From: an uncultured Bacillota bacterium
Lineage (GTDB): Bacteria > Bacillota > Clostridia > Christensenellales > UBA1242
Direction: 5' to 3'
Length of the DNA: 32,772 nucleotides
NCBI GenBank assembly: GCA_947088415.1
Contig: CAMUGK010000002.1
Location: 1 to 32,772 of the forward strand
Numbering within the stretch: position 1 is the stretch's first letter; every line of letters begins with the position of its first letter. Of this stretch, positions 1 through 32,772 are shown one piece after another. The notes beneath the pieces were generated by a model. The model saw only the letters and a list, made by a program, of their open reading frames with translations. It had not been told where the DNA came from and did no database searches. A program made the translations under genes and the position numbers.

Positions 1-47
1 TAATAAATTATATAAAACACTGCTTATCTTAAATAAGGAGGTGTGAT

Positions 48-230
48 ATGGAACAGCAAGAAAAAATATGTATTTCTATCCAAGAGATGGCTCAGTTGCT
101 TGGAATTGGAATAACTTCTGCCTACAAACTTGCAAACGATAAACTATTTTATCCAGCAAAGCGTGTTTGTGGAAGAATCGTAATACACTACGATTTGCTT
201 GAAAAGTGGATAAAAGAACAAAACAACTAG
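48..230 (+). CDS. Small helix-turn-helix DNA-binding protein of the AlpA/excisionase type
   Basis: 60-aa ORF with GGAGG 8 nt upstream. ISIQEMAQLLGIGITSAYKLAND reads as an HTH, and the C-terminal part (RIVIHYDLLEKWI) is typical of excisionase/AlpA-like regulators. It sits directly upstream of the primase gene. Confidence 0.6.
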   Translation: MEQQEKICISIQEMAQLLGIGITSAYKLANDKLFYPAKRVCGRIVIHYDLLEKWIKEQNN

Positions 231-238
231 GAGCGATT

Positions 239-2242
239 ATGGAAAATATTTTTACAGAGGTTAAAAATCGTTTGTCCATAAAGGATGTTATTGAGCATTA
301 CTCCACTGCAACATTTAATAAAGATAATAAATGCCATTGTCCATTCCCAGATCATCAAGATGTAAAAATCCCGTCGTTGTCAATACGGAAAGCAAATAAT
401 ACATTTAGATGTTTTGGGTGTGACAAAAGTGGCAGTGTTGTTGATTTTGTTATGATGTATAAAGGAGTAGATAAAATCCAAGCAGTTAGAATGCTTAATG
501 AAGATTTTAACCTAGGCTTAAACTTTAAAGATCAGAGCAAAAAGAAATTTGATATCAAAAAGTATTTGTTGACATGCGAAAAAGACATTGGACAAACAGA
601 TTACTTTATTAAACGAGGATTGTTACCTACAACAATTAAGAAACATAGGCTTGGCTATGACAAAGTTAAAAATGCGGTAACAATACCTTACAACGGTAAA
701 ATGAATTATGGTCAAATAAGATATGTGAATGAGAAAAGATTTTGGAAACCACCTACAAGTGATGTTGGCACAGAGCCAATATATAATGAAAATGCAATAA
801 ACGATAAAGATAATGAGCCAATCTTTATTGTTGAAAGTCCAATATGTGCAATGAGTATTGAACAATATAACTCAAAAGCAATTGCGATATGTGGCGGTGG
901 CGGAGTTTCTAAGTTGGATAAGGCACTTAAAGGCAAGAAAACTTGCAACCTGGGATTTATACTGGCACTAGACAATGATGAGCCAGGTGCGAGATATACT
1001 GACGAATTTGTGGCGTATTTTAAGAGCAAGAGAATTAAATATGTGGTGTGCAATATTTCTGGCAAAGAGAAAGATCCTAATGATTTACTAAAAAAGTCCT
1101 CTGAGGCTTTGGTTAAAAATATAGTCAAAGCAAGAAAGGAATATTATAGTAAATGTACGTCATATAGAGATTTAAAATCGGCGCAAGAAATTACGAGCAT
1201 GACACTGAAACCCGTGAATTGGTTGATTCAAGACCTATTTCCTACTGGATTGAGTATTATTTGTGGGGCATCTAAGATTGGGAAAAGTTGGTTTGTACAG
1301 AACTTGTGTTTATCTATAAGTAATGGGGATAAATTTTTAGATAAACCTGCATCAAGAAATGCTTGTTGGTATATGGCGTTAGAAGACGATGAAAGTCTGT
1401 CACAAGCAAGATTAAAAATGATGTTGAAAGGTAAAACTGCACCAAGCAACTTTTTTATATCCTATGAAATATATCCAATGGACAAGATTGATAAAGACAG
1501 GCCTACACTTATGGAATATATTGCTGAAAACATAAAAAGGAATCCAGAAATTAAATGTGTGGTTGTAGATACATTTCAAAAGGTGCGAAGTGCTTCGGCA
1601 TATGGCGAGAGTATGTATGCTCATGATTATAGAGATATATCTACCCTTAAAAAACTTGCTGATGAGTTGCAAATTGCAATAATTCTCATTCATCACACCA
1701 ATAAAATGAAAGACAGAGATACAGACGGCGATCCATTTGCTAAAATTAGTGGAACTAATGGACTGATGGCAAGTGCGGACTGTATTTTTTTGTTGGATAG
1801 AAAACGTGGAGAACAAGAAGTTCAACTTGCTTTTACTGGAAGAAAAATAAGGTGTGACACTTGGACAATATGTCAGAGCGAGACGGATATGACCTGGTCA
1901 AAAATAGGAACGGTCGAAGAAGAAGCCTACAAAAAGAAGTTAAAAGAATACAATCATAGCCCTTATGTAATTACAATTAAGCATTTGCTTGCTGTAAACG
2001 ATGGAGATTGGAGTGGGTCCTCTACTAAGTTTATAGAAGAACTTGGTAAACTTTATCCTAATGGAATGCCTATAAATCCAGTTCCTGCTGTTGTTGGGAG
2101 AGATATAAACGAAATGTCTGAAAGTTTAAAGCAGTTTGATCAAATAATTCATTTAAATACAAACCCACATGGTGGGACAAATGGTAGACAGCATAGGTTC
2201 TACTACATTAATAAAAAGAAAGAACAAACCTCTATATCTTAG
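239..2242 (+). CDS. Primase (CHC2 zinc finger plus Toprim) fused to a RepA/DnaB-like P-loop ATPase
   Basis: The track ORF is 206..2242. I prefer the ATG at 239, with GGAG at 230-233. Motifs seen: zinc finger CHCPFPDH...CFGCDKSG (nt 332-421), Toprim-like IFIVESPICA and LALDNDEPG, Walker A GASKIGKS (nt 1265-1288), and Walker B VVVDTF. Confidence 0.85.
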   Translation: MENIFTEVKNRLSIKDVIEHYSTATFNKDNKCHCPFPDHQDVKIPSLSIRKANNTFRCFGCDKSGSVVDFVMMYKGVDKIQAVRMLNEDFNLGLNFKDQSKKKFDIKKYLLTCEKDIGQTDYFIKRGLLPTTIKKHRLGYDKVKNAVTIPYNGKMNYGQIRYVNEKRFWKPPTSDVGTEPIYNENAINDKDNEPIFIVESPICAMSIEQYNSKAIAICGGGGVSKLDKALKGKKTCNLGFILALDNDEPGARYTDEFVAYFKSKRIKYVVCNISGKEKDPNDLLKKSSEALVKNIVKARKEYYSKCTSYRDLKSAQEITSMTLKPVNWLIQDLFPTGLSIICGASKIGKSWFVQNLCLSISNGDKFLDKPASRNACWYMALEDDESLSQARLKMMLKGKTAPSNFFISYEIYPMDKIDKDRPTLMEYIAENIKRNPEIKCVVVDTFQKVRSASAYGESMYAHDYRDISTLKKLADELQIAIILIHHTNKMKDRDTDGDPFAKISGTNGLMASADCIFLLDRKRGEQEVQLAFTGRKIRCDTWTICQSETDMTWSKIGTVEEEAYKKKLKEYNHSPYVITIKHLLAVNDGDWSGSSTKFIEELGKLYPNGMPINPVPAVVGRDINEMSESLKQFDQIIHLNTNPHGGTNGRQHRFYYINKKKEQTSIS

Positions 2243-2257
2243 AATACTGTTATTCTC

Positions 2258-2298
2258 GTTATTGCTGTTATGGGGAGAATAAAAATAACAGCAATAAC
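2258..2298. repeat. Perfect 14-bp inverted repeat downstream of the primase gene
   Basis: GTTATTGCTGTTAT (2258-2271) and ATAACAGCAATAAC (2285-2298) flank a 13-nt loop. No T-run follows, so this is not a classical terminator. Confidence 0.6.
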
Positions 2299-2351
2299 AC
2301 CTATAACGGTAAAAAGATATATAAGAAAAAATTAAAAAACTAGGAGTAAAT

Positions 2352-2687
2352 ATGTTTGAACACTATGACTTTTATAAAGCCAGTCAATTTCTGGCAAAAA
2401 CAAATCAATGTAAATGGATAATACAAGGAGTTACTGGACTTTTGCAATATGACGAGATAGATATTCTTGACACAATTGAAAAGTTAAAGCCTTGTAATTA
2501 TTATATGATTGAAAAATTATATTGTAAGATAATGCAAGATATGGATTATGAAGTTCCGTTTACTTTGGAAGAACTATTACTTTGCATTAAGAATTATCCA
2601 AAAAGAAGATTCAAAGGGTTTAACAAAAAGGCATGTTGTTATGTAAAAAATTTATATGAAAGATTACTGTACCTCTACCCAATGTAG
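2352..2687 (+). CDS. Hypothetical protein (111 aa)
   Basis: ORF with AGGAG 8 nt upstream of the ATG. I recognise no motif. Confidence 0.5.
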   Translation: MFEHYDFYKASQFLAKTNQCKWIIQGVTGLLQYDEIDILDTIEKLKPCNYYMIEKLYCKIMQDMDYEVPFTLEELLLCIKNYPKRRFKGFNKKACCYVKNLYERLLYLYPM

Positions 2688-2758
2688 ACCCCAGGGGGAT
2701 CTAAATCTCTACGAATTCAGTCTTTAGAGCGGGTCGGCAGTCGTATACAAATTTTCGC

Positions 2759-2890
2759 ATAATCAAAAATCAAAATGATAATCAAAATATTGAAAATATT
2801 ACTAGTAGAACATGTTACTAGTATTTTTTATTACTAAAAGTTTTATTTGAAAAGTAAAAAACACGAAAATAATTCAAAAAATAATCAAAA
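2759..2890. repeat. Iteron-like direct repeats ATAATCAAAA
   Basis: Exact 10-mers at 2759-2768, 2778-2787 and 2881-2890, plus a variant ATAATTCAAAA near 2869. They lie in a non-coding stretch of about 480 bp. A TACTAGTA...TACTAGTA hairpin with a T-run at about 2810-2835 lies between them. Confidence 0.4.
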
Positions 2891-3080
2891 TAAAGCAATT
2901 TAAGGAATGTTTTATAATTTGCGACAGTTTGATGGATGAAATCCTTTTCGTGCGACTGTGAGCGAATTTAAGACAAATTAAAGCAAAATTATGAGAAGAT
3001 AAGAAAACAAGAATACAAAATTACAAGAAAACAAAGTTTCAAGGATACAAAGATACAAGAGAAATCTTTTATTTTATTTG

Positions 3081-3155
3081 GCTGTTCGCTGGACTTTAAT
3101 ATTCTTTTGCGGTATGTATTGTACTAGCAAAAGTACAAGTCCAGCTGTGAACAGC
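3081..3155. promoter_or_regulatory. Long nested inverted repeat immediately upstream of the excisionase-integrase pair
   Basis: GCTGTTCGCTGGACT (3081-3095) pairs with AGTCCAGC-tgt-GAACAGC (3138-3155). An inner hairpin TTGTACT/AGTACAA is present. The structure ends 5 nt before the RBS GGAGG (3161-3165). Confidence 0.4.
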
Positions 3156-3170
3156 ACATTGGAGGTATTA

Positions 3171-3389
3171 ATGCAAAGAATAAGGACTATCACTGAGACA
3201 TTACAAATGTTGAAGAAAGAAGATCCAGAAACTTGTTTAAGTGAGTTTCTCATAAGGAAACTTGCGAATAATTACAAAATCCGTTCCATAAAAACTGGCA
3301 ACAAAGTGCTGATTGATTACGATTCGCTATTGGCATTCTTGCAGAGTAAAAGTTACGAGTTGCCAATGGAACAAATTATCATAGGTTAA
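3171..3389 (+). CDS. Excisionase-like HTH protein
   Basis: The track ORF 3078..3389 starts at a TTG inside the inverted repeat. The ATG at 3171 has GGAGG 5 nt upstream. The product is colinear with, and similar to, the element-2 ORF at 13324..13518 (…KIRSIKTGNKVLIDYDSLLAFL versus …QITVLNIGSKFLIQLESLCDFL). Confidence 0.6.
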   Translation: MQRIRTITETLQMLKKEDPETCLSEFLIRKLANNYKIRSIKTGNKVLIDYDSLLAFLQSKSYELPMEQIIIG

Positions 3390-3400
3390 GGAGAAAAATT

Positions 3401-4792
3401 ATGCCATGTATTAAGAAAAATGTGCTAGACACGGGTGCGATTTCATATCGCATCCAAGTTAAAGCTAAGAATGAGCGAACTGGCAAGTTTGAGGCCAAAG
3501 TTATGACTTGCAGAAAGCCAGCAGAGTTAACAGAAAGGCAATATGAAAGAGAACTGCAAAGAATCGCCTTTGAGTTCGAGGATAAGTTTCGCAAGTCTAT
3601 GAATGGTTTGCTTGCGGTGGATAATGACATATTGTTTATAGATTATGCCAACAAATGGTTAGAAAAAGTTAAAAACACTAAGTCTCTCAACTATTATGTT
3701 AAAGGAAAAGACAGTATTAAAAAGTTCTATGCTTACTTTGGAAACATTAAACTTAATCAAATCACGCCAGTTATGGTGCAAGGTTTCTTGGATGAAATGA
3801 GTTATAAAAAGTGTGAAAAGAAAAGTGCCGTGATGATTAAAGACATAACACAATACCTTAAATCGCACTGCATTAAATTGGTTGATGCCACAAACAAAAC
3901 TGGTATATCAAGGTCAATATTCTTTTCGGCCACAAGCGGACATGGAATAATGGTTGAAAATGCTGAGCGAATATGTAAAGAGTTGGGATTAAAATATGAC
4001 GAATACTTTAAGACAGAAATAATCTCACATCCTTATGCAAAGGAAACAATACTAAAACTTAAACGAACACTTGCAACAATATTAGCAGAGGCAAAAAGAC
4101 AAAGGCTTGTTGAACACAACTTCGCAAGCAGAGATTATATTGCACCGATACAAGGCTACAAGAAAGAAATACAAATTCTAAATGATAAAGAAGCGAAAAT
4201 ACTGGCACAATACTTGGATACTGAACCAAACCCTCGCTGGAAGATCTCTCTGTTAACAATCTTGTTTATGGGGTTAAGGCGTGGCGAACTTGCTGGCCTT
4301 GAATGGCAAGATATTGACTATGAGAATAAGACAATGACAATTCAAAGATCGGTGCAAGACATCGTCGGCTTTGGACTTATAACCAAAGATCCAAAGACCG
4401 AGAACTCAAAACGCACAATATCAATGCCAGATAAACTAATAACTTACTTGAAAGAATATCAAGTATGGTGGGATAATCAAAAGCACTATCTTGGCGACCG
4501 CTGGAAAGATACTGACCGATTATTCTGCACAGAAGATGGAAAAACAATCTCGCCAGGATTATTTAGAGTATGGCTACAAAAGACATTAGTAAAAGCGGGC
4601 TTGCCAAAAGTGTCCCTTCACTCACTTCGCCACACTAATATAACCTTGCAATTAATCGCAGGTGTAGACATGAAAACCGTCTCTGCTCGTGCAGGCCACA
4701 GTAAAGCATCTACCACAAGCGACTTCTATAGCCACTTTATAAAGAATTCAGATATTCACGCGAGTGAAATATTGAATAAAATATTTGAATAA
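3401..4792 (+). CDS. int: Tyrosine recombinase / integrase
   Basis: Catalytic-domain motifs seen: GLRRGELAGLEWQDID, HSLRHTNIT, AGHSKASTTSDFYSH (R...HxxR...H...Y). AAGGAG RBS. Homologous along its length to the integrase at 13955..15376. Confidence 0.9.
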   Translation: MPCIKKNVLDTGAISYRIQVKAKNERTGKFEAKVMTCRKPAELTERQYERELQRIAFEFEDKFRKSMNGLLAVDNDILFIDYANKWLEKVKNTKSLNYYVKGKDSIKKFYAYFGNIKLNQITPVMVQGFLDEMSYKKCEKKSAVMIKDITQYLKSHCIKLVDATNKTGISRSIFFSATSGHGIMVENAERICKELGLKYDEYFKTEIISHPYAKETILKLKRTLATILAEAKRQRLVEHNFASRDYIAPIQGYKKEIQILNDKEAKILAQYLDTEPNPRWKISLLTILFMGLRRGELAGLEWQDIDYENKTMTIQRSVQDIVGFGLITKDPKTENSKRTISMPDKLITYLKEYQVWWDNQKHYLGDRWKDTDRLFCTEDGKTISPGLFRVWLQKTLVKAGLPKVSLHSLRHTNITLQLIAGVDMKTVSARAGHSKASTTSDFYSHFIKNSDIHASEILNKIFE

Positions 4793-4860
4793 TTAAATGC
4801 TTAGGAGAAAAATCTCTTAGGGATTTTTTGTTGTAAAAATTATACGATTTTTTTAATTTG

Positions 4861-4869
4861 TGCTATAAT
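4861..4869 (+). promoter_or_regulatory. Extended -10 promoter element (TGcTATAAT) for the NACHT gene
   Basis: TGCTATAAT lies 18 nt upstream of the ATG at 4887. It follows an AAAAATC/GATTTTT hairpin located after the integrase stop codon. Confidence 0.45.
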
Positions 4870-4886
4870 TCAATTAGGAGAAGCAT

Positions 4887-7800
4887 ATGTTAAGCACATT
4901 AGATAAAATTCATATTATATTAAAGACGATAGCTACCACTGCAACGATTTCTAATATTAGTGGTTATGAAGATATGGCTAAGTCCTTAGAAAACTTTACA
5001 AAAAGTCTGTTTAAAGTTTTAGATAATAAGGATTTCGGTCAACCAACCATATTAAAATGCAATAACGGAAATGTTGAATTTGTTGCGAATGACGGTACGG
5101 AATATCAAGTTACTACAAACAATAATTTTAAAGCGAAGTGTGAAAAAACAATAATCACATTTTTAGAGAATAAACAAGCTGGTCATACATTGCAAATTGT
5201 TTACTATGTATTATTGTCAGGTAATGACAAAACAAAAAAGAAACAGTTACTCTCACAATATCCAAAGGATGTCTCAATATACGATGTAGAAGATATTTGC
5301 AGGAAAATTGCACAATGTGACGATGAAACTGTGAATAAAATTTTTAATATCTGTATGGAATTTTATCCCATAGATTTTTCTAATTATGCTCTTGACACAT
5401 TCACCAATTCTATTAAGTTATGCGATGATTATATTGACAGAAGCTTTAATGTTTTAAATAACAATTCATTTTTAAAGATCGAAAGCATAGACGATTTATT
5501 AAAACAATATCGAAATATCGTTATAATGGCTGATGCTTCAGCTGGTAAAACAGAGCTATTGATAAAAATCAATAACAGTTATTACGACAAGCAAAAATGC
5601 GTATACTATTATCAATTGAAGAATTACAATGGTAAAGAAATTATAAAATATCTTCCTAAACCCTTTTTGTTACATCCAACTCCTTTATTATTGTTGGATG
5701 GATTTGATGAAATCGAAAGTGTTCATGTGGATAATTTTATAAAGGAACTTAATACATTTACACAAATATACCCAGATTGTAAAGTCGTTATTACATCTAG
5801 AAAGAATTTTTGCACTCGAAATATGTTTGATAATTTTTCATATTGCGAATTAAACGATTTAACTGACACGGAAATAGATGCTTATTTTAAAGATAAATTT
5901 GATGAAAAACATACTGAAAAAATAAATTTGTGCAAAACTCTCAATATATATAATTTATTATATAATCCTTTCTACTTAACAAGAATAGTTAAGGTTCTTA
6001 GTCTAAAAGACAATTTATCAAATAGATCTGACATTATGAAAGCGACTTTCGAATTAGATTATAATAAATATAAATATAATAAAGAGATTTCTAGCGAGAC
6101 TTTGCTATGTCAATTAACACAATTTGCAATGTTTTTATTTCAAAAAGACAAGTCTAATTGCGATATTTCAGATTATAAGCAATTCGATAATGATAAAATG
6201 AGAGCTTTTTCTTGGCTGTTATATCAAGATGATAAAATCAGTTTTGTACACAATAATTTTAAAGAATTCCTAATAGCTCTAAGATTAAGCGAATTTCCAG
6301 TTTCTAAAATAATCAAAATAATAACACTCAAATTAGATAAGCCATATATTAAAACAAAGTATACCAATATATTAAGTTTTATGCTATCTTCTTATAAAAA
6401 TGATAAACTCTTTGATTATGTATTGAAATATGGCCAATATATTATACTAGATCTCGAAGAATCGTCTTTAACAGAGAAACAGAAAATTCAAATAATTGAA
6501 AAGATATATAAGGAATATGAGTTAAAAAAATCTTGGCCAAATGCTTATCTTTATAATGAGAGAAAGTTAGCAAAAATTTGTGATACTAAAAAAATTATTG
6601 AAATTTTAATATCAAAATTGAAACCCAAAAATCATAGAACTACAATAGTGTTTTCTATTGAGTTATTAAAAGAAGTCCCATCTTTATTTGGTTTCACGAA
6701 TAAGTTAAAAGAATTAGTTATACAATGGCTTAATGATGATTGCCTGGATGAAGTAGTGTTAAGTTCTTTAATTTATTCCCTAAATAAGCTAAATGCTTCT
6801 ATTGAAGAAGTTTCTAGTATATATTTAAAATACAGAAACCATAAGTATTCTAGAATTCGTGCATCTGTGAATTATTTACTAAAGGAATATAAATTAGCAA
6901 CAAAATTTATTCCTGAAGTTATAGAAGGATTCAGTAAAGGCCAGTTAAAAGTTCTTGATGTTAACCATAAAGAAGAAGATGTTATTGATGCTGGAGAAAG
7001 CTACTATTTACAACAGGCAATAAGTGAAATCAGAGATGAAAACGCTTTAGAACAACTCTTGGACTTTATAATTGAAAATGAGAGGAAGTATGAAACAAGA
7101 TCTTTTACGGAATATGTTTTTCAGGCTCTTGAAAATAAAAGAAAAATCGGACTAAAACTACAAGAAAAGCTGTATACTTTATTAAGTTTAACTTGTCTGC
7201 ATTATACTGACAACTTGTTAAATTTAACACTAAACTTAATTTATAAATTTAAGCTTAATAATGAATTTATGAGTAAAATATTTTCAGACACAGAAATAAA
7301 AGAATATCAAAAAAATCTACTAATTGCGCGTTTATATACAGACGAATCAATTTTTAAATGTCTAGATTATTTTAAATCACAAACAAAACAACAAATAGAA
7401 AATTTTATATATTATCTAAAGGAATATAACAAAAATTATGCAGATGTAATTAGTTTGTTGAAAGCTGAAGGAATCTCTTGTTCTTTACCTAAAAATGATT
7501 ATGAATTGCAAAGGCAAAAAGCAATCCAAACACATTTTAATAATTTATTTTTTAAAGAAAAAGTTATAGCAATTGTAAGGAAAATACTGAAAGATCTTAA
7601 CGGCGATGAGATTTCTAGAAAAAAAGTCAGAGAGCATTATCTCTACAGCGATTATAAATTGCCTTTCTATATTTATTCGTTATTTGATATTGATAGTAAT
7701 AATTTTAATGAAAAGAAAATTCTTAAACAAGTTACAGACAATTGGCAAATTTCACAGATTTATGATATGTTACATCACAACAAGCAATTAGAATTAAAGT

Positions 7801-8777
7801 CTAAGCAAATTGATTTTATAAATAAATGGGTTGTTAAGCAATTAGAAGTAATAGATTTCAAAAATGCCATAACTTATAATGGCACGTCTTGGTCTACATC
7901 TTATAATGCGATGTATACAGAATATTTTATAAGAAAATGTGATTTGCTTGTTGATAATAATATTTATGAAGATATGTTATGCTTTACTTGGGGAGAAAAT
8001 TCTGATTCTGATATTTCCAATTTGGAGTTTATTGAACAAAAACTCGGCAGTGAAAACTTTAAATCAAAACTTTCAGAATTTAGTAAAAAGGACTTCTTAG
8101 ATGGCTATGTTTTAAGTAACAGATTGAGATATTGCATGAAAAAGGATTATGATATTTTGTTTGATTGTGTAATCAAAAAAATATCGAACTTAAATAAGGA
8201 TGAAACTGATTATCATTCTAGTATATACTTCGAGTATTTAAATAAATTTGGCAGACTAGCTTCTGCTTACGATTTTTATGACAATTTGCCAATTAATTTA
8301 AAGTTAGAATTAATACATATGAGTTTAAATCAAAATTTGGATAATAAATTCATTTTGGATCATACAGAGAAAGATATATCCTTAAATGATGAAAATTCTA
8401 TTAAAATAGCAAAAGCATTATTACCACATAGAAGTTCAGTTGCCTTAAAATATTATTATAAAACAATACATAAAGACGGCTTTGAAATATCATATCCATA
8501 TCCGACACTTAAAGCATATCAAGACAAAAAGTATTTTAAAACCTTATTTAAAATTTTAGCGTTGACATATAAATATAAGGATGAAGATAATCATACCAGA
8601 AATGACCTAATGTTTTGTTTTGAAAAAATTTGCATTAATTCGAATCTTAAGACAGTAAAGTATATAATAAAAAAATTAAACAGATTTACTAAAATCTCTA
8701 AGTATGAAAATGTAAATTATTTACATTATTATTTAGATGGTATAAAGCTGCAGATTATAACACAAAAAGACGCTTAA
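4887..8777 (+). CDS. NACHT-type STAND NTPase (1296 aa) with an uncharacterised N-terminal domain and a long alpha-helical C-terminal region
   Basis: Walker A ADASAGKT (GKT at nt 5544-5552). Walker B LLLLDGFDEI, the NACHT-typical hhhhDGxDE form. VVITSRKN follows it. About 200 aa lie upstream of the P-loop and about 800 aa of Leu/Ile/Lys-rich helical sequence lie downstream. The gene has its own promoter and terminator. Confidence 0.85.
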   Translation: MLSTLDKIHIILKTIATTATISNISGYEDMAKSLENFTKSLFKVLDNKDFGQPTILKCNNGNVEFVANDGTEYQVTTNNNFKAKCEKTIITFLENKQAGHTLQIVYYVLLSGNDKTKKKQLLSQYPKDVSIYDVEDICRKIAQCDDETVNKIFNICMEFYPIDFSNYALDTFTNSIKLCDDYIDRSFNVLNNNSFLKIESIDDLLKQYRNIVIMADASAGKTELLIKINNSYYDKQKCVYYYQLKNYNGKEIIKYLPKPFLLHPTPLLLLDGFDEIESVHVDNFIKELNTFTQIYPDCKVVITSRKNFCTRNMFDNFSYCELNDLTDTEIDAYFKDKFDEKHTEKINLCKTLNIYNLLYNPFYLTRIVKVLSLKDNLSNRSDIMKATFELDYNKYKYNKEISSETLLCQLTQFAMFLFQKDKSNCDISDYKQFDNDKMRAFSWLLYQDDKISFVHNNFKEFLIALRLSEFPVSKIIKIITLKLDKPYIKTKYTNILSFMLSSYKNDKLFDYVLKYGQYIILDLEESSLTEKQKIQIIEKIYKEYELKKSWPNAYLYNERKLAKICDTKKIIEILISKLKPKNHRTTIVFSIELLKEVPSLFGFTNKLKELVIQWLNDDCLDEVVLSSLIYSLNKLNASIEEVSSIYLKYRNHKYSRIRASVNYLLKEYKLATKFIPEVIEGFSKGQLKVLDVNHKEEDVIDAGESYYLQQAISEIRDENALEQLLDFIIENERKYETRSFTEYVFQALENKRKIGLKLQEKLYTLLSLTCLHYTDNLLNLTLNLIYKFKLNNEFMSKIFSDTEIKEYQKNLLIARLYTDESIFKCLDYFKSQTKQQIENFIYYLKEYNKNYADVISLLKAEGISCSLPKNDYELQRQKAIQTHFNNLFFKEKVIAIVRKILKDLNGDEISRKKVREHYLYSDYKLPFYIYSLFDIDSNNFNEKKILKQVTDNWQISQIYDMLHHNKQLELKSKQIDFINKWVVKQLEVIDFKNAITYNGTSWSTSYNAMYTEYFIRKCDLLVDNNIYEDMLCFTWGENSDSDISNLEFIEQKLGSENFKSKLSEFSKKDFLDGYVLSNRLRYCMKKDYDILFDCVIKKISNLNKDETDYHSSIYFEYLNKFGRLASAYDFYDNLPINLKLELIHMSLNQNLDNKFILDHTEKDISLNDENSIKIAKALLPHRSSVALKYYYKTIHKDGFEISYPYPTLKAYQDKKYFKTLFKILALTYKYKDEDNHTRNDLMFCFEKICINSNLKTVKYIIKKLNRFTKISKYENVNYLHYYLDGIKLQIITQKDA

Positions 8778-8790
8778 CCAGCGTCTTTTT
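8764..8790 (+). terminator. Rho-independent terminator of the NACHT gene
   Basis: AAAAGACGCT (8765-8774) pairs with AGCGTCTTTT (8780-8789). The stop codon lies in the loop and a T-run follows. Confidence 0.7.
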
Positions 8791-8798
8791 GTGTAAAT

Positions 8799-8844
8799 TG
8801 GTGAGAGTAAGAAGATTTGAACTTCCGACCTGTCGCTTAGGAGG
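8799..8844 (-). pseudogene. Orphan 3' half of a tRNA-Arg(CCU): anticodon loop to CCA. Acts as an att junction.
   Basis: The reverse complement reads CCTCCTAAG-CGAC-AGGTC-GGAAG-TTCAAAT-CTTCT-TACTCTC-A-CCA. No matching 5' half is adjacent: the upstream sequence GGTGGCTAATTGCC cannot form the anticodon or D stems. Confidence 0.75.
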
Positions 8845-9090
8845 GGCAATTAGCCACCGAAGTCCTATTGAATAACTTTTGAAATACACATATCTATTTG
8901 TATTATCAATTAACTTTTCATAGTATAATACAAAATTTGTGCTTTTGTCAAAAACTTCAAATAACTTTTGTTCCATGAGTAGCATTTTTAGTATGGTATG
9001 AAAGTTATAAATGACTTACAAACCGTCTTTACTCTTTAACTTAAATAAAAATTAAAACATCAGGGTTGATGTTGAGTTAAGGAGATTAAA

Positions 9091-9963
9091 ATGGAAAAGA
9101 ATAATTTAATAAAAGAAAACGACCTTGTTAAAGTAAGAGTTGTTAGAGATGAAGTAATATTACACAATATTAGCATGTGTAATCGTAAACCTGTTTCAAG
9201 AAGAATTGGAAATGGTAAAAGAGTTAATATTCAAACAGGCGAAATCACAGAAGAAAAGAAAACTGCAAAACGAGGCGAAAGCCTTTATAGTTTGCTTGAA
9301 AGCAATATTAAACTACAAGATTTAATTAAAGAAAATACTGTAAACTTAAAACATATACTTTTGCTAACATTCACTTACAGAGAAAAAACATTAGATATAA
9401 AGAAAATAAACGAAGATTTTAAGTCTTTTATGAAACGATTAAGGCGAAGAATAACTGAATTTGGAACAATAGAATATATAAACACACTTGAATTAGATAA
9501 TGGTGGCTATCATATACACGCAATAATTTTCTTTAATGAGTCTAAAAAGATTGTTTATATACCTGACACAATAATAGCAGAGATATGGGGTCATGGGTTT
9601 ATAAAGTTTGGGAAAAAACCTAAAACTAAAAAAGATGTATACTATTATGTGACACCTCACTTATCAAATGAAGTGACAAATAAAAATAGTCATATGCACT
9701 ATAAAGCACTAATGCAAATGGAACTACCAACTGGACAAAACCTTTATAGATATTCAAAAGGTCTTAAAAAGCCTATAATTCACACGGATACTTATGAAAA
9801 TGTGAAGAAATATCTTAAAGAAAATAGTTATGTGTTTGAAAGAGAAAATGTATATCTTAATCCTATGCAGTCTCACAGGGGCAACAACCTATACTATTGC
9901 AAAGAGTATTATAAAAAAGAAGAAACAAAGTCTTACGGATTAGGTAAACGAACACCTATCTAA
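9091..9963 (+). CDS. rep: HUH-superfamily rolling-circle Rep / relaxase-like protein
   Basis: Motif I-like ILLLTFTY. HUH motif GGYHIHAIIFF (H-I-H at nt 9511-9519). Tyr-rich motif DVYYYVTPHL. AAGGAG RBS. Confidence 0.7.
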   Translation: MEKNNLIKENDLVKVRVVRDEVILHNISMCNRKPVSRRIGNGKRVNIQTGEITEEKKTAKRGESLYSLLESNIKLQDLIKENTVNLKHILLLTFTYREKTLDIKKINEDFKSFMKRLRRRITEFGTIEYINTLELDNGGYHIHAIIFFNESKKIVYIPDTIIAEIWGHGFIKFGKKPKTKKDVYYYVTPHLSNEVTNKNSHMHYKALMQMELPTGQNLYRYSKGLKKPIIHTDTYENVKKYLKENSYVFERENVYLNPMQSHRGNNLYYCKEYYKKEETKSYGLGKRTPI

Positions 9964-9986
9964 ACTGCCTTTTAAGAAGCATTGAT

Positions 9987-10013
9987 ATTTAATATAATAA
10001 ATTTATATTAAAT
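9987..10013. repeat. AT-rich 11-bp hairpin just downstream of rep, plus a nearby direct repeat CCTATTTGCA x2
   Basis: ATTTAATATAA (9987-9997) pairs with TTATATTAAAT (10003-10013). CCTATTTGCA occurs at 10036-10045 and 10070-10079. Confidence 0.4.
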
Positions 10014-10149
10014 AATTTATATCAGCCATTTTAGACCTATTTGCAGTGGCGAGAAAGTTTGTGACAGTCCCTATTTGCAAAATAATAGCCCCAAAGTTAT
10101 AATTTTTATATAAACTAAGAGCAAAGTGTGATATAATGCAAAGGGAGGC

Positions 10150-10974
10150 ATGAAAATGAAACAAATAAAAACTTCCATCTATTGGTTTATTTTAATTTGT
10201 AGTGTTTTAATGGCGGTTTTAATAACAATAGCAACTACTATGGGTTCAAATAATTTAATTATAGGACTTATTTCAGGTGTTTTTTCTAGTGCTATGGTTG
10301 TTTTGATTGACCTTTTTATAAAATATTTTATAAGTAAAAAAGAAACATTTCAAACTATTACAAATTCAGTTTATAATTTATTTTCACAAGTAATCTTATT
10401 TATTTCAAGTATAGAAGATTTTGGGTATAATGATTTTGAATTATGGTATGAAAATATCCAAAACAAACGAAAAGAATTACTAAAAAGTTCAAGGGACTTA
10501 ATAGATAACATTTGCGATGTTTACTGCTTTTTCAAAAAAGGATATAAACTTGTTGGAGAACTTTATCAACTTTTTTATACATTAGACTTCTATGAGTTAT
10601 TAGATTTCTCAAATAGCGAAATTACTTTGGAAATTCAAAATACTATAATAGAAATTGAAGACATGGACTTACTAAAATATAGAGATAAAATAAGGCTTAA
10701 AAACAAATTTGAAAAATTAAAAGATAATTATAAAAATCAATTAAAAGAAGGAATTAAAAAATTAAACGAATACCTTCATCCAGTAGAAAATATTTATAAA
10801 GATATGTGTAAAAAATATTTCAATGAAAGTATTTATAACAATGCTAAAAAGTTTTTGAATAATTTAGATTTTGAATTAAATGATAAAAAATTAAATTATG
10901 CCTTTAGAGAGATTTTTATAAAGCAAGATATTCAATTAAAATATTTGAGTAAAGATAAAAAAGACTTGCAGTAA
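10150..10974 (+). CDS. Membrane protein with two N-terminal TM helices and a helical cytoplasmic domain of about 200 aa
   Basis: TM segments IYWFILICSVLMAVLITIATTM and LIIGLISGVFSSAMVVLIDLFI. The ATG at 10156 has better spacing to GGAGG (10144-10148) than the ATG at 10150. A terminator hairpin is shared with the convergent XRE gene. Confidence 0.6.
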   Translation: MKMKQIKTSIYWFILICSVLMAVLITIATTMGSNNLIIGLISGVFSSAMVVLIDLFIKYFISKKETFQTITNSVYNLFSQVILFISSIEDFGYNDFELWYENIQNKRKELLKSSRDLIDNICDVYCFFKKGYKLVGELYQLFYTLDFYELLDFSNSEITLEIQNTIIEIEDMDLLKYRDKIRLKNKFEKLKDNYKNQLKEGIKKLNEYLHPVENIYKDMCKKYFNESIYNNAKKFLNNLDFELNDKKLNYAFREIFIKQDIQLKYLSKDKKDLQ

Positions 10975-11001
10975 TTTGCAGGTCTTTTGTTTTATTTGTT
11001 T

Positions 11002-11301
11002 TTAAGCAATGTAATAATAGCACTTTTTTTTATCAGGGCTGGCGGTTTTAAGTAAGTCTATAATCTCTTTGTCTTTGCGATATGCACTTATCTCATAATA
11101 AAAAAATTCAGAAACAGATGAATCACAAGCGTCTATAATTTCAAGCAGTGCTGAAACTGAAGGCTCAAAACTATCATTTTTAGACTCTAGACGGGAGATA
11201 TAGGCGGGATTTTTACCTATTTTCAAACTTAAATCACGAGCAGATAAACCTTTGTCTGACCTTAATCTACTTATACGAAAAATAACCTCTTTTTTATCCA
11301 T
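11002..11301 (-). CDS. XRE-family HTH transcriptional regulator
   Basis: LRSDKGLSARDLSLKIGKNPAYISRLESKN is a classic Cro/CI-type HTH. The gene is divergent from the operon at 11466-12944. Confidence 0.85.
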   Translation of the reverse strand: MDKKEVIFRISRLRSDKGLSARDLSLKIGKNPAYISRLESKNDSFEPSVSALLEIIDACDSSVSEFFYYEISAYRKDKEIIDLLKTASPDKKKCYYYIA

Positions 11302-11396
11302 AAATCCACCTCACAAATATACTAAAATTATAAATGATAAGCGGCTTTATGGCACTTTGCAACACTTGTAAAAATTACATAGTATGAAACTATTTT

Positions 11397-11445
11397 GCAC
11401 TTATAAGTGCATTTGTTTGCTTTTACATTCATTTTGTGCTATTAT
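11397..11445 (+). promoter_or_regulatory. Perfect 14-bp palindrome (candidate operator) abutting the operon promoter
   Basis: GCACTTATAAGTGC at 11397-11410. -35 TTGCTT at 11417-11422, a 17-nt spacer, and an extended -10 TGcTATTAT ending at 11445. Confidence 0.45.
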
Positions 11446-11465
11446 ACTTACATGAGAGGTGCAAA

Positions 11466-12302
11466 ATGAAAATTATTTTAAGTAAAAAGGGGTTAGACAG
11501 TAGCAACAGTGTTAAGCCTATAACTATTGATAATAAGCAAATGATATTTTTGCCTATTCCAAGTAATCAAGATTATGATAATGCAAGATATAGCGAAGTG
11601 TTTGAAAATAAAATATCATTGCTTTTCTATTGTATGGAAATGGGTATTGATTTTGGTTATATAGACAACAAAAAATTGCCAATGAATGGAACTACAAACT
11701 GCCATTTAGACCCACAACTTATAAATTATTTTGGTTATGATAATTTCAAAGGTAGTTTTGGGCAAGTGAAAGCCGCCCAGAAGCATTTAGAAAATAAACA
11801 AGTGCAAGCAGGCGATTTGTTTTTGTTTTATGGTTGGTATACCGATAATAAAACACATAAAGAAAAGCATACTCTTTTTGGCTATTTGCAGGTTGGAGAG
11901 ATTATAAAAGTTAATGAGTTGACTGCAAGCCAAAAGCAAAAAATAGTTGATAAATATCCTTGGCTACACCATCAACCTCATTGGTATAGCCAAGAAACAA
12001 ATAATACAATTTACATAGCAAGGGAAACCTGTTCATTTAATAAAAATATCAAAGGTTTTGGAATGTTTAAATATGATAAAGAATTAGACTTGACAGCAAA
12101 AGATATTGGCACAAAAACCTGCTGGGAAATTTCAGCATTGAAAAATTGTAAAGTATCTTTCAAAGACCATAATGGAAACGACAGTTTTAATGATTTGGGA
12201 CAATTTAGAGTTGCTGACCGCTGTCAAGAGATAGTTATTGAAGAGTGTCCGCAGGCTGAAAAGTGGGCTATAAACTTAATTAAAAAATATAAAAGGAGAT
12301 AA
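11466..12302 (+). CDS. Conserved-looking protein of unknown function (279 aa), possibly Nmad3-like
   Basis: The track ORF starts at a GTG (11436) inside the -10 box. The ATG at 11466 has GAGAGGTG upstream. The N-terminus MKIILSKKGLDSS..., CHLDPQL, FGQVKAAQKHL and GDLFLFYGWY resemble my recollection of Nmad3 (nucleotide-modification-associated domain 3) proteins. This is from memory and unverified. Confidence 0.6.
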   Translation: MKIILSKKGLDSSNSVKPITIDNKQMIFLPIPSNQDYDNARYSEVFENKISLLFYCMEMGIDFGYIDNKKLPMNGTTNCHLDPQLINYFGYDNFKGSFGQVKAAQKHLENKQVQAGDLFLFYGWYTDNKTHKEKHTLFGYLQVGEIIKVNELTASQKQKIVDKYPWLHHQPHWYSQETNNTIYIARETCSFNKNIKGFGMFKYDKELDLTAKDIGTKTCWEISALKNCKVSFKDHNGNDSFNDLGQFRVADRCQEIVIEECPQAEKWAINLIKKYKRR

Positions 12303-12304
12303 AA

Positions 12305-12625
12305 ATGAAAAACATAAGTTTAACAGTAGAATTCAAAAATCCAGAAAAAGAATTGCAAGAACAATTACAAAGAAATGGTGCAAGAAATATAAGCATAAGA
12401 AGAAATTTTGACGGCTGTCTTGAAGTGTCTTACAAAATTGTTTGTGCTGACCCACAAAAAGAAATTGAAAAAATGCTGTCATCATCTGGCGGACAAAGTG
12501 TTAGAAGTTCGTCAAGTTATAATGGTGCAAGATTTGATATGAAAATTGACGATCGTCTTGATGAAAGAGAGTTCAAAAAGCAAATTATAGACGCTCTCCG
12601 CAGAGCAGGTTTTAGAGCAAACTAA
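12305..12625 (+). CDS. Hypothetical protein (106 aa), closely coupled to the upstream gene
   Basis: The ATG lies 2 nt after the upstream TAA, with AGGAG inside the upstream 3' end. No motif recognised. Confidence 0.6.
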   Translation: MKNISLTVEFKNPEKELQEQLQRNGARNISIRRNFDGCLEVSYKIVCADPQKEIEKMLSSSGGQSVRSSSSYNGARFDMKIDDRLDEREFKKQIIDALRRAGFRAN

Positions 12626-12639
12626 AAACAACTAAAAAT

Positions 12640-12674
12640 AACCGTCTCCGTTATGATTAGTAGGAGGCGGTTTT
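12640..12674 (+). terminator. Terminator-like hairpin whose 3' arm contains the RBS of the next ORF
   Basis: AACCGTCTCC (12640-12649) pairs with GGAGGCGGTT (12663-12672), with one G-T pair. TTTT follows, then the ATG at 12675. Confidence 0.5.
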
Positions 12675-12944
12675 ATGTTTTTAGAAATTTACGATAAGTT
12701 TGACAAAAAGTTAGGAGATGTTTTTGTTAGTGAAGATGGCCATATGTCTTTATGTTTTGACAATAAAAATAATTTGCTAGGCAGAATTGTTGGAGATGAG
12801 AAAGTTTTATTTGCCTTTGATGAAGATGATAGGTATTTAGGAAGATATGATAGTCTTTATACTTACGATAGGCATGACAACTTGTTAAAAAGGGGTAATT
12901 TAATATATAACATGTTTTATCTCACCATTAAACACATTAGATAG
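12675..12944 (+). CDS. Small repeat-containing protein (89 aa), possibly 4-fold beta-flower-like
   Basis: Internal repeats: DNKNNLLGRIVGDE, DEDDRYLGRYDS and DRHDNLLKRGN. The family name is recalled from memory only. Confidence 0.5.
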   Translation: MFLEIYDKFDKKLGDVFVSEDGHMSLCFDNKNNLLGRIVGDEKVLFAFDEDDRYLGRYDSLYTYDRHDNLLKRGNLIYNMFYLTIKHIR

Positions 12945-13323
12945 CCCTGCAAGTGCCTGCAAATGGCGTGAGAACAGGCAAAAGAGTTTTTATCGGTAAA
13001 TCGACCATGAAAATATAAAAAGCCATACAAAAGGCTAAATAATAGGAAAAGTCCGCAAACAGAAAGCGGTCTTTTTTTATGCTATTTTTTATCTTAAAAC
13101 CATGACATGGTAAAACATCGCTTCAATAACCCCTGTCGTGTGAAGTCATATGTAAACAACGAGTTGGGATAGAGCAAAAAATCACTATAGTCCTGTGTGC
13201 ACATTAAAAGCACACGAAAATTTACGGGATTTTTCGGGAAATACGGCAAAATGGTTGCCTTCTCTGCCTGCATCGGCTTTAATGAGTTCTAACTCGAAAA
13301 ACTCCCATTACAAAAGGAGGTAA

Positions 13324-13518
13324 ATGGTTATGTATAGGACGATAGAGCAAGCCTATGCTTACTTAAAAGAACTTGACCCTAACACAGCACTAACAAAATA
13401 TTATTTGAGAGTTTTGTGTCAAACAAACCAAATCACAGTGCTTAATATAGGCTCAAAGTTTTTAATCCAACTTGAAAGTTTATGCGACTTTCTAAAAATC
13501 AAATTATGTGAAAACTAA
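13324..13518 (+). CDS. Excisionase-like HTH protein
   Basis: Homologous to the ORF at 3171..3389 and located upstream of the integrase. The ATG at 13330 has better spacing to GGAGG (13316-13320) than the ATG at 13324. Confidence 0.6.
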   Translation: MVMYRTIEQAYAYLKELDPNTALTKYYLRVLCQTNQITVLNIGSKFLIQLESLCDFLKIKLCEN

Positions 13519-13536
13519 AAATATAAGGAGTAAAAA

Positions 13537-13953
13537 ATGGAAATCAAAAATTTAGGAAAGTATGTAAGTGTGTTAGACAATGGCTTAATGCAAATGATTG
13601 GAGAAAAACCTATTGAATATACACTACATGCTCAATTTAGAAGCACAGTCACAGGTGCGATAACAAGATTTGAAAAAGTTGTAAAAAATACAAAAGAATT
13701 TGAAGGAAAAGAACTTAAAGAGTTTTTATATTCAAACCTTCAAGAATTTATTAAAGAACGAGAGTTTAGGTTTATATATAACTTTATACCTTATGAGTCA
13801 GCGGAATATGAATTCCCTAACAAAAAAGGCAAGGTAAAGACATGGAAAGCAAAAGTGTTTTATAGTGAAAGCGAAAAAGAAAGTCATAAAATGTTTTTGA
13901 AATTAGCACAAGCAAGAGAAGAACAAAAGTTAAGAAAAAAAGGAGTAATGTAA
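13537..13953 (+). CDS. Hypothetical protein (138 aa)
   Basis: AAGGAG RBS. The stop codon lies 1 nt before the integrase ATG. No motif recognised. Confidence 0.6.
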   Translation: MEIKNLGKYVSVLDNGLMQMIGEKPIEYTLHAQFRSTVTGAITRFEKVVKNTKEFEGKELKEFLYSNLQEFIKEREFRFIYNFIPYESAEYEFPNKKGKVKTWKAKVFYSESEKESHKMFLKLAQAREEQKLRKKGVM

Positions 13954-13954
13954 A

Positions 13955-15376
13955 ATGGCAACATATGAGAAAAGAACAGCAAAGAAGGACGGTCATATCA
14001 CATATGGCATACAAATCAAAGTTAAGGACTATTTGGGTAGAGATAAATTTGTAAACACTACTTGGAAAAACCCTAACAACCTTACAGGCGAAAGAGCAAA
14101 AAAGGCTGCGATTGCTTTTGGTGAAACATGGGAAGCAGAATATAAAAACGGTCATACCCATAAGTTAAGCAATGCAAGTTTTAATCAAGTAGCAAATGAG
14201 TGGCTACGAAATGTTAAACACAGAGTATCATTAAACTATATTTTACGATCGGAAGATTGTATTAAAAGAATGACCGAATACTTTGGAGATGTAAGATTTG
14301 TAGATTTAAGGGCTCATGAAATCCAACAATTTATCACATACCTAAACGAATATACTTACAAAACTATAACCGCAAAAGTAAAAGAATATAAACTTGATGA
14401 GTTTAAGGAAAGTATAAAAGCAAATGGCGGTGCGAGAAAGGCAGAGAGAGATGGAATAATATCACGCCCTGTGTTTTACTATGCTACACATGGAGAACCT
14501 ATTGCATATAGCAGTGCCGAGAAAATTTGTAATTTATTAAAAATAAGTATAAAAGAATTTTTTGAAAAGATTGTAGTTGAAAAAGGTTATGCAAAAGAGA
14601 CAATACTAAAATATCAACACACATTAAGTGCAATTTTCAATTATGCAATCAAAAATGAGTTAGTGACTTCAAATTATGCTTCAAGTGTTTACACAAAAGA
14701 TAGCATAGGCGGAAGAAAAACCGAAGAAGCCAAAATATTAACTAACCAAGAATATGACAAATTATTAGAAACTTTGAAACTTGCGGACAACAAGTTAGAC
14801 AACAAAGGACAACCACTTAATCTTATTTGGGAAACTATACCTTTGTATGTTATGACCCAATTAGGACTTAGAACTGCCGAAGTGTGCGGTCTTAAATGGG
14901 AAGATATAGATTTAGATGAAAGAGTTTTGAGTGTATGCAGAGATAGAGTTTACACTCCAAAATATGGTGTTTATGATAGAGATACAAAAACTGCTAAATC
15001 AACAAGAAAATTATTTATAAGTGATTTGTTAGCCGAAAAATTACAATTATTCAAAGATAAATATGAAGAACTTAAAAAAGCCGATAAAAAGTTTGATAAA
15101 AGAGGCTATATCTTTTGTAATGTTGATGGCACACCAAAGTTCCCACAATATCTTAACTATTTACTACAAAAATATCTTTTAGAAGCAAATGTCACAGTTG
15201 TATCAAATCATAAGATACGACACACATGGATAACAAGACTTATCACAAATGGTGCACCTGTAAACGGAGTTGCACAAATGGCAGGTCATGCCGACAAAAA
15301 TACAACATTAAAGATATACACTCACTTTTCAAAAGATGTTAAGGCATCACAAGAATTGTTGACAAAATATTTGTAA
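13955..15376 (+). CDS. int: Tyrosine recombinase / integrase
   Basis: GLRTAEVCGLKWEDID, HKIRHTWIT, AGHADKNTTLKIYTH. Same architecture as the integrase at 3401..4792, including the shared segment ISRxxF..AT.G......AEKIC. Confidence 0.9.
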   Translation: MATYEKRTAKKDGHITYGIQIKVKDYLGRDKFVNTTWKNPNNLTGERAKKAAIAFGETWEAEYKNGHTHKLSNASFNQVANEWLRNVKHRVSLNYILRSEDCIKRMTEYFGDVRFVDLRAHEIQQFITYLNEYTYKTITAKVKEYKLDEFKESIKANGGARKAERDGIISRPVFYYATHGEPIAYSSAEKICNLLKISIKEFFEKIVVEKGYAKETILKYQHTLSAIFNYAIKNELVTSNYASSVYTKDSIGGRKTEEAKILTNQEYDKLLETLKLADNKLDNKGQPLNLIWETIPLYVMTQLGLRTAEVCGLKWEDIDLDERVLSVCRDRVYTPKYGVYDRDTKTAKSTRKLFISDLLAEKLQLFKDKYEELKKADKKFDKRGYIFCNVDGTPKFPQYLNYLLQKYLLEANVTVVSNHKIRHTWITRLITNGAPVNGVAQMAGHADKNTTLKIYTHFSKDVKASQELLTKYL

Positions 15377-15410
15377 TGTTATTGAGACACACAAAAACTT
15401 AATAAAATAA

Positions 15411-15443
15411 AATGCTAGGTGCGAATACTCGTATCCTAGCATT
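15411..15443. terminator. Bidirectional terminator hairpin between the integrase and the HEPN gene
   Basis: AATGCTAGG (15411-15419) pairs with CCTAGCATT (15435-15443). Confidence 0.6.
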
Positions 15444-15465
15444 GATAATGTTTCGACATGAATTA

Positions 15466-16116
15466 TTATGGTCTTTTTATTGATTGAAGAATAGAAACTA
15501 ATTTTTCAGTATCTAAACTTTTTCTAGTAAGATAGCCAAGTTGATAATCTTCAAACAATATATCTATTGAATTGCCAAAAGTATTATGACAAGAACTAAT
15601 TTTGTCATGCCCTAGCAATTCAAACATATTGTTCATTAAGTCGAAGATATTTTCAAGTAAAGCAATTATTTTTGCAGAGTCTAATTTTAAGAGAAATATG
15701 TCTGAGTTTGCATTTCGCAGTTTTTTATCAAAATGTGCTAAATAATTATCTCTAAATGTTCTTAATTTTGACAACTCATCTTTATTGTCGCTTATCAGAG
15801 TGTCAATATTTTTAGCAAGTTCTTTTAGTTTTAGGTCGTTTTGTTTATCTAGAATTTTATTTGAATTTATAAAGTTTGAAACACTTTGAATAGATAAGGA
15901 ATCAGGGTCGCCATCAAATAATTTAGCAGCAGTTAACATAGATTGTTCTTTTAATGAATGAGAAATATGTCCTAAGTCATTTTTTAGAATGCCATAAGAC
16001 GACTTATCTATTTCATACCAATCGTTTATTCTTTCATTCAAGTAATAGTTGTTTTGGACTTCACTAATTTTAGAATGTAAAAATTTAAGTGTTTTAGTCA
16101 AAATATCAGAATTCAT
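15466..16116 (-). CDS. HEPN-domain protein, AbiU2-like abortive-infection candidate
   Basis: The internal ATG at 16116 has AGGTGA upstream. The track start at 16149 lacks an RBS. An Rx4-6H motif, RDNYLAH, lies at nt 15733-15753 within LRTFRDNYLAHFD. The protein is all-alpha and Leu/Asn/Lys-rich. Confidence 0.6.
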   Translation of the reverse strand: MNSDILTKTLKFLHSKISEVQNNYYLNERINDWYEIDKSSYGILKNDLGHISHSLKEQSMLTAAKLFDGDPDSLSIQSVSNFINSNKILDKQNDLKLKELAKNIDTLISDNKDELSKLRTFRDNYLAHFDKKLRNANSDIFLLKLDSAKIIALLENIFDLMNNMFELLGHDKISSCHNTFGNSIDILFEDYQLGYLTRKSLDTEKLVSILQSIKRP

Positions 16117-16162
16117 TATCACCTCACAAAATAAAAAGTATCTAGCCAAATAGATACTTAAA

Positions 16163-16237
16163 TGGTGTTCCCAAGCCGACTCGAACGGCTGACTAACCCT
16201 TAGGAGGGGTTTGTAATATCCACTTTACTATGGGAAC
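16163..16237 (-). tRNA. tRNA-Arg (anticodon CCU), intact, 75 nt with encoded CCA
   Basis: The reverse complement folds as GTTCCCA TA GTAA AGTGGATA TTAC A AACCC CTCCTAA GGGTT AGTC AGCCG TTCGAGT CGGCT TGGGAAC A CCA. All four stems are Watson-Crick paired. Confidence 0.9.
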
Positions 16238-16379
16238 ATAAAACTTATAAAAAACTATAAAAAATTGGAGTGAAGATGGCTTTTGTATGGGATTTACGAA
16301 AATCACAAAAACATAATACCACAGAAAACCTAGTAAATACAAGGGTTTTAGGGGTTTTCAGGGGTGGCTATAACAAAGC

Positions 16380-16419
16380 CTTAGGAGGCGACCGCTCTAT
16401 CCAGCTGAGCTACGAAAAC
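16380..16419 (-). pseudogene. Orphan 5' half of a different tRNA-Arg(CCU): positions 1 to about 39. Acts as an att junction.
   Basis: The reverse complement reads GTTTTCG TA GCTC AGCTGGATA GAGC G GTCGC CTCCTAA G. It then continues into non-tRNA sequence (GCTTTGTTATAGCCACC). Confidence 0.75.
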
Positions 16420-16680
16420 AGGATGATATAAGTATAGCATATATTGATAGTTAAAGCAATTATATTTTATAATGTCAAAAGTTTTGATTATATGAAAAGC
16501 GTTAAAAGTATCAATTTTGGACAGAATTCGATGTTGCACGATATTATTCGACAACTTTCGATAAAGTTTTTGTGTAAAATGTAAAAAATTCTTGCAAACG
16601 ATAGTAAGAAAATTTTTATCATATTCAATTTTATGGTATAACATATTTAAGATTTATTTACTTTTGTTTAGGGAGTCAAT

Positions 16681-17256
16681 ATGAATAATAGATTTATGAT
16701 TAACAAATTAAAAAAGAACGGCATAAAATTTGATAAGGGGTTAACGAGTAGAGAATTTATTTCTATCGAGCGGATATATGGGTTTGAATTTCCAGGAGAT
16801 ATTAAAAGGTTTTTTGCAGTTGGATTGCCAATAAGTCAAGGATTTTACAACTGGCGTGATTTAAGTGAAGAGAATATACAGAAGATAAAAGGAATTCAAG
16901 ACAAAATTGTAAAAAACTATATTCTTTCGTTTAAAAGAGATTGCGTTTTAGAAAATTATGCTCAGATATTTCCTAATAATAAACAAGAAATTGAGTTAAA
17001 AAAAGCATTGTGTGATTTTCTATTAAGAAGCCCAAAACTTATTCCTATTTTTAACAAAGATTTTTGCTTTGCGGACATTAATGATATGCCAATATTGACA
17101 TATAAAAATCCCACACAGATAAGCTTGACAGGAATAAATCTGGAAGAATGGTTAAAGAAAAAATTTTTACATATTAATAGTGCGGATAAAAATCAGTATA
17201 AATTTTTAGAACAGAAATTAAATAACTCAGGTATTTGGAAATATTTAATAAAATAA
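16681..17256 (+). CDS. SMI1/KNR4 (SUKH-1)-like protein, a putative immunity-type protein
   Basis: LTSREFISIERIYGFEFPGDIKRFF matches the SUKH N-terminal signature (…iE..lg..lP.dyk.Ff). Confidence 0.55.
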   Translation: MNNRFMINKLKKNGIKFDKGLTSREFISIERIYGFEFPGDIKRFFAVGLPISQGFYNWRDLSEENIQKIKGIQDKIVKNYILSFKRDCVLENYAQIFPNNKQEIELKKALCDFLLRSPKLIPIFNKDFCFADINDMPILTYKNPTQISLTGINLEEWLKKKFLHINSADKNQYKFLEQKLNNSGIWKYLIK

Positions 17257-17502
17257 AAACATTGAGGTTAGTCAGTTACTTTTGAAACTAGCGAAATAAG
17301 TAAAGAAAAACATAGACAAAACAATCTATGTTTTCTTTTTTACCCTTACTCTCGCTTAACTGCCAAACAAAACGAATAATTCTACCGTTGTCATAGGTTG
17401 TCGTGCAAATAATAATTCTTAAATTCATAAGACACTCGCATTGACCTTGACAACAAAAAATATTCGCTTACACTGAAAAATAGAGAGAAGAAAACAAAAA
17501 GC

Positions 17503-17545
17503 AAAAGAGCGGGCTGCGTTATGCTCTGCCAGCAACCGCTCTTTT
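17503..17545 (-). terminator. Terminator downstream of the XRE gene at 17635..17877
   Basis: AAAAGAGCGG (17503-17512) pairs with CCGCTCTTTT (17536-17545). A T-rich run follows on the minus strand. Confidence 0.55.
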
Positions 17546-17634
17546 TGCAACAAAGTTTAGTTGTAGGCGTGTGCTTGTATGGCGAGGCAACGCCGAGCCA
17601 CTTGTTCAAGACAAGCACACGTTAGAATCCCAAA

Positions 17635-17877
17635 TTAGTCAATTTCAAGGTTATTAAAGTCAAATAATTCGCTATCAAAAAATTCAGTAATTGTCATATT
17701 TAATGCATTACAAACTTTTACTATTGTTGAAAATTTAACATCAACATTCACCTCATTAAAAATATATCTTAATGCCGAATGTGTTAATCCTGTTTCTTTT
17801 TCAAGTTTATATTTTGACATCTTTTTTTCAACCAAAAGTCCACTTAACCTTAAAGCAAACGCACGATTTAAATTCAT
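17635..17877 (-). CDS. XRE-family HTH regulator (80 aa)
   Basis: KMSKYKLEKETGLTHSALRYIFNE is an HTH. The gene is divergent from the operon at 18028-19094. Confidence 0.8.
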   Translation of the reverse strand: MNLNRAFALRLSGLLVEKKMSKYKLEKETGLTHSALRYIFNEVNVDVKFSTIVKVCNALNMTITEFFDSELFDFNNLEID

Positions 17878-18027
17878 ATCACACCACTATAAAATTCAAA
17901 TAATAAAAAAGTTAATTTAAGTGAAATATATTGCACTTATTACTTGCTATTTTAAATTAAATTTGTTAATATATAAGTGAAGCGCTCTGCACCTATTGTG
18001 TAGTATGCTCACTAAAAAGGAGTTTTT

Positions 18028-18468
18028 ATGGAAGAAATAAAGTTAAAAGTTGATAATTCTAACAATGAGAAAAAATCAAATACTAAAAAAATTTGGATTG
18101 GCGTTGTAGGCTTTGCAATATTACTAGCGATTATAATTGGTATTGTTGTTGGATTGGGCGGTGAAAGTTCACCCACAGGAAAATCAAAACTAGATATTTC
18201 AAATGTTTCAATGTCAGTCGAATACAATGAATATCTAGGATATTCGGCAGTAATTAAAGGAACTGCAAAAAATACAAGTGGCAGGAATTATTCTTATGCA
18301 AGTGTTGAATTTTCTGTCTACGATGCTTCAGGAAACAATTTAGGAACTGCTTTAGCAAACATTAATAATTTGGGAAGTGGTGATACTTGGCGTTTTGAAG
18401 CCAATTTATTCAGTTTTCCTAGTAGCAGACCAACTACTTATAAATTGGTAGAAATTGCCGCTTGGTAA
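18028..18468 (+). CDS. Membrane-anchored FxLYD-domain protein
   Basis: N-terminal TM segment (IWIGVVGFAILLAIIIGIVVGL). GTAKNTSGRNYSYASVEFSVYDASGNNLG matches the FxLYD-domain pattern. Confidence 0.6.
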   Translation: MEEIKLKVDNSNNEKKSNTKKIWIGVVGFAILLAIIIGIVVGLGGESSPTGKSKLDISNVSMSVEYNEYLGYSAVIKGTAKNTSGRNYSYASVEFSVYDASGNNLGTALANINNLGSGDTWRFEANLFSFPSSRPTTYKLVEIAAW

Positions 18469-18479
18469 AGGAGTAATAT

Positions 18480-19094
18480 ATGTATTTTGTAATTTATGGG
18501 TTAGTATTTTTAGTTGTATTTATCGGTGTTCTAGTTATAATATTGGCTGTTCATCAATCTGGGGTTTCTAACGCTCGCAAAAACCAAGAGAGCATAAACT
18601 TAAAGGCAAATGATACTTTAAAAAATTCGAATTTCAGTATAAGTAAAAAGTTTTTTCTAAATGATTATGCTACATATAATCAATCTGATACTTGTAAAAA
18701 GTCTATTGCGGTAGATAATGATAATAAACAAATATGTTTTATTGACTATGCTAAAGGAAGTTTGTTTATTGTAAATTTTAACGAAATATTAAACTATGAA
18801 ATTTATGAAAATGGTAGTAATGCAACCACAGGCGGAAGTATAGGTGGATTTGGAACAAGATTTTTCGGAGCGGAAACAAATGGGATGTGTAAAGAATTAA
18901 AATTGATTGTAAGATTAAAAAGATATGATACATCTCAAGTTTCTTATGACATTATCACGAATACAAGTTTTAATATAGGCATAAATAAATCAACACAACC
19001 ATATAAACAATGTATTTCGACACTTCAAGAAGTTGTATCATTTTTAGAAGTAATTAAGAATGAAAATGATAAAAGAAAAGACACAGATAAATAA
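18480..19094 (+). CDS. Membrane-anchored hypothetical protein (204 aa)
   Basis: N-terminal TM segment and GGAG RBS. A terminator with a T-run follows at about 19097-19112. Confidence 0.55.
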   Translation: MYFVIYGLVFLVVFIGVLVIILAVHQSGVSNARKNQESINLKANDTLKNSNFSISKKFFLNDYATYNQSDTCKKSIAVDNDNKQICFIDYAKGSLFIVNFNEILNYEIYENGSNATTGGSIGGFGTRFFGAETNGMCKELKLIVRLKRYDTSQVSYDIITNTSFNIGINKSTQPYKQCISTLQEVVSFLEVIKNENDKRKDTDK

Positions 19095-19157
19095 ATATCA
19101 GTGTCTTTTTTTTGTTAGTTTCAAAATTTATAACCCTTAATCAATGTTTTTATTTGT

Positions 19158-19652
19158 TTAATTCTTACTTTTCGAGTTTTTGTTTTTTCTACCTTTGCGT
19201 CTGCTTGGCGAAGTAAATAAAGATAGGAAAGCAAATACAAAGGAAGAGATAAATCCATAACCAATTGAAGTTACAACTGCTGGGGTTGAATTTTTATAAA
19301 GATAAATTGCAAGCAAAACTGCAGAACAAATCATAAAGAAGAAGAAAGCACAAGAGAGCAATCTAACTTCAACCTTTGGTTGAGCATTTCCACAAGCCAA
19401 GCCTATCAAATTGACAAGGGCAAGCAAAATCATAATGCAACAAAACAACATGGCAAGAATAATGCAAATTTTGGCTGCAAGCATATATGGGGAATTGTTT
19501 GTTGTAAAATCTAATATATCAAAAGTTCCAATTTTGTTGTAGGCTTGGTTTGCAATGTCAGCTCCGCTGCCAGAATAAGCCCAAAAAACAGGGTAAGAAA
19601 ACATTGTGAGGGCTAAAACACCAAACAATATTGTAAAAACAGAAGTAACCAT
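19158..19652 (-). CDS. Polytopic membrane protein with a Lys/Arg-rich C-terminal tail
   Basis: The ATG at 19652 is preceded by AAAGGAGAG. Four or five hydrophobic segments are visible. Confidence 0.6.
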   Translation of the reverse strand: MVTSVFTILFGVLALTMFSYPVFWAYSGSGADIANQAYNKIGTFDILDFTTNNSPYMLAAKICIILAMLFCCIMILLALVNLIGLACGNAQPKVEVRLLSCAFFFFMICSAVLLAIYLYKNSTPAVVTSIGYGFISSFVFAFLSLFTSPSRRKGRKNKNSKSKN

Positions 19653-19789
19653 AAATCTCTCCTTTTTGTTTATAATAACATTATTGAAACAATTTGTCAA
19701 TAGTTTAACTTGCTTTTGGGAAAGATTTCAACAAAAGAAAGCAAAAAAAATAGTGAGATTTCTCACAAAATAACCAATAATTGGAAATT

Positions 19790-19999
19790 TTAATAGTCAA
19801 TTCTTCCAAGCATGTAGTCGGCAGAAACATTAAAGAAATCGCATACTGCCTTAATTGCATAAATGCCAGGTTCTCTTAAACCATTTTCCCATAAACTTAT
19901 AATAGATTTGCTTACTTTAAGTTCTTTAGCCAAAGCAACTTGACCAATACCTTTTTCTTTTCTGAGTTCTCTTAATCTTTTCCCAAATATATTTTCCAT
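19790..19999 (-). CDS. XRE-family HTH regulator (69 aa)
   Basis: LRKEKGIGQVALAKELKVSKSIISLWENG. Confidence 0.85.
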   Translation of the reverse strand: MENIFGKRLRELRKEKGIGQVALAKELKVSKSIISLWENGLREPGIYAIKAVCDFFNVSADYMLGRIDY

Positions 20000-20136
20000 A
20001 ACTACATTTTCTCACAATCGTAAGAAAATATGACAAAATCTTACAATTGTGAGATAAATTCGATAAAATTCTTTATATTTAGACCAAATTCTTGGGTTAA
20101 ATTAATATTAATTTATAAAAAAGCCATAATAAAAAT

Positions 20137-20256
20137 ATGAAAAAGAAGAAAAATGAGAAAAAGATATTTAAAAGTAAAAATGACCCGCTTGGTTCTTATA
20201 CAGGAATTGGACTTATTGAAAATCAAGAACCTGTTCAGGATGCCGACGATTTATAA
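20137..20256 (+). CDS. Possible 39-aa ORF below the track cutoff
   Basis: Reads MKKKKNEKKIFKSKNDPLGSYTGIGLIENQEPVQDADDL. There is no clear RBS. Its 3' end overlaps the cwlD stop codon by 6 nt. Confidence 0.3.
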   Translation: MKKKKNEKKIFKSKNDPLGSYTGIGLIENQEPVQDADDL

Positions 20257-20943
20257 AAACTTCATGATTCCGCCAAGGACTGCAAAACAAAGTTTTTTCA
20301 TATAAGATTCTTGTTGTAAAAGTTTTTCTTCATCTGGATTAGACAAAAAACCAAACTCAACCAAAATTGCAGGCTTGTCAGTGCAATTTAACACGAAGAA
20401 GTCGCCAACAGACGGCAGTGTTTTTGAATTTTTGTTTGCTTCATAAAGCGAAGTTTGCACCTCACCTGCAAAAGTTTTACCAAGCTCATTGCCTTTTGCA
20501 TAATAAACCTGAGCACCTTTGCAAGAAGATAATCTAAAACTATTCATATGAATGCTGACAACAAGGTCGGCGTTAGAACCTTCAATAATGCTTTTGCGTT
20601 TTTCCATTTCACTTTTCTTTTTGTTAGGGGCAGAAGGGGAATATAATCCGTTCTCATTATTTCTTGTCATAACAACCCTAAAACCCATATCTTGACATTG
20701 GGCTTGCAGACATTTTGCAAAAGCAAGATTAAGGTCACTTTCTTTAACACCTGTAATTTTACCTTCTGCACCACCATCAATTCCGCCATGCCCCGCATCA
20801 ATCACAATGGTGTGAAGTGGCTTTGGCGTCGTGCTGGCTTTGATTGGAAAATAGGTCGCACAAAACGCACCAATTGCTAGAAAGCACAACAAAATGGCAA
20901 AAATTGTCTTTTTCTTAATTGTTAAAAATGTAGTTTTCATCAA
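20251..20943 (-). CDS. cwlD: N-acetylmuramoyl-L-alanine amidase (Amidase_3), CwlD-like germination-specific amidase
   Basis: N-terminal TM segment. VIDAGHGGIDGGA, VMTR, EKRKSIIEGSNADLVVSIHMNS, GAQVYY and VEFGFLSNPDE are colinear with Bacillus CwlD as I recall it. Confidence 0.75.
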   Translation of the reverse strand: MMKTTFLTIKKKTIFAILLCFLAIGAFCATYFPIKASTTPKPLHTIVIDAGHGGIDGGAEGKITGVKESDLNLAFAKCLQAQCQDMGFRVVMTRNNENGLYSPSAPNKKKSEMEKRKSIIEGSNADLVVSIHMNSFRLSSCKGAQVYYAKGNELGKTFAGEVQTSLYEANKNSKTLPSVGDFFVLNCTDKPAILVEFGFLSNPDEEKLLQQESYMKKLCFAVLGGIMKFL

Positions 20944-21057
20944 GATATTTTATTATCAACTTTCAAAATAAATGCAAAAAGTTGGCACACTTTCTTGAAA
21001 TGGCAATATTTTCATGATATAACCTTGTCTAAGATTAAAAAATCTTTTGAAAAGGAG

Positions 21058-21798
21058 ATGAAAATGATTAAAAGTGAACAATTACTTTCACTTTTCTCTC
21101 AAGACGAAGAAGTCTATTACGAAGAAGAAAAGCGAAAGAAGAAACAAAAACTTGTGCGTAACGAGTTTGAAAAATGTGGAAAATACGGAATGCCACTGAT
21201 TAAGAAACAAAAAATTGATTTAGATAAGATTGAGCTTCTGGGTTATATAAAAACAAAATCAAACGACGAAGAAAATAAAAACAAAACCATACATTTCTTC
21301 ACTTATGATTGGAATTTCAATAATGTCTATGAAAAACCAGAGCAAGCACTTGAAAAACTTGACCAATACTATGCCCTACTCACACCAGAGTTCAGCACTT
21401 ACAAAGACATGCCTCTTGCGAGACAAATTGACAGTGTTTTTAAAAATCGCTGGTGCGGTGCATTTTGGCAGAAACAAGGTATGCTGGTCATTCCTACAAT
21501 TTCATGGGGCTCTTATGGTTGTTTTGATTTCTTTTGTGATGGTGTTGAAGAAGGCTCTGTTGTGGCAGTTTCAACTTATACAAGAGAAGATAATAAAAAA
21601 GGCTTCATGGAAGGGTATGAAATTATGATGCAAAAAATTAAACCAAGTGCAATAATTTGCTATGGCACCCCTTTTGAAGAAATGAAGGGAAATATAAAAG
21701 CAATTGACCCTTTTAATAGTGAAGAACTTATCAAAAAAATTGGCCTTGCCGAGTTTATGAAAAAGAAACTTGCCAGCGAACTTTATCCAGAAATTTAG
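21058..21798 (+). CDS. DUF4417-like protein
   Basis: The track start (TTG at 20995) coincides with a -35 box: TTGAAA, 17 nt, TATAAC at 21018-21023. The real start is the ATG at 21058 or 21064, after AAAGGAG. Motifs HFFTYDWNF, LLTPEFSTYKDMP, NRWCGAFWQKQG and VIPTISW match my recollection of DUF4417. Confidence 0.55.
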   Translation: MKMIKSEQLLSLFSQDEEVYYEEEKRKKKQKLVRNEFEKCGKYGMPLIKKQKIDLDKIELLGYIKTKSNDEENKNKTIHFFTYDWNFNNVYEKPEQALEKLDQYYALLTPEFSTYKDMPLARQIDSVFKNRWCGAFWQKQGMLVIPTISWGSYGCFDFFCDGVEEGSVVAVSTYTREDNKKGFMEGYEIMMQKIKPSAIICYGTPFEEMKGNIKAIDPFNSEELIKKIGLAEFMKKKLASELYPEI

Positions 21799-21807
21799 GA
21801 GCAAAAT

Positions 21808-22626
21808 ATGGAAGAATTCAAACTTACAATCAATATGCTCCCAAAAGGAGCATGGGGAAGCGATTTTAGTAAAACCTTGTCTAAGAAAGATTGGGAAAAA
21901 TTGCGAGATTATGCATTAAAACGAGCAAAAGGAAAATGTGAAATATGTGGATTTGTAACAGATGCCCTTGATGTACATGAAGAATGGGTTTTTGATACAA
22001 AAAATAAAACACAAACTTTAAAATATATCAAGGCAATTTGCTCTCGTTGTCATGGTGTTAAACATTTCAAAAATTCAGTTAGGCTTGGCTTTGGAGAAGA
22101 TGCAGAAAAGCATTTTATGAAAGTCAACAATGCTTCTGAGATGCAGTTTGCTTCTCACTTAAATAAGACTTTACTTGAATATGAAGAGAGAAACAAAACT
22201 CATCGCTGGAAAATAGTTGCGGATTTAGAAACGTTTGGTGGCAAAGGAATTGAAATAAAGCAAAACAATATTCCTCTTATTAAAAACCCTTATGAAAATA
22301 TAAATTGGGATAGTCTGTCATACGAAGATACAAAACATTTATTTAATATCACAAGAAATGATAATTTGATAGGAGCACCAAAAATTGTTTCTATTGAAGT
22401 AAATAACTATCAAGGCGAAATTAAAATTAAATCGCTGTTTGCCGACAGAATCGAGTGGTTTTTAGATAAAATAAAGATAAAAACAACATACCACACTGCT
22501 GGACTATTCAAAACGGAATTCAAAGTAAAAAATTTGATTGGAAAAAAATTAAATTTCAAACTTATTGGAATTGGCGGCAAAACAATTTCAAAACCATTTG
22601 AACTTTTGCCACAGGAGGTGTTATAA
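21808..22626 (+). CDS. Protein with an N-terminal HNH/zinc-finger-like domain and an unknown C-terminal domain
   Basis: CEICG...LDVHEEW...AICSRCHGVKH has the pattern CxxC...HE...CxxCHxxxH. The stop codon overlaps the next ATG as TAATG. Confidence 0.55.
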   Translation: MEEFKLTINMLPKGAWGSDFSKTLSKKDWEKLRDYALKRAKGKCEICGFVTDALDVHEEWVFDTKNKTQTLKYIKAICSRCHGVKHFKNSVRLGFGEDAEKHFMKVNNASEMQFASHLNKTLLEYEERNKTHRWKIVADLETFGGKGIEIKQNNIPLIKNPYENINWDSLSYEDTKHLFNITRNDNLIGAPKIVSIEVNNYQGEIKIKSLFADRIEWFLDKIKIKTTYHTAGLFKTEFKVKNLIGKKLNFKLIGIGGKTISKPFELLPQEVL

Positions 22627-22916
22627 TGGGAATGTGTAAACCAAGTGGTGGGAAATTTGATGTTTATGGACCTTATAAACATTCTTTAAAAAAGGATGGT
22701 ATACCAAATACTAGATTAGACTACTACGACGAGCAAACAGACGAATTACTACAACAACGCTGGTATGGTCCAGATGGACTTGCAATTTGGGATAGGGATT
22801 GGAAACATAACAATCCAAATGGTAATCATAAATTCCCGCATGATCATCCTTGGGATTGGTCTAAGAAAATTCCAAGACAAGATTTTATTAATAATATTAA
22901 TAATAGTTATTGTTAA
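22626..22916 (+). CDS. Small His/Trp-rich protein (96 aa), translationally coupled. Toxin-like candidate.
   Basis: TAATG overlap with the upstream gene, with AGGAGGTG 8 nt upstream. Motifs TRLDYYDE...RWYGPDG (YD-like) and FPHDHPWDW. Confidence 0.55.
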   Translation: MGMCKPSGGKFDVYGPYKHSLKKDGIPNTRLDYYDEQTDELLQQRWYGPDGLAIWDRDWKHNNPNGNHKFPHDHPWDWSKKIPRQDFINNINNSYC

Positions 22917-22930
22917 AAAAGGAGGAAAAT

Positions 22931-23383
22931 ATGAAAAAAAACTTATTAGAAAAAAATATACAAAAAAAATGTGCTGTTTGCAAAAAAGTTTATTTGACAT
23001 CAGAATTGGACTTAACTCCATGTCCATATTGTGGATGGTATAACGATTCTATGTGTGAGGAGAATCCTGACAAAGTTATATATCGCAACCTTATTTCTTT
23101 TAATAAGGCTAAGCAATTCTATTCAGATAGGAAGCCTTTAAAGCCCGACTTAATTGATTTTCTTGAAGCATTTGAATTTTATGGAGAAACGGGTTTTGAA
23201 TATAATAATATTGACTTTGCTTTGTTTAGACATAGAGAATATGGTATTGAAATGAGTTGGAGTCCAGAGCCAAATGGCACAATTTATTTCAAAGACAAAG
23301 ACGACTTTATACAAAATGCAAAGATAGGCAATGAATTTATTCGAGAAATATGGGACAAAGTTGACGATCCAAGATATTTATAA
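22931..23383 (+). CDS. CPCC-family cysteine-rich protein (immunity-like candidate)
   Basis: The ATG at 22931 follows AAGGAGG. CAVC...CPYCGWYND..EENPD...NLISFNKAKQFY matches the CPCC family pattern as I recall it. Confidence 0.6.
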   Translation: MKKNLLEKNIQKKCAVCKKVYLTSELDLTPCPYCGWYNDSMCEENPDKVIYRNLISFNKAKQFYSDRKPLKPDLIDFLEAFEFYGETGFEYNNIDFALFRHREYGIEMSWSPEPNGTIYFKDKDDFIQNAKIGNEFIREIWDKVDDPRYL

Positions 23384-23511
23384 GATAAGAAATAATAAGC
23401 GGACAAGTAAGTTCGCTTTTTTATTTTATGATACAAAATTTATTAAAACATATATAGGCCTCGCGAAACAATTTCAAAAACCTTTGAACTTATGCTGCAG
23501 AAGGTGCTATA

Positions 23512-23801
23512 ATGGGAATGTGTAAACCAAGTGGTGGGATAAGCAACCAAACTGGACGAGTAGGATCTTTGCCAAGAATATGGTTGCCAAATACAAGGAT
23601 AGATTTGTATGATGAAAAGGAAATTTGTTGCAACAAGGATGGTATGGACCAGATGGCAGAATTATTTGGTATCGTGACTGGTCACATGGTGGAGGATATC
23701 ATGATTGGCCACACGACCACTATGTTAATTGGGATAATCCCAAAGACCCTAGACCACTTTATATAGGTCCAAATGGTGAAAAAAACTCGGATTTTTGTTG
23801 A
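23512..23801 (+). pseudogene. Frameshifted paralogue of the ORF at 22626..22916
   Basis: Same start, MGMCKPSGG. Homology continues in another frame after nt 23613-23619 (…GNLLQQGWYGPDGRIIWYRDWSH…PHDHYVNWD…, stop at 23799-23801). One extra A in the A4 run at 23615-23618 would restore the frame. Confidence 0.6.
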
Positions 23802-24268
23802 AAGGAGAATTATATGAATATAGAAAAAAATACAAAAAATCATGTGAAGTATGTCAAAAAGAAATTTATGTAGATATTTATAAACAAGGGAAATGTCCTT
23901 ATTGTGGTTGGTGGAATTGTTTTTTAAATGAAGAAAATCCTGATGAAGTAGCATTACCTAACACTCTTTCTCTAAATAAGGCACGACAACTTTACAAAGA
24001 AAAAAGGCCATTTGAACCAGACTTTGACGATTTTATTAAAGCTCTGTATAGTTACGGTGAAATGCAATTTGAATACAATGGGACATATTATGCAGTTGAA
24101 TTTGTAGGAAGAAGCAAAAATAATTTTGATATTCAGCTTTATAATTCAAAGTCACGAGAAAAGTTTCTATTTAAAACAAAAGAAGATTTTAAAAATAATG
24201 CCAAGGTTGAAGGAAAACTATTAAAAGAAATCTGGGATGAAACGACTGATAGATATTGGCTACAATAA
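23795..24268 (+). CDS. Second CPCC-family paralogue. Its RBS-linked ATG is out of frame.
   Basis: CEVC...CPYCGWWN..EENPDE...SLNKARQLY. The RBS AAAGGAG (23801-23807) serves the ATG at 23814, which is in the +1 frame relative to the ORF. One extra A in the A7 run at 23824-23830 would join them. Confidence 0.5.
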   Translation: MLKGELYEYRKKYKKSCEVCQKEIYVDIYKQGKCPYCGWWNCFLNEENPDEVALPNTLSLNKARQLYKEKRPFEPDFDDFIKALYSYGEMQFEYNGTYYAVEFVGRSKNNFDIQLYNSKSREKFLFKTKEDFKNNAKVEGKLLKEIWDETTDRYWLQ

Positions 24269-24312
24269 TAGATAAAAGGTGCACTGTTTAAGGTGCATCT
24301 TTTTCTCTTAAT

Positions 24313-24420
24313 TTAAAAAACATACTGTCCTTTCTTGACATCAGCCCCGCCATGCCCCGCATCAATTACGATTGTGTGCAAAGGTTTGGGCGTTGCACTT
24401 GTTTTAAAACATAATTGAAT
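24313..24420 (-). pseudogene. Relic of the 5' part of a cwlD-like amidase gene
   Basis: The reverse complement encodes …LCFKTSATPKPLHTIVIDAGHGGAD…. cwlD has …KASTTPKPLHTIVIDAGHGGID…. There is no start codon and a stop occurs soon after. Twenty identical nucleotides are shared between 24347-24366 and 20783-20802. Confidence 0.6.
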
Positions 24421-24484
24421 GCAAAGGGTGGCGGTTTTTAAATTTTGGACGAAGGGATTGATTTTTGATAATAACGATATAATT

Positions 24485-24517
24485 AAAAACCCCGTCAGGT
24501 TTTCTGACGGGGTTTTT
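24485..24517. terminator. Strong bidirectional terminator
   Basis: AAAACCCCGTCAG pairs with CTGACGGGGTTTT, with A- and T-runs on either side. Confidence 0.75.
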
Positions 24518-24531
24518 AATGACGTTAAATT

Positions 24532-24765
24532 TTAGTCAATCCAAAGAACTTTGTCGGCTACAAGAATTGTGATGATGTCAACAAGCCAGAAAATTACTGG
24601 ACAGAAGATTAACATCAAAACTGCAAGTACAATGCCAACTGTTGATTTCTTTTCAACAGATCTGCAAAGACGATAAACAGCCCAAACAATGTCAAGGAAA
24701 GGAAGTGCTAAAAGCACTTTTACAATCTTTGGAAAGTTGTCAAATGTTTTGATAAGTTCGCTCAT
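24532..24765 (-). CDS. Small two-TM membrane protein (77 aa)
   Basis: Two hydrophobic segments, AGGAG RBS and the downstream terminator. Confidence 0.6.
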   Translation of the reverse strand: MSELIKTFDNFPKIVKVLLALPFLDIVWAVYRLCRSVEKKSTVGIVLAVLMLIFCPVIFWLVDIITILVADKVLWID

Positions 24766-24947
24766 CTTTTATCTCCTTTTTTTGATTTTGTAATCAATTT
24801 ACATAATTATTCTATGCATTACTCAGTTAAAAAGTCAATTATTTTTTGACTTATTTAAAAGAATTTTGTCGTAAGATTTTGCTTTTTGTAAAAATTTTGT
24901 TTTTCAGATAAAAAATGAATAATGTTTTATACAATATATTAAAAGGT

Positions 24948-26147
24948 TTAAATACCTTTAACACCTTCAATGCGAGTTATGAGATATTTAGGGTTGTCTG
25001 TTGCAAAAGCAATAGTATTTGTTGTTGTGTCAAAAGTGTAAGTAAAGCCACGGCTTATAGCAACGCGTTTTTGTGAATAATATAAAATTCCTTTAAGATA
25101 ATGCACAGTTTTTCCATTTGTGGAAAGTGAACTCATTACAAAATCATTTTTTGGTCGGTTGGCAGTTGGCAATTCTATAAAAGAATAAAGGCTGTTTAGG
25201 GTGGCAAATATGCGAATATAGTCATATTCACTATCTGTCCAATACACATTATTACCAGTAGGAATGCCAGTAGTAAAGCCTTTGTTGATTGCTTCATCTG
25301 TGCTTTTCATGTCGTAGATAACTTCAATTGCTCTTCCTCCGCCAGAAGAAGGTCTATTTTCGACAGCACTAACTCTTGAAGCCAAACTTTCAATATTTAA
25401 TTTGTTGTTTCTAATGCTTTCGGTATGGTCTTGCAAATCTGCCGCCTGAAGTTGAATTTGTGAATGGTTGTCACTTATGTCATAAGTCATGTTGGTAAGT
25501 TTTGTTTGATATGCTGAAAGGGTGTTGTTTATTGAGCCAACCGAAGTGCTTAAAGAAGAAACATTGCCTTTTATAATAGTTATTTCGTCGGCATTTGCTT
25601 TAATCCTGTCGTCAAACCCATTAATTGCAGTGTTCAAAAAGGCGATATCTTCTTCATGTTTGACCGCTTTGTTTGAAATAGTTGAAATATTGGTTTCGTT
25701 TGTTTCAACCTTTTGAGAAAGTGCTGAAATGTTGGCTTGATTAGAATTTGTTTTATTTGAAATGGTAGAAATATCACTTTCATTTTTGCTAACTTTTGTT
25801 GTCAAGTTTGAAATGTTGTTTTCACTGTTTTCGACTTTTTCAGATAAAGATGTTATATTGTTTTGATTTGTTTCCACCTTACCAGAAAGGGTTTGCAAAT
25901 TCTCGTTTAATGTTGAAGACTCACTTTCAACCGAGTTTAAGTTGGTTTTTATTGTTTGAATTTCGCTTTCAAGACTCTCAACTTTATTTTGACAATCGGT
26001 TATTTTCTTTTCAAGTTCTTGAAGTTGACCTTTATTTCCACCACCTAAAATTTCATCTTTTAAACTTGGCAATGTATGCTTAATCAAATACCAAAGTTCC
26101 TTTTCTAATTTAGATAGTTTTTCTTGCAATTCTTCTTGCGTGTTCAT
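24948..26147 (-). CDS. Coiled-coil protein with 14-residue repeats and a globular C-terminal domain (phage tail-fibre-like)
   Basis: Repeats LSGKVETNQNNITS, LSEKVENSENNISN, LTTKVSKNESDIST, ISNKTNSNQANISA and LSQKVETNETNIST. An SSGGG hinge and a C-terminal domain of about 130 aa follow. No signal peptide. AGGAGG RBS. Confidence 0.6.
   Translation of the reverse strand: MNTQEELQEKLSKLEKELWYLIKHTLPSLKDEILGGGNKGQLQELEKKITDCQNKVESLESEIQTIKTNLNSVESESSTLNENLQTLSGKVETNQNNITSLSEKVENSENNISNLTTKVSKNESDISTISNKTNSNQANISALSQKVETNETNISTISNKAVKHEEDIAFLNTAINGFDDRIKANADEITIIKGNVSSLSTSVGSINNTLSAYQTKLTNMTYDISDNHSQIQLQAADLQDHTESIRNNKLNIESLASRVSAVENRPSSGGGRAIEVIYDMKSTDEAINKGFTTGIPTGNNVYWTDSEYDYIRIFATLNSLYSFIELPTANRPKNDFVMSSLSTNGKTVHYLKGILYYSQKRVAISRGFTYTFDTTTNTIAFATDNPKYLITRIEGVKGI
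25638..25889. repeat. 42-nt periodic tandem repeats encoding the 14-residue units
   Basis: On the plus strand, TGAAAT(A/G)TTG recurs every 42 nt. Confidence 0.6.
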
Positions 26148-26224
26148 AATTCCTCCTTAGACAAAAGAATAAAGCATAGACTATCTAATTGCAATCTTTA
26201 CTGCCAAAAATTAAAAAAATCAGC

Positions 26225-26863
26225 CTAAACTGATTTCTTTTTCTTTTTTGTTTTTTTCATGAACAACAACAATAAAATAATTGTCACGCAAGATGCGGCT
26301 ACAACAATTCCAGTTATAACACCTGCGTTAATTCCGTATGGAGATAACTCTTGTGTCTTAATATAACCATAAATCAACTTTCCATTTTCTCCAACAAAAC
26401 AAACTGCAGTCATATCATTTTGTTTGTTGTATCCTTGATATAGATAAAGCTCCTTGCCTTTATTTAATTTAGCAATAATTTTTGTTTGGTCAAGGTCATA
26501 GACCTGACAGCCATCAATTTCAACACTTGCATTGAATACTGGATAAACCTCTTGCGACAAAATGTTAAATGTGATATATCTTGCATAAACATATCCTTGC
26601 ATTTCTTTATATTCAACTTTAATAAAATTATCATTTTCTTCTTCAAGCACTTTCAACTTTTCGCCATGAGCAATTGTGACAGGCTCATTGTTTTGATTTA
26701 AAATAGGCTTTTCAAAATTGCCTTCTTCAAAAAGTTTAACTTCGTTTGCAATGACCATAACTTCGCCAAGGTCAGCAAAAACATAACCGCTATTAAATTG
26801 TAGTGGCAAAAATATTGCAAAGCACATTAACAAGCACAAAACCCCGATAAAAATTTTTCTCAT
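26225..26863 (-). CDS. Secreted protein with SH3b-like domains, a C-terminal TM anchor and a poly-Lys tail
   Basis: Signal peptide MRKIFIGVLCLLMCFAIF. GYVYARYI and GYIKTQEL are SH3b-like strands. C-terminal ITGIVVAASCVTIILLLLFMKKTKKKKK. Confidence 0.55.
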   Translation of the reverse strand: MRKIFIGVLCLLMCFAIFLPLQFNSGYVFADLGEVMVIANEVKLFEEGNFEKPILNQNNEPVTIAHGEKLKVLEEENDNFIKVEYKEMQGYVYARYITFNILSQEVYPVFNASVEIDGCQVYDLDQTKIIAKLNKGKELYLYQGYNKQNDMTAVCFVGENGKLIYGYIKTQELSPYGINAGVITGIVVAASCVTIILLLLFMKKTKKKKKSV

Positions 26864-27040
26864 GACAAAATATTATCATAAAACCTTATTTCTAGTCAAA
26901 TAGTTTAATTAAAAAGCAACTTGCACCTAATGCTGAAAACTTTAAATATTAACTTGGTAAAAGGTTGCCTTGAACATTAAAGTTTAATAATGAATTGAAT
27001 AATATTTTTCTTTTTACACACACTAACAGCGGGAGGAAAT

Positions 27041-27556
27041 ATGAAAGGTAAATTATTAACTAAGATTGGAGCAATAGGCATTTGTGCTTTATCGGCTGTA
27101 GGGTTTGTAGGGTGTGGCAATACGGAACTTGTAACTTTTGGTCAATATAGTGGCACTTATGACAATAACAACTATTCGGTTGCGTCATCAACTTGGGAAA
27201 AGCAAACTGACCAAGAAGGTTTTAACGGTGTATGGAAACTTGTAGGTCAAGTGAAGTATGACGACAATACTGGTAAGGCGTTGTATTATGGCGATGCCGA
27301 CACTAAACACTATGTTGCAATCACAGTTGTGCCAGAAGCAGGCGTAACACCTGAAAATTCAACATATTTTGTAAATTCAAATCAACTTAAACCATTTGAA
27401 AATGGAAATGATAATTCATTTACATTAATTAAATCGGTTAGTGAACAAAGTGGCGACTTTACTCTTACAATCAACTGGAATAGTGAAAAGCAAGTTAAGT
27501 ATAAGTTTATTTTAGACCAAACTGCATTCACATTAGAGTCTGCTCCACAAGCCTAA
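27041..27556 (+). CDS. Lipoprotein (171 aa)
   Basis: Signal peptide with lipobox FVGC|G. GGGAGG RBS. A palindromic terminator follows. Confidence 0.7.
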   Translation: MKGKLLTKIGAIGICALSAVGFVGCGNTELVTFGQYSGTYDNNNYSVASSTWEKQTDQEGFNGVWKLVGQVKYDDNTGKALYYGDADTKHYVAITVVPEAGVTPENSTYFVNSNQLKPFENGNDNSFTLIKSVSEQSGDFTLTINWNSEKQVKYKFILDQTAFTLESAPQA

Positions 27557-27557
27557 T

Positions 27558-27585
27558 AAAAAATCTAGCATATGCTAGATTTTTT
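27558..27585. terminator. Palindromic terminator
   Basis: AAAAAATCTAGCA-TA-TGCTAGATTTTTT. Confidence 0.6.
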
Positions 27586-27805
27586 AAAATTCTTTTTCAG
27601 GACTTCAACATTTCTATTAAATATTTCTGAAGAGATTGTATAATCCTTTTTAGGGAAATAAACCCAATGCCCTTTGCCAAAAGTTTTAAGTTTATCAAGT
27701 TGGTTTTGCATAGATAAAATTTAGCATACAATAGGCTTATTGTCAATAGTAAAATTACTTAACTTTTTAAATTTATTGTGCTAAAATTAAATACAAGGAG
27801 ATAAT

Positions 27806-28387
27806 ATGATTACACGCAAAGAAGTTCGACAAAAAGAAAAAGAACTTAAAAAAGAAGATAAGATAATTTATGATGAAGAAGGCAGGGCAGTAGTAAACTT
27901 AAATGTGCTTGACGATAGCGATTTTCTATCTCCATATGGAGAAGATAACGATGTTTTGATAAGCAGTGAAACGGCTTCATTTATTGAAAACAGCACAAAG
28001 TCTATTCATCATCGCAAAAATTTAACGTTGGTTTTAAATAGTAATGTCATTGACGATAAAGAAAAGGTGGTTTTTGAAAAAGGTATTAAAAATTATTATG
28101 AAAATACTTTTTTGGAAGTTAAACGAGACCTTAAAAACAATCTTTTAATTACACTTTTACTTACATTGGCAGGGCTGGTTTGGTTTGGTGCAATCATTGG
28201 TATTGCTTATAAATTTGATTTTGACCTTGTTATAGAAATGATTTCAATCGCAGGCTGGGTGTTTTTGTGGGAGGCTGTGGATTTGTTTTTCTTTCAACGC
28301 CCAAAACTAAAAACGCAACAACTAAGAGCATATGCATTGATGAATGCAAAGATTGTATTTAAAGAAATAAAAAAGCAGGATAGTTAA
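27806..28387 (+). CDS. Membrane protein with two C-terminal TM helices (193 aa)
   Basis: AAGGAG RBS. TM segments LLITLLLTLAGLVWFGAIIGIAY and MISIAGWVFLWEAVDLFFF. Terminator AAGCAGG…CCTGCTT. Confidence 0.55.
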   Translation: MITRKEVRQKEKELKKEDKIIYDEEGRAVVNLNVLDDSDFLSPYGEDNDVLISSETASFIENSTKSIHHRKNLTLVLNSNVIDDKEKVVFEKGIKNYYENTFLEVKRDLKNNLLITLLLTLAGLVWFGAIIGIAYKFDFDLVIEMISIAGWVFLWEAVDLFFFQRPKLKTQQLRAYALMNAKIVFKEIKKQDS

Positions 28388-28416
28388 CCTGCTTTTTATT
28401 TCCAAAGAATTTGCCT

Positions 28417-28572
28417 ATAAAGGTGAATAAAATATGATGTAACTTTCAAATACGCTCAATAGATAATCGTGCAACATTTGGTTTCTCGCCAAGCATTAGG
28501 CTTGTTTCAGGGTGAATTAAATATAATATGAATTTTAAATACACTCAATAGACACTCGTGCAACATCTGGTT
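28417..28572. repeat. Two copies of a unit of about 66 nt, immediately downstream of the ABC gene
   Basis: Units at 28417-28483 and 28508-28572. The 36-nt cores at 28448-28483 and 28537-28572 differ at 4 positions. Confidence 0.6.
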
Positions 28573-28574
28573 GC

Positions 28575-30398
28575 CTAGATGTTTTCGGCAAGGAACATGG
28601 CTTTAAACTTGTCATTGCGTTCAAACAACTCATCAAAAGTTCCGCTGTCTGCAATCTTTCCTTCGTCAAGAAAGAAAATCTTGTCCACATTCTTAATTGT
28701 CGAGAGTCTGTGCGCAACAATAACAATCGTGCTTTTTCCCTTAAGCCCGTCAATACTTTTTTTGACTTCTTCTTGTGCAAAATTGTCTAGCGAACTTGTG
28801 CTTTCGTCAAATATTATGATAGGGGAATTGCGAAGCATAGCGCGTGCAATGGCAAGACGTTGCTTTTGTCCACCAGAAAGTTTTATTCCGCTTTCTCCAA
28901 CCTTGGTGTCTATGCCTTGTGGTAAGCTGGAGATGAAATCTTCTAAAGAAGCTTTTTTGATTGCATCAGCCAATTCTTTGTCACTTGCGTCGCCTTTGGC
29001 TAAGAGGAGATTCTCTTTGATAGACATGTCAAATATGTATGGAAATTGATTGACAAGCGAAATAGTTTTTCTTATTGTTTCTTTGCTTAAATCGTTGATG
29101 TTGACCTTGTCAATCAAAACCTTTCCACTGTCAACTTCATACATTTTGGACATAAGATTGAGTATTGTAGACTTTCCACTTCCACTTTTGCCTACAAAAG
29201 CGACAGTTGTGTTAGGCGTAATCTCAAATGAAAGCCTGTCGAAGATTTTGTTCTCGCTGACAATCTTTTTGCTTGAAATCCCCCCCCCGCACTTTTTCTT
29301 TTGTAATTTTTTAAGTTCGCTTAATGAATTGATTTCTGGAAATTCATATTCCTTAAAAGTGTATGATACCTTGTCAAACTTGATATGCCCTTTAACGTTT
29401 TTAAATTCTTTTTGACCAAATTTTTCGGTTACAAACTCGTCTTCGTCAAAAAGTGAAAACATACGCCTGTGTGAAACTTTAATATCTACAATAGTGTTTG
29501 AAATTTGACCAACCCCAAAAATTAAATCCCAAAGTGAACCACGATTTGAATAGATAATCATATAGGTTGCAATGGTCATTGTTCCAAGGTCCATAAGATA
29601 AATGCCAAGAAGCAAAACTAAAAGCGTTCCAATGTTGACAATAAAGTTTCTAAGCGACCAAAAATTTGTGTCAGTCATATCCATTTTGTATCTTGAAGTT
29701 CGATAATCTTCATACTTTTGCTTAGAAACTTGGGCAAGTTGACTTTCAAGACCAAGAGATTTAATGTCTTTTTCACTGCGAACAATCTCGGTTGTAAGCG
29801 AGTGAACTTTGTCGTTTTTGCGTCTAACTACAAATCTATTTTTTCTTCGAACTTTAAGTCTAAAATATTCCAATACAAATCCGATAATAAATAATCCAAA
29901 GAAACATAGCGAAGCCCAAATGTTAAGAGTTGCAACATAGATGAACATAACAAGTGCAGTAGCAACATTCATAAGTGTGTCAACAAGCCCAGATAATTGG
30001 TCAATAATTCTTGCAGGGTCTTCAACAATACGTTGAACAAAAGTGCCTGTGTCATGGTCGTTGTAAGTTTTAGAGTTTAATTTGAATGCCTGCTTTGCAA
30101 GGTCAAGGCTGAGTTCCGACATTATTCTATTGGAATATTTGTAATATATTCTGTTAATTAAATACCAACATAATTTTTGAAATACTGCAAGTCCTATACC
30201 AAATAAAGCATAGGTAAATGCTTTTTGAAATTCAGGGTTTTCTGCTGTTAAAAATGCAATAGTTTCGGCAAATATGATTGTTAAAAAGATATCTGCAATG
30301 CAGCCAAGTGCATAGAGAAATATGTAAGCAAAAATCCAAAATTTATAATTCTTTAGATATAAACCTATATTAGGTTTTTTAACTTTATTTTTTGTCAT
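28575..30398 (-). CDS. ABC exporter, fused permease and ATPase (MsbA/MdlB-like)
   Basis: The ATG at 30398 has GGAGG 5 nt upstream. Six hydrophobic segments. Walker A GKSGSGKST, signature LSGGQKQR, Walker B IIIFDESTS. Confidence 0.85.
   Translation of the reverse strand: MTKNKVKKPNIGLYLKNYKFWIFAYIFLYALGCIADIFLTIIFAETIAFLTAENPEFQKAFTYALFGIGLAVFQKLCWYLINRIYYKYSNRIMSELSLDLAKQAFKLNSKTYNDHDTGTFVQRIVEDPARIIDQLSGLVDTLMNVATALVMFIYVATLNIWASLCFFGLFIIGFVLEYFRLKVRRKNRFVVRRKNDKVHSLTTEIVRSEKDIKSLGLESQLAQVSKQKYEDYRTSRYKMDMTDTNFWSLRNFIVNIGTLLVLLLGIYLMDLGTMTIATYMIIYSNRGSLWDLIFGVGQISNTIVDIKVSHRRMFSLFDEDEFVTEKFGQKEFKNVKGHIKFDKVSYTFKEYEFPEINSLSELKKLQKKKCGGGISSKKIVSENKIFDRLSFEITPNTTVAFVGKSGSGKSTILNLMSKMYEVDSGKVLIDKVNINDLSKETIRKTISLVNQFPYIFDMSIKENLLLAKGDASDKELADAIKKASLEDFISSLPQGIDTKVGESGIKLSGGQKQRLAIARAMLRNSPIIIFDESTSSLDNFAQEEVKKSIDGLKGKSTIVIVAHRLSTIKNVDKIFFLDEGKIADSGTFDELFERNDKFKAMFLAENI
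29280..29288. repeat. C9 homopolymer (G9 on the coding strand) inside the ABC gene
   Basis: Encodes the GGG of KKCGGGISSKK. This lies in an apparent insert between the TMD and the NBD. Confidence 0.8.
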
Positions 30399-30445
30399 AA
30401 AAACCTCCATTAATGTATTTTCAATCCGCTGTTATCAATTATAGC

Positions 30446-30454
30446 GGGGGGGGG
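30446..30454. repeat. G9 homopolymer (C9 on the ABC coding strand) in the ABC promoter region
   Basis: On the minus strand the sequence reads TTGA-C9-GC-TATAAT. The -10 box is at 30438-30443. Confidence 0.8.
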
Positions 30455-30777
30455 TCAAGCAATTTTTAAAAATAATTTTTTTACTAACTTTCAAAATCCA
30501 TAAAACAACATAACGAAGGCTTGTAAATATTAATTATCTTAAGAAGCCATTCGCTATTAATTGTTGTCCTTCATAAACAGTTTTTATTACCACTGCTCAC
30601 GGCTCCTCCTTTTGTAAAATTTGTTTATCTAAAAAGGCATTAAGAAATATATCACTAAAATTTAACTTTGTCAAGATATTTTTGCAAAGAAAACTGGTTG
30701 TCAAAACAAACTTATCATTCATCATTAATTATTTTTTAAAAGATGCATTGTTATTTCAACAATGCATCTTGACTGAT

Positions 30778-30798
30778 TTCCCCAGTAGGGCTCAAACC
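30778..30798 (-). pseudogene. Fragment resembling the 3' end of tRNA-Asn
   Basis: TTCCCCAGTAGGGCTCAAACC versus TCCCCCAGTAGGACTCGAACC at 30900-30920 (18 of 21). An 11-bp hairpin follows at 30739-30770. Confidence 0.45.
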
Positions 30799-30872
30799 AA
30801 TCAGACAAATAAAAAGCGGTCGAAGAAGTGCTTGTGCTTTTTGGTTGTCAACAGGTTTTTATAAAAACAAAA

Positions 30873-30893
30873 AACCTTGACAAAGTCAAGGTT
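30873..30893 (-). terminator. Terminator of tRNA-Asn
   Basis: AACCTTGAC-aaa-GTCAAGGTT, followed by a T-run on the minus strand. Confidence 0.65.
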
Positions 30894-30896
30894 TGA

Positions 30897-30972
30897 TGGC
30901 TCCCCCAGTAGGACTCGAACCTACGACAACTCGGTTAACAGCCGAGTGCTCTACCGACTGAGCTATAGGGGA
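30897..30972 (-). tRNA. tRNA-Asn (anticodon GUU), 76 nt with CCA
   Basis: The reverse complement reads TCCCCTA TA GCTC AGTCGGTA GAGC A CTCGG CTGTTAA CCGAG TTGTC GTAGG TTCGAGT CCTAC TGGGGGA G CCA. Confidence 0.9.
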
Positions 30973-31060
30973 ATAAGAGGGAATGCACTTATCGTGCAAG
31001 GGTATAATAACAAATTTTTATATTATTGTCAATAAATTATGCAAAAAAATTTAGAAAAAT

Positions 31061-31089
31061 TTGAAAAATTTTTATTTTTATTGTATAAT
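31061..31089 (+). promoter_or_regulatory. Near-consensus sigma-A promoter
   Basis: TTGAAA (31061-31066), a 17-nt spacer, and TATAAT (31084-31089) with TG immediately upstream. Confidence 0.5.
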
Positions 31090-31096
31090 GCTTTTA

Positions 31097-31240
31097 ATGA
31101 AAGAGAAAATTTATAAAATTTTAGGCATTGTTTTTATTATTTTACTGATTGTTGCTGTTATTGTGACAAGCATTATTATTTCAAACAAAAAAGAAGGGCT
31201 TGATAAAATTCCAGACGCCAGTCACACAGAACTATTGTGA
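31097..31240 (+). CDS. Possible 47-aa single-TM protein, apparently leaderless
   Basis: Reads MKEKIYKILGIVFIILLIVAVIVTSIIISNKKEGLDKIPDASHTELL. The ATG lies 7-8 nt after the -10 box and no RBS is possible. Confidence 0.35.
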   Translation: MKEKIYKILGIVFIILLIVAVIVTSIIISNKKEGLDKIPDASHTELL

Positions 31241-31246
31241 TAGAGT

Positions 31247-31573
31247 TTATTGATTGTTAGTTTTTTCTTTTACTTTTTTAAAAGTAGTTTTTTTATATAG
31301 AGTTTTTGCTAAAAATCGTTCAAGCATTAATGCAAAAAAGAAAGTGGCAAAAATATAAATTCTAAACCTGCCAAAATTTGTTATTAGGTTTATATAGAAT
31401 AACAAAATTCCAGAAAGCAGGCTTGCTAGACCATAAAAAATCTGCCTAACGATTTTGTTGTTTTTGCAAAAGATTAACAAAAAATTACAGATGTCAAAAA
31501 ACAAGCCAGAACAAAGTCCTGTTGCAAAGATTGCTAAAAAAACGAATGCTTGATTTAACGTTGGGTAAAGCAT
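31247..31573 (-). CDS. yabQ: YabQ-like spore cortex biosynthesis membrane protein
   Basis: Small three-TM protein that starts immediately after yabP. This is the conserved yabP-yabQ arrangement. Confidence 0.55.
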   Translation of the reverse strand: MLYPTLNQAFVFLAIFATGLCSGLFFDICNFLLIFCKNNKIVRQIFYGLASLLSGILLFYINLITNFGRFRIYIFATFFFALMLERFLAKTLYKKTTFKKVKEKTNNQ

Positions 31574-31825
31574 TTATTTGAAAAGCCTTTTTAAAAATGG
31601 AACTTTAGCAGATTGATTTGAAAGTTTAACATTTGTAACCTTGCCAAAAAAACTAACGTCATTGTTTTCAAGGTCAAGTTTTCGCACTTCCAATTGGTTT
31701 CCAGAAATTATTATCGTATTTTCCTTAGTTTCAACTACTGCTTGAGTAGGTGTTGAAGAAACAACCTTTGTTGCTCCAAGAATAGTAATTCCAGATGAAT
31801 TTTCAATAGTGATAAGTTCGTTCAT
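31574..31825 (-). CDS. yabP: Sporulation protein YabP
   Basis: ITILGATKVVSSTPTQAVVETKENTIIISGNQLEVRKLDLENNDVSFFGKVTNVKL matches the YabP pattern. AGGAG RBS. Confidence 0.7.
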   Translation of the reverse strand: MNELITIENSSGITILGATKVVSSTPTQAVVETKENTIIISGNQLEVRKLDLENNDVSFFGKVTNVKLSNQSAKVPFLKRLFK

Positions 31826-31912
31826 AATATTCTCCTATAAAATTTTATTAAACAAAACTTATGAATATGAAAAATTATTGATAAAAATATATTTTTATGT
31901 TATACTTTGGGT

Positions 31913-32734
31913 ATGGAAAAATTAACTTTTATAAATGCTCGCCAAGAGAAACTTGCAGATGTTCTTTGCAAGAAAGGTTTTTCATATAATTATGTTTGCA
32001 AGCTTTTGCGAAATAAAGATGTTAAAGTTGACGATATTCGCATAAAAGACAACATTTTAGTTGAAAAAGGCAGTCAGGTTGTTGTTTTTTATGAAAATGA
32101 CGCTTTAAGCAAAGGTTTTGACATTGTATTTGAAGACGAAAATATTATTGTCCTTGACAAGAAAACTGGAATTGAAGTTGAAGGAATTGACGGGCTTGAA
32201 GGTAAGATTGCAGGTGCAATGGCTGTGCATAGATTAGACCGCAACACCGAAGGGCTTATGGTTATGGCAAAGAATAAAGAAGCCAAAGAAAATTTACTTT
32301 CTGCTTTCAAAAATCATTCAATAACCAAAAAATATATTGCCGAAGTTGTGGGTGCAACTAATTTTAAGGGCGAAGTTTATAAGGCGTTTCTAGGCAAAGA
32401 CGCCGAAAATTCACAGGTGCGAATTTTTGCTAACGCTGGCAGGGGCAGAGAAGAAATTAAAACTGGCTTTAAGACTATAAAATCTAATGCTACAAGCAGT
32501 CTTGTTGAGTGCGATTTATTGACAGGCAAAACTCATCAAATTCGTGCACATCTTGCATATCTCGGTCACGCAATTATTGGCGATGGAAAATATGGAAAGA
32601 ATGAAGACAATAAAAAGTTTAAGAAAAAAACGCAACAACTTTATTGCACATATTTAAAATTAGACGGACTTTATGGAAAGCTTGAATATTTAAATAAAAA
32701 AATATTTACTAAAAAACCAGAATGGTTAAAATAA
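31913..32734 (+). CDS. RluA-family pseudouridine synthase with an N-terminal S4-like domain
   Basis: HRLDRNTEGL (HRLDxxTxG motif) and GKTHQIRAHLA. A promoter TTGATA, 17 nt, TATACT (31878-31906) places the predicted transcription start at the ATG at 31913. Confidence 0.8.
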   Translation: MEKLTFINARQEKLADVLCKKGFSYNYVCKLLRNKDVKVDDIRIKDNILVEKGSQVVVFYENDALSKGFDIVFEDENIIVLDKKTGIEVEGIDGLEGKIAGAMAVHRLDRNTEGLMVMAKNKEAKENLLSAFKNHSITKKYIAEVVGATNFKGEVYKAFLGKDAENSQVRIFANAGRGREEIKTGFKTIKSNATSSLVECDLLTGKTHQIRAHLAYLGHAIIGDGKYGKNEDNKKFKKKTQQLYCTYLKLDGLYGKLEYLNKKIFTKKPEWLK

Positions 32735-32772
32735 TTAAAAAATAATAATTTAATAAAAAAATATTTATAAAT

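Follow-up and report, generated by a model that had tools for sequence, protein, structure and literature searches.

A mobile element integrated at a tRNA-Arg gene carries one large gene between its integrase and its attachment site, and the question is what this gene does and for whose benefit. The gene lies at positions 4887–8777 of the window, i.e., the whole stretch of 32,772 nucleotides that was analysed. In our reading it probably encodes a single-protein NLR-like anti-phage sensor, held as exchangeable cargo in the integrase–att slot of the element.

The gene and its slot in the mobile element

The features of the element and the signals around the gene were the following.

206–2242, + strand: primase–helicase of the element, with zinc ribbon, Toprim and DnaB-like AAA_25 domains (domain profile matches)
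3078–3389, + strand: small ORF with a weak excisionase-type DNA-binding match (NCBIfam TIGR01764, 18.6 bits, below the cut-off of 28.8)
3401–4792, + strand: integrase of the tyrosine type, encoded by the element (matches to Pfam Phage_integrase, 1.1e-18, and to SAM-like domains)
4799–4807, + strand: 9-mer GCTTAGGAG, identical to the att core at 8835–8843, so that two copies flank the NACHT cassette
4861–4869, + strand: extended -10-like element TGCTATAAT, a putative promoter read from the sequence
4876–4881, + strand: ribosome binding site AGGAGA, 5 nt upstream of the ATG
4887–8777, + strand: SMEK–NACHT–helical solenoid gene, a complete ORF of 1296 aa with an ATG start
8764–8790, + strand: terminator-like inverted repeat AAAAAGACGC-N7-GCGTCTTTTT (arms 8764–8773 and 8781–8790), read from the sequence and overlapping the stop codon
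8799–8843, - strand: 45 nt tRNA 3' half recognised from its sequence (T-arm, acceptor stem, CCA end and anticodon-loop core CTCCTAAG), which is the att site and the right end of the element
16163–16237, - strand: intact tRNA-Arg(CCT) found by ARAGORN, the chromosomal target of tandem integrated elements

The ORF was intact. Five full-length homologues showed 40–84% identity, and the reading of 4887–8777 as a chance ORF or a pseudogene was ruled out because conservation extends over the full length. DNA with 99.99% identity was present on a metagenome contig. Relatives over the body of the protein were found in 629 representative clusters. The plasmid homologues are labelled “hypothetical protein”. 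The GC content of the gene was 25.9%, against 34–37% in the backbone of the element. The preliminary description of this DNA had given the gene its own extended -10 promoter and its own terminator. Both can be read in the sequence, but neither the -10-like element nor the inverted repeat was listed by the consensus scan, in the case of TGCTATAAT because no -35 hexamer is present at the proper spacing. The segment 8754–8844, which covers the terminator-like repeat, was conserved 3' of related integrases.

The placement of the gene as stand-alone cargo between the integrase and att, already proposed in that description, was borne out. A gap of 94 bp separates the gene from the integrase, and one of 21 bp separates it from att. 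Homology with the related contig L001 stopped exactly at position 8843, the tRNA 3' half was present as a single copy in the window, and it recurred downstream of the integrase in seven related loci. The intact tRNA-Arg(CCT) and the fragment at 8836–8846 have CTTAGGAGGGG in common. Exactly two copies of the 9-mer GCTTAGGAG were found in the window, a count reached in one of 100 shuffles. In the upstream 5.1 kb given by L001, a search for a further att copy, a tRNA or a convincing direct repeat was negative, and a megablast search of window positions 1–9000 against phage genomes gave no match.

Across the seven related elements the slot between integrase and att varied from 0.74 to 4.9 kb, with a different cargo. 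Two of the seven carried recognised defence genes there (a C5 methylase set in one case and the AbiL-like PDC-M12 in the other), and AbiU2 occupied the same position in the neighbouring element. The other slot cargos were uncharacterised ORFs of 296, 298 + 150, 241 and 270 aa. Among the homologues of the gene itself, one adjoined a type III restriction–modification (R-M) system within an ICE, and another adjoined a methylase fragment followed by an ORF in which an HNH motif was read by eye. The homologue P0002 had housekeeping neighbours and no defence genes. No neighbour was found to be conserved across the homologue loci compared.

This context bears on the question of who benefits. The gene could serve the mobile element rather than the host, either as an addiction module that stabilises the element or by keeping competitors (other mobile elements, helper phages or rival phages) away from the tRNA-Arg site that they share. 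Its location inside an integrative element and beside att would fit such a role, as would the tandem, variable elements at the same tRNA site in both the window and L001, and the homologue that sits in an ICE. There is, however, no antitoxin-like partner gene, the gaps being 94 and 21 bp, and the homologue loci have no neighbour in common. For the remainder, such a role departs from anti-phage defence in its target range, the mechanism being the same. We regard a function serving the element as quite improbable and retain the anti-phage sensor as the preferred reading.

The NACHT module and the helical solenoid

The body of the protein is composed of two parts.

5484–6326, + strand: NACHT module (nucleotide-binding domain, helical domain and winged helix), residues about 200–480, delimited by motifs, the NLRC4 profile match and Foldseek
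5529–5552, + strand: Walker A motif ADASAGKT, residues 215–222 (K221)
5685–5714, + strand: Walker B motif LLLLDGFDEI, residues 267–276 (DGFDE)
6243–6269, + strand: winged-helix motif FVHNNFKEF (H455)
6327–8774, + strand: all-helical solenoid of about 815 residues (481–1296), the presumed sensor, from AF2 secondary structure and Foldseek

The Walker A, Walker B and VVITSR motifs (the last at residues 300–305) were all located as claimed in the preliminary description, and the assignment to the NACHT-type STAND NTPases can be upheld. The GKT at residues 220–222 and the stretch D271-G-F-D-E275 satisfy the NACHT signatures, the latter corresponding to the D[GAS]hDE form of Walker B defined by Kibby et al. 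Residues G220, K221, D271, G272, D274 and E275, and likewise R305, were invariant in the 14 to 18 family sequences compared. The family profile matched NLRC4 (E = 8e-4) from the nucleotide-binding domain to the winged-helix domain, and in this alignment H455 of FVHNNFKEF was paired with the winged-helix histidine of NLRC4 (H443 in FFHKSFQEY). The Pfam NACHT model (PF05729) reached 19.2 bits with the whole protein and 22.4 bits with the isolated module, both below the gathering score of 26.7, with a partial match limited to the second half of the profile. The relatives P0008, P0009 and P0017 exceeded that threshold with 27.6 to 31.3 bits. At the position of H455 the AF2 model showed a beta hairpin and helices; in two distant relatives the histidine is replaced by Glu. 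Foldseek matched the model (pLDDT 85.1) to the solved NACHT modules of NLRP3 (1.9e-7), NLRC4 (3.4e-7) and NOD2 (4.4e-7).

From about residue 490 to the end, the AF2 model contained helices only, in agreement with the sensor-like helical C-terminus of about 800 aa described beforehand. Foldseek matched the solenoid to Avs4 and to karyopherins. The best overall structural match was Avs4 bound to a phage portal (PDB 8dgf, E = 6.7e-8), yet the global TM-score was low (0.27). The most divergent stretch, according to the per-region identity, covered residues 701–900. Relatives with the same body carried N-terminal heads of four kinds, namely SMEK, DUF4062, Metallophos and Mrr_cat_2. Such head swapping on a common body is a pattern typical of defence NLRs.

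A STAND protein of another kind, such as an NTPase on a helical scaffold with a regulatory or housekeeping role, could also present this architecture, in which case the defence context would be coincidental. Many STAND clades are indeed non-defence (198 of 589 clades are defence-associated in Lee et al. 2026), and no curated defence model was matched. The PADLOC check proposed in the preliminary description left the whole protein unmatched, and the N-terminal and NACHT segments, scanned separately, stayed without a match even at E <= 1; a PDB sequence search with the whole 1296-aa protein was likewise negative. Against this reading, the Pfam scans of the protein found no DNA-binding or regulatory output domain, and the head is nuclease-like and exchanged for other enzymatic effectors in relatives. 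The family is, moreover, rare, with a patchy distribution (a single locus among 185,579 species genomes), and it is repeatedly carried on mobile elements beside R-M systems. A non-immune function thus appears very improbable, and the immune sensor is kept in what follows.

The probable N-terminal SMEK domain

The head of the protein occupies the first 165 residues.

4887–5381, + strand: SMEK domain, residues 1–165 (Pfam SMEK_N and AF2 topology), with a predicted restriction-endonuclease-like fold and the putative active-site residues E35, E64, Q74, T76 and K84

The preliminary description had left this domain unassigned and had expected any novelty to lie in it, while noting a likeness to SMEK-type domains on the basis of two strings, which were located at residues 28–45 and 63–95. 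The likeness was supported and the expectation of novelty was not. Judging from the sequence, the domain appears to be a divergent copy of SMEK, which is already on record as an effector in the Argonaute and Lamassu systems of defence. When residues 1–195 were scanned alone, Pfam SMEK_N (PF21941) matched residues 8–141 over profile positions 2–139 of 140, with 29.8 bits for a cut-off of 27; this match was absent from the Pfam scan of the full-length protein at E <= 0.01. Five of the six family members matched the same model, with a best E-value of 4.7e-9. On the NCBIfam model SMEK_N (NF033859) the protein scored 12.8 bits, the cut-off being 30. The iterated N-terminal profile converged on 21 SMEK–NACHT proteins, canonical SMEK sequences included, among them P0007 (SMEK_N match 1e-42). 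The protein P0035, with 31% identity over its full length, scored 54 bits on NCBIfam SMEK_N. The SMEK–NACHT architecture is already present in other database proteins, P0007 and P0035. When the N-terminal profile was compared by hhalign with one canonical SMEK sequence, the E-value was 0.013, which is too weak to count.

The AF2 model of the N-terminal region (pLDDT 81.5) showed a core of alpha-beta-beta-beta-alpha-beta topology, as would suit a restriction-endonuclease-like fold. Foldseek gave nothing at E <= 1e-3 for the N-terminal model against PDB and BFVD; the top neighbours, none of them significant, were EcoT38I, MspJI, Rpb5, Mrr, Shedu and Can2. The N-terminal profile found nothing in the PDB beyond a chance-level Arp2/3 match. 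The putative catalytic set of SMEK consists of a Glu in helix 2, an Asp in strand 2, a QxT in strand 3 and a Lys in the next helix. E35, Q74, T76 and K84 were invariant in all 21 SMEK–NACHT proteins. The strand-2 acid was Asp in the 15 other aligned sequences, whereas the six members of the clade of the window protein all had Glu64. The third motif was QxT and not (D/E)xK. The catalytic competence of the head is therefore not assured.

Published work on short-Argonaute and short-Lamassu systems regards SMEK as a nuclease effector (PMC10810196, PMC12663957). The protein might nevertheless be an NLR-like immune sensor whose head, SMEK-like as in the rest of its clade, lacks nuclease activity: the head would be an adaptor or oligomerisation domain, or would have another hydrolytic activity, and the output would not be DNA degradation. 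The replacement of Asp by Glu64 throughout the clade and a strand 3 devoid of the ExK lysine agree with this view, as does the N-terminal model, for which no solved nuclease was a significant structural match. In addition, direct biochemistry on a SMEK nuclease is limited to one Argonaute-associated system, cited in PMC10810196. The change from Asp to Glu, however, preserves the carboxylate, and the other four putative active-site residues are invariant up to the canonical SMEK sequences. The weak structural neighbours are repeatedly restriction endonucleases, Mrr and Rpb5, and sister proteins have an Mrr or a metallophosphatase at the same position. We consider a non-nuclease head unlikely, and a nuclease effector is assumed in the model proposed below.

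Comparison with known systems and proposed function

A close architectural parallel is found in the bNACHT proteins (Kibby et al.), especially bNACHT25. Here a single polypeptide carries a restriction-endonuclease-type effector at its N-terminus, followed by a NACHT module and by a sensor region at the C-terminus, and the protein of the window has this layout too, with a head predicted to be of that type. Its NACHT module shows the D[GAS]hDE form of Walker B and the histidine of the winged helix, and animal NACHT proteins were matched by Foldseek as well as by the family profile. The effector, however, is SMEK in the window protein and Mrr-like in bNACHT25, the solenoid of about 815 residues was recognised by no curated model, and the PADLOC bNACHT models were unmatched. 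With the Avs proteins it shares the succession of an effector, a STAND NTPase and a large helical-repeat sensor. Avs-type proteins detect conserved phage proteins and oligomerise (Lee et al. 2026 preprint). The NTPase of the window protein differs from theirs in being NACHT-type by motif, and the PADLOC AVAST profiles were unmatched.

Erebus and Hypnos (Avs10, bNACHT64), which correspond to EruA (NF058535) and HyoA (NF058534) (Lee et al. preprint), are NACHT anti-phage proteins of similar size, with profiles of 1318 and 1430 positions. The window protein scored 19.3 bits on EruA, a weak homology confined to the NTPase module, and its relatives reached up to 57 bits, for equivalog cut-offs of 1000 (EruA) and 1200 bits (HyoA). 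The EruA NTPase begins at about profile position 18, which implies that EruA has no SMEK-sized head, and the C-terminal regions do not align. Membership of the Erebus/Hypnos group was rejected because the alignment does not extend beyond the NTPase module and the scores fall short of the cut-offs by a factor of about 50. SMEK is not mentioned in the preprint of Lee et al. (2026) or in those of its supplements that were examined. The N-terminus itself appears to belong to the same Pfam family (PF21941) as those of SMEK–APAZ (short Argonaute) and LmuA (short Lamassu). Here, in contrast, SMEK is fused to a NACHT sensor and not to an APAZ or SMC-like partner. Unlike usual SMEK domains, that of the window clade has Glu for Asp, and taken alone it did not match the PADLOC Argonaute-associated REase model, which the canonical SMEK head of P0007 matched at 3e-39.

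Considering both architecture and context, an anti-phage role is the most likely one. We propose a mechanism in which the trigger, the nuclease activity and the phenotype are those that seem most likely by analogy with Avs and bNACHT proteins. In the uninfected cell, the protein would be an auto-inhibited, nucleotide-bound monomer, with the winged-helix His455 touching the nucleotide. Upon infection, the solenoid would recognise a phage protein or a phage-induced state of the host, and nucleotide exchange in the NACHT module would lead to oligomerisation. The clustered SMEK domains would then form an active metal-dependent nuclease via E35, E64, Q74 and K84. Indiscriminate DNA degradation by this nuclease would stop the phage and sacrifice the cell, i.e., by abortive infection.

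The 1296-aa protein extends a well-established class and leaves current concepts unchanged. A bolder reading, which we put forward tentatively as a possibility and not as an expectation, is that the solenoid, found in several hundred clusters and matched by no curated defence model, represents a class of sensors distinct from the Avs and bNACHT families characterised to date. It would perhaps detect some phage component, or a state of infection, for which no sensor is known so far, and the Glu64/QxT variant of SMEK could differ in substrate or chemistry from the Argonaute-associated nuclease. If the anti-phage role is confirmed, the gene would provide an immune receptor that is compact and encoded by one gene, from uncultured Firmicutes (low-GC anaerobes), in a family of several hundred clusters devoid of curated annotation. 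With it, a SMEK effector could be tested for the first time in combination with a NACHT sensor, which might reveal the real function of SMEK. The integrase–att slot of this element family is a small and well-delimited hotspot, in which the uncharacterised cargo ORFs are further candidate defence genes.

The integrase-att slot and its cargo

The gene under study is an open reading frame (ORF) of 1296 codons, placed by the preliminary description between the integrase and the att site of an integrated element, with a promoter and a terminator of its own. The following features were located in the window, the three signals nearest to the ORF being read from the sequence only:

206-2242, primase-helicase, upstream of the NACHT gene
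3078-3389, excisionase-like ORF (weak match)
3401-4792, tyrosine integrase
4861-4869, promoter-like element TGCTATAAT
4876-4881, AGGAGA, 5' of the ORF
4887-8777, plus strand, NACHT ORF with an ATG start (from the sequence)
8764-8790, inverted repeat AAAAAGACGC-N7-GCGTCTTTTT enclosing the stop codon
8799-8843, minus strand, tRNA 3' half with T-arm, acceptor stem, CCA end and the anticodon-loop core CTCCTAAG

The ORF is not a product of chance, because five other full-length proteins (1288-1301 aa) shared 40-84% identity with it and because positions 1-8843 were present with 99.99% identity in L001, a related 162-kb metagenome contig. The identity ended exactly at 8843, beyond which L001 has a different integrase-bearing element, and the tRNA 3' half begins twenty-one bases past the NACHT stop codon. 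The position of the gene between integrase and att was thereby borne out. The promoter and the terminator fared less well: both are legible, but a consensus scan listed neither the TGCTATAAT element nor the inverted repeat, and in the AT-rich stretch around the gene promoter-like sites were not more frequent than in shuffles. The GC content of the NACHT gene was 25.9%, that of the integrase 37.3% and that of the primase-helicase 34.4% (element backbone genes, 34-37%). The low-GC trough extends past the gene to about position 11000, within the neighbouring element.

Exactly two copies of the 9-mer GCTTAGGAG are present in the window (a pair turned up in one of 100 shuffles), and they flank the NACHT cassette. 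The copy at 8835-8843 lies at the att crossover point. The copy at 4799-4807 lies directly past the integrase stop codon, within a terminator-like hairpin, and could be a former attP core or be due to chance.

Loci with related integrases were compared in metagenomic contigs (L007-L014 and L020, e.g., L012:9572-11435, L009:9704-14328, L013:9452-10804 and L020:8279-9169). Integrases 71-77% identical to that of the window were found in seven elements, and in all seven a counterpart of 8754-8844 was located 0.74-4.9 kb past the integrase. The cargo consisted in one sister element of a C5 methylase, a HATPase protein and a 419-aa ORF, and in others of a PDC-M12A/B (AbiL-like) pair, an HNH-like ORF or ORFs of no known kind. 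The slot between integrase and att is a variable cargo hotspot of this element family. Slot ORFs of 296, 298 + 150 and 241 aa had no family match and are candidate new defence genes. In L007:7551-9392, compared with 2946-4792 of the window, the integrase was 95% identical as protein and 87% as DNA; the Xis-Int module alone was shared and the primase-helicase region gave no alignment, so that the elements are mosaic.

A second element (8844-16237) shares the tRNA-Arg(CCT) site and forms a tandem with the first. Its features are the following:

9091-9963, G2P-like rolling-circle Rep
11436-12302, Nmad3
13955-15376, tyrosine integrase
15466-16149, minus strand, AbiU2 HEPN gene
16163-16237, intact tRNA-Arg(CCT), end of the second element

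The AbiU2 gene fills the slot between integrase and tRNA, the counterpart of the place held by the NACHT gene. A role of the NACHT protein confined to competition between mobile elements can be envisaged, and we consider it improbable. To the right of the tRNA, the window encodes a DUF4417 protein (20995-21798, 2.4e-49) and, on the opposite strand, an Amidase_3 N-acetylmuramoyl-L-alanine amidase (20251-20943). In L001, the second element is replaced to the right of att (13958-23891) by one that encodes an integrase and a LexA-like repressor, and left of the window start (1-5114) there are genes for a C5 DNA methylase and an NgoBV-type restriction enzyme, besides a 1125-aa ORF.

The loci of three homologues differed in their surroundings. 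One adjoins a type III restriction-modification system inside an ICE, another a DPPY-motif methylase fragment and, beyond it, a 491-aa ORF in which HNH-like motifs were recognised (both read by eye), and the third is surrounded by housekeeping genes. No neighbour gene was kept in common at the homologue loci compared, and the NACHT gene is therefore a one-gene system.

The N-terminal head, a probable SMEK domain

The N-terminal domain had been likened to SMEK domains. The two strings quoted from it were found at residues 28-45 and 63-95, and the guess was supported. In a Pfam scan of the whole protein no SMEK match appeared at E <= 0.01, and NCBIfam SMEK_N gave 12.8 bits (cut-off 30). When residues 1-195 were scanned alone, Pfam SMEK_N (PF21941) exceeded its gathering score of 27 with 29.8 bits, the match spanning residues 8-141 and positions 2-139 of the 140-position profile. 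Five of six family members matched SMEK_N (best E-value 4.7e-9), and the nearest outside representative, P0035 (31% identity over the full length), scored 54 bits with the NCBIfam model. An iterated profile over 165 family proteins converged on 21 with a SMEK head. Among them was P0007, whose SMEK_N match was 1e-42 and whose head was recognised at 3e-39 by the PADLOC model for Argonaute-associated REases; in hhalign, the head profile aligned weakly with the P0007 head alone (E 0.013). Profiles and model together indicate a divergent SMEK domain.

Residues E35, Q74, T76 and K84 were invariant in the 21 SMEK-head sequences. Residue 64 was Glu in all six members of the window clade (the close full-length homologues including the window protein) and Asp in the other 15. 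The sensor logic might be kept, but with a Glu64/QxT head that is perhaps no nuclease; we regard this as the main rival to the mechanism proposed below, and as unlikely. The AlphaFold2 model of the head (pLDDT 81.5, pTM 0.76) showed two helices, three strands, a helix and a strand, a layout that fits restriction-endonuclease-like (PD-(D/E)xK) folds. In this model E35 falls within helix 2 and E64 within strand 2; strand 3 bears Q74 and T76, and K84 belongs to the helix that follows. Foldseek with this model gave no match at E <= 1e-3 in two libraries; the top neighbours, all short of that threshold, were EcoT38I, MspJI, Rpb5, Mrr-type endonucleases, Shedu and Can2, which leans toward a restriction-endonuclease-like head, short of proof. 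Published accounts class SMEK among the nuclease effectors of short-Argonaute systems, where it is fused to APAZ, and DNA cleavage was reported for one SMEK-APAZ complex (PMC10810196). SMEK is also named as an effector of short Lamassu (PMC12663957).

The NACHT-solenoid body

The motifs quoted for the NACHT NTPase were all present: ADASAGKT at 215-222 (with K221), LLLLDGFDEI at 267-276 and VVITSR at 300-305. The Pfam NACHT score remained below its threshold of 26.7 (19.2 bits for the whole protein, 22.4 for the isolated module), with a match limited to the second half of the profile, but other evidence upheld the assignment; the relatives P0008, P0009 and P0017 exceed the threshold. Two marks of NACHT modules, the D[GAS]hDE signature that follows the aspartate of Walker B and a winged-helix histidine (H443 of NLRC4) (Kibby et al.), are found as D271-G-F-D-E275 and as H455 inside FVHNNFKEF. 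G220, K221, D271, G272, D274, E275 and R305 showed no variation across 14 to 18 sequences of the family. An 18-sequence family profile matched NLRC4 in the PDB (E 8e-4) from the P-loop through the winged helix, pairing the two histidine motifs. The AlphaFold2 model of residues 186-1296 (pLDDT 85.1) retrieved with Foldseek Avs4 bound to phage portal (6.7e-8), NLRP3 NACHT (1.9e-7), NLRC4 (3.4e-7), NOD2 (4.4e-7) and also karyopherins. The middle of the protein is thus assigned, from profile and model, to the NACHT modules. MT838439.1, a 5.2-kb record from human faeces entitled "Bacteriophage sp." and lacking annotation, resembles this module at 727-1647 (30% identity to residues 181-470, E 1e-19).

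The helical C-terminus of about 800 aa described earlier was recovered in the model, which predicts an all-helical solenoid of about 45 helices from residue 490 or so to the end, with otherwise one short beta hairpin near 996-1003. No Pfam family matched this region. Divergence among the six close homologues peaked at residues 701-900 (window 6987-7586), where mean pairwise identity was 37%, compared with 47-55% in the other named domains; this stretch may form a target-contact surface.

The family was searched by phmmer with residues 1-1200 against 1.84 billion representative proteins, giving 629 clusters at E <= 1e-3, of which 424 reached <= 1e-10 and 71 reached <= 1e-30. Since the alignments of most of them (1300-1470 aa) ran from near residue 200 to near residue 1190, the body is one coherent family with variable heads, those identified being SMEK, DUF4062, calcineurin-like metallophosphatase and Mrr_cat_2. 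This head swapping is the same as the effector swapping described for defence NACHT proteins (Kibby et al.), and a non-immune STAND protein seems to us very improbable. The NCBIfam models EruA and HyoA, going by their names Erebus and Hypnos, which are grouped as Avs10 (Lee et al. preprint), matched the relatives in the NTPase only (19-57 bits, cut-offs 1000 and 1200). The body family is patchy and unnamed and has no curated model: one locus, in an uncultured Firmicutes MAG, was found among 185,579 species (one genome each), and 23%-identical homologues on Bacillus cereus-group megaplasmids are annotated "hypothetical protein".

Proposed mode of action

With architecture, motif conservation, head swapping and hotspot location established, we propose, on the model of Avs and bNACHT proteins, a mechanism in four steps which is probably correct. 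The solenoid would bind a phage protein or infection cue, the NACHT module would then oligomerise in an NTP-dependent manner, the clustered SMEK domains would turn into an active nuclease, and infection would be aborted through DNA degradation. Novelty had been expected in the N-terminal effector; the SMEK assignment removes most of it, as this effector is already catalogued and the SMEK-NACHT fusion exists in other database proteins. NLR-like defence by a single protein that bears a nuclease head is likewise an established class, represented by bNACHT25 and the Avs proteins.

Follow-up and report, generated by a model that had tools for sequence, protein, structure and literature searches.

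The window analysed here, a stretch of 32,772 nucleotides, contains an integrative element of 7,535 bp at 8845-16379 (element 2) that very probably integrates in the anticodon loop of tRNA-Arg(CCU) genes, does not repair its target, brings its own replacement tRNA and is stacked in the tRNA gene of another element (element 1). According to this explanation, the element 2 integrase would use any tRNA-Arg(CCU) gene as target by recombining in its anticodon loop. Element and target would share no more than 8-9 bp, namely C31, the loop CUCCUAA and G39. As no tRNA fragment of the element would lie beside the crossover site, the target tRNA would stay cut in two. The complete tRNA-Arg(CCU) supplied by element 2 would take over the decoding function; it has the same orientation as the severed 5' half and follows it downstream at a distance of about 140 nt. 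Element 1 is larger and has a primase-helicase, an integrase homologous to that of element 2 and, as cargo, a STAND NTPase. It probably belongs to a sister family with the same mode of working and a different carried tRNA-Arg(CCU). A carried tRNA would itself be a target because its anticodon loop is the same, and in the window element 2 would occupy the loop of the tRNA of element 1. This would mean that, in gut Clostridia, the spare tRNAs of small defence islands that are not phages serve as insertion sites for other such islands.

The 9-mer CTTAGGAGG occurs in the window at 8836, 16199 and 16380, always on the plus strand; the shuffle expectation was 0.07 copies, and at least three copies were found in 0 of 100 shuffles. 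The three copies, a tRNA 3' half at 8799-8844, a 5' half at 16380-16419 and a sole intact tRNA-Arg(CCU) at 16163-16237 had been reported in an earlier note, and all were confirmed by counting, ARAGORN and Rfam. The junctions and tRNA pieces are as follows:

8764..8790: hairpin and T run between the cargo gene of element 1 and the tRNA 3' end, terminator-like as read from the sequence
8799..8835, minus strand: 3' half, positions 40-76, CCA encoded, acceptor strand TACTCTC; truncated tRNA model match
8836..8844: core copy 1, junction between element 2 and the 3' half
16163..16237, minus strand: intact tRNA-Arg(CCU), acceptor GTTCCCA/TGGGAAC, anticodon stem AACCC/GGGTT (ARAGORN; Rfam, 59.2 bits)
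16199-16207: core copy 2, within the anticodon loop of the intact carried tRNA
16238..16379, minus strand: 142-bp tail of element 2 between junction and tRNA, with the inverted-repeat arm GGTGGCTA at 16363-16370
16380..16388: core copy 3 (C31, anticodon loop, G39), junction between the severed 5' half and element 2
16389..16419, minus strand: 5' half of a tRNA-Arg(CCU), positions 1-30, acceptor strand GTTTTCG, the outermost half in the window; truncated model match
16487..16514, minus strand: promoter-like site TTGATA-16-TATAAT, candidate native tRNA promoter, 11/12 consensus matches

Read on the minus strand from 8844 to 8799, the 3' half consists of C31, the loop CUCCUAA, G39 and the segments CGAC, AGGTC, GGAAG, TTCAAAT, CTTCT, TACTCTC, A and CCA. 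The 5' half, read from 16419 to 16380, consists of GTTTTCG, TA, GCTC, AGCTGGATA, GAGC, G, GTCGC, CTCCTAA and G. Neither half was listed by the Rfam scan of the whole window. The covariance model, which the earlier note had proposed as a check, recognised both halves after trimming as truncated matches, 8802-8844(-) to model positions 30-71 (24.3 bits, E 9e-4) and 16380-16419(-) to positions 1-38 (19.3 bits, E 0.017). Both scores lie under the 29-bit cutoff for full-length tRNAs, as expected because these are half molecules. Low scores and absence from the whole-window scan would also fit chance tRNA-like sequences or decayed pseudogenes with no tie to integration. However, this is extremely unlikely, as a single T-loop base separates the 3' half from the corresponding halves of the intact tRNAs in L032, L039 and L051, with which it also has its 3' flank in common, 64 genomic tRNA-Arg(CCT) genes have exactly the sequence of the 5' half over positions 8-39, both halves break exactly at the 9-mer that is present three times, and the same breaks recur at many loci.

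The anticodon-stem strands of the two halves are complementary (GTCGC/GCGAC), as would also be the case for a functional split tRNA gene, the parts of which are separately transcribed and joined in trans as in Nanoarchaeum. We regard the probability of such a gene as negligible. The acceptor strands GTTTTCG and TACTCTC cannot pair, as the earlier note had already pointed out, and ARAGORN did not call a tRNA when the two halves were joined. In addition, the 3' half has neither a promoter-like site of its own nor a complementary leader, and an integrase-bearing insertion with target-site repeats fully accounts for the split.

Apart from the tRNA and the tail, element 2 contains the following features:

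8845..8858: left end, with the inverted-repeat arm TAGCCACC at 8851-8858
9091..9963, plus strand: rolling-circle replication initiator (Rep; PF23343, E 5e-14; PHROG annotation rolling-circle replication initiation)
11002..11301, minus strand: HTH (Cro/CI-type) regulator (domain search)
11436..12302, plus strand: Nmad3-domain protein (PF18754, E 4e-43)
13955..15376, plus strand: tyrosine integrase, 473 aa (PF00589, E 3e-27)
15466..16149, minus strand: HEPN/AbiU2-family cargo gene adjoining the tRNA (PF18734, E 2e-14); its true start is probably near 16116, because 216 aa are called in other copies

For the integrase, 25 homologues were found, and it is 31% identical to the integrase of element 1 over the full length. 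The joined ends of element 2 form an 8-bp inverted repeat around the core (p about 0.02), and equivalent repeats of 7 bp and 6 bp surround the core in the related elements L083 and L078, the sequence differing between relatives. The tail has conserved blocks in common with the tails of related elements (alignment of six tails).

Near-identical copies of element 2 were found in at least five contexts other than the window. The copies in L001-L005 and L071-L077 are 99.8-100% identical, and their ends fall exactly at the cores. The left end abuts five different 3' halves, namely those in the window, in L002/L072/L076, in L001/L073, in L075, where the half adjoins the host genes rplM-rpsI, and in L077. 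The right end abuts three different 5' halves (window, L001 and L004), and in these three cases copy identity stops at core copy 3. Recombination in the anticodon loop, as claimed in the earlier note, is borne out by these copies, which end at the 9-mer beside varied halves. The same holds for the claim that the target gene is left split: in every copy, the severed 5' half is followed by the 142-bp tail, which is not tRNA sequence. The carried tRNA is present in every copy that reaches that far and moves with the element in every context, and related elements with integrases 43-52% identical to that of element 2 (L078, L081 and L083) have their own tRNA in the same position, in agreement with the proposal that element 2 brings its own tRNA. 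The layout of these relatives is Rep, Nmad3, integrase, own tRNA and tail, followed by the core and a 5' half; the Nmad3 protein is kept in the family and is present in L081 and L083. The junction positions, the absence of repair and the carriage of a tRNA are shown by the sequences.

When the flanks were joined in silico, a valid tRNA-Arg(CCT) was restored at three loci, L083, L081 and L089. An unsplit gene, which the earlier note had suggested looking for in related genomes, is found in L066, which has an intact tRNA with flanks nearly identical to the split ones in L004 on the 5' side and in L076 on the 3' side. In 11 Firmicutes genomes, fossil arrays made up of 5' half, core and tail were detected upstream of a working tRNA, and stacks are visible from the 5' side in L004, L014, L015, L032, L039, L051, L053, L062 and L066.

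An integration of the classical, restoring type would read the window differently. In that reading, 8845-16207 would be mobile, with no more tRNA sequence beside its crossover than the 3' half 16163-16198. The intact tRNA would combine the element's 3' half with a 5' half already resident, and the tail together with 16380-16419 would be a scar of older date. Such an arrangement is the textbook one (PMC4383910), core copies 1 and 2 share 11 bp versus 9 bp for copies 1 and 3, a circle formed from cores 2 and 3 in a stack of this type would act classically, and some of the 5'-half arrays could be produced in this way. Nevertheless, we consider it improbable for element 2. The tail and the tRNA 5' half stay with the element at 99.8-100% identity behind three upstream 5' halves, the displaced 3' halves, of which there are five types, never match the carried tRNA, the inverted repeats surround the outer junctions, and it is the outer, not the inner, flanks that rebuild a tRNA in L083, L081 and L089.

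The element-borne tRNAs keep their acceptor and T stems by compensatory changes, with double changes in 11 of 15 pairs. The carried tRNA at 16163-16237 is presumably expressed; a promoter scan yielded no site inside the 142-bp tail. If the carried tRNA is expressed, reading of AGG by tRNA-Arg(UCU), which the earlier note had invoked, is not needed to explain why the loss is tolerated. Element 2 is presumably also excised in the source strain; a circular form or attP junction was not found, the joined-end pattern having no match in viral or metagenome contigs.

Left of element 2, the window contains the following genes of element 1:

206..2242, plus strand: primase-helicase; the element runs past the left end of the window
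3401..4792, plus strand: tyrosine integrase, 463 aa
4887..8777, plus strand: cargo, P-loop (STAND/NACHT-like) protein, 1296 aa (weak NACHT match, E 0.0012, below the curated cutoff)

The family of this integrase is large, with 470 proteins at E<=1e-30, and the cargo protein had no PADLOC match. In L070, the same element 1 (99.99% identical) reaches 6.6 kb further to the left and still has no end there, and its 3' half is joined to another element. The intact version of the tRNA from which the 3' half derives (GAGGGTA...TACTCTC) is present with the same 3' flank and terminator in L032, L039 and L051. Hairpins equivalent to 8764..8790, which was not flagged by the terminator scan, follow the same tRNA type in L014, L032, L053 and L066, and element 1 relatives in L087 and L089 have the same layout as the element 2 relatives. 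The 3' half 8799-8835 is not host DNA; it is a remnant of the replacement tRNA-Arg(CCU) of element 1, so that element 2 would have inserted into the tRNA of element 1. Of the earlier proposal that tandem elements split a host tRNA, the split stands, whereas the two elements would not lie side by side in one host gene.

In contrast, the 5' half 16389-16419 is probably a remnant of the native gene, because of its position and the promoter-like site about 68 nt upstream. This site is only suggestive, because the count of such sites in the region is not above the shuffle expectation. A search of 185,579 species genomes and of JGI metagenomes yielded no intact tRNA with the acceptor strand GTTTTCG, and the flank to the right of the 5' half varies between genomes.

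The flanks of element 2 do not rebuild a tRNA in the window or in L001, which calls for either one or more additional events or a chimeric assembly. The 5' half and tail expected for element 1 are missing from the window. The mismatch of the halves is due to either a later rearrangement or a chimeric assembly. The missing parts could have been lost by recombination between a 33-bp repeat common to both 5' halves, by use of a non-cognate pair of cores, or by an assembly that merged two genomes via the shared element. In the last case, the junctions would be real, and the assembler would have crossed the 7.5-kb element, common to two genomes of one sample, thereby joining element 2 in the tRNA of element 1 with element 2 in a native tRNA. 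We regard such a chimeric contig as a possible but rather unlikely explanation, and it accounts for the mismatch of the halves only. Element 2 is nearly identical across many hosts and samples, L001, where the halves also mismatch, comes from a metagenome assembly, and matching cases indicate that simple insertions exist. However, the left context of L001 recurs in L073, which stems from a different sample, and a biological route is at hand in the 33-bp direct repeat. A chimeric contig would leave the main explanation unaffected.

The proposed mechanism matches "tRNA-dependent lysogeny", which was experimentally shown in mycobacteriophages in 2024 and has been described for the actinobacteriophages Fionnbharth, Cluster L and Gaia (Guerrero-Bustamante & Hatfull, mBio 2024, PMC10865867). 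In these phages, as in the elements studied here, recombination depends on a tyrosine integrase, the sequence common to attP and attB is confined to a short core of 8-10 bp around the anticodon, and neither junction reconstitutes the tRNA. The loss is complemented by a same-isotype tRNA that the phage carries. However, those systems are complete temperate phages of Actinobacteria that use the tRNAs Lys-TTT and Leu-CAA, whereas our elements range from 7.5 kb to more than 15 kb, have no detected phage structural genes, contain defence-type cargo and would stack through their tRNAs. Complementation is proven for the phages and presumed for the elements, and the accessible part of that article does not describe a carried tRNA directly behind the junction or as a further insertion site. 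New here are the non-phage defence islands, the stacking via a spare tRNA and the 5'-half arrays.

A mid-tRNA core and a split gene that is uncomplemented at the junction are also known from the pelagiphages HTVC019P, HTVC119P and HTVC200P (10.1101/410191) and, as cited in PMC10865867, from the Lactobacillus johnsonii prophage Lj965. As in our elements, the proposed substitute is an intact cognate tRNA at another place in the element. In contrast to our elements, these are phages, the position of the pelagiphage tRNA varies (either upstream of the integrase or between the lysozyme and the primase), and stacking or 5'-half arrays are not reported (10.1101/410191, PMC10865867). The Prochlorococcus tycheposons (10.1101/2020.12.28.424599) resemble our elements in being small, in combining cargo with a tyrosine recombinase and either a primase/helicase or a Rep module, and in residing at tRNA genes, sometimes adjacent to one another with partial tRNAs in between. 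However, they are found in marine cyanobacteria, their partial tRNA repeats are of the usual kind, and a complete replacement tRNA is not described in the accessible part of that source.

Classical islands centred on the anticodon (Williams 2002; Islander, PMC4383910) share with our elements the integrase superfamily and the sublocation, with the 7-nt loop as overlap and the stem providing dyad symmetry, and classical islands likewise form tandem arrays at one tRNA gene. They bring along a tRNA fragment of 30-45 bp by which the gene is rebuilt, and they leave a displaced fragment behind, this being a 3' fragment in 3,760 Islander islands and a 5' fragment in 159 (PMC4383910). In our elements, in contrast, there is no rebuilding, and 5' halves remain upstream of a working gene. 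The classical pattern was observed at the same anticodon loop in the Xanthomonadales loci L007, L017 and L068.

The 9-mer CTTAGGAGG, which spans C31, the anticodon loop CUCCUAA and G39 of tRNA-Arg(CCU), was found at 8836, 16199 and 16380 (cores 1, 2 and 3), always on the plus strand. About 0.07 occurrences are expected, and three copies were reached in none of 100 shuffled sequences. ARAGORN and the Rfam tRNA model identified a single tRNA-Arg(CCT) in the window, around core 2 (16163-16237, minus strand, 59.2 bits), and an unrelated tRNA-Asn at 30897-30972. Read on the minus strand from 8844 to 8799, core 1 begins a complete 3' half, i.e. C31, CUCCUAA, G39, CGAC, AGGTC, GGAAG, TTCAAAT, CTTCT, TACTCTC, A and CCA. 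From 16419 to 16380, a complete 5' half runs into core 3, i.e. GTTTTCG, TA, GCTC, AGCTGGATA, GAGC, G, GTCGC, CUCCUAA and G. The Rfam scan of the whole window listed neither half. In the covariance-model check proposed by an earlier note on this DNA, the trimmed halves were scanned alone, and both matched the tRNA model as truncated molecules: the 3' half at model positions 30-71 (24.3 bits, E 9e-4) and the 5' half at positions 1-38 (19.3 bits, E 0.017). A chance resemblance to tRNA was rejected. The two halves pair in their anticodon stems but not between their acceptor strands (GTTTTCG against TACTCTC), and ARAGORN found no tRNA in the joined halves; a functional split tRNA of the Nanoarchaeum type was rejected on these grounds. 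The earlier description of three 9-mers, in a 3' half, a 5' half and one complete tRNA-Arg(CCU), with complementary anticodon stems and unpairable acceptors, was thus accurate throughout. The crossover site consists of the anticodon loop and its closing pair. Neither junction of the DNA between cores 1 and 3 forms a tRNA (ARAGORN, Rfam). A non-coding tail follows the 5' half, and what precedes the 3' half is element DNA without tRNA sequence.

Features of the left-hand element 1 (1-8843, left end beyond the window) and of element 2 (8845-16379, between cores 1 and 3)
206-2242, element 1: primase-helicase
3401-4792, element 1: tyrosine integrase (PF00589, E 1e-18)
4887-8777, element 1: P-loop protein of 1296 aa, weakly matching NACHT
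9091-9963, element 2: rolling-circle Rep
11002-11301, minus strand, element 2: HTH regulator
11436-12302, element 2: Nmad3-domain protein
13955-15376, element 2: tyrosine integrase (PF00589, E 3e-27)
15466-16149, minus strand, element 2: HEPN/AbiU2 gene
16163-16237, minus strand, element 2: intact tRNA-Arg(CCT)
16238-16379, element 2: non-coding tail, 142 bp

The two integrases share 31% identity over their whole length. Further copies of element 2 were retrieved by exact-protein look-up of its integrase and Rep, mostly from mouse-gut assemblies, and their DNA was 99.8-100% identical to window 8845-16379. These copies lie next to a variety of tRNA halves.

DNA abutting the ends of element 2 in the window and in comparison loci (L numbers) from other genomes and metagenome assemblies
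Left end (GGCAATTAGCCACC...), window: 3' half, acceptor TACTCTC
Left end, L002/L074, L072 and L076: 3' half, acceptor TACTCAC
Left end, L001/L071 and L073: 3' half, acceptor CAGTCGC
Left end, L075: GTTCCCA-type 3' half beside the host rplM-rpsI genes
Left end, L077: G+C-rich-type 3' half
Right end (...GGTGGCTATAACAAAGC), window: 5' half, acceptor GTTTTCG
Right end, L001: 5' half, acceptor GTTCCCA
Right end, L004: 5' half, acceptor GTGGGTA

Since the anticodon stems of the targets differ, the 9-bp repeat is the sole sequence common to the ends of element 2 and eight different target halves; in the related loci L083 and L089, this core is 8 bp long. Identical Rep and integrase proteins in at least five tRNA-Arg(CCU) sequences suggest that only 8-9 bp of the target must match. 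The tail and the intact tRNA were present in every element 2 copy reaching that far, and a carried tRNA was present in all relatives examined. As the copies end at the cores and retain tail and tRNA, the mobile unit is 8845-16379, with the 9-bp repeat in direct orientation on either side, and the complete tRNA is part of it. This bears out two proposals made before, namely that recombination occurs in the anticodon loop, where near-identical copies stop against differing tRNA halves, and that element 2 brings its own tRNA, 16163-16237.

At the joined ends, the core is surrounded by inverted repeats whose sequence differs between relatives; they measure 8 bp in element 2 (p about 0.02), and 7 and 6 bp in L083 and L078, respectively. 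A TGGCTA / TGGATAG / GGGATT motif lies 6-8 nt from the core in the element arm (window 8845-8858, L083:3982-4000 and L078:3864-3885). It resembles the D-loop TGGATA found 9 nt from the core in target 5' halves, an inverted copy sits in the tail, and it may represent a core-type binding motif of the integrase. The right-junction pattern of element 2 had no match in IMG/VR or in metagenome contigs, and no circular form was evidenced there.

The 3' half at core 1 has a different origin from that first assumed. An intact tRNA of the type GAGGGTA...TACTCTC was found in L032, L039 and L051; compared with 8799-8835, its 3' half has a single changed base, in the T loop, and the ATTTACA... flank and terminator hairpin behind it are as in the window. 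A conserved tail (TACCGACTTGAAC...) precedes this tRNA type in eight loci (L014, L015, L032, L039, L051, L053, L062 and L066). In the loci with readable downstream DNA (L014 and L087-L092), what comes after the tRNA is cargo that varies and an element 1-family integrase. Because a near-identical intact tRNA occurs elsewhere with the same flank, the tail and this integrase family, the 3' half of the window is what is left of the replacement tRNA that element 1 itself carried. The earlier note had the host gene left split; this stands insofar as no tRNA is rebuilt at either junction, but not for the 3' half.

Element 1 is also carried, at 99.99% identity to window 1-8843, by L070, from another metagenome, where the 3' half of its tRNA joins a different, prophage-like element at CTTAGGAG. 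The carried tRNA of element 1 is thus evidently a repeated target. The joined element (L070:15380-17100) looks like a prophage, since it encodes a LexA-like repressor and, immediately at the junction, an integrase on the opposite strand. The adjoining stretch of 27 nt is similar to a degenerate 5' half of a tRNA (GTGGATATTGACAA), but no tRNA results. L070 extends element 1 leftward by 6.6 kb, with restriction-modification genes and an excisionase-like HTH; no core marking its left end was found in this extension. A complete member of the element 1 family, L089, contains Hachiman, an HNH protein, a restriction-modification system, an integrase, AbiTii, its own tRNA and a tail. The recognised defence systems of its members characterise the family as a vehicle for defence genes. 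Across L087 and L089-L092, these comprise type I restriction-modification with a shufflon-type recombinase, KwaA (Kiwa), HamA with a helicase (Hachiman), AbiTii and an HNH/SRA protein. PADLOC made no defence-system call on the cargo genes of the window. AGG frequencies were 5.1 and 6.5 per 1000 codons in the two elements versus 3.0 in the right-hand genes, a roughly twofold difference based on small counts.

Intact targets were sought in a genome-wide scan with tRNA positions 8-39, which yielded 64 loci. L066 (like L015 and L053) contains an intact tRNA GTGGGTA...TACTCAC, and its flanks are nearly identical to those of the split genes in L004 (5' side) and L076 (3' side). The comparison with unsplit genomes that the earlier note had recommended therefore yielded an intact gene, and by their flanks L066 on the one hand and L004 and L076 on the other are an empty/occupied pair for element 2. 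Elements with the layout of element 2 occur in clean chromosomal contexts in L078, L081 and L083, where the homologous integrase has 43-52% identity. Joining the outer flanks in silico produced a valid tRNA-Arg(CCT) for L083, L081 and L089, and none for the window or L001. In the carried tRNAs of twelve elements, the acceptor and T stems are kept via compensatory changes, and these tRNAs are therefore under selection as tRNAs.

The 5' half of the window is its outermost half and is preceded by a promoter-like TTGATA-16-TATAAT; with moderate confidence, we assign it to the native gene. Its GTTTTCG acceptor strand occurred in no intact gene found: the 40-nt half had no exact match in JGI metagenome contigs, and the acceptor was absent among the 64 genome matches. 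The unsplit native gene was therefore not recovered. If element 2 had simply inserted into the tRNA of element 1, the 5' half of that tRNA and the element 1 tail would lie to the right of 16388, as is seen in L004. In the window, both are absent from this position. Three routes to this mismatch fit the data: recombination at a 33-bp direct repeat common to the native and element 1 5' halves, an integrase acting on a non-cognate pair of cores, or an assembler crossing between two genomes via the shared 7.5-kb element. All three leave the reading of both junctions unaffected.

Arrays of 5' halves were found in 11 of the 64 loci, all from Firmicutes, in which one or two units consisting of a 5' half, CCTCCTAAG and a tail of 44-230 bp lie upstream of a working tRNA-Arg(CCT). 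The units fall into two tail families, and both nesting orders were seen: in L032, L039 and L053 the element 2 tail comes first, upstream of that of element 1, and L004 has the reverse order. Such arrays occur in two Clostridia of about 60% G+C (L058:5100-5400, with a unit period of 83 bp, and L012:7300-7500, sense-strand coordinates) and in an Erysipelotrichaceae genome (L056:2150-2300). Their tails, of 44 to 96 bp, are much shorter than that of element 2.

In all cases the carried tRNA has the orientation of the severed 5' half and is located 44-230 bp downstream of it. No terminator-like site was found between the two, and a promoter scan of the element 2 tail revealed none inside. The tail alignment contains a conserved AT-rich block just before the tRNA, possibly a promoter or a group of arm sites for the integrase. 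Transcription of the carried tRNA might proceed by read-through from the native promoter or from a promoter of its own.

According to the textbook rule, the gene is rebuilt from a tRNA fragment that the integrating element brings along (PMC4383910, PMC8371274). This classical restoring model was rejected. The joined ends of element 2 contain no tRNA fragment, and both junctions are non-tRNA. Classical islands of the Islander type share with element 2 a crossover at one of three sublocations (anticodon loop, T loop or 3' end), here the anticodon loop, but differ in that the joined ends of element 2 lack tRNA-like sequence on either side of the core. In Xanthomonadales (L007, L017 and L068), the same tRNA-Arg(CCT) loop is used classically: downstream of an intact gene come 120-240 bp of element remnant, which contains GATTTGTCCCAG-type repeats, and beyond it the core with a displaced 3' half.

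The closest parallel is tRNA-dependent lysogeny, demonstrated experimentally in mycobacteriophages, in which a tyrosine integrase uses a common core of 8-10 bp, the target tRNA is left unrepaired and the phage must supply a tRNA of matching isotype (PMC10865867). Comparable mechanisms have been proposed for pelagiphages (10.1101/410191) and, as cited in PMC10865867, for Lactobacillus prophage Lj965. Element 2 has in common with tRNA-dependent lysogeny an element-encoded tyrosine integrase, a short core (here 9 bp, and 8 bp in L083/L089), junctions that rebuild no functional tRNA, and a complete carried tRNA. That cells with the integrated element would need this tRNA to survive has indirect support from the compensatory changes in the stems. 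The difference is that the elements described here are not temperate phages, as judged from IMG/VR, phage records and PHROGs. IMG/VR contained no relatives of either integrase, DNA similarity of element 2 to known plasmids and 50,697 phage records was restricted to the tRNA, and a scan of ten element ORFs gave Rep as the sole PHROG match and no capsid, terminase or tail families. In gene content, the elements resemble tycheposon-like or satellite-like islands with defence cargo; tycheposons likewise combine a tyrosine recombinase, a replication module and cargo at a tRNA, with partial tRNAs as flanks. Helper-hijacking genes of the PICI type (terS, capsid-size redirection) had no Pfam or PHROG match, and several element 2 ORFs matched nothing.

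The mechanism is known already, whereas its setting and one consequence, stacking, are new; excision, expression and the necessity of the tRNA are predicted. In open-access text, we found no description of stacking via a carried tRNA, of 5'-half arrays or of one element in many tRNA sequences. The balance tips modestly towards two related families of small defence-cargo islands in gut Clostridia that would use the invariant tRNA-Arg(CCU) loop as a minimal, host-independent attachment site and bring a portable, complete tRNA, which would lead to self-extending stacks. If so, the stems of the host tRNA need not be matched, allowing a broad host range, and every insertion would provide a fresh attachment site for the next island, so that defence islands would grow as self-extending nested stacks. 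As a new landing pad, the carried tRNA offers a simple route for island accretion at one locus, and the ordered 5'-half arrays upstream of the working gene would be a record of past insertions. Cutting a tRNA gene and bringing a replacement is not limited to temperate phages of Actinobacteria, but extends to small non-phage islands of gut Firmicutes with anti-phage genes. Island finders that seek a tRNA and a matching displaced fragment will miss such elements, and tRNA finders will not report the upstream arrays. Such integrases could also serve as integration tools with very short target needs.

To the right of the locus, neither product of the first ORF, for which two start codons were tried, was on record. 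The neighbourhood of the next HTH gene (window 17241-18233) recurs at 93% identity in L093, beside folate-biosynthesis genes. L093 was rejected as an empty site, because the similarity stops at window 17241, beside these unrelated genes; the right flank is therefore also mosaic and varies between genomes. Window 20995-24268 contains a DUF4417 gene and duplicated Cys_rich_CPCC genes, the CPCC cassettes at 22577 and 23463 being direct repeats of 77 nt with 90% identity. In L001:15-3317, a related cluster is found right beside the 3' half, in the opposite orientation, and it may be cargo of another element. Sub-threshold, weak His_leader matches on both strands of window 24406-24578 result from a palindrome that forms a strong hairpin (AAAAACCCCGTCAG...CTGACGGGGTTTTT) and is most likely a terminator for both directions. 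Window 20775-20841 and 24339-24405 are direct repeats of 67 nt (76% identical); one copy is part of an Amidase_3 gene and the other is non-coding, as would be expected of a gene fragment. Lastly, two tandem-like repeats of 62 nt (84% identical, 89 bp apart) occupy window 28422-28572, just downstream of the 3' end of an ABC-transporter gene on the plus strand.

Follow-up and report, generated by a model that had tools for sequence, protein, structure and literature searches.

The window that we analysed is a stretch of 32,772 nucleotides from an uncultured Bacillota bacterium. Within it, an integrative element of about 7.5 kb carries a short rightward transcription unit that is preceded by a divergent regulator gene. 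The features of this region are:

11002..11301, minus strand: XRE-family (HTH_3) regulator gene, 99 aa (Pfam HTH_3, E = 2e-7)
11327..11362, minus strand: candidate XRE promoter or promoters, GTGCCA-17-TATAAT or TTGCAA-17-TATCAT (from a consensus scan only, with scores of 10/12 and 9/12)
11367..11379, unstranded: second conserved palindrome, TGTAAAAATTACA, within the conserved block ACTTGTAAAAATTACATnnnATGAAA
11396..11411, unstranded: perfect 16-bp palindrome, TGCACTTATAAGTGCA, the presumed XRE operator
11417..11445, plus strand: putative cargo promoter, read from the sequence, with a weak -35 box TTGCTT (11417-11422), a 17-nt spacer, and an extended -10 box TGcTATTAT (11437-11445)
11462..12627, plus strand: exchangeable cargo slot from a blastn block map, with the backbone promoter and RBS at its left edge and the backbone hairpin at its right edge
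11466..12302, plus strand: gene 1, Nmad3-family protein, 278 aa (Pfam PF18754, alignments, and an AlphaFold2 model)
12305..12625, plus strand: gene 2, 106 aa, with helix-hairpin repeats; it starts 2 nt after the gene 1 stop codon
12640..12672, plus strand: hairpin of the backbone, AACCGTCTCC...GGAGGCGGTT, with a T-run after it (-21 kcal/mol, z = -4.8)
12675..12944, plus strand: gene 3, 89 aa, a backbone gene with four repeat units of the D..(N/D)..LG type
13042..13080, unstranded: hairpin resembling an intrinsic terminator, flanked on either side by A/T-rich sequence (-15 kcal/mol, z = -4.0)

Gene 1 had been identified, from a few motifs, as Nmad3-like. This identification is correct, but the length given with it (279 aa) is not, as the protein has 278 residues. 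Gene 1 matches PF18754 with E = 3.3e-43 (148.5 bits versus a cut-off of 27), across profile positions 1-246 of 247. Its ATG is preceded by GAGAGGTG, and its homologs all begin with MK[IV]ILSKKG. The family motifs SKKGxDS, CHLDP, FGQ, DLFLFxGW, PH, and QE are all present. Nine residues are invariant across 109 Nmad3 homologs (S6, K8, G9, D11, H80, G99, D117, H172, and Q254), and the polar residues of gene 1 that are invariant in the alignments are S6, K8, D11, H80, D82, Q100, D117, H172, Q254, and E255.

The Nmad3 family is uncharacterised but widespread. We found Nmad3 in the genomes of more than 536 species of bacteria and archaea. It is a gene of cells and not of phages: none of 50,697 phage genomes has it, and 2.9 million viral contigs yielded just 10 loci.

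The AlphaFold2 model of gene 1 has a pLDDT of 96.1 and a pTM of 0.94. A profile search against the sequences in PDB found nothing. With Foldseek, the best hits had E = 0.06 (PDB) and E = 0.009 (BFVD); all were non-significant, with TM-scores of 0.1-0.35. These weak fold matches are dominated by the PUA-like families ASCH, EVE, YTH, and DUF3850, and residues 95-159 also have a weak match to EVE in Pfam (14.1 bits versus a cut-off of 23). Because none of the fold matches are significant, we view a PUA-like core in Nmad3 as a weak but consistent trend in the model comparisons and not as demonstrated homology.

The divergent XRE gene that was originally predicted is present. Its product has a Cro/C1-type helix-turn-helix domain (HTH_3, 31.2 bits versus a cut-off of 23), and its homologs lie upstream of the cargo, in divergent orientation, in all of the related elements. 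The protein is weakly similar to MqsA- and HigA-type antitoxins, and its only matches in PADLOC are generic, weak helix-turn-helix hits (HTH_VI, capH, and the control proteins of restriction-modification systems). In the window, the last ten or so codons are frameshifted by a 1-nt homopolymer change, relative to the 102-aa form in the near-identical copies of the element (L001-L007).

A 14-bp palindrome had also been described just upstream of the -35 box. We confirmed this sequence (GCACTTATAAGTGC, 11397-11410), but it is the inner part of the 16-bp palindrome TGCACTTATAAGTGCA, which ends 5-6 nt before TTGCTT. The palindrome occurs once in the window, and just 0.08 matches would be expected by chance even if two mismatches were allowed. 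Two related half-sites are nearby: ATTTTGCAC (11392-11400) and GTGCAAAAT (11459-11467), which spans the RBS and start codon of gene 1. The palindrome is identical in L103 and has 1-2 changes in L102, L010, L014, and L107; a variant, TGCACAAATATGTGCA, is found in L109, whose cargo is unrelated. The palindrome and the half-sites are co-conserved with the type of XRE protein. The second palindrome and its block recur, with small variants, in the spacers between the XRE gene and the cargo in L008, L010, L014, L100, L102, L103, L106, L107, L108, and L109. The putative cargo promoter was not listed by a simple promoter scan because its -35 box fits at just 3/6 positions. Nevertheless, the promoter block ATGCTATTAT is conserved across the family, including in elements with cargo other than Nmad3. 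These patterns support an XRE-type regulator, carried by an integrative element, whose conserved operator and promoter drive a compact unit that is transcribed to the right. However, a palindrome upstream of the -35 box could equally serve for activation or for autoregulation of the XRE gene.

Gene 2 is as originally described in its length and its spacing from gene 1, and it has no Pfam family. It belongs to a small family (28 clusters), and its structure model (pLDDT 82) has no significant fold match. For gene 3, the length and the internal repeats were borne out. Gene 3 itself has no match in Pfam or NCBIfam at E <= 1, and its family is tiny, with 12 representatives among 1.84 billion proteins. 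It had been thought to resemble the 4-fold beta-flower proteins. We found sub-threshold matches to Bflower (PF21784) in 8/16 members of the gene 3 family (best E = 6e-4), and the best score among them is 20.6 bits versus a cut-off of 25. This weakly suggests that gene 3 is distantly beta-flower-like. No metabolic enzyme matched any of the three proteins. PADLOC-DB v2 has no match to any of them at E <= 1, and PHROGs and NCBIfam were likewise empty.

The original prediction considered the three genes to be one system, that is, a dedicated toxin, defence, or modification system (Nmad3, gene 2, and gene 3) under its own XRE repressor. The tight arrangement of the unit would fit this: a single promoter and a single terminator serve it, and genes 1 and 2 are just 2 nt apart. 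Also, seven metagenome contigs carry the complete trio, Nmad3 occurs with gene 3 at Nmad3 identities as low as 39%, and the links between Nmad3 and the gene 2 family take three forms (in the window, in L012, and in L130). But the seven contigs (L001-L007) are near-identical copies of the same element (99.8-99.96% DNA identity), which differ in their left arms, and the trio is found together only in these copies. In more diverged elements, which keep Rep, XRE, Nmad3, gene 3, a 62-aa and a 137-aa gene, and the integrase, gene 2 is not conserved. In L100, L102, L103, and L106, gene 2 is replaced and Nmad3 and gene 3 are kept; what follows Nmad3 in the diverged elements is a 359-aa gene, a gene of 200-214 aa, or a 207-aa gene with a DnaB_C-like gene. 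Nmad3 itself is replaced in L108, L109-L112, and L113, which keep XRE and gene 3. The non-Nmad3 cargo on the same backbone comprises a 330-aa lipoprotein, a 335-aa SHOCT membrane protein, and membrane proteins of 175 aa and 148 aa, and hhalign shows no relation between any of these and Nmad3. There are two types of XRE protein, each of which is found both with Nmad3 and with other cargo, so they assort independently of it. Finally, the majority of gene 2 homologs have no Nmad3 nearby. The comparative data largely refute the idea of a three-gene system, and we consider it very unlikely.

A blastn block map locates the exchanges. Homology to L109 runs as far as 11461, and L102, L103, and L113 become homologous again at 12625-12628; the breakpoints fall exactly at 11461, 12308, and 12625-12628. 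In the window, the slot between the outer breakpoints contains Nmad3, plus gene 2 in a separate sub-slot (12309-12627). What is constant in the diverged relatives is the XRE gene, the operator, the promoter, the hairpin 5' of gene 3, and gene 3, which has the same backbone position with or without Nmad3 as the cargo. Because both XRE and gene 3 stay while gene 2 and Nmad3 are replaced, we assign XRE and gene 3 to the backbone of the element, and on this comparison the cargo is Nmad3 and gene 2 only. The earlier statement that the element needs none of these genes therefore cannot be made for XRE and gene 3, since both are backbone. The comparisons give good support to the view that the region is a mosaic transcription unit and not a conserved three-gene system.

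The right edge of the slot is marked by the backbone hairpin, which is present in 7/9 related elements regardless of their cargo. In an alignment, 81% of the cells are paired, compared to 73% in shuffles, and three pairs have compensatory changes. The Shine-Dalgarno sequence of gene 3 (AGGAGG, 12662-12667) lies inside the 3' arm. The hairpin looks like an attenuator or terminator that forms the right end of the cargo slot. The hairpin at 13042..13080 was missed by the scan because its loop is 9 nt, and it probably ends the unit; this terminator, too, comes from the backbone.

The element itself is inserted at a tRNA-Arg(CCT) gene. Its Rep is of the microvirus-like, rolling-circle type (Pfam REP_ORF2-G2P, E = 5e-14), and its integrase is of the tyrosine type (Phage_integrase, E = 3e-27). 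The genes for the integrase and the rolling-circle initiator lie on one small integrated element, and the pair is present in all of the related loci. The element resembles an integrative mobilizable element (IME). Using the 3' end of the tRNA as the query, we found no direct repeat that would mark the att sites. A sequence from the anticodon loop of the tRNA-Arg, CTTAGGAGG, occurs at 8836, 16199, and 16380, and with one mismatch at 4800; homology blocks end at these positions, but this many occurrences of a 9-mer do not exceed chance. Other slots of the element family hold AbiU2/HEPN (an insertion relative to L102 and L113), an AriA/OLD-like ATPase, and a Ser/Thr kinase. As originally proposed, these surroundings are typical of accessory or defence cargo. 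We found no description of this family of small Rep/integrase elements in the literature that we searched.

Downstream of the unit, on the same strand, are a xis-like gene (64 aa), a 138-aa gene, and int, and in the circular form Rep follows as well. Nmad3 and gene 2 might thus be early life-cycle genes of the element, acting in helper interference or in the control of excision or replication, instead of accessory cargo. They are the first genes behind what appears to be a master-repressor-controlled promoter, with other backbone genes downstream, and some Nmad3 homologs are fused or adjacent to DnaA-like or DnaB-like ATPases (the fusions are to a DnaA-like ATPase). But sister elements with the same backbone lack Nmad3, L107 has XRE and Nmad3 with neither Rep nor integrase, and two strong hairpins or terminators separate the unit from xis and int. 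We think that a life-cycle role is highly improbable.

Homologs of gene 2 usually sit in defence islands, where they follow an IetA-like AAA-protease gene and adjoin the gene for a WYL regulator. These islands have the layout XRE, IetA-like AAA with Peptidase_M41, gene 2, WYL, and then a variable gene. The variable gene can be GmrSD, a UzuA-like GIY-YIG protein, or a PD-(D/E)XK nuclease; in L130, it is an Nmad3 with 40% identity to gene 1. L130 is the sole locus of this kind. In the islands, too, gene 2 homologs are closely coupled to the preceding gene, at 2 nt after the AAA-protease gene.

The XRE-linked clade of Nmad3 (39% identity or above) is paired with a divergent XRE gene on an integrative element. 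Behind Nmad3 there is always a second gene of small or medium size, 1-17 nt away, and its identity varies. This arrangement, along with the repressor control, the similarity of XRE to the MqsA- and HigA-type antitoxins, and the close coupling of gene 2 to the AAA-protease gene at other loci, could mean that the element is stabilised by a toxin-antitoxin or addiction module, with Nmad3 as the toxin, the downstream protein (gene 2) as the antitoxin, and XRE in control. However, the downstream genes are unrelated from locus to locus (106, 139, 133, 200-214, or 359 aa, or RNase T-like). Several of the partners look effector-like, being membrane proteins or an exonuclease. L014 and L015 have just a 58-aa truncated membrane-protein gene after Nmad3, and across the broad family we found no constant small partner and no conserved cognate pair. 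An addiction module therefore seems quite unlikely.

Another alternative is that Nmad3 is an enzyme of nucleotide or DNA modification, or of a repair type, that marks or protects nucleic acid of the element or of its host, for instance as an anti-restriction function during transfer, and does not attack invaders. The name of the family ("nucleotide modification associated") is in keeping with this, and so are its neighbors: across the broad family, the commonest immediate neighbor is Nmad2 (13/78), and methylases, radical SAM enzymes, and HAD enzymes are occasionally found. The conserved set of His, Asp, Lys, and Glu residues is typical of an enzyme. ASCH-type folds also include hydrolases that act on modified nucleosides, such as the YqfB-type amidohydrolases. 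On the other hand, there is no Nmad2 or other modification gene beside Nmad3 in the window or in the XRE-linked close clade; Nmad3 is nearly absent from phages, which are the home of hypermodification pathways; the Nmad3 of L130 occupies the position of a restriction-type nuclease; and constitutive self-marking fits repression by XRE less well than would an activity that is costly or conditional. We consider this alternative unlikely, though it is the least improbable of those above.

We propose instead that the unit is a mosaic on an IME-like element, gated by XRE, with Nmad3 and gene 2 as cargo that has a role in defence or acts on nucleic acid; taken as a whole, we regard this proposal as evenly balanced between right and wrong. 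Overall, the locus probably encodes a repressor-gated accessory cargo with an anti-phage role, in which Nmad3 acts on nucleic acid. We infer the defence function of the cargo from its context.

Under this proposal, the XRE protein would bind the palindrome and the half-sites, bracketing the -10 box and the start codon, and would keep the cargo silent or at a low level. Phage infection, or induction of the element, might lift the repression, and Nmad3 and gene 2 would then be made, with part of the transcripts reading through the hairpin into gene 3. Nmad3 would be the active component, soluble and built around a PUA-like barrel of the ASCH/EVE type, with a conserved polar site formed by K8, D11, H80-x-D82, H172, and Q254-E255. 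We predict that it acts on a nucleic acid or nucleotide, by binding or processing it, and that this target most likely has a modified base; the result would be defence or exclusion, comparable to that of the modification-dependent nucleases at the equivalent position in related islands. Gene 2 may be an accessory or adaptor protein that moves between defence modules, with the IetA-like AAA-protease as its usual partner. Gene 3 might serve the element itself, or it might be a constant small defence or exclusion protein.

A more specific version of the proposal is that Nmad3 is a hitherto unrecognised anti-phage effector that recognises or processes modified nucleic acid through a PUA-like pocket and a His/Asp/Lys site, and that it is functionally interchangeable with the GmrSD, UzuA, and PD-(D/E)XK nucleases behind WYL or XRE regulators. 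It would be carried by undescribed Rep/integrase elements of gut Firmicutes that have a repressor-gated, hairpin-bounded slot and at least three further cargo hotspots. If the slot is gated in this way, the defence cargo would be switched on only once the repressor of the element is lifted. This version is tentative, and we think it is more doubtful than the general proposal. Several points weigh against the general proposal: the placement of Nmad3 after WYL comes from one locus (L130), a variable slot need not carry defence genes, and many of the alternative cargos are membrane proteins, which may be involved in exclusion, adhesion, or something else. Also, Nmad3 and gene 2 could be two independent cargos that are stacked in the slot.

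Our analysis turns Nmad3, an uncharacterised protein of more than 536 species, into a testable candidate for defence. The positions that it shares with modification-dependent nucleases, together with the putative PUA-like core, predict that its activity would be directed at nucleic acids. It also describes a compact family of elements whose exchange points are mapped exactly (at the promoter, at the start codon, at the hairpin, and between int and the tRNA). In gut Clostridia and Bacilli, this family could be a convenient natural catalogue from which to mine small genes for defence or exclusion. The islands with the IetA-like AAA-protease, gene 2, WYL, and a variable nuclease are a second candidate module. 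More generally, what looks like a tidy, repressor-controlled "operon" on a mobile element may be a backbone expression site with swapped inserts, which calls for caution in annotation.

How does this locus compare with known systems? Gene 1 matches the Nmad3 family from end to end and has its invariant residues, but the commonest neighbor in the family, Nmad2, is absent, and an XRE gene and an integrative element are found instead. Modified bases are the ligands of PUA-like domains, which often occur as fusions with type IV restriction nucleases. The best fold matches of Nmad3, though weak, are almost only to this group (ASCH, EVE/THYN1, YTH, and DUF3850). Unlike these families, Nmad3 is about twice as large, has extra elements at the N and C termini, and has conserved polar residues of its own.

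Nmad2, the sister domain, is part of NTTI, a five-gene system that was experimentally validated in DefensePredictor (PMC13092281). The Nmad protein of NTTI is Nmad2 and not Nmad3, and the other members of the system (thymidylate synthase, kinase-type enzymes, and a 5-hmdU kinase) are all absent here. Another small protein, Cernunnos, is a single beta-flower protein that gives phage resistance alone (bioRxiv 10.1101/2024.07.02.601686). Gene 3 is also small, with four short repeats of the beta-hairpin type, as judged from its sequence alone; but it is below every threshold for Bflower, and it behaves as a backbone gene and not as a cassette.

The slot resembles the defence hotspots of P4- and P2-type satellites, prophages, ICEs, IMEs, and integron cassettes, which likewise have conserved flanks around short stretches that change. 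Like them, this element family has defence genes in its other slots (AbiU2/HEPN, the AriA/OLD-like ATPase, and the kinase). What differs is that a backbone promoter under repressor control lies immediately before the slot, and that a conserved hairpin covering the RBS of the next gene closes it. Also, P4-type satellites encode a primase, whereas this element has a microvirus-like rolling-circle Rep.

Like the regulator-gated defence modules (of the WYL/BrxR, CapH, and C-protein types), the locus has a small divergent helix-turn-helix regulator and a palindromic operator, although the operator here is presumed; and in L130, Nmad3 follows a WYL regulator. The regulator in our locus is instead part of the element backbone, and it presumably controls whichever cargo fills the slot. 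Finally, streptococcal IMEs encode a tyrosine integrase and relaxases that are related to rolling-circle initiators, including the PHA00330 superfamily (PMC5357655). Like the element in the window, they are small, combine an initiator of the rolling-circle type with a tyrosine integrase, and have specific targets such as tRNA genes. We saw no coupling protein (TcpA- or FtsK-like) in our element, whose mobilisation is putative.

Element 2 is an integrative element of ~7.5 kb with a rolling-circle Rep and a tyrosine integrase. It carries genes 1 to 3 (the Nmad3 gene, a 106-aa gene, and an 89-aa gene), which are packed closely together on the plus strand, with the XRE gene on the minus strand. 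The features of element 2 and its flank are as follows:

9091-9963, Rep, rolling-circle, microvirus-like
10150-10974, two-pass membrane protein gene (274 aa, membrane/coiled-coil)
11002-11301, minus strand, XRE gene (HTH_3)
11466-12302, plus strand, gene 1 (278 aa)
12305-12625, plus strand, gene 2 (106 aa)
12640-12672, hairpin between genes 2 and 3 (-21 kcal/mol, z = -4.8)
12675-12944, plus strand, gene 3 (89 aa)
13042-13080, hairpin 3' of gene 3 (-15 kcal/mol, z = -4.0)
13955-15376, tyrosine integrase
15466-16149, minus strand, AbiU2/HEPN gene (Pfam E = 2e-14)
16163-16237, tRNA-Arg(CCT), which the tandem integrated elements adjoin

There is also a 64-aa gene, which looks xis-like by eye and has no profile match, as well as a 138-aa gene.

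The original prediction was that genes 1 to 3 comprise one undescribed system. Comparative data speak against such a dedicated three-gene system and contradict it, because either Nmad3 or gene 2 is exchanged in diverged elements. Elements with a diverged Nmad3 (such as L100, L102, L103, and L106; 63-76% identity) retain Rep, XRE, Nmad3, gene 3, genes of 62 and 137 aa, and the integrase. After Nmad3 and before gene 3, in place of gene 2, they encode a tail-anchored protein of 200-214 aa, this protein together with a DnaB_C-like ATPase, or a 359-aa zinc-ribbon/membrane/InlB-repeat protein. Nmad3 and its downstream partner are unlikely to form a toxin-antitoxin pair, because that partner is not conserved and is often effector-like.

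Using relatives of gene 3, we found the same backbone without Nmad3 in L108, L109-L112, and L113. Behind the putatively XRE-controlled promoter, L109-L112 encode first a 330-aa lipoprotein, L113 encodes first a 335-aa SHOCT membrane protein, and L108 encodes membrane proteins of 175 and 148 aa. Because these sister elements lack Nmad3, an essential role for Nmad3 in the life cycle of the element is unlikely. We rejected the idea that the first proteins in the slot of L108, L109, and L113 (175, 330, and 335 aa) are divergent Nmad3 proteins (hhalign probability <1%).

A map of DNA homology blocks gives the boundaries of the exchanged stretches. Homology to L109 ends at 11461, five bases 5' of the ATG of Nmad3. 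Homology to L103 covers 11000-12308, has a gap over gene 2, and resumes at 12628, and homology to L102 and L113 picks up again at 12625. The cargo slot is 11462-12627, with a sub-slot for gene 2 at 12309-12627. The XRE gene and gene 3 belong to the backbone, as do the hairpin and the putative operator and promoter. Irrespective of the cargo, elements of the family retain the spacer that holds the putative operator and promoter, and 7 of 9 elements retain the hairpin 5' of gene 3. In our own alignment, this hairpin is 81% paired, versus 73% in shuffles, and three of its pairs show compensatory changes. We consider this mosaic, hotspot-like anatomy to be very probable.

Related elements have two types of XRE. 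The window, L107, L108, and L109 have type A; L012 and L113 have type B, and these two share 79% identity. Either type is seen with Nmad3 and with other cargo, so we rejected the XRE protein as a dedicated regulator of Nmad3.

We also observed that the cargo slot repeatedly holds members of one family of membrane proteins, whose N-terminus has the motif K(K)R(T/S)G(L/F)xIAGGxLEIxxGxxW (L011:8845-9246, L014:8939-9115, L108:602-1129, and L113:4942-5949). Its members lie after Nmad3, or they are the first gene where Nmad3 is missing; the member in L113 is fused to SHOCT.

The palindrome that was predicted upstream of the operon is present, and it is 16 bp long, not 14 bp (TGCACTTATAAGTGCA, 11396-11411). 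It occurs once in the window. The -35 box (TTGCTT, 11417-11422) begins 5-6 nt past its end, and 17 nt downstream of the -35 box is an extended -10 box (TGcTATTAT, 11437-11445), which is followed by GAGAGGTG and the ATG at 11466. Half-sites akin to the palindrome flank the cargo promoter on both sides (ATTTTGCAC at 11392-11400 and GTGCAAAAT at 11459-11467). The Shine-Dalgarno sequence of gene 3 is contained in the 3' arm of the hairpin at 12640-12672. A scan of 10900-13600 with Rfam gave no match near threshold. Overall, this unit is an expression site that belongs to the backbone. It is made up of a repressor gene, a putative operator and promoter that are conserved, an insert that can be exchanged, a conserved hairpin occluding the ribosome-binding site of the next gene, that gene itself (part of the backbone), and a terminator.

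Between the main putative operator and the candidate XRE promoter lies a further conserved palindrome (TGTAAAAATTACA, inside ACTTGTAAAAATTACATnnnATGAAA), at 11367-11379 in the window and in the corresponding spacers of L008-L109. It could be a site for a second regulator or part of a promoter. Separately, a 1-nt homopolymer difference around 11026-11033 alters the last ~10 codons of the XRE gene (the protein ends in KKKCYYYIA in the window and in KKSAIITLLKNK in the near-identical copy L001). This could be a true variant or an assembly error.

As predicted, gene 1 is a full-length member of Pfam's Nmad3 family (E = 3.3e-43). Scans against PADLOC, PHROGs, and NCBIfam gave no useful match for genes 1 to 3, and none of the three matches the model of a known defence system. 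The Nmad domains were reportedly defined in an earlier paper; our full-text literature searches for Nmad3 and Nmad2 returned no relevant paper. Nmad3 is broadly distributed, with at least 536 matching stretches in a scan of bacterial and archaeal species genomes. Few copies occur in viral sequences: tblastn found no matches among 50,697 phage genomes, and there are 10 loci among 2.9 million viral contigs. There are also six matches in large plasmids or chromids, each annotated as hypothetical.

In diverse genomes, 13 of the 78 immediate same-strand neighbours of Nmad3 are Nmad2. The others are of many kinds, among them methylases, SIR2, a Schlafen-like helicase, and radical SAM and HAD enzymes. 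A profile of Nmad2, built from the neighbours of other Nmad3 genes, matched neither the window nor any of the slot proteins. It is possible that Nmad3 is a self-modification or anti-restriction enzyme, as the name of the family and the link to Nmad2 would suggest, but there is no partner enzyme at this locus, and Nmad3 is nearly absent from phages.

The divergent XRE gene is limited to the clade of Nmad3 proteins that are at least 39% identical to gene 1. This clade is also present outside of the element. At L107, an XRE gene with the promoter architecture described above is accompanied by an Nmad3 that has a DnaA-like ATPase region at its C-terminus (L107:4848-6508), followed by an RNase T-like exonuclease. 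Ribosomal-protein genes and truA flank this locus, and no Rep or integrase is nearby. Nmad3 homologs of this kind, 45-48% identical (P0017, P0019, P0020, P0022, and L107:4848-6508), have a C-terminal region that partly matches the ATPase domain of DnaA.

The AlphaFold2 model of Nmad3 is very confident (pLDDT 96, pTM 0.94). Foldseek found no significant match for it in PDB or BFVD, and the weak top matches are almost all PUA-like (ASCH/DUF984, EVE/THYN1, PH1033, YTH, the N-terminal domain of ATP sulfurylase, and DUF3850). In line with this, residues 95-159 weakly match Pfam's EVE family. Comparing a profile of 109 Nmad3 sequences to all PDB sequences gave a single spurious match. Residues S6, K8, D11, H80, D82, Q100, D117, H172, Q254, and E255 are invariant and may form a site for catalysis or ligand binding.

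Gene 2 could not be assigned to any family in Pfam, NCBIfam, PHROGs, or PADLOC. Together with its homologs it forms a small family of 28 clusters, almost all 106 aa long and made up of repeated helix-hairpin units. The model of gene 2 has no significant match in PDB by Foldseek; we disregarded its matches to GyrA, which have an rmsd of ~18 Å. Most members of the family lie in defence islands on the chromosomes of gut Firmicutes, where the usual order is a divergent XRE-like gene, an IetA-like AAA+/Peptidase_M41 gene, gene 2, a WYL regulator, and a variable gene. The homolog of gene 2 often lies 2 nt past the stop of the IetA-like gene. The variable gene is one of these:

L127, L128, and also L090-L094, GmrSD type IV restriction enzyme
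L095 and L129, UzuA-like GIY-YIG protein
L133, PD-(D/E)XK nuclease
L130, Nmad3, 40% identical to gene 1

So, the families of gene 2 and Nmad3 meet in three arrangements (the window, L012, and L130), and in one of these, Nmad3 occupies the place otherwise held by nucleases that attack foreign, often modified, DNA.

Islands of this layout recur in gut metagenomes (L090-L094, L095-L099, L124, L127-L130, and L133). In most of these loci the IetA-like protein is about 421-425 aa, with no membrane anchor called. The AAA-protease and gene 2 look like a candidate module in their own right.

Likewise, no Pfam, NCBIfam, PHROGs, or PADLOC family matches gene 3, and its own family is tiny (12 representatives among 1.84 billion proteins). 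Half of the members have sub-threshold matches to the 4-fold and 5-fold beta-flower families. The proposed resemblance of gene 3 to beta-flower proteins is thus plausible, and gene 3 is at most a candidate member.

Element 2 is also found in seven metagenome contigs; their identity to the window over 8789-16388 is 99.8-99.96%, and their left arms differ. In the window, the AbiU2/HEPN gene is placed between the integrase gene and tRNA-Arg. Because homology to L102 and L113 jumps from the end of the integrase region (15462) straight to the tRNA (16163), the stretch 15463-16162 is an insertion, which makes AbiU2/HEPN the cargo of a second slot in the element. Another variable slot lies between Rep and XRE (window 10150-10974; L109:2537-4345), with a 602-aa AriA/OLD-like AAA_15/AAA_21 ATPase in L109-L112 and unrelated proteins of 247-294 aa in other elements.

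Element 1 (206-4792), in tandem with element 2, encodes a primase-helicase with a CHC2 zinc finger, Toprim, and AAA_25/DnaB_C, as well as its own tyrosine integrase (3401-4792). In L002, element 2 is adjoined by an 89% identical copy of the integrase region of element 1. A 1296-aa ORF (4887-8777, plus strand) spans the gap between this integrase and the conserved block of element 2; it has no match in Pfam or PADLOC. L002 and L004 instead encode a Ser/Thr kinase at this position, on the other strand.

The anticodon-loop region of tRNA-Arg(CCT), CTTAGGAGG, recurs at 4800, 8836, 16199, and 16380 (plus strand), at the ends of homology blocks. There are also partial tRNA halves, with approximate ends (3' half at 8799-8850 and 5' half at 16378-16420), whose anticodon stems match but whose acceptor stems do not. 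These recurrences and fragments are probably the att cores of a tandem array. The count of the 9-mer is by itself not above chance. Queries with the 3' end of the tRNA and adjacent sequence found no att direct repeats, and a general search for direct repeats found only AT-rich pairs at chance level.

We propose that XRE represses the cargo promoter, and that upon derepression, the insert would be expressed, along with gene 3 via read-through or melting of the hairpin. The insert would be accessory cargo of a defence or exclusion kind. Within it, Nmad3 would be a nucleic-acid-directed component that may read modified bases, and gene 2 would be an adaptor-like small protein that is common to AAA-protease/WYL/nuclease islands. 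We give this explanation as a whole roughly even odds; a defence function for the cargo stands at even odds or slightly less. This is a smaller finding than an undescribed three-gene system, and it yields concrete, testable hypotheses for a widespread orphan family.

Published systems lend indirect support: Nmad2 (not Nmad3) is part of a validated DefensePredictor defence system (PMC13092281), and a beta-flower protein by itself confers phage resistance (10.1101/2024.07.02.601686). The IMEs known from streptococci, which are small and integrated, combine an RCR-type initiator with a tyrosine integrase (PMC5357655). Nmad3 was already known as an uncharacterised family, as were cargo hotspots on mobile elements as a phenomenon. 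What is new is a precisely bounded, presumably repressor-gated slot on a family of Rep/integrase elements that is apparently undescribed in the papers searched. Also new are the repeated association of Nmad3 with the gene 2 family and with islands of regulators and nucleases, and the positional equivalence of Nmad3 to type IV-like nucleases.

Follow-up and report, generated by a model that had tools for sequence, protein, structure and literature searches.

In the DNA of an uncultured Bacillota bacterium, a 3.5-kb block of genes lies between the spore amidase gene cwlD and a relic of the cwlD 5' end, and this block is probably the cargo of an integrative element that enters cwlD at a specific site and supplies the gene with a new start, the enzyme responsible being, as we infer, a serine recombinase. 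The copy found in the analysed stretch (32,772 nucleotides, hereafter the window) is a recombinase-less, att-flanked derivative of a family of serine-recombinase elements. Since related elements carry a large serine recombinase at this junction, the window copy adds a new member to an already known type of element. What looked like an insertion achieved with no recombinase would be explained by an att-flanked family, and the DAGHGG-coding stretch of cwlD is a putative attachment site not described before. It would belong to a clostridial family of large serine recombinases, i.e. enzymes of a type sought for genome engineering. The insertion is unusual for one within a gene, since the element would carry the promoter and the first 56 codons, and therefore the regulation and the membrane anchor of a sporulation gene would be replaced with each insertion.

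The cwlD locus and its cargo

The features of the locus are as follows (window coordinates; att designations are putative).

20251..20782, minus strand: resident 3' part of cwlD (codons ~57-230), similar to Amidase_3 and spore_cwlD; attR, B' side
20783..20802, minus strand: 20-nt exact repeat coding for IDAGHGG within intact cwlD; attR core (repeat comparison and shuffles; the identity switch between loci L005 and L111 falls here)
20803..20994, minus strand: presumed element-borne 5' end of cwlD (codons 1-~50, start 20943/20940) with promoter region; P arm
20995..21798, plus strand: DUF4417 protein, cargo, likely true start near 21061 (Pfam PF14386, 2.4e-49; PHROG 940 'nuclease', 2e-52)
21808..22626, plus strand: 272-aa protein with N-terminal HNH endonuclease domain and C-terminal beta-sandwich, cargo (PHROG 5200 HNH endonuclease, 2.4e-25)
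22626..23383, plus strand: cassette 1, a 96-aa toxin-like protein (22626-22916) and a 157-aa CPCC protein (22910-23383)
23463..24268, plus strand: cassette 2, a relic of the 3' end of the 272-aa gene (23463-23539), a toxin-like gene (23512-23801) and a 157-aa CPCC gene (23795-24268)
24272..24312, no strand assigned: hairpin terminator that separates the tail from the last cargo gene, also present in L111
24315..24346, minus strand: conserved non-cwlD tail GGCTGATGTCAAGAAAGGACAGTATGTTTTTT, found at 15 junctions; presumed attL P' arm
24347..24405, minus strand: relic, i.e. the presumed displaced 5' end of resident cwlD (codons ~35-56), including the 20-nt core; attL, B arm
24482..24520, no strand assigned: perfect 17-nt inverted repeat, bidirectional terminator of a 77-aa gene (24532-24765, minus strand)

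The product of the target gene is CwlD-like: it matches Pfam Amidase_3 at 2e-41 and bears an N-terminal membrane anchor. Its best NCBIfam match is TIGR02883 spore_cwlD (173 bits, 5e-51, short of the cut-off of 221.55 bits), other amidases scoring far lower. Sporulation genes (YabP/YabQ, Spo0A_C) occur in the cwlD neighbourhood of relatives, and the locus is origin-proximal (in relatives dnaA lies ~4.5 kb from cwlD). The two parts of the gene differ in their affinities. The 3' part shares 83% of its nucleotides with L002, the closest relative, and about 72% with the others, whereas the 5' segment is equally near L005, L003 and L008 (81-86%) and L002 (79%). These discordant identity matrices indicate that the 5' part has a history other than that of the 3' part. 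The 5' parts of the window and of L119 are not especially alike (69% vs 64%), although both loci share the element, a point against the explanation favoured here.

The repeat that drew attention to the block, CCGCCATGCCCCGCATCAAT, is indeed present in two exact copies, one at 20783-20802 and one at 24347-24366; a third copy is missing from the window even with 3 mismatches allowed, and 0 were expected in 100 shuffles. It grows gap-free to 67 nt at 76% identity (20775-20841 vs 24339-24405), almost wholly toward the 5' side of cwlD, in line with the weaker, one-sided similarity described originally. On the minus strand the cwlD copy reads ...KASTTPKPLHTIVIDAGHGG and the right-hand copy ...KTSATPKPLHTIVIDAGHGG, and the peptides first reported for both were reproduced. 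The right-hand copy had been called a dead fragment, and it does lack a start codon and runs into a stop 10 codons past the core (after ADVKKGQYVF). The exact 20-nt identity is peculiar to this genome: elsewhere, the core of the relic departs from that of the intact gene at 1-5 or more of 17 positions, and a strict att core of 20 nt was rejected for this reason.

The window relic is shortened on its 5' side, while full-length relics with promoter and start codon are found at L003, L015 and L119. According to synteny comparison, the inverted repeat at 24482..24520 is the edge of a locally inverted host segment that abuts the shortened relic. The idea that this inversion had split the relic was dropped, as the lost 5' piece was sought at the second junction of the inversion (26864-27040) and nothing turned up.

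The cargo is a phage-type module of four genes, namely a DUF4417 nuclease-like protein, an HNH endonuclease and toxin-like/CPCC cassettes, and the Pfam and PHROG matches together with a 77-nt repeat that opens each cassette (22577-22653 / 23463-23539, 90%) bear out the block content given in the original prediction. The DUF4417 protein is 92% identical to its homologue in L009 and 86% to that in L119. The 272-aa protein has a weak match to the HNH region of IscB and an AlphaFold model with a pLDDT of 91, and its homologues, about 272 aa long, fall into more than 300 clusters; a PDB sequence-profile search and a fold search were uninformative apart from the beta-sandwich C-domain. The 96-aa protein of cassette 1 is similar to PHROG 18811 'toxin' at the C-terminal tip of the latter (7.5e-6), and its 157-aa partner matches Cys_rich_CPCC (3e-6). 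The small toxin-like gene of cassette 2 is frameshifted; in L111 its 97-aa counterpart is intact (91% identical), and a 147-aa homologue (76%) is present as well. PADLOC gave no match to the cargo genes.

No integrase or transposase was detected within the block by Pfam, PHROG and other profile comparisons, in agreement with the first inspection. Outside it there are two tyrosine integrases (3401-4792 and 13955-15376), left of cwlD at distances of 5 and 16 kb and near tRNA-Arg. They were rejected as the missing recombinase since cwlD separates them from the block and their neighbours are tRNA-Arg and replication/defence genes; a search for a tRNA-derived att repeat bounding their islands found none.

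A recurrent junction with a conserved tail

The same junction was found in 15 copies at 13 loci from different uncultured gut Clostridia; the genuine junctions are those of the window, L001, L003, L005, L008, L015, L092, L096, L099 (two), L111/L112, L114 (two), L117, L118 and L119. At all of them the homology to cwlD ends at …CAYGGNGG and is followed by a conserved tail that is not part of cwlD, GATGTCAAGnnAGGACAG. Positions +7..+22 of the tail are 81% identical across taxa, as compared to 46% beyond +34 and 35% to the B' arms of cwlD. Among 87 loci, the junction signature GAYGCNGGNCAYGGNGG-N6-TGTCAA occurs at relic junctions only and never in intact cwlD. The tail moves together with the cargo, as seen in the comparison of L111 with the window (reverse complement), which hardly differ over the tail, the hairpin and the adjoining gene end. 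The cargo between relic and cwlD varies by locus:

L003: two genes, 211 + 133 aa (the gene call on the contig gives 113 aa for the latter)
L005: radical SAM + ATP-grasp
L008: 484-aa protein
L015: 194-aa protein
L114: 101-aa protein
Window and L119: DUF4417 module

The original prediction, in which an insert enters cwlD and the displaced gene end is replaced, is supported in its core: the breakpoint recurs, the cargo varies and the histories of the 5' and 3' parts differ. It had also proposed a comparison with related genomes, and this did map a common breakpoint; a clean, uninterrupted site (the SH3 gene directly beside cwlD, with no insert) was not among the loci compared. L002 and L116 have cwlD with neither relic nor tail, and their upstream regions differ as well.

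Several other explanations of the tail were considered. An encoded peptide was rejected because the motif runs on past stop codons (L096), and an RNA because the possible hairpin has just 4 bp and Rfam gave sub-threshold matches on the adjacent terminator only. An XerCD/dif-type site was dropped, as the similarity to dif is unconvincing and the locus is origin-proximal. The tail may also resemble a SpoIIID box. In metagenomes, 19 of the 22 matches to the junction pattern were chance hits in GC-rich DNA, and IMG/VR yielded a single chance match (L088). No free or circular form, and no phage or plasmid bearing the junction, was found in the public collections searched.

Serine recombinases beside the tail and a proposed route of insertion

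Large serine recombinase genes were found in three independent contigs (L099, L117 and L118), each oriented toward the relic and stopping about 40-60 nt short of the tail. These genes are partial, contain the domains Recombinase (PF07508), Zn_ribbon_recom (PF13408) and DUF4368, and are about 47% identical to each other. The best NCBIfam match of a homologue, P0123, is the serine recombinase XisF, and a fragment of the catalytic domain is present in P0123 only. A recombinase adjoins the tail in 3/15 junction copies, and the block and the whole window contain no serine recombinase. The claim of an insertion without a recombinase is true of the window copy only. A search for close homologues of the L099 recombinase returned three fragments and nothing more, and neither tail nor cwlD fragment was present at 80 viral loci that encode related enzymes of the serine recombinase type (<=31% identity). 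The far end of a recombinase-bearing element, which would consist of a cwlD 5' end and an intact cwlD, was never observed because the contigs of L099, L117 and L118 are short or truncated; we infer that these elements also end in a cwlD 5' end at that side.

Since a serine recombinase gene lies near the tail at these three loci, the best reading is that relic plus tail constitute attL and the cwlD core attR. The block itself holds DUF4417, HNH, toxin-like and CPCC genes only, and its flanking att sites match those found beside the serine recombinases. According to the route that we propose, the element would enter at the sequence coding for ...IDAGHGG, codons ~50-56 of cwlD. Its P arm would comprise a promoter of its own and cwlD codons 1-56, and a conserved ~30-nt P' arm, the tail, would lie on the opposite side of the crossover. 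With such a P arm, integration would leave an intact hybrid cwlD, made of the element's 5' and the resident 3' part (attR, 20783-20802), and the resident 5' end would be displaced as a dead relic joined to the tail (attL, 24315-24405). The catalyst of the insertion would be a large serine recombinase, the gene of which directly adjoins the tail in intact family members. The window copy may have lost this gene or never had it, and would thus be a non-autonomous, att-flanked cassette. The crossover position is likewise putative, as the sequence does not place it within a core that is the same in both the P and the B arm. As the conserved motif of the target is encoded in the P arm too, attR would be like attB and attL like attP, which would explain renewed insertion at an occupied site. 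Tandem arrays of attL are found at two loci, L099 and L114, and their arrangement shows what appears to be repeated insertion into one site.

We regard it as unlikely that RecA-type homologous recombination produced the pattern with no site-specific recombinase, i.e. that there was one founding event and the relic has since served as a portable homology arm. An incoming unit of relic, tail, cargo and cwlD would pair with the 5' and 3' regions of resident cwlD, cassettes being added or swapped much as in the displacement of rhs/cdi orphan toxin tips. Such a process is compatible with the 5'/3' mosaic pattern and with the absence of a recombinase near most junctions; the cores of relic and intact gene are mostly unlike, and the breakpoints lie in the most conserved stretch of cwlD, where recombination between diverged sequences should resolve. 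However, it leaves unexplained the presence of three diverged genes for serine recombinases precisely beside the tail, and why about 16 nt of the non-coding tail are conserved like the coding core although cwlD is only 45-75% identical across taxa. The pair of near-identical genomes L005 and L111 is instructive in this respect. Their flanks and cwlD 3' parts are 95% and their relics 97% identical, and they are unlike in the tail, the cargo and the cwlD 5' part (69%). The left switch is the core/tail junction, despite a decayed relic core that would be a poor substrate for homologous recombination. The right switch, where identity goes from about 70% to about 98% at the cwlD core, falls somewhere from the final codon of the core to +80 nt, so the exchanged segment runs from tail to core with a right boundary resolved to about 80 nt only. 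This right boundary falls in the most conserved stretch of cwlD, a location that homologous recombination favours too.

The HNH endonuclease domain of the 272-aa protein had suggested that this protein might cut the 20-bp site, and homing would then proceed by cleavage of a naive cwlD core at …GGNGG|AATTGATG, with break repair copying the block by way of the relic and the cwlD 3' part as arms. The geometry permits such repair, for the homology of the relic stops at the break and the cwlD 3' part is opposite; still, we consider homing very improbable. The gene is absent from the cargo at the same junction and tail in L003, L005, L008, L015 and L114 and truncated in L011, L013 and L111, the four-gene module is also found away from cwlD (L121-L124), and the HNH protein belongs to a large family, conserved uniformly among chromosomes. 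The module bears no relation to the mechanism of insertion, and the HNH protein is cargo rather than a driver of it. Even less credible is a relic unrelated to the block, left by a second amidase (e.g. a prophage endolysin) or a local tandem duplication of cwlD with the block between by chance: the frequency of Amidase_3 proteins and the wide conservation of the DAGHGG motif would favour this, but it is already contradicted by the relics of L003, L015 and L119, in which promoter, start codon and membrane anchor are of the cwlD type, by the fact that relics always stop at one nucleotide with the same tail next, and by the absence of a longer second amidase or endolysin, the origin named at the outset as the refuting scenario, from every locus.

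Comparison with known systems

It is useful to compare the cwlD elements, read as serine-recombinase elements, to known mobile systems. Large serine recombinases act at protein genes in SCCmec (CcrAB, 3' end of rlmH/orfX) and SPbeta (SprA, spsM), and further examples are skin (SpoIVCA, sigK) and Tn4451/Tn5397 (TnpX/TndX). The cwlD family shares with them a recombinase with a Recombinase + Zn-ribbon + DUF4368 (TnpX/TndX-type) C-terminus at the edge beside att, and a target within conserved coding sequence, here of a sporulation gene. As with the SCCmec target, cwlD is kept intact because the element supplies the displaced end, so that the gene is uninterrupted, unlike those of skin and SPbeta. 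In contrast to these elements, it is the 5' end with promoter, start codon and membrane anchor that is replaced, not a few 3' codons, and the window copy has no recombinase. A search of the accessible literature did not find cwlD as an integration target.

CIMEs (cis-mobilisable elements) and the tandem accretion of ICE/IME-derived elements are known from the fda 3' end of Streptococcus thermophilus. Like CIMEs, the window block is att-flanked, lacks recombination and transfer genes and occupies the attachment site of an integrative-element family, and the arrays at L099 and L114 are as in CIME accretion, because a new element uses a flanking att site. CIME systems, however, employ tyrosine integrases and the 3' end of a gene, whereas the cwlD family appears to employ a serine recombinase and the 5' end.

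It is possible that recombinase-less cassettes are mobilised in trans. We put forward, as a tentative and rather doubtful proposal, that these blocks are not merely decayed elements and form a population of cassettes that a serine recombinase acting in trans excises, exchanges and stacks at the cwlD 5' end. Each cassette would be laid out as tail, terminator, 1 to 6 cargo genes, promoter and cwlD 5' end, and as the P arm mimics the target, attR would act as attB and attL as attP. If true, a serine recombinase and a gene 5' end would make up a new, integron-like platform for cassette capture that carries toxin-like and nuclease modules in uncultured gut Clostridia known only from metagenomes. 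It would differ from an integron in that intI is absent at the locus and a gene 5' end with a conserved tail stands in place of attC. The tail-to-core exchange between L005 and L111, both of which lack a recombinase, is an indirect hint in this direction.

Finally, orphan toxin/immunity cassettes sit downstream of rhs and cdiA genes, and the cwlD locus resembles them in its serial displacement, in dead gene-end fragments each tied to older cargo, and in cargo that is often toxin-like with a small partner protein. The part displaced at cwlD is nevertheless the 5' end of a housekeeping sporulation enzyme and not the toxic tip of a toxin gene, and the conserved non-homologous arm and adjacent recombinase point to site-specific recombination. 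Within the window cargo, the 77-nt repeat with the relic of the 3' end of the 272-aa gene is exactly the pattern of rhs/cdiA orphans.

The repeated cwlD 5' end and the block between its copies

A window-wide scan detected the 20-mer CCGCCATGCCCCGCATCAAT in two exact copies, at 20783-20802 and 24347-24366, and no third copy in the window even when three mismatches were allowed; by chance none would be expected. Ungapped similarity around the 20-mer reaches 67 nt at 76% identity (20775-20841 vs 24339-24405). The left copy lies within a 230-aa gene for which the CwlD equivalog is by far the top NCBIfam match, at 173 bits, i.e. under the 221-bit cut-off. The right copy, read on the cwlD strand, encodes ...KTSATPKPLHTIVIDAGHGG, then ADVKKGQYVF and a stop codon, and the start codon is absent.

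Features of the block and of the gene bordering it
20251-20943, minus strand: cwlD, 230 aa (Amidase_3, 2e-41), which holds the left repeat copy
between the repeat copies, plus strand: DUF4417 gene (Pfam, 2.4e-49)
between the repeat copies, plus strand: 272-aa gene
between the repeat copies, plus strand: two cassettes, each pairing a ~96-aa gene with a Cys_rich_CPCC gene of 157 aa

All genes between the copies are on the plus strand, and no recombinase was found within the block. The original prediction thus described the exact repeat, the dead right-hand copy (the relic) and the block genes accurately. Its statement that there is no recombinase holds for the window's block but not for the family, since a serine recombinase adjoins the tail, i.e. 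the conserved DNA that follows the relic, in three related loci (L099, L117 and L118).

Recurrence of the junction

L001, a contig of 672 nt that comes from a different sample, is identical to the window over the junction of relic and block. In a second related locus, L003, where cwlD is 75% identical to that of the window, a frameshifted relic of the cwlD 5' end, which retains the promoter, the start codon and codons 1-54, is found 1.3 kb upstream of the intact gene and is separated from it by two unrelated genes. The original prediction had suggested mapping the breakpoints in related genomes, and alignment of the copies places the end of cwlD homology at one nucleotide common to the window and L003 relics (…CATGGCGG); past this point the two relics match each other (GGGGCTnnTGTCAAnnnAGGACA) and not cwlD.

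From this alignment we built a junction signature, GAYGCNGGNCAYGGNGG-N6-TGTCAA, which among 87 loci matched relic junctions only and not a single intact cwlD. Three more true junctions were found with it in a metagenome collection (L092, L096 and L099). Less stringent searches and loci obtained afterwards contributed those of L005, L111/L112, L117, L118 and L119, both copies in L114 and a further copy in L099. Altogether there are 15 junction copies, spread over 13 loci whose cwlD genes share 45-84% identity with that of the window. The 19 other metagenome matches of the signature were rejected as chance occurrences in GC-rich DNA.

The tail is as conserved as the coding core, with a mean identity of 81% at positions +7 to +22 after the breakpoint (14 junctions) vs 82% in the core. 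Identity past +34 is 46%, and the tail is 35% identical to the sequence after the core in intact cwlD genes. A conserved peptide was ruled out because in L096 the tail motif runs on unchanged beyond an early stop codon. The tail is a conserved DNA element that is part of the insert. The cargo found between relic and cwlD differs among the loci as follows.

Cargo by locus
L003: 211-aa and 133-aa proteins (the latter 113 aa as called on the contig)
L005, 5814-7836: radical SAM and ATP-grasp proteins
L008: 484-aa protein
L015: 194-aa protein
L114: 101-aa protein
window and L119: DUF4417 module; L111 has a shortened version

The radical SAM and ATP-grasp cassette of L005 may be a small peptide-modification locus.

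The recombinase beside the tail and the proposed element

In L099 the second relic with its tail and a hairpin is immediately followed by a convergent gene that extends beyond the end of the sequence. The 246 C-terminal residues of this gene's product match Zn_ribbon_recom (2.5e-10) and DUF4368 (8e-6), the architecture that clostridial large serine recombinases have at their C-terminus. The database relatives of this protein are three gene fragments only. The ~1-kb contigs of two of these, L117 and L118, again have a hairpin, tail and cwlD relic just past the stop codon of the convergent recombinase gene; the junction reads …VHTIVIDAGHGG followed by LDVKLGHTFF and a stop in L117, and …YTVVIDAGHGG followed by LDVK and a stop in L118. 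As the L099 recombinase is only ~47% identical to the fragments P0121 and P0122, the association is one at the level of the family and not of a single repeated sequence. The third fragment, P0123, spans part of the catalytic domain, and its top NCBIfam match is the serine recombinase XisF. Of the 15 junction copies, 12 lack a recombinase gene beside the tail. The Christensenella-related genome L012 also has a serine-recombinase-like gene (11613-12332), with 25% identity to P0123; it is ~1 kb downstream of cwlD, i.e. on the opposite side from the site studied here.

On the simplest reading, relic and tail would represent attL (B-O-P') and the core in intact cwlD attR (P-O-B') of an element whose P arm would duplicate, in functional form, the promoter and the first ~56 codons of cwlD. 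In complete elements the recombinase gene would adjoin P', and the window's block would have the same attL and attR with the recombinase absent. Because the P and B arms both encode TIVIDAGHGG, attR would resemble attB and attL would resemble attP, and as the arms are identical in the core, the crossover position is not placeable from sequence. A P arm that mimics the target predicts that an occupied site is still a target. Tandem arrays of relic and tail are present in L099, where the recombinase-bearing cassette has an older one without a recombinase on its outer side, and in L114, where the inner of two stacked cassettes is similar to that of L003. In L009 (7380-7470) the whole DUF4417 module is found between an SH3-domain gene and cwlD, with only a fragment of the tail (TTTGTCAAGAAAAATCACC) and the hairpin GCATATCAATTGATATGC, whose type, GCATATC-loop-GATATGC, is common to L005, L008, L114 and L099; since the core of its relic is lost, this is an older, decayed attL.

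Identity between L005 and L111 is 95% over ~5 kb of left flank and 92% over ~3.7 kb of right flank, and the two relics are orthologues that share decay mutations (97% over 158 nt). Divergence begins at the core/tail junction (6 differences in ~35 nt) and passes into unrelated sequence; the cargo is unrelated, the cwlD 5' parts are just 69% identical, and identity rises again to ~98% at some point between the last core codon and +80 nt. The exchanged unit therefore consists of tail, terminator, cargo, promoter, cwlD 5' end and core, exactly the segment that the two copies of the repeat delimit. Mimicry of the target by the P arm would also allow a recombinase acting in trans to excise or exchange recombinase-less cassettes, and we infer that this would explain the swap. 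The predominance of small recombinase-less cassettes invites the hypothesis that they are mobilised in trans, a more novel reading that we regard as rather doubtful.

Identity matrices also show discordant histories for the two parts of cwlD: the 3' part of the window's gene is nearest to that of L002 (83% vs ~72% for others), and its 5' part is 81-86% identical to L005, L003 and L008, i.e. at least as close as to L002 (79%). Homologous recombination alone, in which the relic serves as a portable arm of homology, would account for this mosaic, for the non-identical cores and for the many recombinase-free loci, but it leaves unexplained the recombinase adjacent to the tail, the conserved non-coding arm and a switch that falls at a decayed core. 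The cargo survey contradicts homing by the block's 272-aa protein, whose residues 4-137 match an HNH endonuclease family of phages (2.4e-25). The protein is cargo: other junctions of the identical type lack its gene or have a truncated copy, which makes it unlikely that the protein created the insertion. An independent second amidase, the scenario that the original prediction had set against itself, is contradicted by relics that bear the cwlD promoter, start and anchor and always end at the identical nucleotide.

The underlying ideas are all established: insertion of serine-recombinase elements within genes, restoration by an element of the gene end that it pushes aside, att-flanked remnants that lack a recombinase, and tandem accretion. 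Literature searches turned up no description of cwlD as an attachment site, and the replacement of a gene's 5' end together with its promoter is unusual.

Cargo genes and surroundings of the block

The DUF4417 protein matches the phage 'nuclease' family PHROG 940 (2e-52); the literature describes DUF4417 solely as a domain without known function that is enriched in phages and prophages (bioRxiv 10.1101/2025.10.10.680097; PMC8066415; PMC5478533). The remainder of the 272-aa protein is confidently predicted to be helical plus a beta-sandwich (pLDDT 91). The ~96-aa proteins belong to a single family (MGMCKPSGG…QQRWY..DG…RDW.H…FPHDH.W.W) and are similar to the C-terminal tip of a large family annotated as phage 'toxin' (7.5e-6), and the CPCC proteins are without known function. 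In cassette 2 the small toxin-like gene (23512-23801) is frameshifted into ORFs of 84 and 58 aa and its CPCC partner (23795-24268) is intact; L111 holds an unbroken 97-aa version of the small gene, 91% identical. Ahead of each cassette stands a 77-nt repeat (22577-22653 and 23463-23539, 90% identical) that comprises the final 50 nt of the 272-aa gene and the initial 27 nt of the small gene, so cassette 2 carries a relic of that 3' end, a second example of end displacement, inside the block. Longer arrays of such cassettes follow truncated 272-aa genes in L013 and L011. The four-gene module has a wide distribution, with >300 clusters for the 272-aa protein, and in L121-L124 it is found away from cwlD (e.g. 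L122 8193-15255: DUF4417, 273 aa, 105 aa and 150 aa) in a defence-island-like setting, where its neighbours are a truncated tyrosine integrase, genes for a PemK toxin and a MazE-like antitoxin, and a type I R-M system.

In relatives the gene order is 171-aa gene, 77-aa gene, TMEM164, Spo0A_C, a ~400-aa coiled-coil gene, a ~214-aa SH3-domain gene, relic, cargo, cwlD, Mntp and a recF-like gene, continuing to dnaA and dnaN. Compared with L003, L005, L111 and L114, the window has the segment from the SH3 to the 77-aa gene inverted and lacks TMEM164 and Spo0A_C (24482-27040).

Genes of the inverted segment
24532-24765: 77-aa gene
24948-26147: 399-aa coiled-coil gene
26225-26863: SH3-domain gene

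The terminator of the 77-aa gene (24482-24520), at the inversion edge, abuts the window's relic, which is minus its first ~30 codons; in L119, which has the same element, the relic is full-length and still adjoins the SH3 gene. The window's relic was shortened by later rearrangement. With its syntenic counterparts the 399-aa coiled-coil protein shares only 31-35% identity, far less than its neighbours share with theirs (SH3 47-61%, 77-aa 73-82%, 171-aa ~79%); the gene is fast-evolving. Downstream of cwlD, an XRE-type HTH gene and a 180-aa membrane protein (19158-19999) are common to the window and L002, where other relatives have Mntp and the recF-like gene towards dnaA/dnaN, therefore the cwlD 3' side was also rearranged in that lineage.

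Further on the 3' side is a run of mobile-element genes (206-16237) that terminates at a tRNA gene.

Mobile-element genes on the 3' side of cwlD
206-2242: primase-helicase
3401-4792: tyrosine integrase, 16 kb from cwlD
4887-8777: 1296-aa protein with no family match
9091-9963: Rep ORF2/G2P-like
11436-12302: Nmad3
13955-15376: tyrosine integrase, 5 kb from cwlD
15466-16149: AbiU2
16163-16237: tRNA-Arg(CCT)

A search for att repeats or a tRNA-derived direct repeat bounding this run found none. It probably represents one or two tRNA-associated islands, and the location of both tyrosine integrases suggests that they belong to such islands and are unrelated to the block.

Follow-up and report, generated by a model that had tools for sequence, protein, structure and literature searches.

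In the colicin E and pyocin S bacteriocins, one homologous toxin family and one immunity family diversify jointly into cognate specificity types, and type II toxin-antitoxin systems are two-gene operons whose intracellular toxin is neutralized by a labile protein, the antitoxin, which usually controls its own expression via a DNA-binding domain. Related systems are known from phages, among them the polymorphic toxins of the MuF type and the 676-amino-acid "toxin" of Paenibacillus larvae phage Fern (FERN_26, PHROG 18811). In the orphan cassettes of Rhs and CdiA (contact-dependent inhibition) loci and in other polymorphic toxins, which are large proteins with an N-terminal secretion or trafficking domain and a variable C-terminal toxin domain, a constant region meets a variable toxin at a sharp boundary, an immunity gene lies immediately downstream, surplus immunity genes are found, a stub of the constant region stays with displaced orphan cassettes, and recombination takes place at the conserved junction (Zhang et al. 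2012, PMC3482391). One toxin domain from that survey, Ntox24 (PF15529), is all-beta with conserved Y, H, and H residues. It occurs in LXG, RHS, FilH, HINT, and MuF export contexts and also in toxin-antitoxin-like pairs, as a small stand-alone version with an uncharacterized partner (PMC3482391), and its listed immunity families are Imm50 and Imm53. Finally, the CPCC family PF14206 is exemplified by chain I of PDB entries 8EY3 and 8EY4, in which a four-Cys zinc ribbon (CxxC...CPxCGW) is followed by a ...PD....N..SLN.AK motif. These Escherichia coli proteins of 65 to 70 amino acids consist of the CPCC domain only and adjoin a toxin gene, and chain A of 8EY4 is termed an E. coli toxin-immunity protein (PMC13068155).

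The locus described here lies in the window, by which we mean the whole 32,772-nucleotide stretch that was analyzed, from an uncultured Bacillota bacterium. Its four-gene module encodes a DUF4417 protein, a 272-amino-acid HNH nuclease, a 96-amino-acid small protein, and a CPCC protein, and a second small gene/CPCC gene pair follows. The probable reading is that two toxin-immunity-type cassettes are joined in tandem to the HNH gene at its 3' end, which would make the locus a variant of polymorphic-toxin/toxin-antitoxin cassette systems. The features are as follows.

20251 to 20943, minus strand: Amidase_3 (N-acetylmuramoyl-L-alanine amidase) gene (Pfam PF01520, E = 2.3e-41)
21064 to 21798, plus strand: DUF4417 gene, first of the module (Pfam PF14386, E = 2.4e-49)
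21808 to 22626, plus strand: 272-amino-acid HNH endonuclease-like gene (PHROG 5200 HNH endonuclease, E = 2.4e-25)
22577 to 22653, plus strand: junction copy 1 (repeat; conserved at 90 to 99% over 93 copies)
22626 to 22916, plus strand: small gene 1, 96 amino acids, predicted stand-alone Ntox24-like toxin domain (family alignment, toxin contexts, AF2 model, phage relatives)
22931 to 23383, plus strand: CPCC gene 1, 150 amino acids, putative cognate immunity protein/antitoxin (Pfam PF14206, 27.4 bits against a cutoff of 24.5)
23397 to 23418, plus strand: terminator-like hairpin and T run after cassette 1 (sequence; a metatranscriptome contig ends at 23411)
23463 to 23539, plus strand: junction copy 2, with an orphan HNH 3'-end stub, Shine-Dalgarno (SD) sequence, promoter-like motif, and leader codons
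23512 to 23801, plus strand: small gene 2, pseudogene (one base missing near 23618/23619)
23814 to 24268, plus strand: CPCC gene 2, pseudogene (frame lost in an A7 run at 23824 to 23830, which is A8 elsewhere)
24274 to 24303, plus strand: terminator-like hairpin after cassette 2 (sequence)
24340 to 24405, minus strand: amidase N-terminal remnant (TPKPLHTIVIDAGHGG), right flank of the array (tblastn, 86% identity to amidase residues 35 to 56)

The DUF4417 reading frame opens with a TTG at 20995, and homologues begin at the equivalent of the ATG at 21064. Its product matches PHROG 940 ("nuclease," E = 2e-52), and the homologues in loci L001 and L005 are 84 to 87% identical to it. The HNH protein, for which we found 318 homologues of ~270 amino acids, combines an HNH domain of the form CxxC...H...CxxCH at its N terminus with an Ig-like beta-sandwich at its C terminus, the latter giving weak matches to FnIII/Ig-like domains (AF2 model, pLDDT 91.8). 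Contigs from RNA runs span the HNH-to-small-gene junction, and one contig stops at the first terminator.

Small protein 1 begins with an invariant leader, contains a PHDH motif, and carries a Cys in its C-terminal part; the MGMC of the leader, the PHDH motif, and the Cys are shared by ~100 stand-alone homologues of 75 to 113 amino acids. A profile search returned 592 matches, and in larger proteins the core domain sits at or near the C terminus, in the company of RHS, Fil_haemagg_2, LXG, PT-HINT, PT-TG, or DUF4280. The phage Fern "toxin" carries it at its C-terminal end, after PT-TG, with 42% identity over the domain (E = 7e-11); a small open reading frame (ORF) lies downstream there too, but the Fern protein is a 676-amino-acid fusion and its 73-amino-acid downstream ORF has no CPCC domain. 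Structural matches in BFVD included a 406-amino-acid "minor capsid protein," and the exact leader pattern was absent from IMG/VR viral contigs. The AF2 model of small protein 1 is all-beta (pLDDT 82.8) and, together with the conserved residues Y47, H68, H72, and H74, agrees with the published description of Ntox24. The Ntox24 model was weakly matched by 4 of 73 relatives (best E = 1e-4), whereas the window protein matched no Pfam toxin model at E ≤ 0.1, and the MGMCKPSGG leader and C-terminal Cys are specific to its subfamily. A search of its fold against the PDB gave no significant match (best E = 0.13), and the family profile matched no PDB chain by sequence. The earlier note had linked the locus to polymorphic toxins, and these homologies to their C-terminal domains support this; they suggest that the small protein acts as a toxin, by analogy probably a nuclease and possibly an RNase.

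CPCC protein 1 belongs to PF14206, scoring above the gathering threshold with all four conserved Cys residues (C14, C17, C31, and C34, invariant across the family alignment), while the product of CPCC gene 2 falls just under the cutoff at 22.7 bits. The N-terminal domain matches chain I of 8EY3/8EY4 (E = 8e-4). In contrast to those E. coli proteins, the proteins here are ~150 amino acids long, with an extra C-terminal domain of ~85 amino acids (PHROG 3711-like) that has a hypervariable center. Because the small-protein profile matches no PDB chain, no relationship can be detected between the small protein and the partner toxin in 8EY4. Of 90 small genes, 86 are followed directly by a CPCC gene, and all three small genes that have no intact CPCC gene are truncated. 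Surplus CPCC genes occur in 16 of 74 loci, at the extreme as five CPCC matches after a single small gene (L015). Its adjacency, its co-variation with the small gene (see below), and its 8EY4 match suggest an immunity role for the CPCC partner, which would neutralize the small protein. Two relatives of the small domain in larger toxins (one of them LXG) precede homologous ~125-amino-acid proteins that are unrelated to CPCC. Pairing with CPCC is thus a particular feature of this lineage, and it differs from the Imm50 and Imm53 pairings listed for Ntox24.

With Rhs/CdiA and other polymorphic toxins the locus shares homology to RHS, LXG, and FilH C-terminal domains, a sharp constant/variable boundary, a co-varying downstream partner, surplus partner genes, orphans with a stub, and cassette exchange at the junction. 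Here, however, the toxin candidate is a separate 96-amino-acid ORF rather than the C terminus of a large exported protein, and what corresponds to the "constant region" consists of the last part of an HNH gene and nine further codons. No signal peptide was evident by eye in the small protein, which also has no trafficking domain; no secretion system was linked to the locus, and the upstream HNH protein contains no secretion-related Pfam domain. The absence of a trafficking domain sets it apart from classical polymorphic toxins. Nor do unrelated toxin folds alternate on one scaffold: every complete leader-bearing ORF belonged to one domain family, both in the 82 sequences made up of the window and 81 related loci and in 31 metagenome contigs. 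All cassettes have a single toxin-like family and a single immunity-like family. In this joint diversification into cognate types the cassettes resemble the colicin E and pyocin S systems, but they lack a lysis gene as well as domains for receptor binding or translocation, and they are tandemly arrayed with a repeated junction. Two small adjacent genes also fit the pattern of type II toxin-antitoxin systems, for which the surplus CPCC arrays are atypical; no DNA-binding domain was detected in the CPCC proteins with Pfam. The putative toxin may act in the producer, as a toxin-antitoxin or addiction system, or on neighbors.

The two cassettes in the window are each preceded by a member of a single direct-repeat family of 77 nucleotides (22577 to 22653 and 23463 to 23539, 90% identity). 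The earlier note had recognized the identical leader in both copies but placed it 2 nucleotides too low (22620 to 22651 and 23506 to 23537) and gave its length as 31 nucleotides; the identical segment, TATAATGGGAATGTGTAAACCAAGTGGTGGGA, is 32 nucleotides long and lies at 22622 to 22653 and 23508 to 23539. The similarity reported for the 45 nucleotides before it is real, with ~8 mismatches, which makes it ~82% rather than ~85%. An exact 32-mer occurring twice within 900 nucleotides is far beyond chance. Copy 1 contains the 3' end of the HNH gene, whose last ~16 codons form its left half, an SD sequence (GGAGGTG), a promoter-like TTGAAC-18-TATAAT motif, a TAATG stop/start overlap, and the first nine codons of the small gene (MGMCKPSGG). 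The 272-amino-acid HNH protein ends in KTISKPFELLPQEVL; in copy 2, where an orphan HNH C-terminal peptide had been proposed, the HNH frame indeed reads ETISKTFELMLQKVL and then stop, leaving a stub of the HNH gene at 23463 to 23511. Equivalent HNH stubs of 11 to 130 codons precede 39 orphan copies elsewhere. In all, 93 junction copies were found across the 82 sequences, conserved at 90 to 99% from −48 to +27, with identity falling to ~50% after codon 9; 89 of the 93 have the TAATG overlap.

Comparison of ~100 related loci supported the earlier proposal of cassette exchange at a conserved junction, with the swapped unit a small gene that has its own start codon. Cassette number varied between loci, and the orphan types of one genome were the primary types of another. 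Small and CPCC types co-vary (Mantel r = 0.72, P = 0.001; 0.72 to 0.75 across estimates; partial r = 0.74 with the HNH gene controlled for), whereas co-variation of either with the HNH gene is absent (r ≈ 0.19). Between loci L033 and L053, with flanks 90 to 100% identical and HNH proteins 94% identical, the putative toxin gene has been replaced (small proteins 48% identical), one CPCC gene has been added, and the old CPCC gene has been retained. Conversely, L001 and L009 share a ~900-nucleotide cassette that is ~100% identical (dS = 0), in contrast to an HNH dS of 0.78, and the breakpoints fall in the two junction repeats bounding the shared cassette. Junction breakpoints have so far been mapped in these two genome pairs. 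Purifying selection acts throughout, orphans included, with dN/dS ratios of 0.10 for the small gene, 0.14 for the CPCC gene, and 0.13 for the HNH gene.

These observations suggest a model in which each cassette would consist of four elements. The first would be the ~75-nucleotide junction, with ~16 HNH codons, a strong ribosome-binding site, a candidate sigma-70-like promoter (its −10 box overlapping the start codon), and the nine invariant leader codons. Second would come the variable part that completes a ~96-amino-acid stand-alone, Ntox24-like all-beta toxin domain with conserved Y, H, and PHxH, then a cognate CPCC zinc-ribbon protein predicted to neutralize it, and finally a terminator. 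Because it is repeated before every cassette, the junction could serve as the homology arm at which its copies recombine, either with each other in one genome or with DNA arriving from elsewhere. Whole toxin-plus-immunity units would thereby be replaced, added, or displaced, and old immunity genes would often be kept. Displaced cassettes would remain downstream as orphans with an HNH stub and, because the stub holds the ribosome-binding site, start codon, and perhaps a promoter, would still be expressible; keeping these elements, with the promoter-like motif, distinguishes them from Rhs/CdiA orphans. In the window, cassette 1 is intact and co-transcribed with the HNH gene, and cassette 2 is an orphan whose two genes have each recently been disabled by a single frameshift.

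It is much less likely that the small and CPCC proteins are subunits of a four-component DUF4417-HNH system with a mobile-element, antiphage, or antidefense role rather than a competitive toxin/immunity pair, CPCC working with DUF4417 and the small protein serving as effector or cofactor. All four families are found together in nearly all loci, and other genomes encode CPCC-DUF4417 fusions (370 amino acids in L001, with similar ones in L042 and L061) as well as DUF4417-CPCC fusions (~400 amino acids, L055 and L078), the latter beside a 683-amino-acid protein that we read as a coupling-protein-like ATPase. Fusion in both orders gives a hint that CPCC has a further role besides binding the small protein. 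DUF4417 itself is enriched in phages, often as a fusion with ParB-like domains (10.1101/2025.10.10.680097), and amidase gene fragments border the module, which suggests insertion. Yet small gene/CPCC pairs persist beside the amidase without DUF4417 or HNH genes (L024 and L057), cassette exchange is independent of the DUF4417-HNH backbone, the surplus CPCC genes and broken, partnerless small genes fit toxin/immunity, and none of the four proteins matched a PADLOC-DB v2 model at E ≤ 0.01. The two readings are compatible and not mutually exclusive.

The tight arrangement of the junction could also mean that the HNH and small genes together encode a single polymorphic toxin in two parts, the HNH carrier binding the leader of the coupled toxin, for example via its Ig-like C-terminal domain, with the junction conserved for that interaction. 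The near-universal TAATG overlap would fit, as would the Ig-like beta-sandwich itself; the most conserved parts are the HNH C-terminal tail and the small-protein N terminus, and a 258-amino-acid HNH paralogue that has no such tail has no small gene behind it. We regard this as rather improbable, since orphan and HNH-less cassettes are kept under purifying selection, no slippery site for a frameshift fusion could be read from the sequence, and secretion signals are absent.

Strong purifying selection by itself could conserve the junction, and least probable among these alternatives is in situ tandem duplication and divergence only, the junction being held constant for its N-terminal peptide, ribosome-binding site, and internal promoter: MGMCKPSGG is kept, with synonymous variation, even without an HNH stub or TATAAT box (L011 and L012), the TTGAAC-18-TATAAT motif and SD sequence lie in the stub, orphans are under purifying selection, and leader codons 1 to 9 are no more similar within than between genomes (P = 0.15), but sharp identity breakpoints exactly at junctions in otherwise diverged or near-identical genomes, a cassette dS of ~0 against an HNH dS of 0.78, the decoupling of cassette from backbone similarity, and homogenization of the untranslated stub within genomes (identity 0.91, against 0.84 between genomes; P = 0.0005) all speak against it.

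If the toxin-immunity array is the correct reading, it gives one branch of the poorly characterized CPCC family a role, connects DUF4417, by way of its fusions in other genomes, with conflict systems, and provides a compact natural set of cognate toxins and immunity proteins, with dozens of ~100- and ~150-amino-acid alleles, for specificity studies. The design is unusual in three respects: a free-standing, translationally coupled small toxin-like gene with an invariant nine-residue leader, a recombination handle supplied by the tail of an HNH nuclease gene, and a putative immunity protein that is a two-domain CPCC zinc-ribbon protein. There is an outside chance that the module is a self-mobilizing unit, in which cleavage of conserved DNA by the HNH nuclease, possibly assisted by DUF4417, would bring about homing-like insertion and cassette conversion, the toxin and CPCC genes being addiction and exclusion cargo. 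Candidate targets would be the junction or, in the amidase gene, the site that encodes GHGG, and such a unit would amount to a nuclease-driven mechanism for diversifying toxin-immunity cassettes. The Amidase_3 gene is the conserved, divergently oriented left neighbor of the module, and a minus-strand amidase match lies upstream in many related loci. On the right flank of the window array, the remnant (blastn, 44 of 55 nucleotides) loses similarity directly after the GHGG codons, and equivalent fragments (residues 6 to 56) border arrays in many loci.

The module is present in 73 further loci of species-representative genomes, almost exclusively from uncultured gut Clostridia, abundant hosts whose strain-level competition and mobile-element biology have barely been studied. 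Their host records carry labels such as Christensenella, Christensenellales, and Eubacteriales.

The two gene pairs in the window are homologous but diverged, as the earlier note had stated (CPCC proteins 37% and small reading frames ~50% identical), and it had overlooked a frameshift in each gene of cassette 2. The frame of small gene 2 resumes as an ORF at 23625 to 23801, and the ATG of CPCC gene 2 at 23814 is preceded by a good SD sequence. In two independent public runs, X1 and X2, contigs have one additional base at both sites, restoring DLYDENGNLLQQGWYGPDG in small gene 2 and adding an A behind 23823 in CPCC gene 2, so that both genes are intact, while a contig from a further run (X4) has the same small gene 2 frameshift as the window. 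This marks the lesions as genuine strain-level variation rather than mere errors of this assembly. Intact close relatives of small gene 2 include that of L103, and the CPCC gene 2 product is 59% identical to the CPCC protein of the second cassette of L001.

Upstream of the locus, the window (about 30% G+C) has integrative elements and a YabQ gene for sporulation. The features of the locus and its right flank are as follows.

20251-20943, minus strand: Amidase_3 gene
21064-21798, plus strand: DUF4417 gene
21808-22626, plus strand: gene for the 272-aa HNH nuclease (HNH272)
22626-22916, plus strand: small gene 1 (96 aa), overlapping the HNH stop codon as TAATG
22931-23383, plus strand: CPCC gene 1 (150 aa)
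23397-23418, plus strand: terminator-like hairpin after cassette 1
23463-23511, plus strand: HNH 3'-end stub; the remainder of junction copy 2 overlaps small gene 2
23512-23801, plus strand: small gene 2, frameshifted
23814-24268, plus strand: CPCC gene 2, frameshifted
24274-24303, plus strand: terminator-like hairpin after cassette 2
24948-26147, minus strand: 399-aa coiled-coil protein with a globular C terminus, downstream of the array
26225-26863, minus strand: SH3-domain membrane protein, downstream of the array

A repeat search of the window identified a direct repeat of 77 nt (22577-22653 and 23463-23539; 90% identity), which forms the junction in front of each cassette. The final 32 nt of the two copies are identical (TATAATGGGAATGTGTAAACCAAGTGGTGGGA). 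The identical leader described in the earlier note was therefore confirmed as a repeat, but the stretch is 32 nt rather than 31 nt long and had been placed 2 nt too low. The orphan C-terminal peptide claimed for the second copy is indeed encoded there: the HNH frame gives ETISKTFELMLQKVL followed by a stop, and the 272-aa protein itself ends in KTISKPFELLPQEVL.

We compared the junction across 81 related loci, 8 from metagenome contigs and 73 from a one-genome-per-species collection, the latter nearly all labelled as uncultured Clostridia, Eubacteriales or Christensenella/Christensenellales, with a few labelled otherwise. Together with the window, these loci hold 93 junction copies, 52 behind a full HNH gene (primaries) and 39 behind HNH stubs of 11 to 130 codons (orphans), and the TAATG overlap is kept in 89 of the 93. 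Counted from the small-gene start, nucleotide conservation stands at 90 to 99% between about −30 and +26 and drops to ~50% at +27. On the far side of about −50, farther upstream, primaries are ~75 to 80% conserved, because this region codes for HNH, and orphans ~45 to 50%. The junction is the boundary between constant and variable sequence.

On the variable side, the small gene and the CPCC gene travel together. Identity matrices of the small protein (leader excluded) and the CPCC protein were correlated with r = 0.72 over all pairs (Mantel p 0.001) and r = 0.75 among primaries, whereas each was correlated with the adjacent HNH gene at only r ≈ 0.19; controlling for HNH left a partial r of 0.74. 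In 17 pairs of loci, the HNH proteins were at least 85% identical and the small proteins at most 55% identical. Two comparisons of numbered loci located the breakpoints. The DNA of L033 and L053 is 90 to 100% identical up to −11 and then ~50% identical across the small gene; L053 has one extra CPCC gene, after which identity returns to 98 to 100% exactly at the resident CPCC gene. In this exchange, the putative toxin gene was replaced along with the arrival of a new CPCC gene, the old one being retained. Between L001 and L009, a block of ~900 nt that starts at −46 and reaches the leader of the next cassette is ~100% identical (dS of 0 for both the small and the CPCC gene). By contrast, dS between the adjacent HNH genes is 0.78, and identity in the following cassette is no more than 45 to 75%. 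Both breakpoints of this block lie within junction repeats. The cassette exchange at a conserved junction that had been proposed from the window is borne out by these loci, in which the cassettes vary, the breakpoints fall in the junction, and the cassettes move as units of toxin-like gene plus CPCC gene.

Orphan types of one genome also recur as primaries elsewhere (L036 and L061, 94%; L057 and L053, 99%). Untranslated stubs were more alike within genomes than between them (identity of 0.91 versus 0.84; permutation p 0.0005), and leader codons were not (p 0.15). Within a cassette type, dN/dS was 0.10 to 0.14 for the small, CPCC and HNH genes, orphan-orphan comparisons included, so that orphans in general are kept functional. 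With dN/dS at about 0.1 to 0.14, neither the toxin gene nor the immunity gene showed gene-wide positive selection. Every complete leader-bearing open reading frame, including those on 31 further metagenome contigs, encodes the same domain family; the cassettes differ as alleles of a single toxin family and a single immunity family.

Both genes of cassette 2 in the window carry frameshifts. Small gene 2 (ATG at 23512) loses its frame near 23618/23619 and resumes as an open reading frame at 23625-23801. CPCC gene 2 begins at ATG 23814 behind a well-placed Shine-Dalgarno sequence and goes out of frame within the A7 run (23824-23830). Contigs from two independent public faecal-metagenome runs (X1 and X2) have one extra base at both sites and so encode intact genes, and a mouse-gut run (X4) has the same small-gene frameshift as the window. 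We therefore rejected assembly error: the lesions are real variants, and intact alleles circulate. All three runs also have an in-frame AAA insertion, adding one lysine, in the A7 run at 23779-23785, close to where small gene 2 ends. Taken with the A7/A8 difference at 23824-23830, the insertion demonstrates length variation of cassette-2 homopolymer tracts among strains.

The small protein has ~100 stand-alone homologues, nearly all of 80 to 113 aa and none with a Pfam domain. M1, G2, M3, C4 and S7 of the leader are invariant in this family and K5, P6, G8 and G9 nearly so; the body has the motif QQRWYGPDG...DRDW.H......H.FPHDH.W, and a C-terminal Cys is nearly invariant. A profile search of 1.8 billion representatives recovered 592 proteins. 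In the larger proteins among the best matches, the core (residues ~15 to 88 of the small protein) lies at or near the C terminus, and the other domains of these relatives are RHS repeats, Fil_haemagg_2, LXG, PT-HINT, PT-TG, DUF4280 or DUF637. In five RHS-type relatives, the core lies just ahead of a Tox-WTIP match or overlaps it, and 4 of 73 relatives weakly match Ntox24. Ntox24 has been described as an all-beta domain with conserved Y, H and H residues, possibly an RNase, listed with T5SS, T7SS (LXG) and MuF export and with HINT, RHS and FilH, and "also in toxin-antitoxin systems" (Zhang et al. 2012, PMC3482391). The AlphaFold2 model of the small protein is all-beta as well (pLDDT 82.8). Against BFVD, it matched three phage proteins (E of 3e-5 to 4e-4), one of them a 406-aa "minor capsid protein"; a fold search of the PDB gave no significant match (the best, a glycosyltransferase subdomain at E 0.13, was judged not meaningful), and a PDB search with the sequence profile gave only a chance match at E 0.2. 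A 676-aa "toxin" of Paenibacillus phage Fern combines PT-TG with this domain; its identity over residues 8 to 80 is 42%, and it accounts for the match of the small protein to PHROG 18811 "toxin". The exact leader pattern occurs in none of the IMG/VR viral contigs, so there is no sign that it is phage-borne. From these relationships, we conclude that the small protein is a putative free-standing representative of a polymorphic-toxin domain family that resembles Ntox24. It would be toxic and, given the RNase role suggested for Ntox24 by Zhang et al., may be a nuclease.

The leader's Cys4 and a terminal Cys (…Y/F-C) are usually found together (family alignment A1; L055 and L078): where homologues lack the MGMC leader, they end in …NLYF or …FNFY, with no Cys, and L097 and L101 are exceptions that have the leader and lack the terminal Cys. 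The pair could form a disulfide or a metal site or have a common docking function.

The partner gene has the features of an immunity gene. CPCC proteins have four invariant Cys residues, then a conserved E..PD.VI..NL.S.NKA motif and a C-terminal domain of ~85 aa with a hypervariable centre; copy 1 is above the threshold of Pfam Cys_rich_CPCC and copy 2 just under it. The family profile matched PDB 8EY3 and chain I of 8EY4 (E 8e-4), each a "Cys_rich_CPCC domain-containing protein" of 65 to 70 aa; chain A of 8EY4 is termed an E. coli toxin-immunity protein in the sole paper that we found naming this entry (PMC13068155). A CPCC gene directly follows 86 of 90 small genes, and the three small genes without an intact CPCC gene are each truncated or carry a stop. 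In 16 of 74 loci, CPCC genes outnumber small genes, with five CPCC matches behind one small gene in L015. We infer that CPCC binds and neutralises its cognate small protein. Our literature search on DUF4417 and CPCC found no functional study.

Two sets of observations on CPCC point in another direction. The first is what follows two fused toxin relatives, one of them an LXG protein (L082 and L083): no CPCC-like gene was found behind either. Homologous proteins of ~125 aa that are unrelated to CPCC are encoded there instead (L082 4302-4679 and L083 4327-4707); they are 34% identical to each other, have a common SSYGLNGW motif and no Pfam match, and follow fused toxins that are themselves unrelated. 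Possibly they constitute an immunity family of their own, so far undescribed, for the small-protein domain. The second is fusion of CPCC to DUF4417, found in both orders in other genomes.

L001 2787-3899, minus strand: CPCC-DUF4417 fusion, 370 aa, with similar matches in L042 and L061
L055 2831-4051 and L078 4243-5439, plus strand: DUF4417-CPCC fusion, ~400 aa

Since the two are fused in both orders, CPCC and DUF4417 may act together. In L055 and L078, the fusion lies downstream of a small-toxin homologue without the MGMC leader, and in L078 it adjoins a 683-aa protein that we read as a coupling-protein-like ATPase. Some genomes have a second, divergent module consisting of a 111-aa protein, a CPCC-DUF4417 fusion and a 258-aa HNH paralogue (in L001, the genes beside the fusion are at 2003-2779 and 3912-4247, both minus strand). 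Identity of this paralogue to HNH272 is 50%; the conserved tail is missing, and no small gene lies behind it. The model of HNH272 (pLDDT 91.8) places an Ig-like beta-sandwich after an HNH domain. A PDB fold search returned only weak Ig/FnIII-like matches to the C-terminal domain, PDB sequence searches found nothing significant for HNH272 and no relatives of DUF4417 (single sequence and profile), and the PADLOC defence models matched no protein of the module. More speculatively, HNH272 could serve as a carrier or adaptor, or its nuclease activity could have a part in recombination.

Metatranscriptome contigs matching the window are sparse (depth 2 to 5) and may include DNA. Two of them span the HNH-to-small junction continuously (22328-22701 in run X13 and 22552-22702 in run X7). 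One contig stops at 23411, within the first terminator, and contigs of run X16 cross this terminator into cassette 2. The contigs are consistent with cassette 1 and the HNH gene being transcribed as one unit. Both junction copies contain a Shine-Dalgarno sequence, GGAGGTG, and a near-consensus, promoter-like TTGAAC-18-TATAAT with a TG extension (22598-22627 and 23484-23513) inside the last HNH codons, its −10 box overlapping the small-gene ATG; the motif is retained in the HNH-less loci L024 and L057. The stub would supply orphans with a ribosome-binding site, a start codon and probably a promoter.

A transcript from the promoter-like motif is predicted to start at about the second ATG (Met3) of the small gene. 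Leaderless translation from Met3 as the cause of the invariant MGM appears less probable, because Met3 and the whole leader are kept in L011 and L012, which lack the TATAAT box. Fusion of HNH272 and the small protein by programmed frameshifting was set aside, there being no X XXY YYZ slippery site; the small open reading frame is in the −1 frame relative to HNH272 and is open only from 22602. A double-glycine bacteriocin-type leader was rejected, since MGMCKPSGG, although it ends in GG, is too short; the ABC transporter of the window (28575-30410) has no C39 peptidase match and is not adjacent to the locus.

As to where the toxin acts, the surplus of immunity genes argues for action on neighbours, and the lack of an export signal at the locus argues for a role as an addiction or exclusion module within the producing cell. 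The system operates in the manner of Rhs/CDI orphan-cassette loci and colicin-type cognate families. Two features that define classical polymorphic toxins are missing: it has no large exported scaffold, and no unrelated toxin folds share one scaffold. The sources that we searched do not describe the link to HNH and DUF4417, a CPCC partner with an added C-terminal domain, the combination of an invariant nine-residue leader with a C-terminal Cys, or the predicted self-sufficient orphans.

An intact amidase gene lies to the left of the array, and a decayed N-terminal amidase fragment (TPKPLHTIVIDAGHGG; 24340-24405, minus strand) lies to its right, its similarity ending directly after the conserved GHGG codons. 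Equivalent fragments (residues ~6 to 56), sometimes in several copies, lie beside the module in L029, L032, L042, L045, L048, L053, L056, L067, L068, L076 and L081. This arrangement, seen in many genomes, suggests insertion of the DUF4417-HNH module into the 5' end of the amidase gene, or a rearrangement around it.

Farther upstream, 206-16149 resembles a defence island or a set of nested integrative elements.

206-2242: primase/helicase
3401-4792 and 13955-15376: two tyrosine integrases
4887-8777: 1296-aa open reading frame without a Pfam match
9091-9963: Rep-like gene
11436-12302: Nmad3
15466-16149, minus strand: AbiU2 HEPN protein

L005 has a 455-aa coiled-coil open reading frame, and the SH3-type proteins of L001 and L005 are 41% identical to each other, in a different arrangement.
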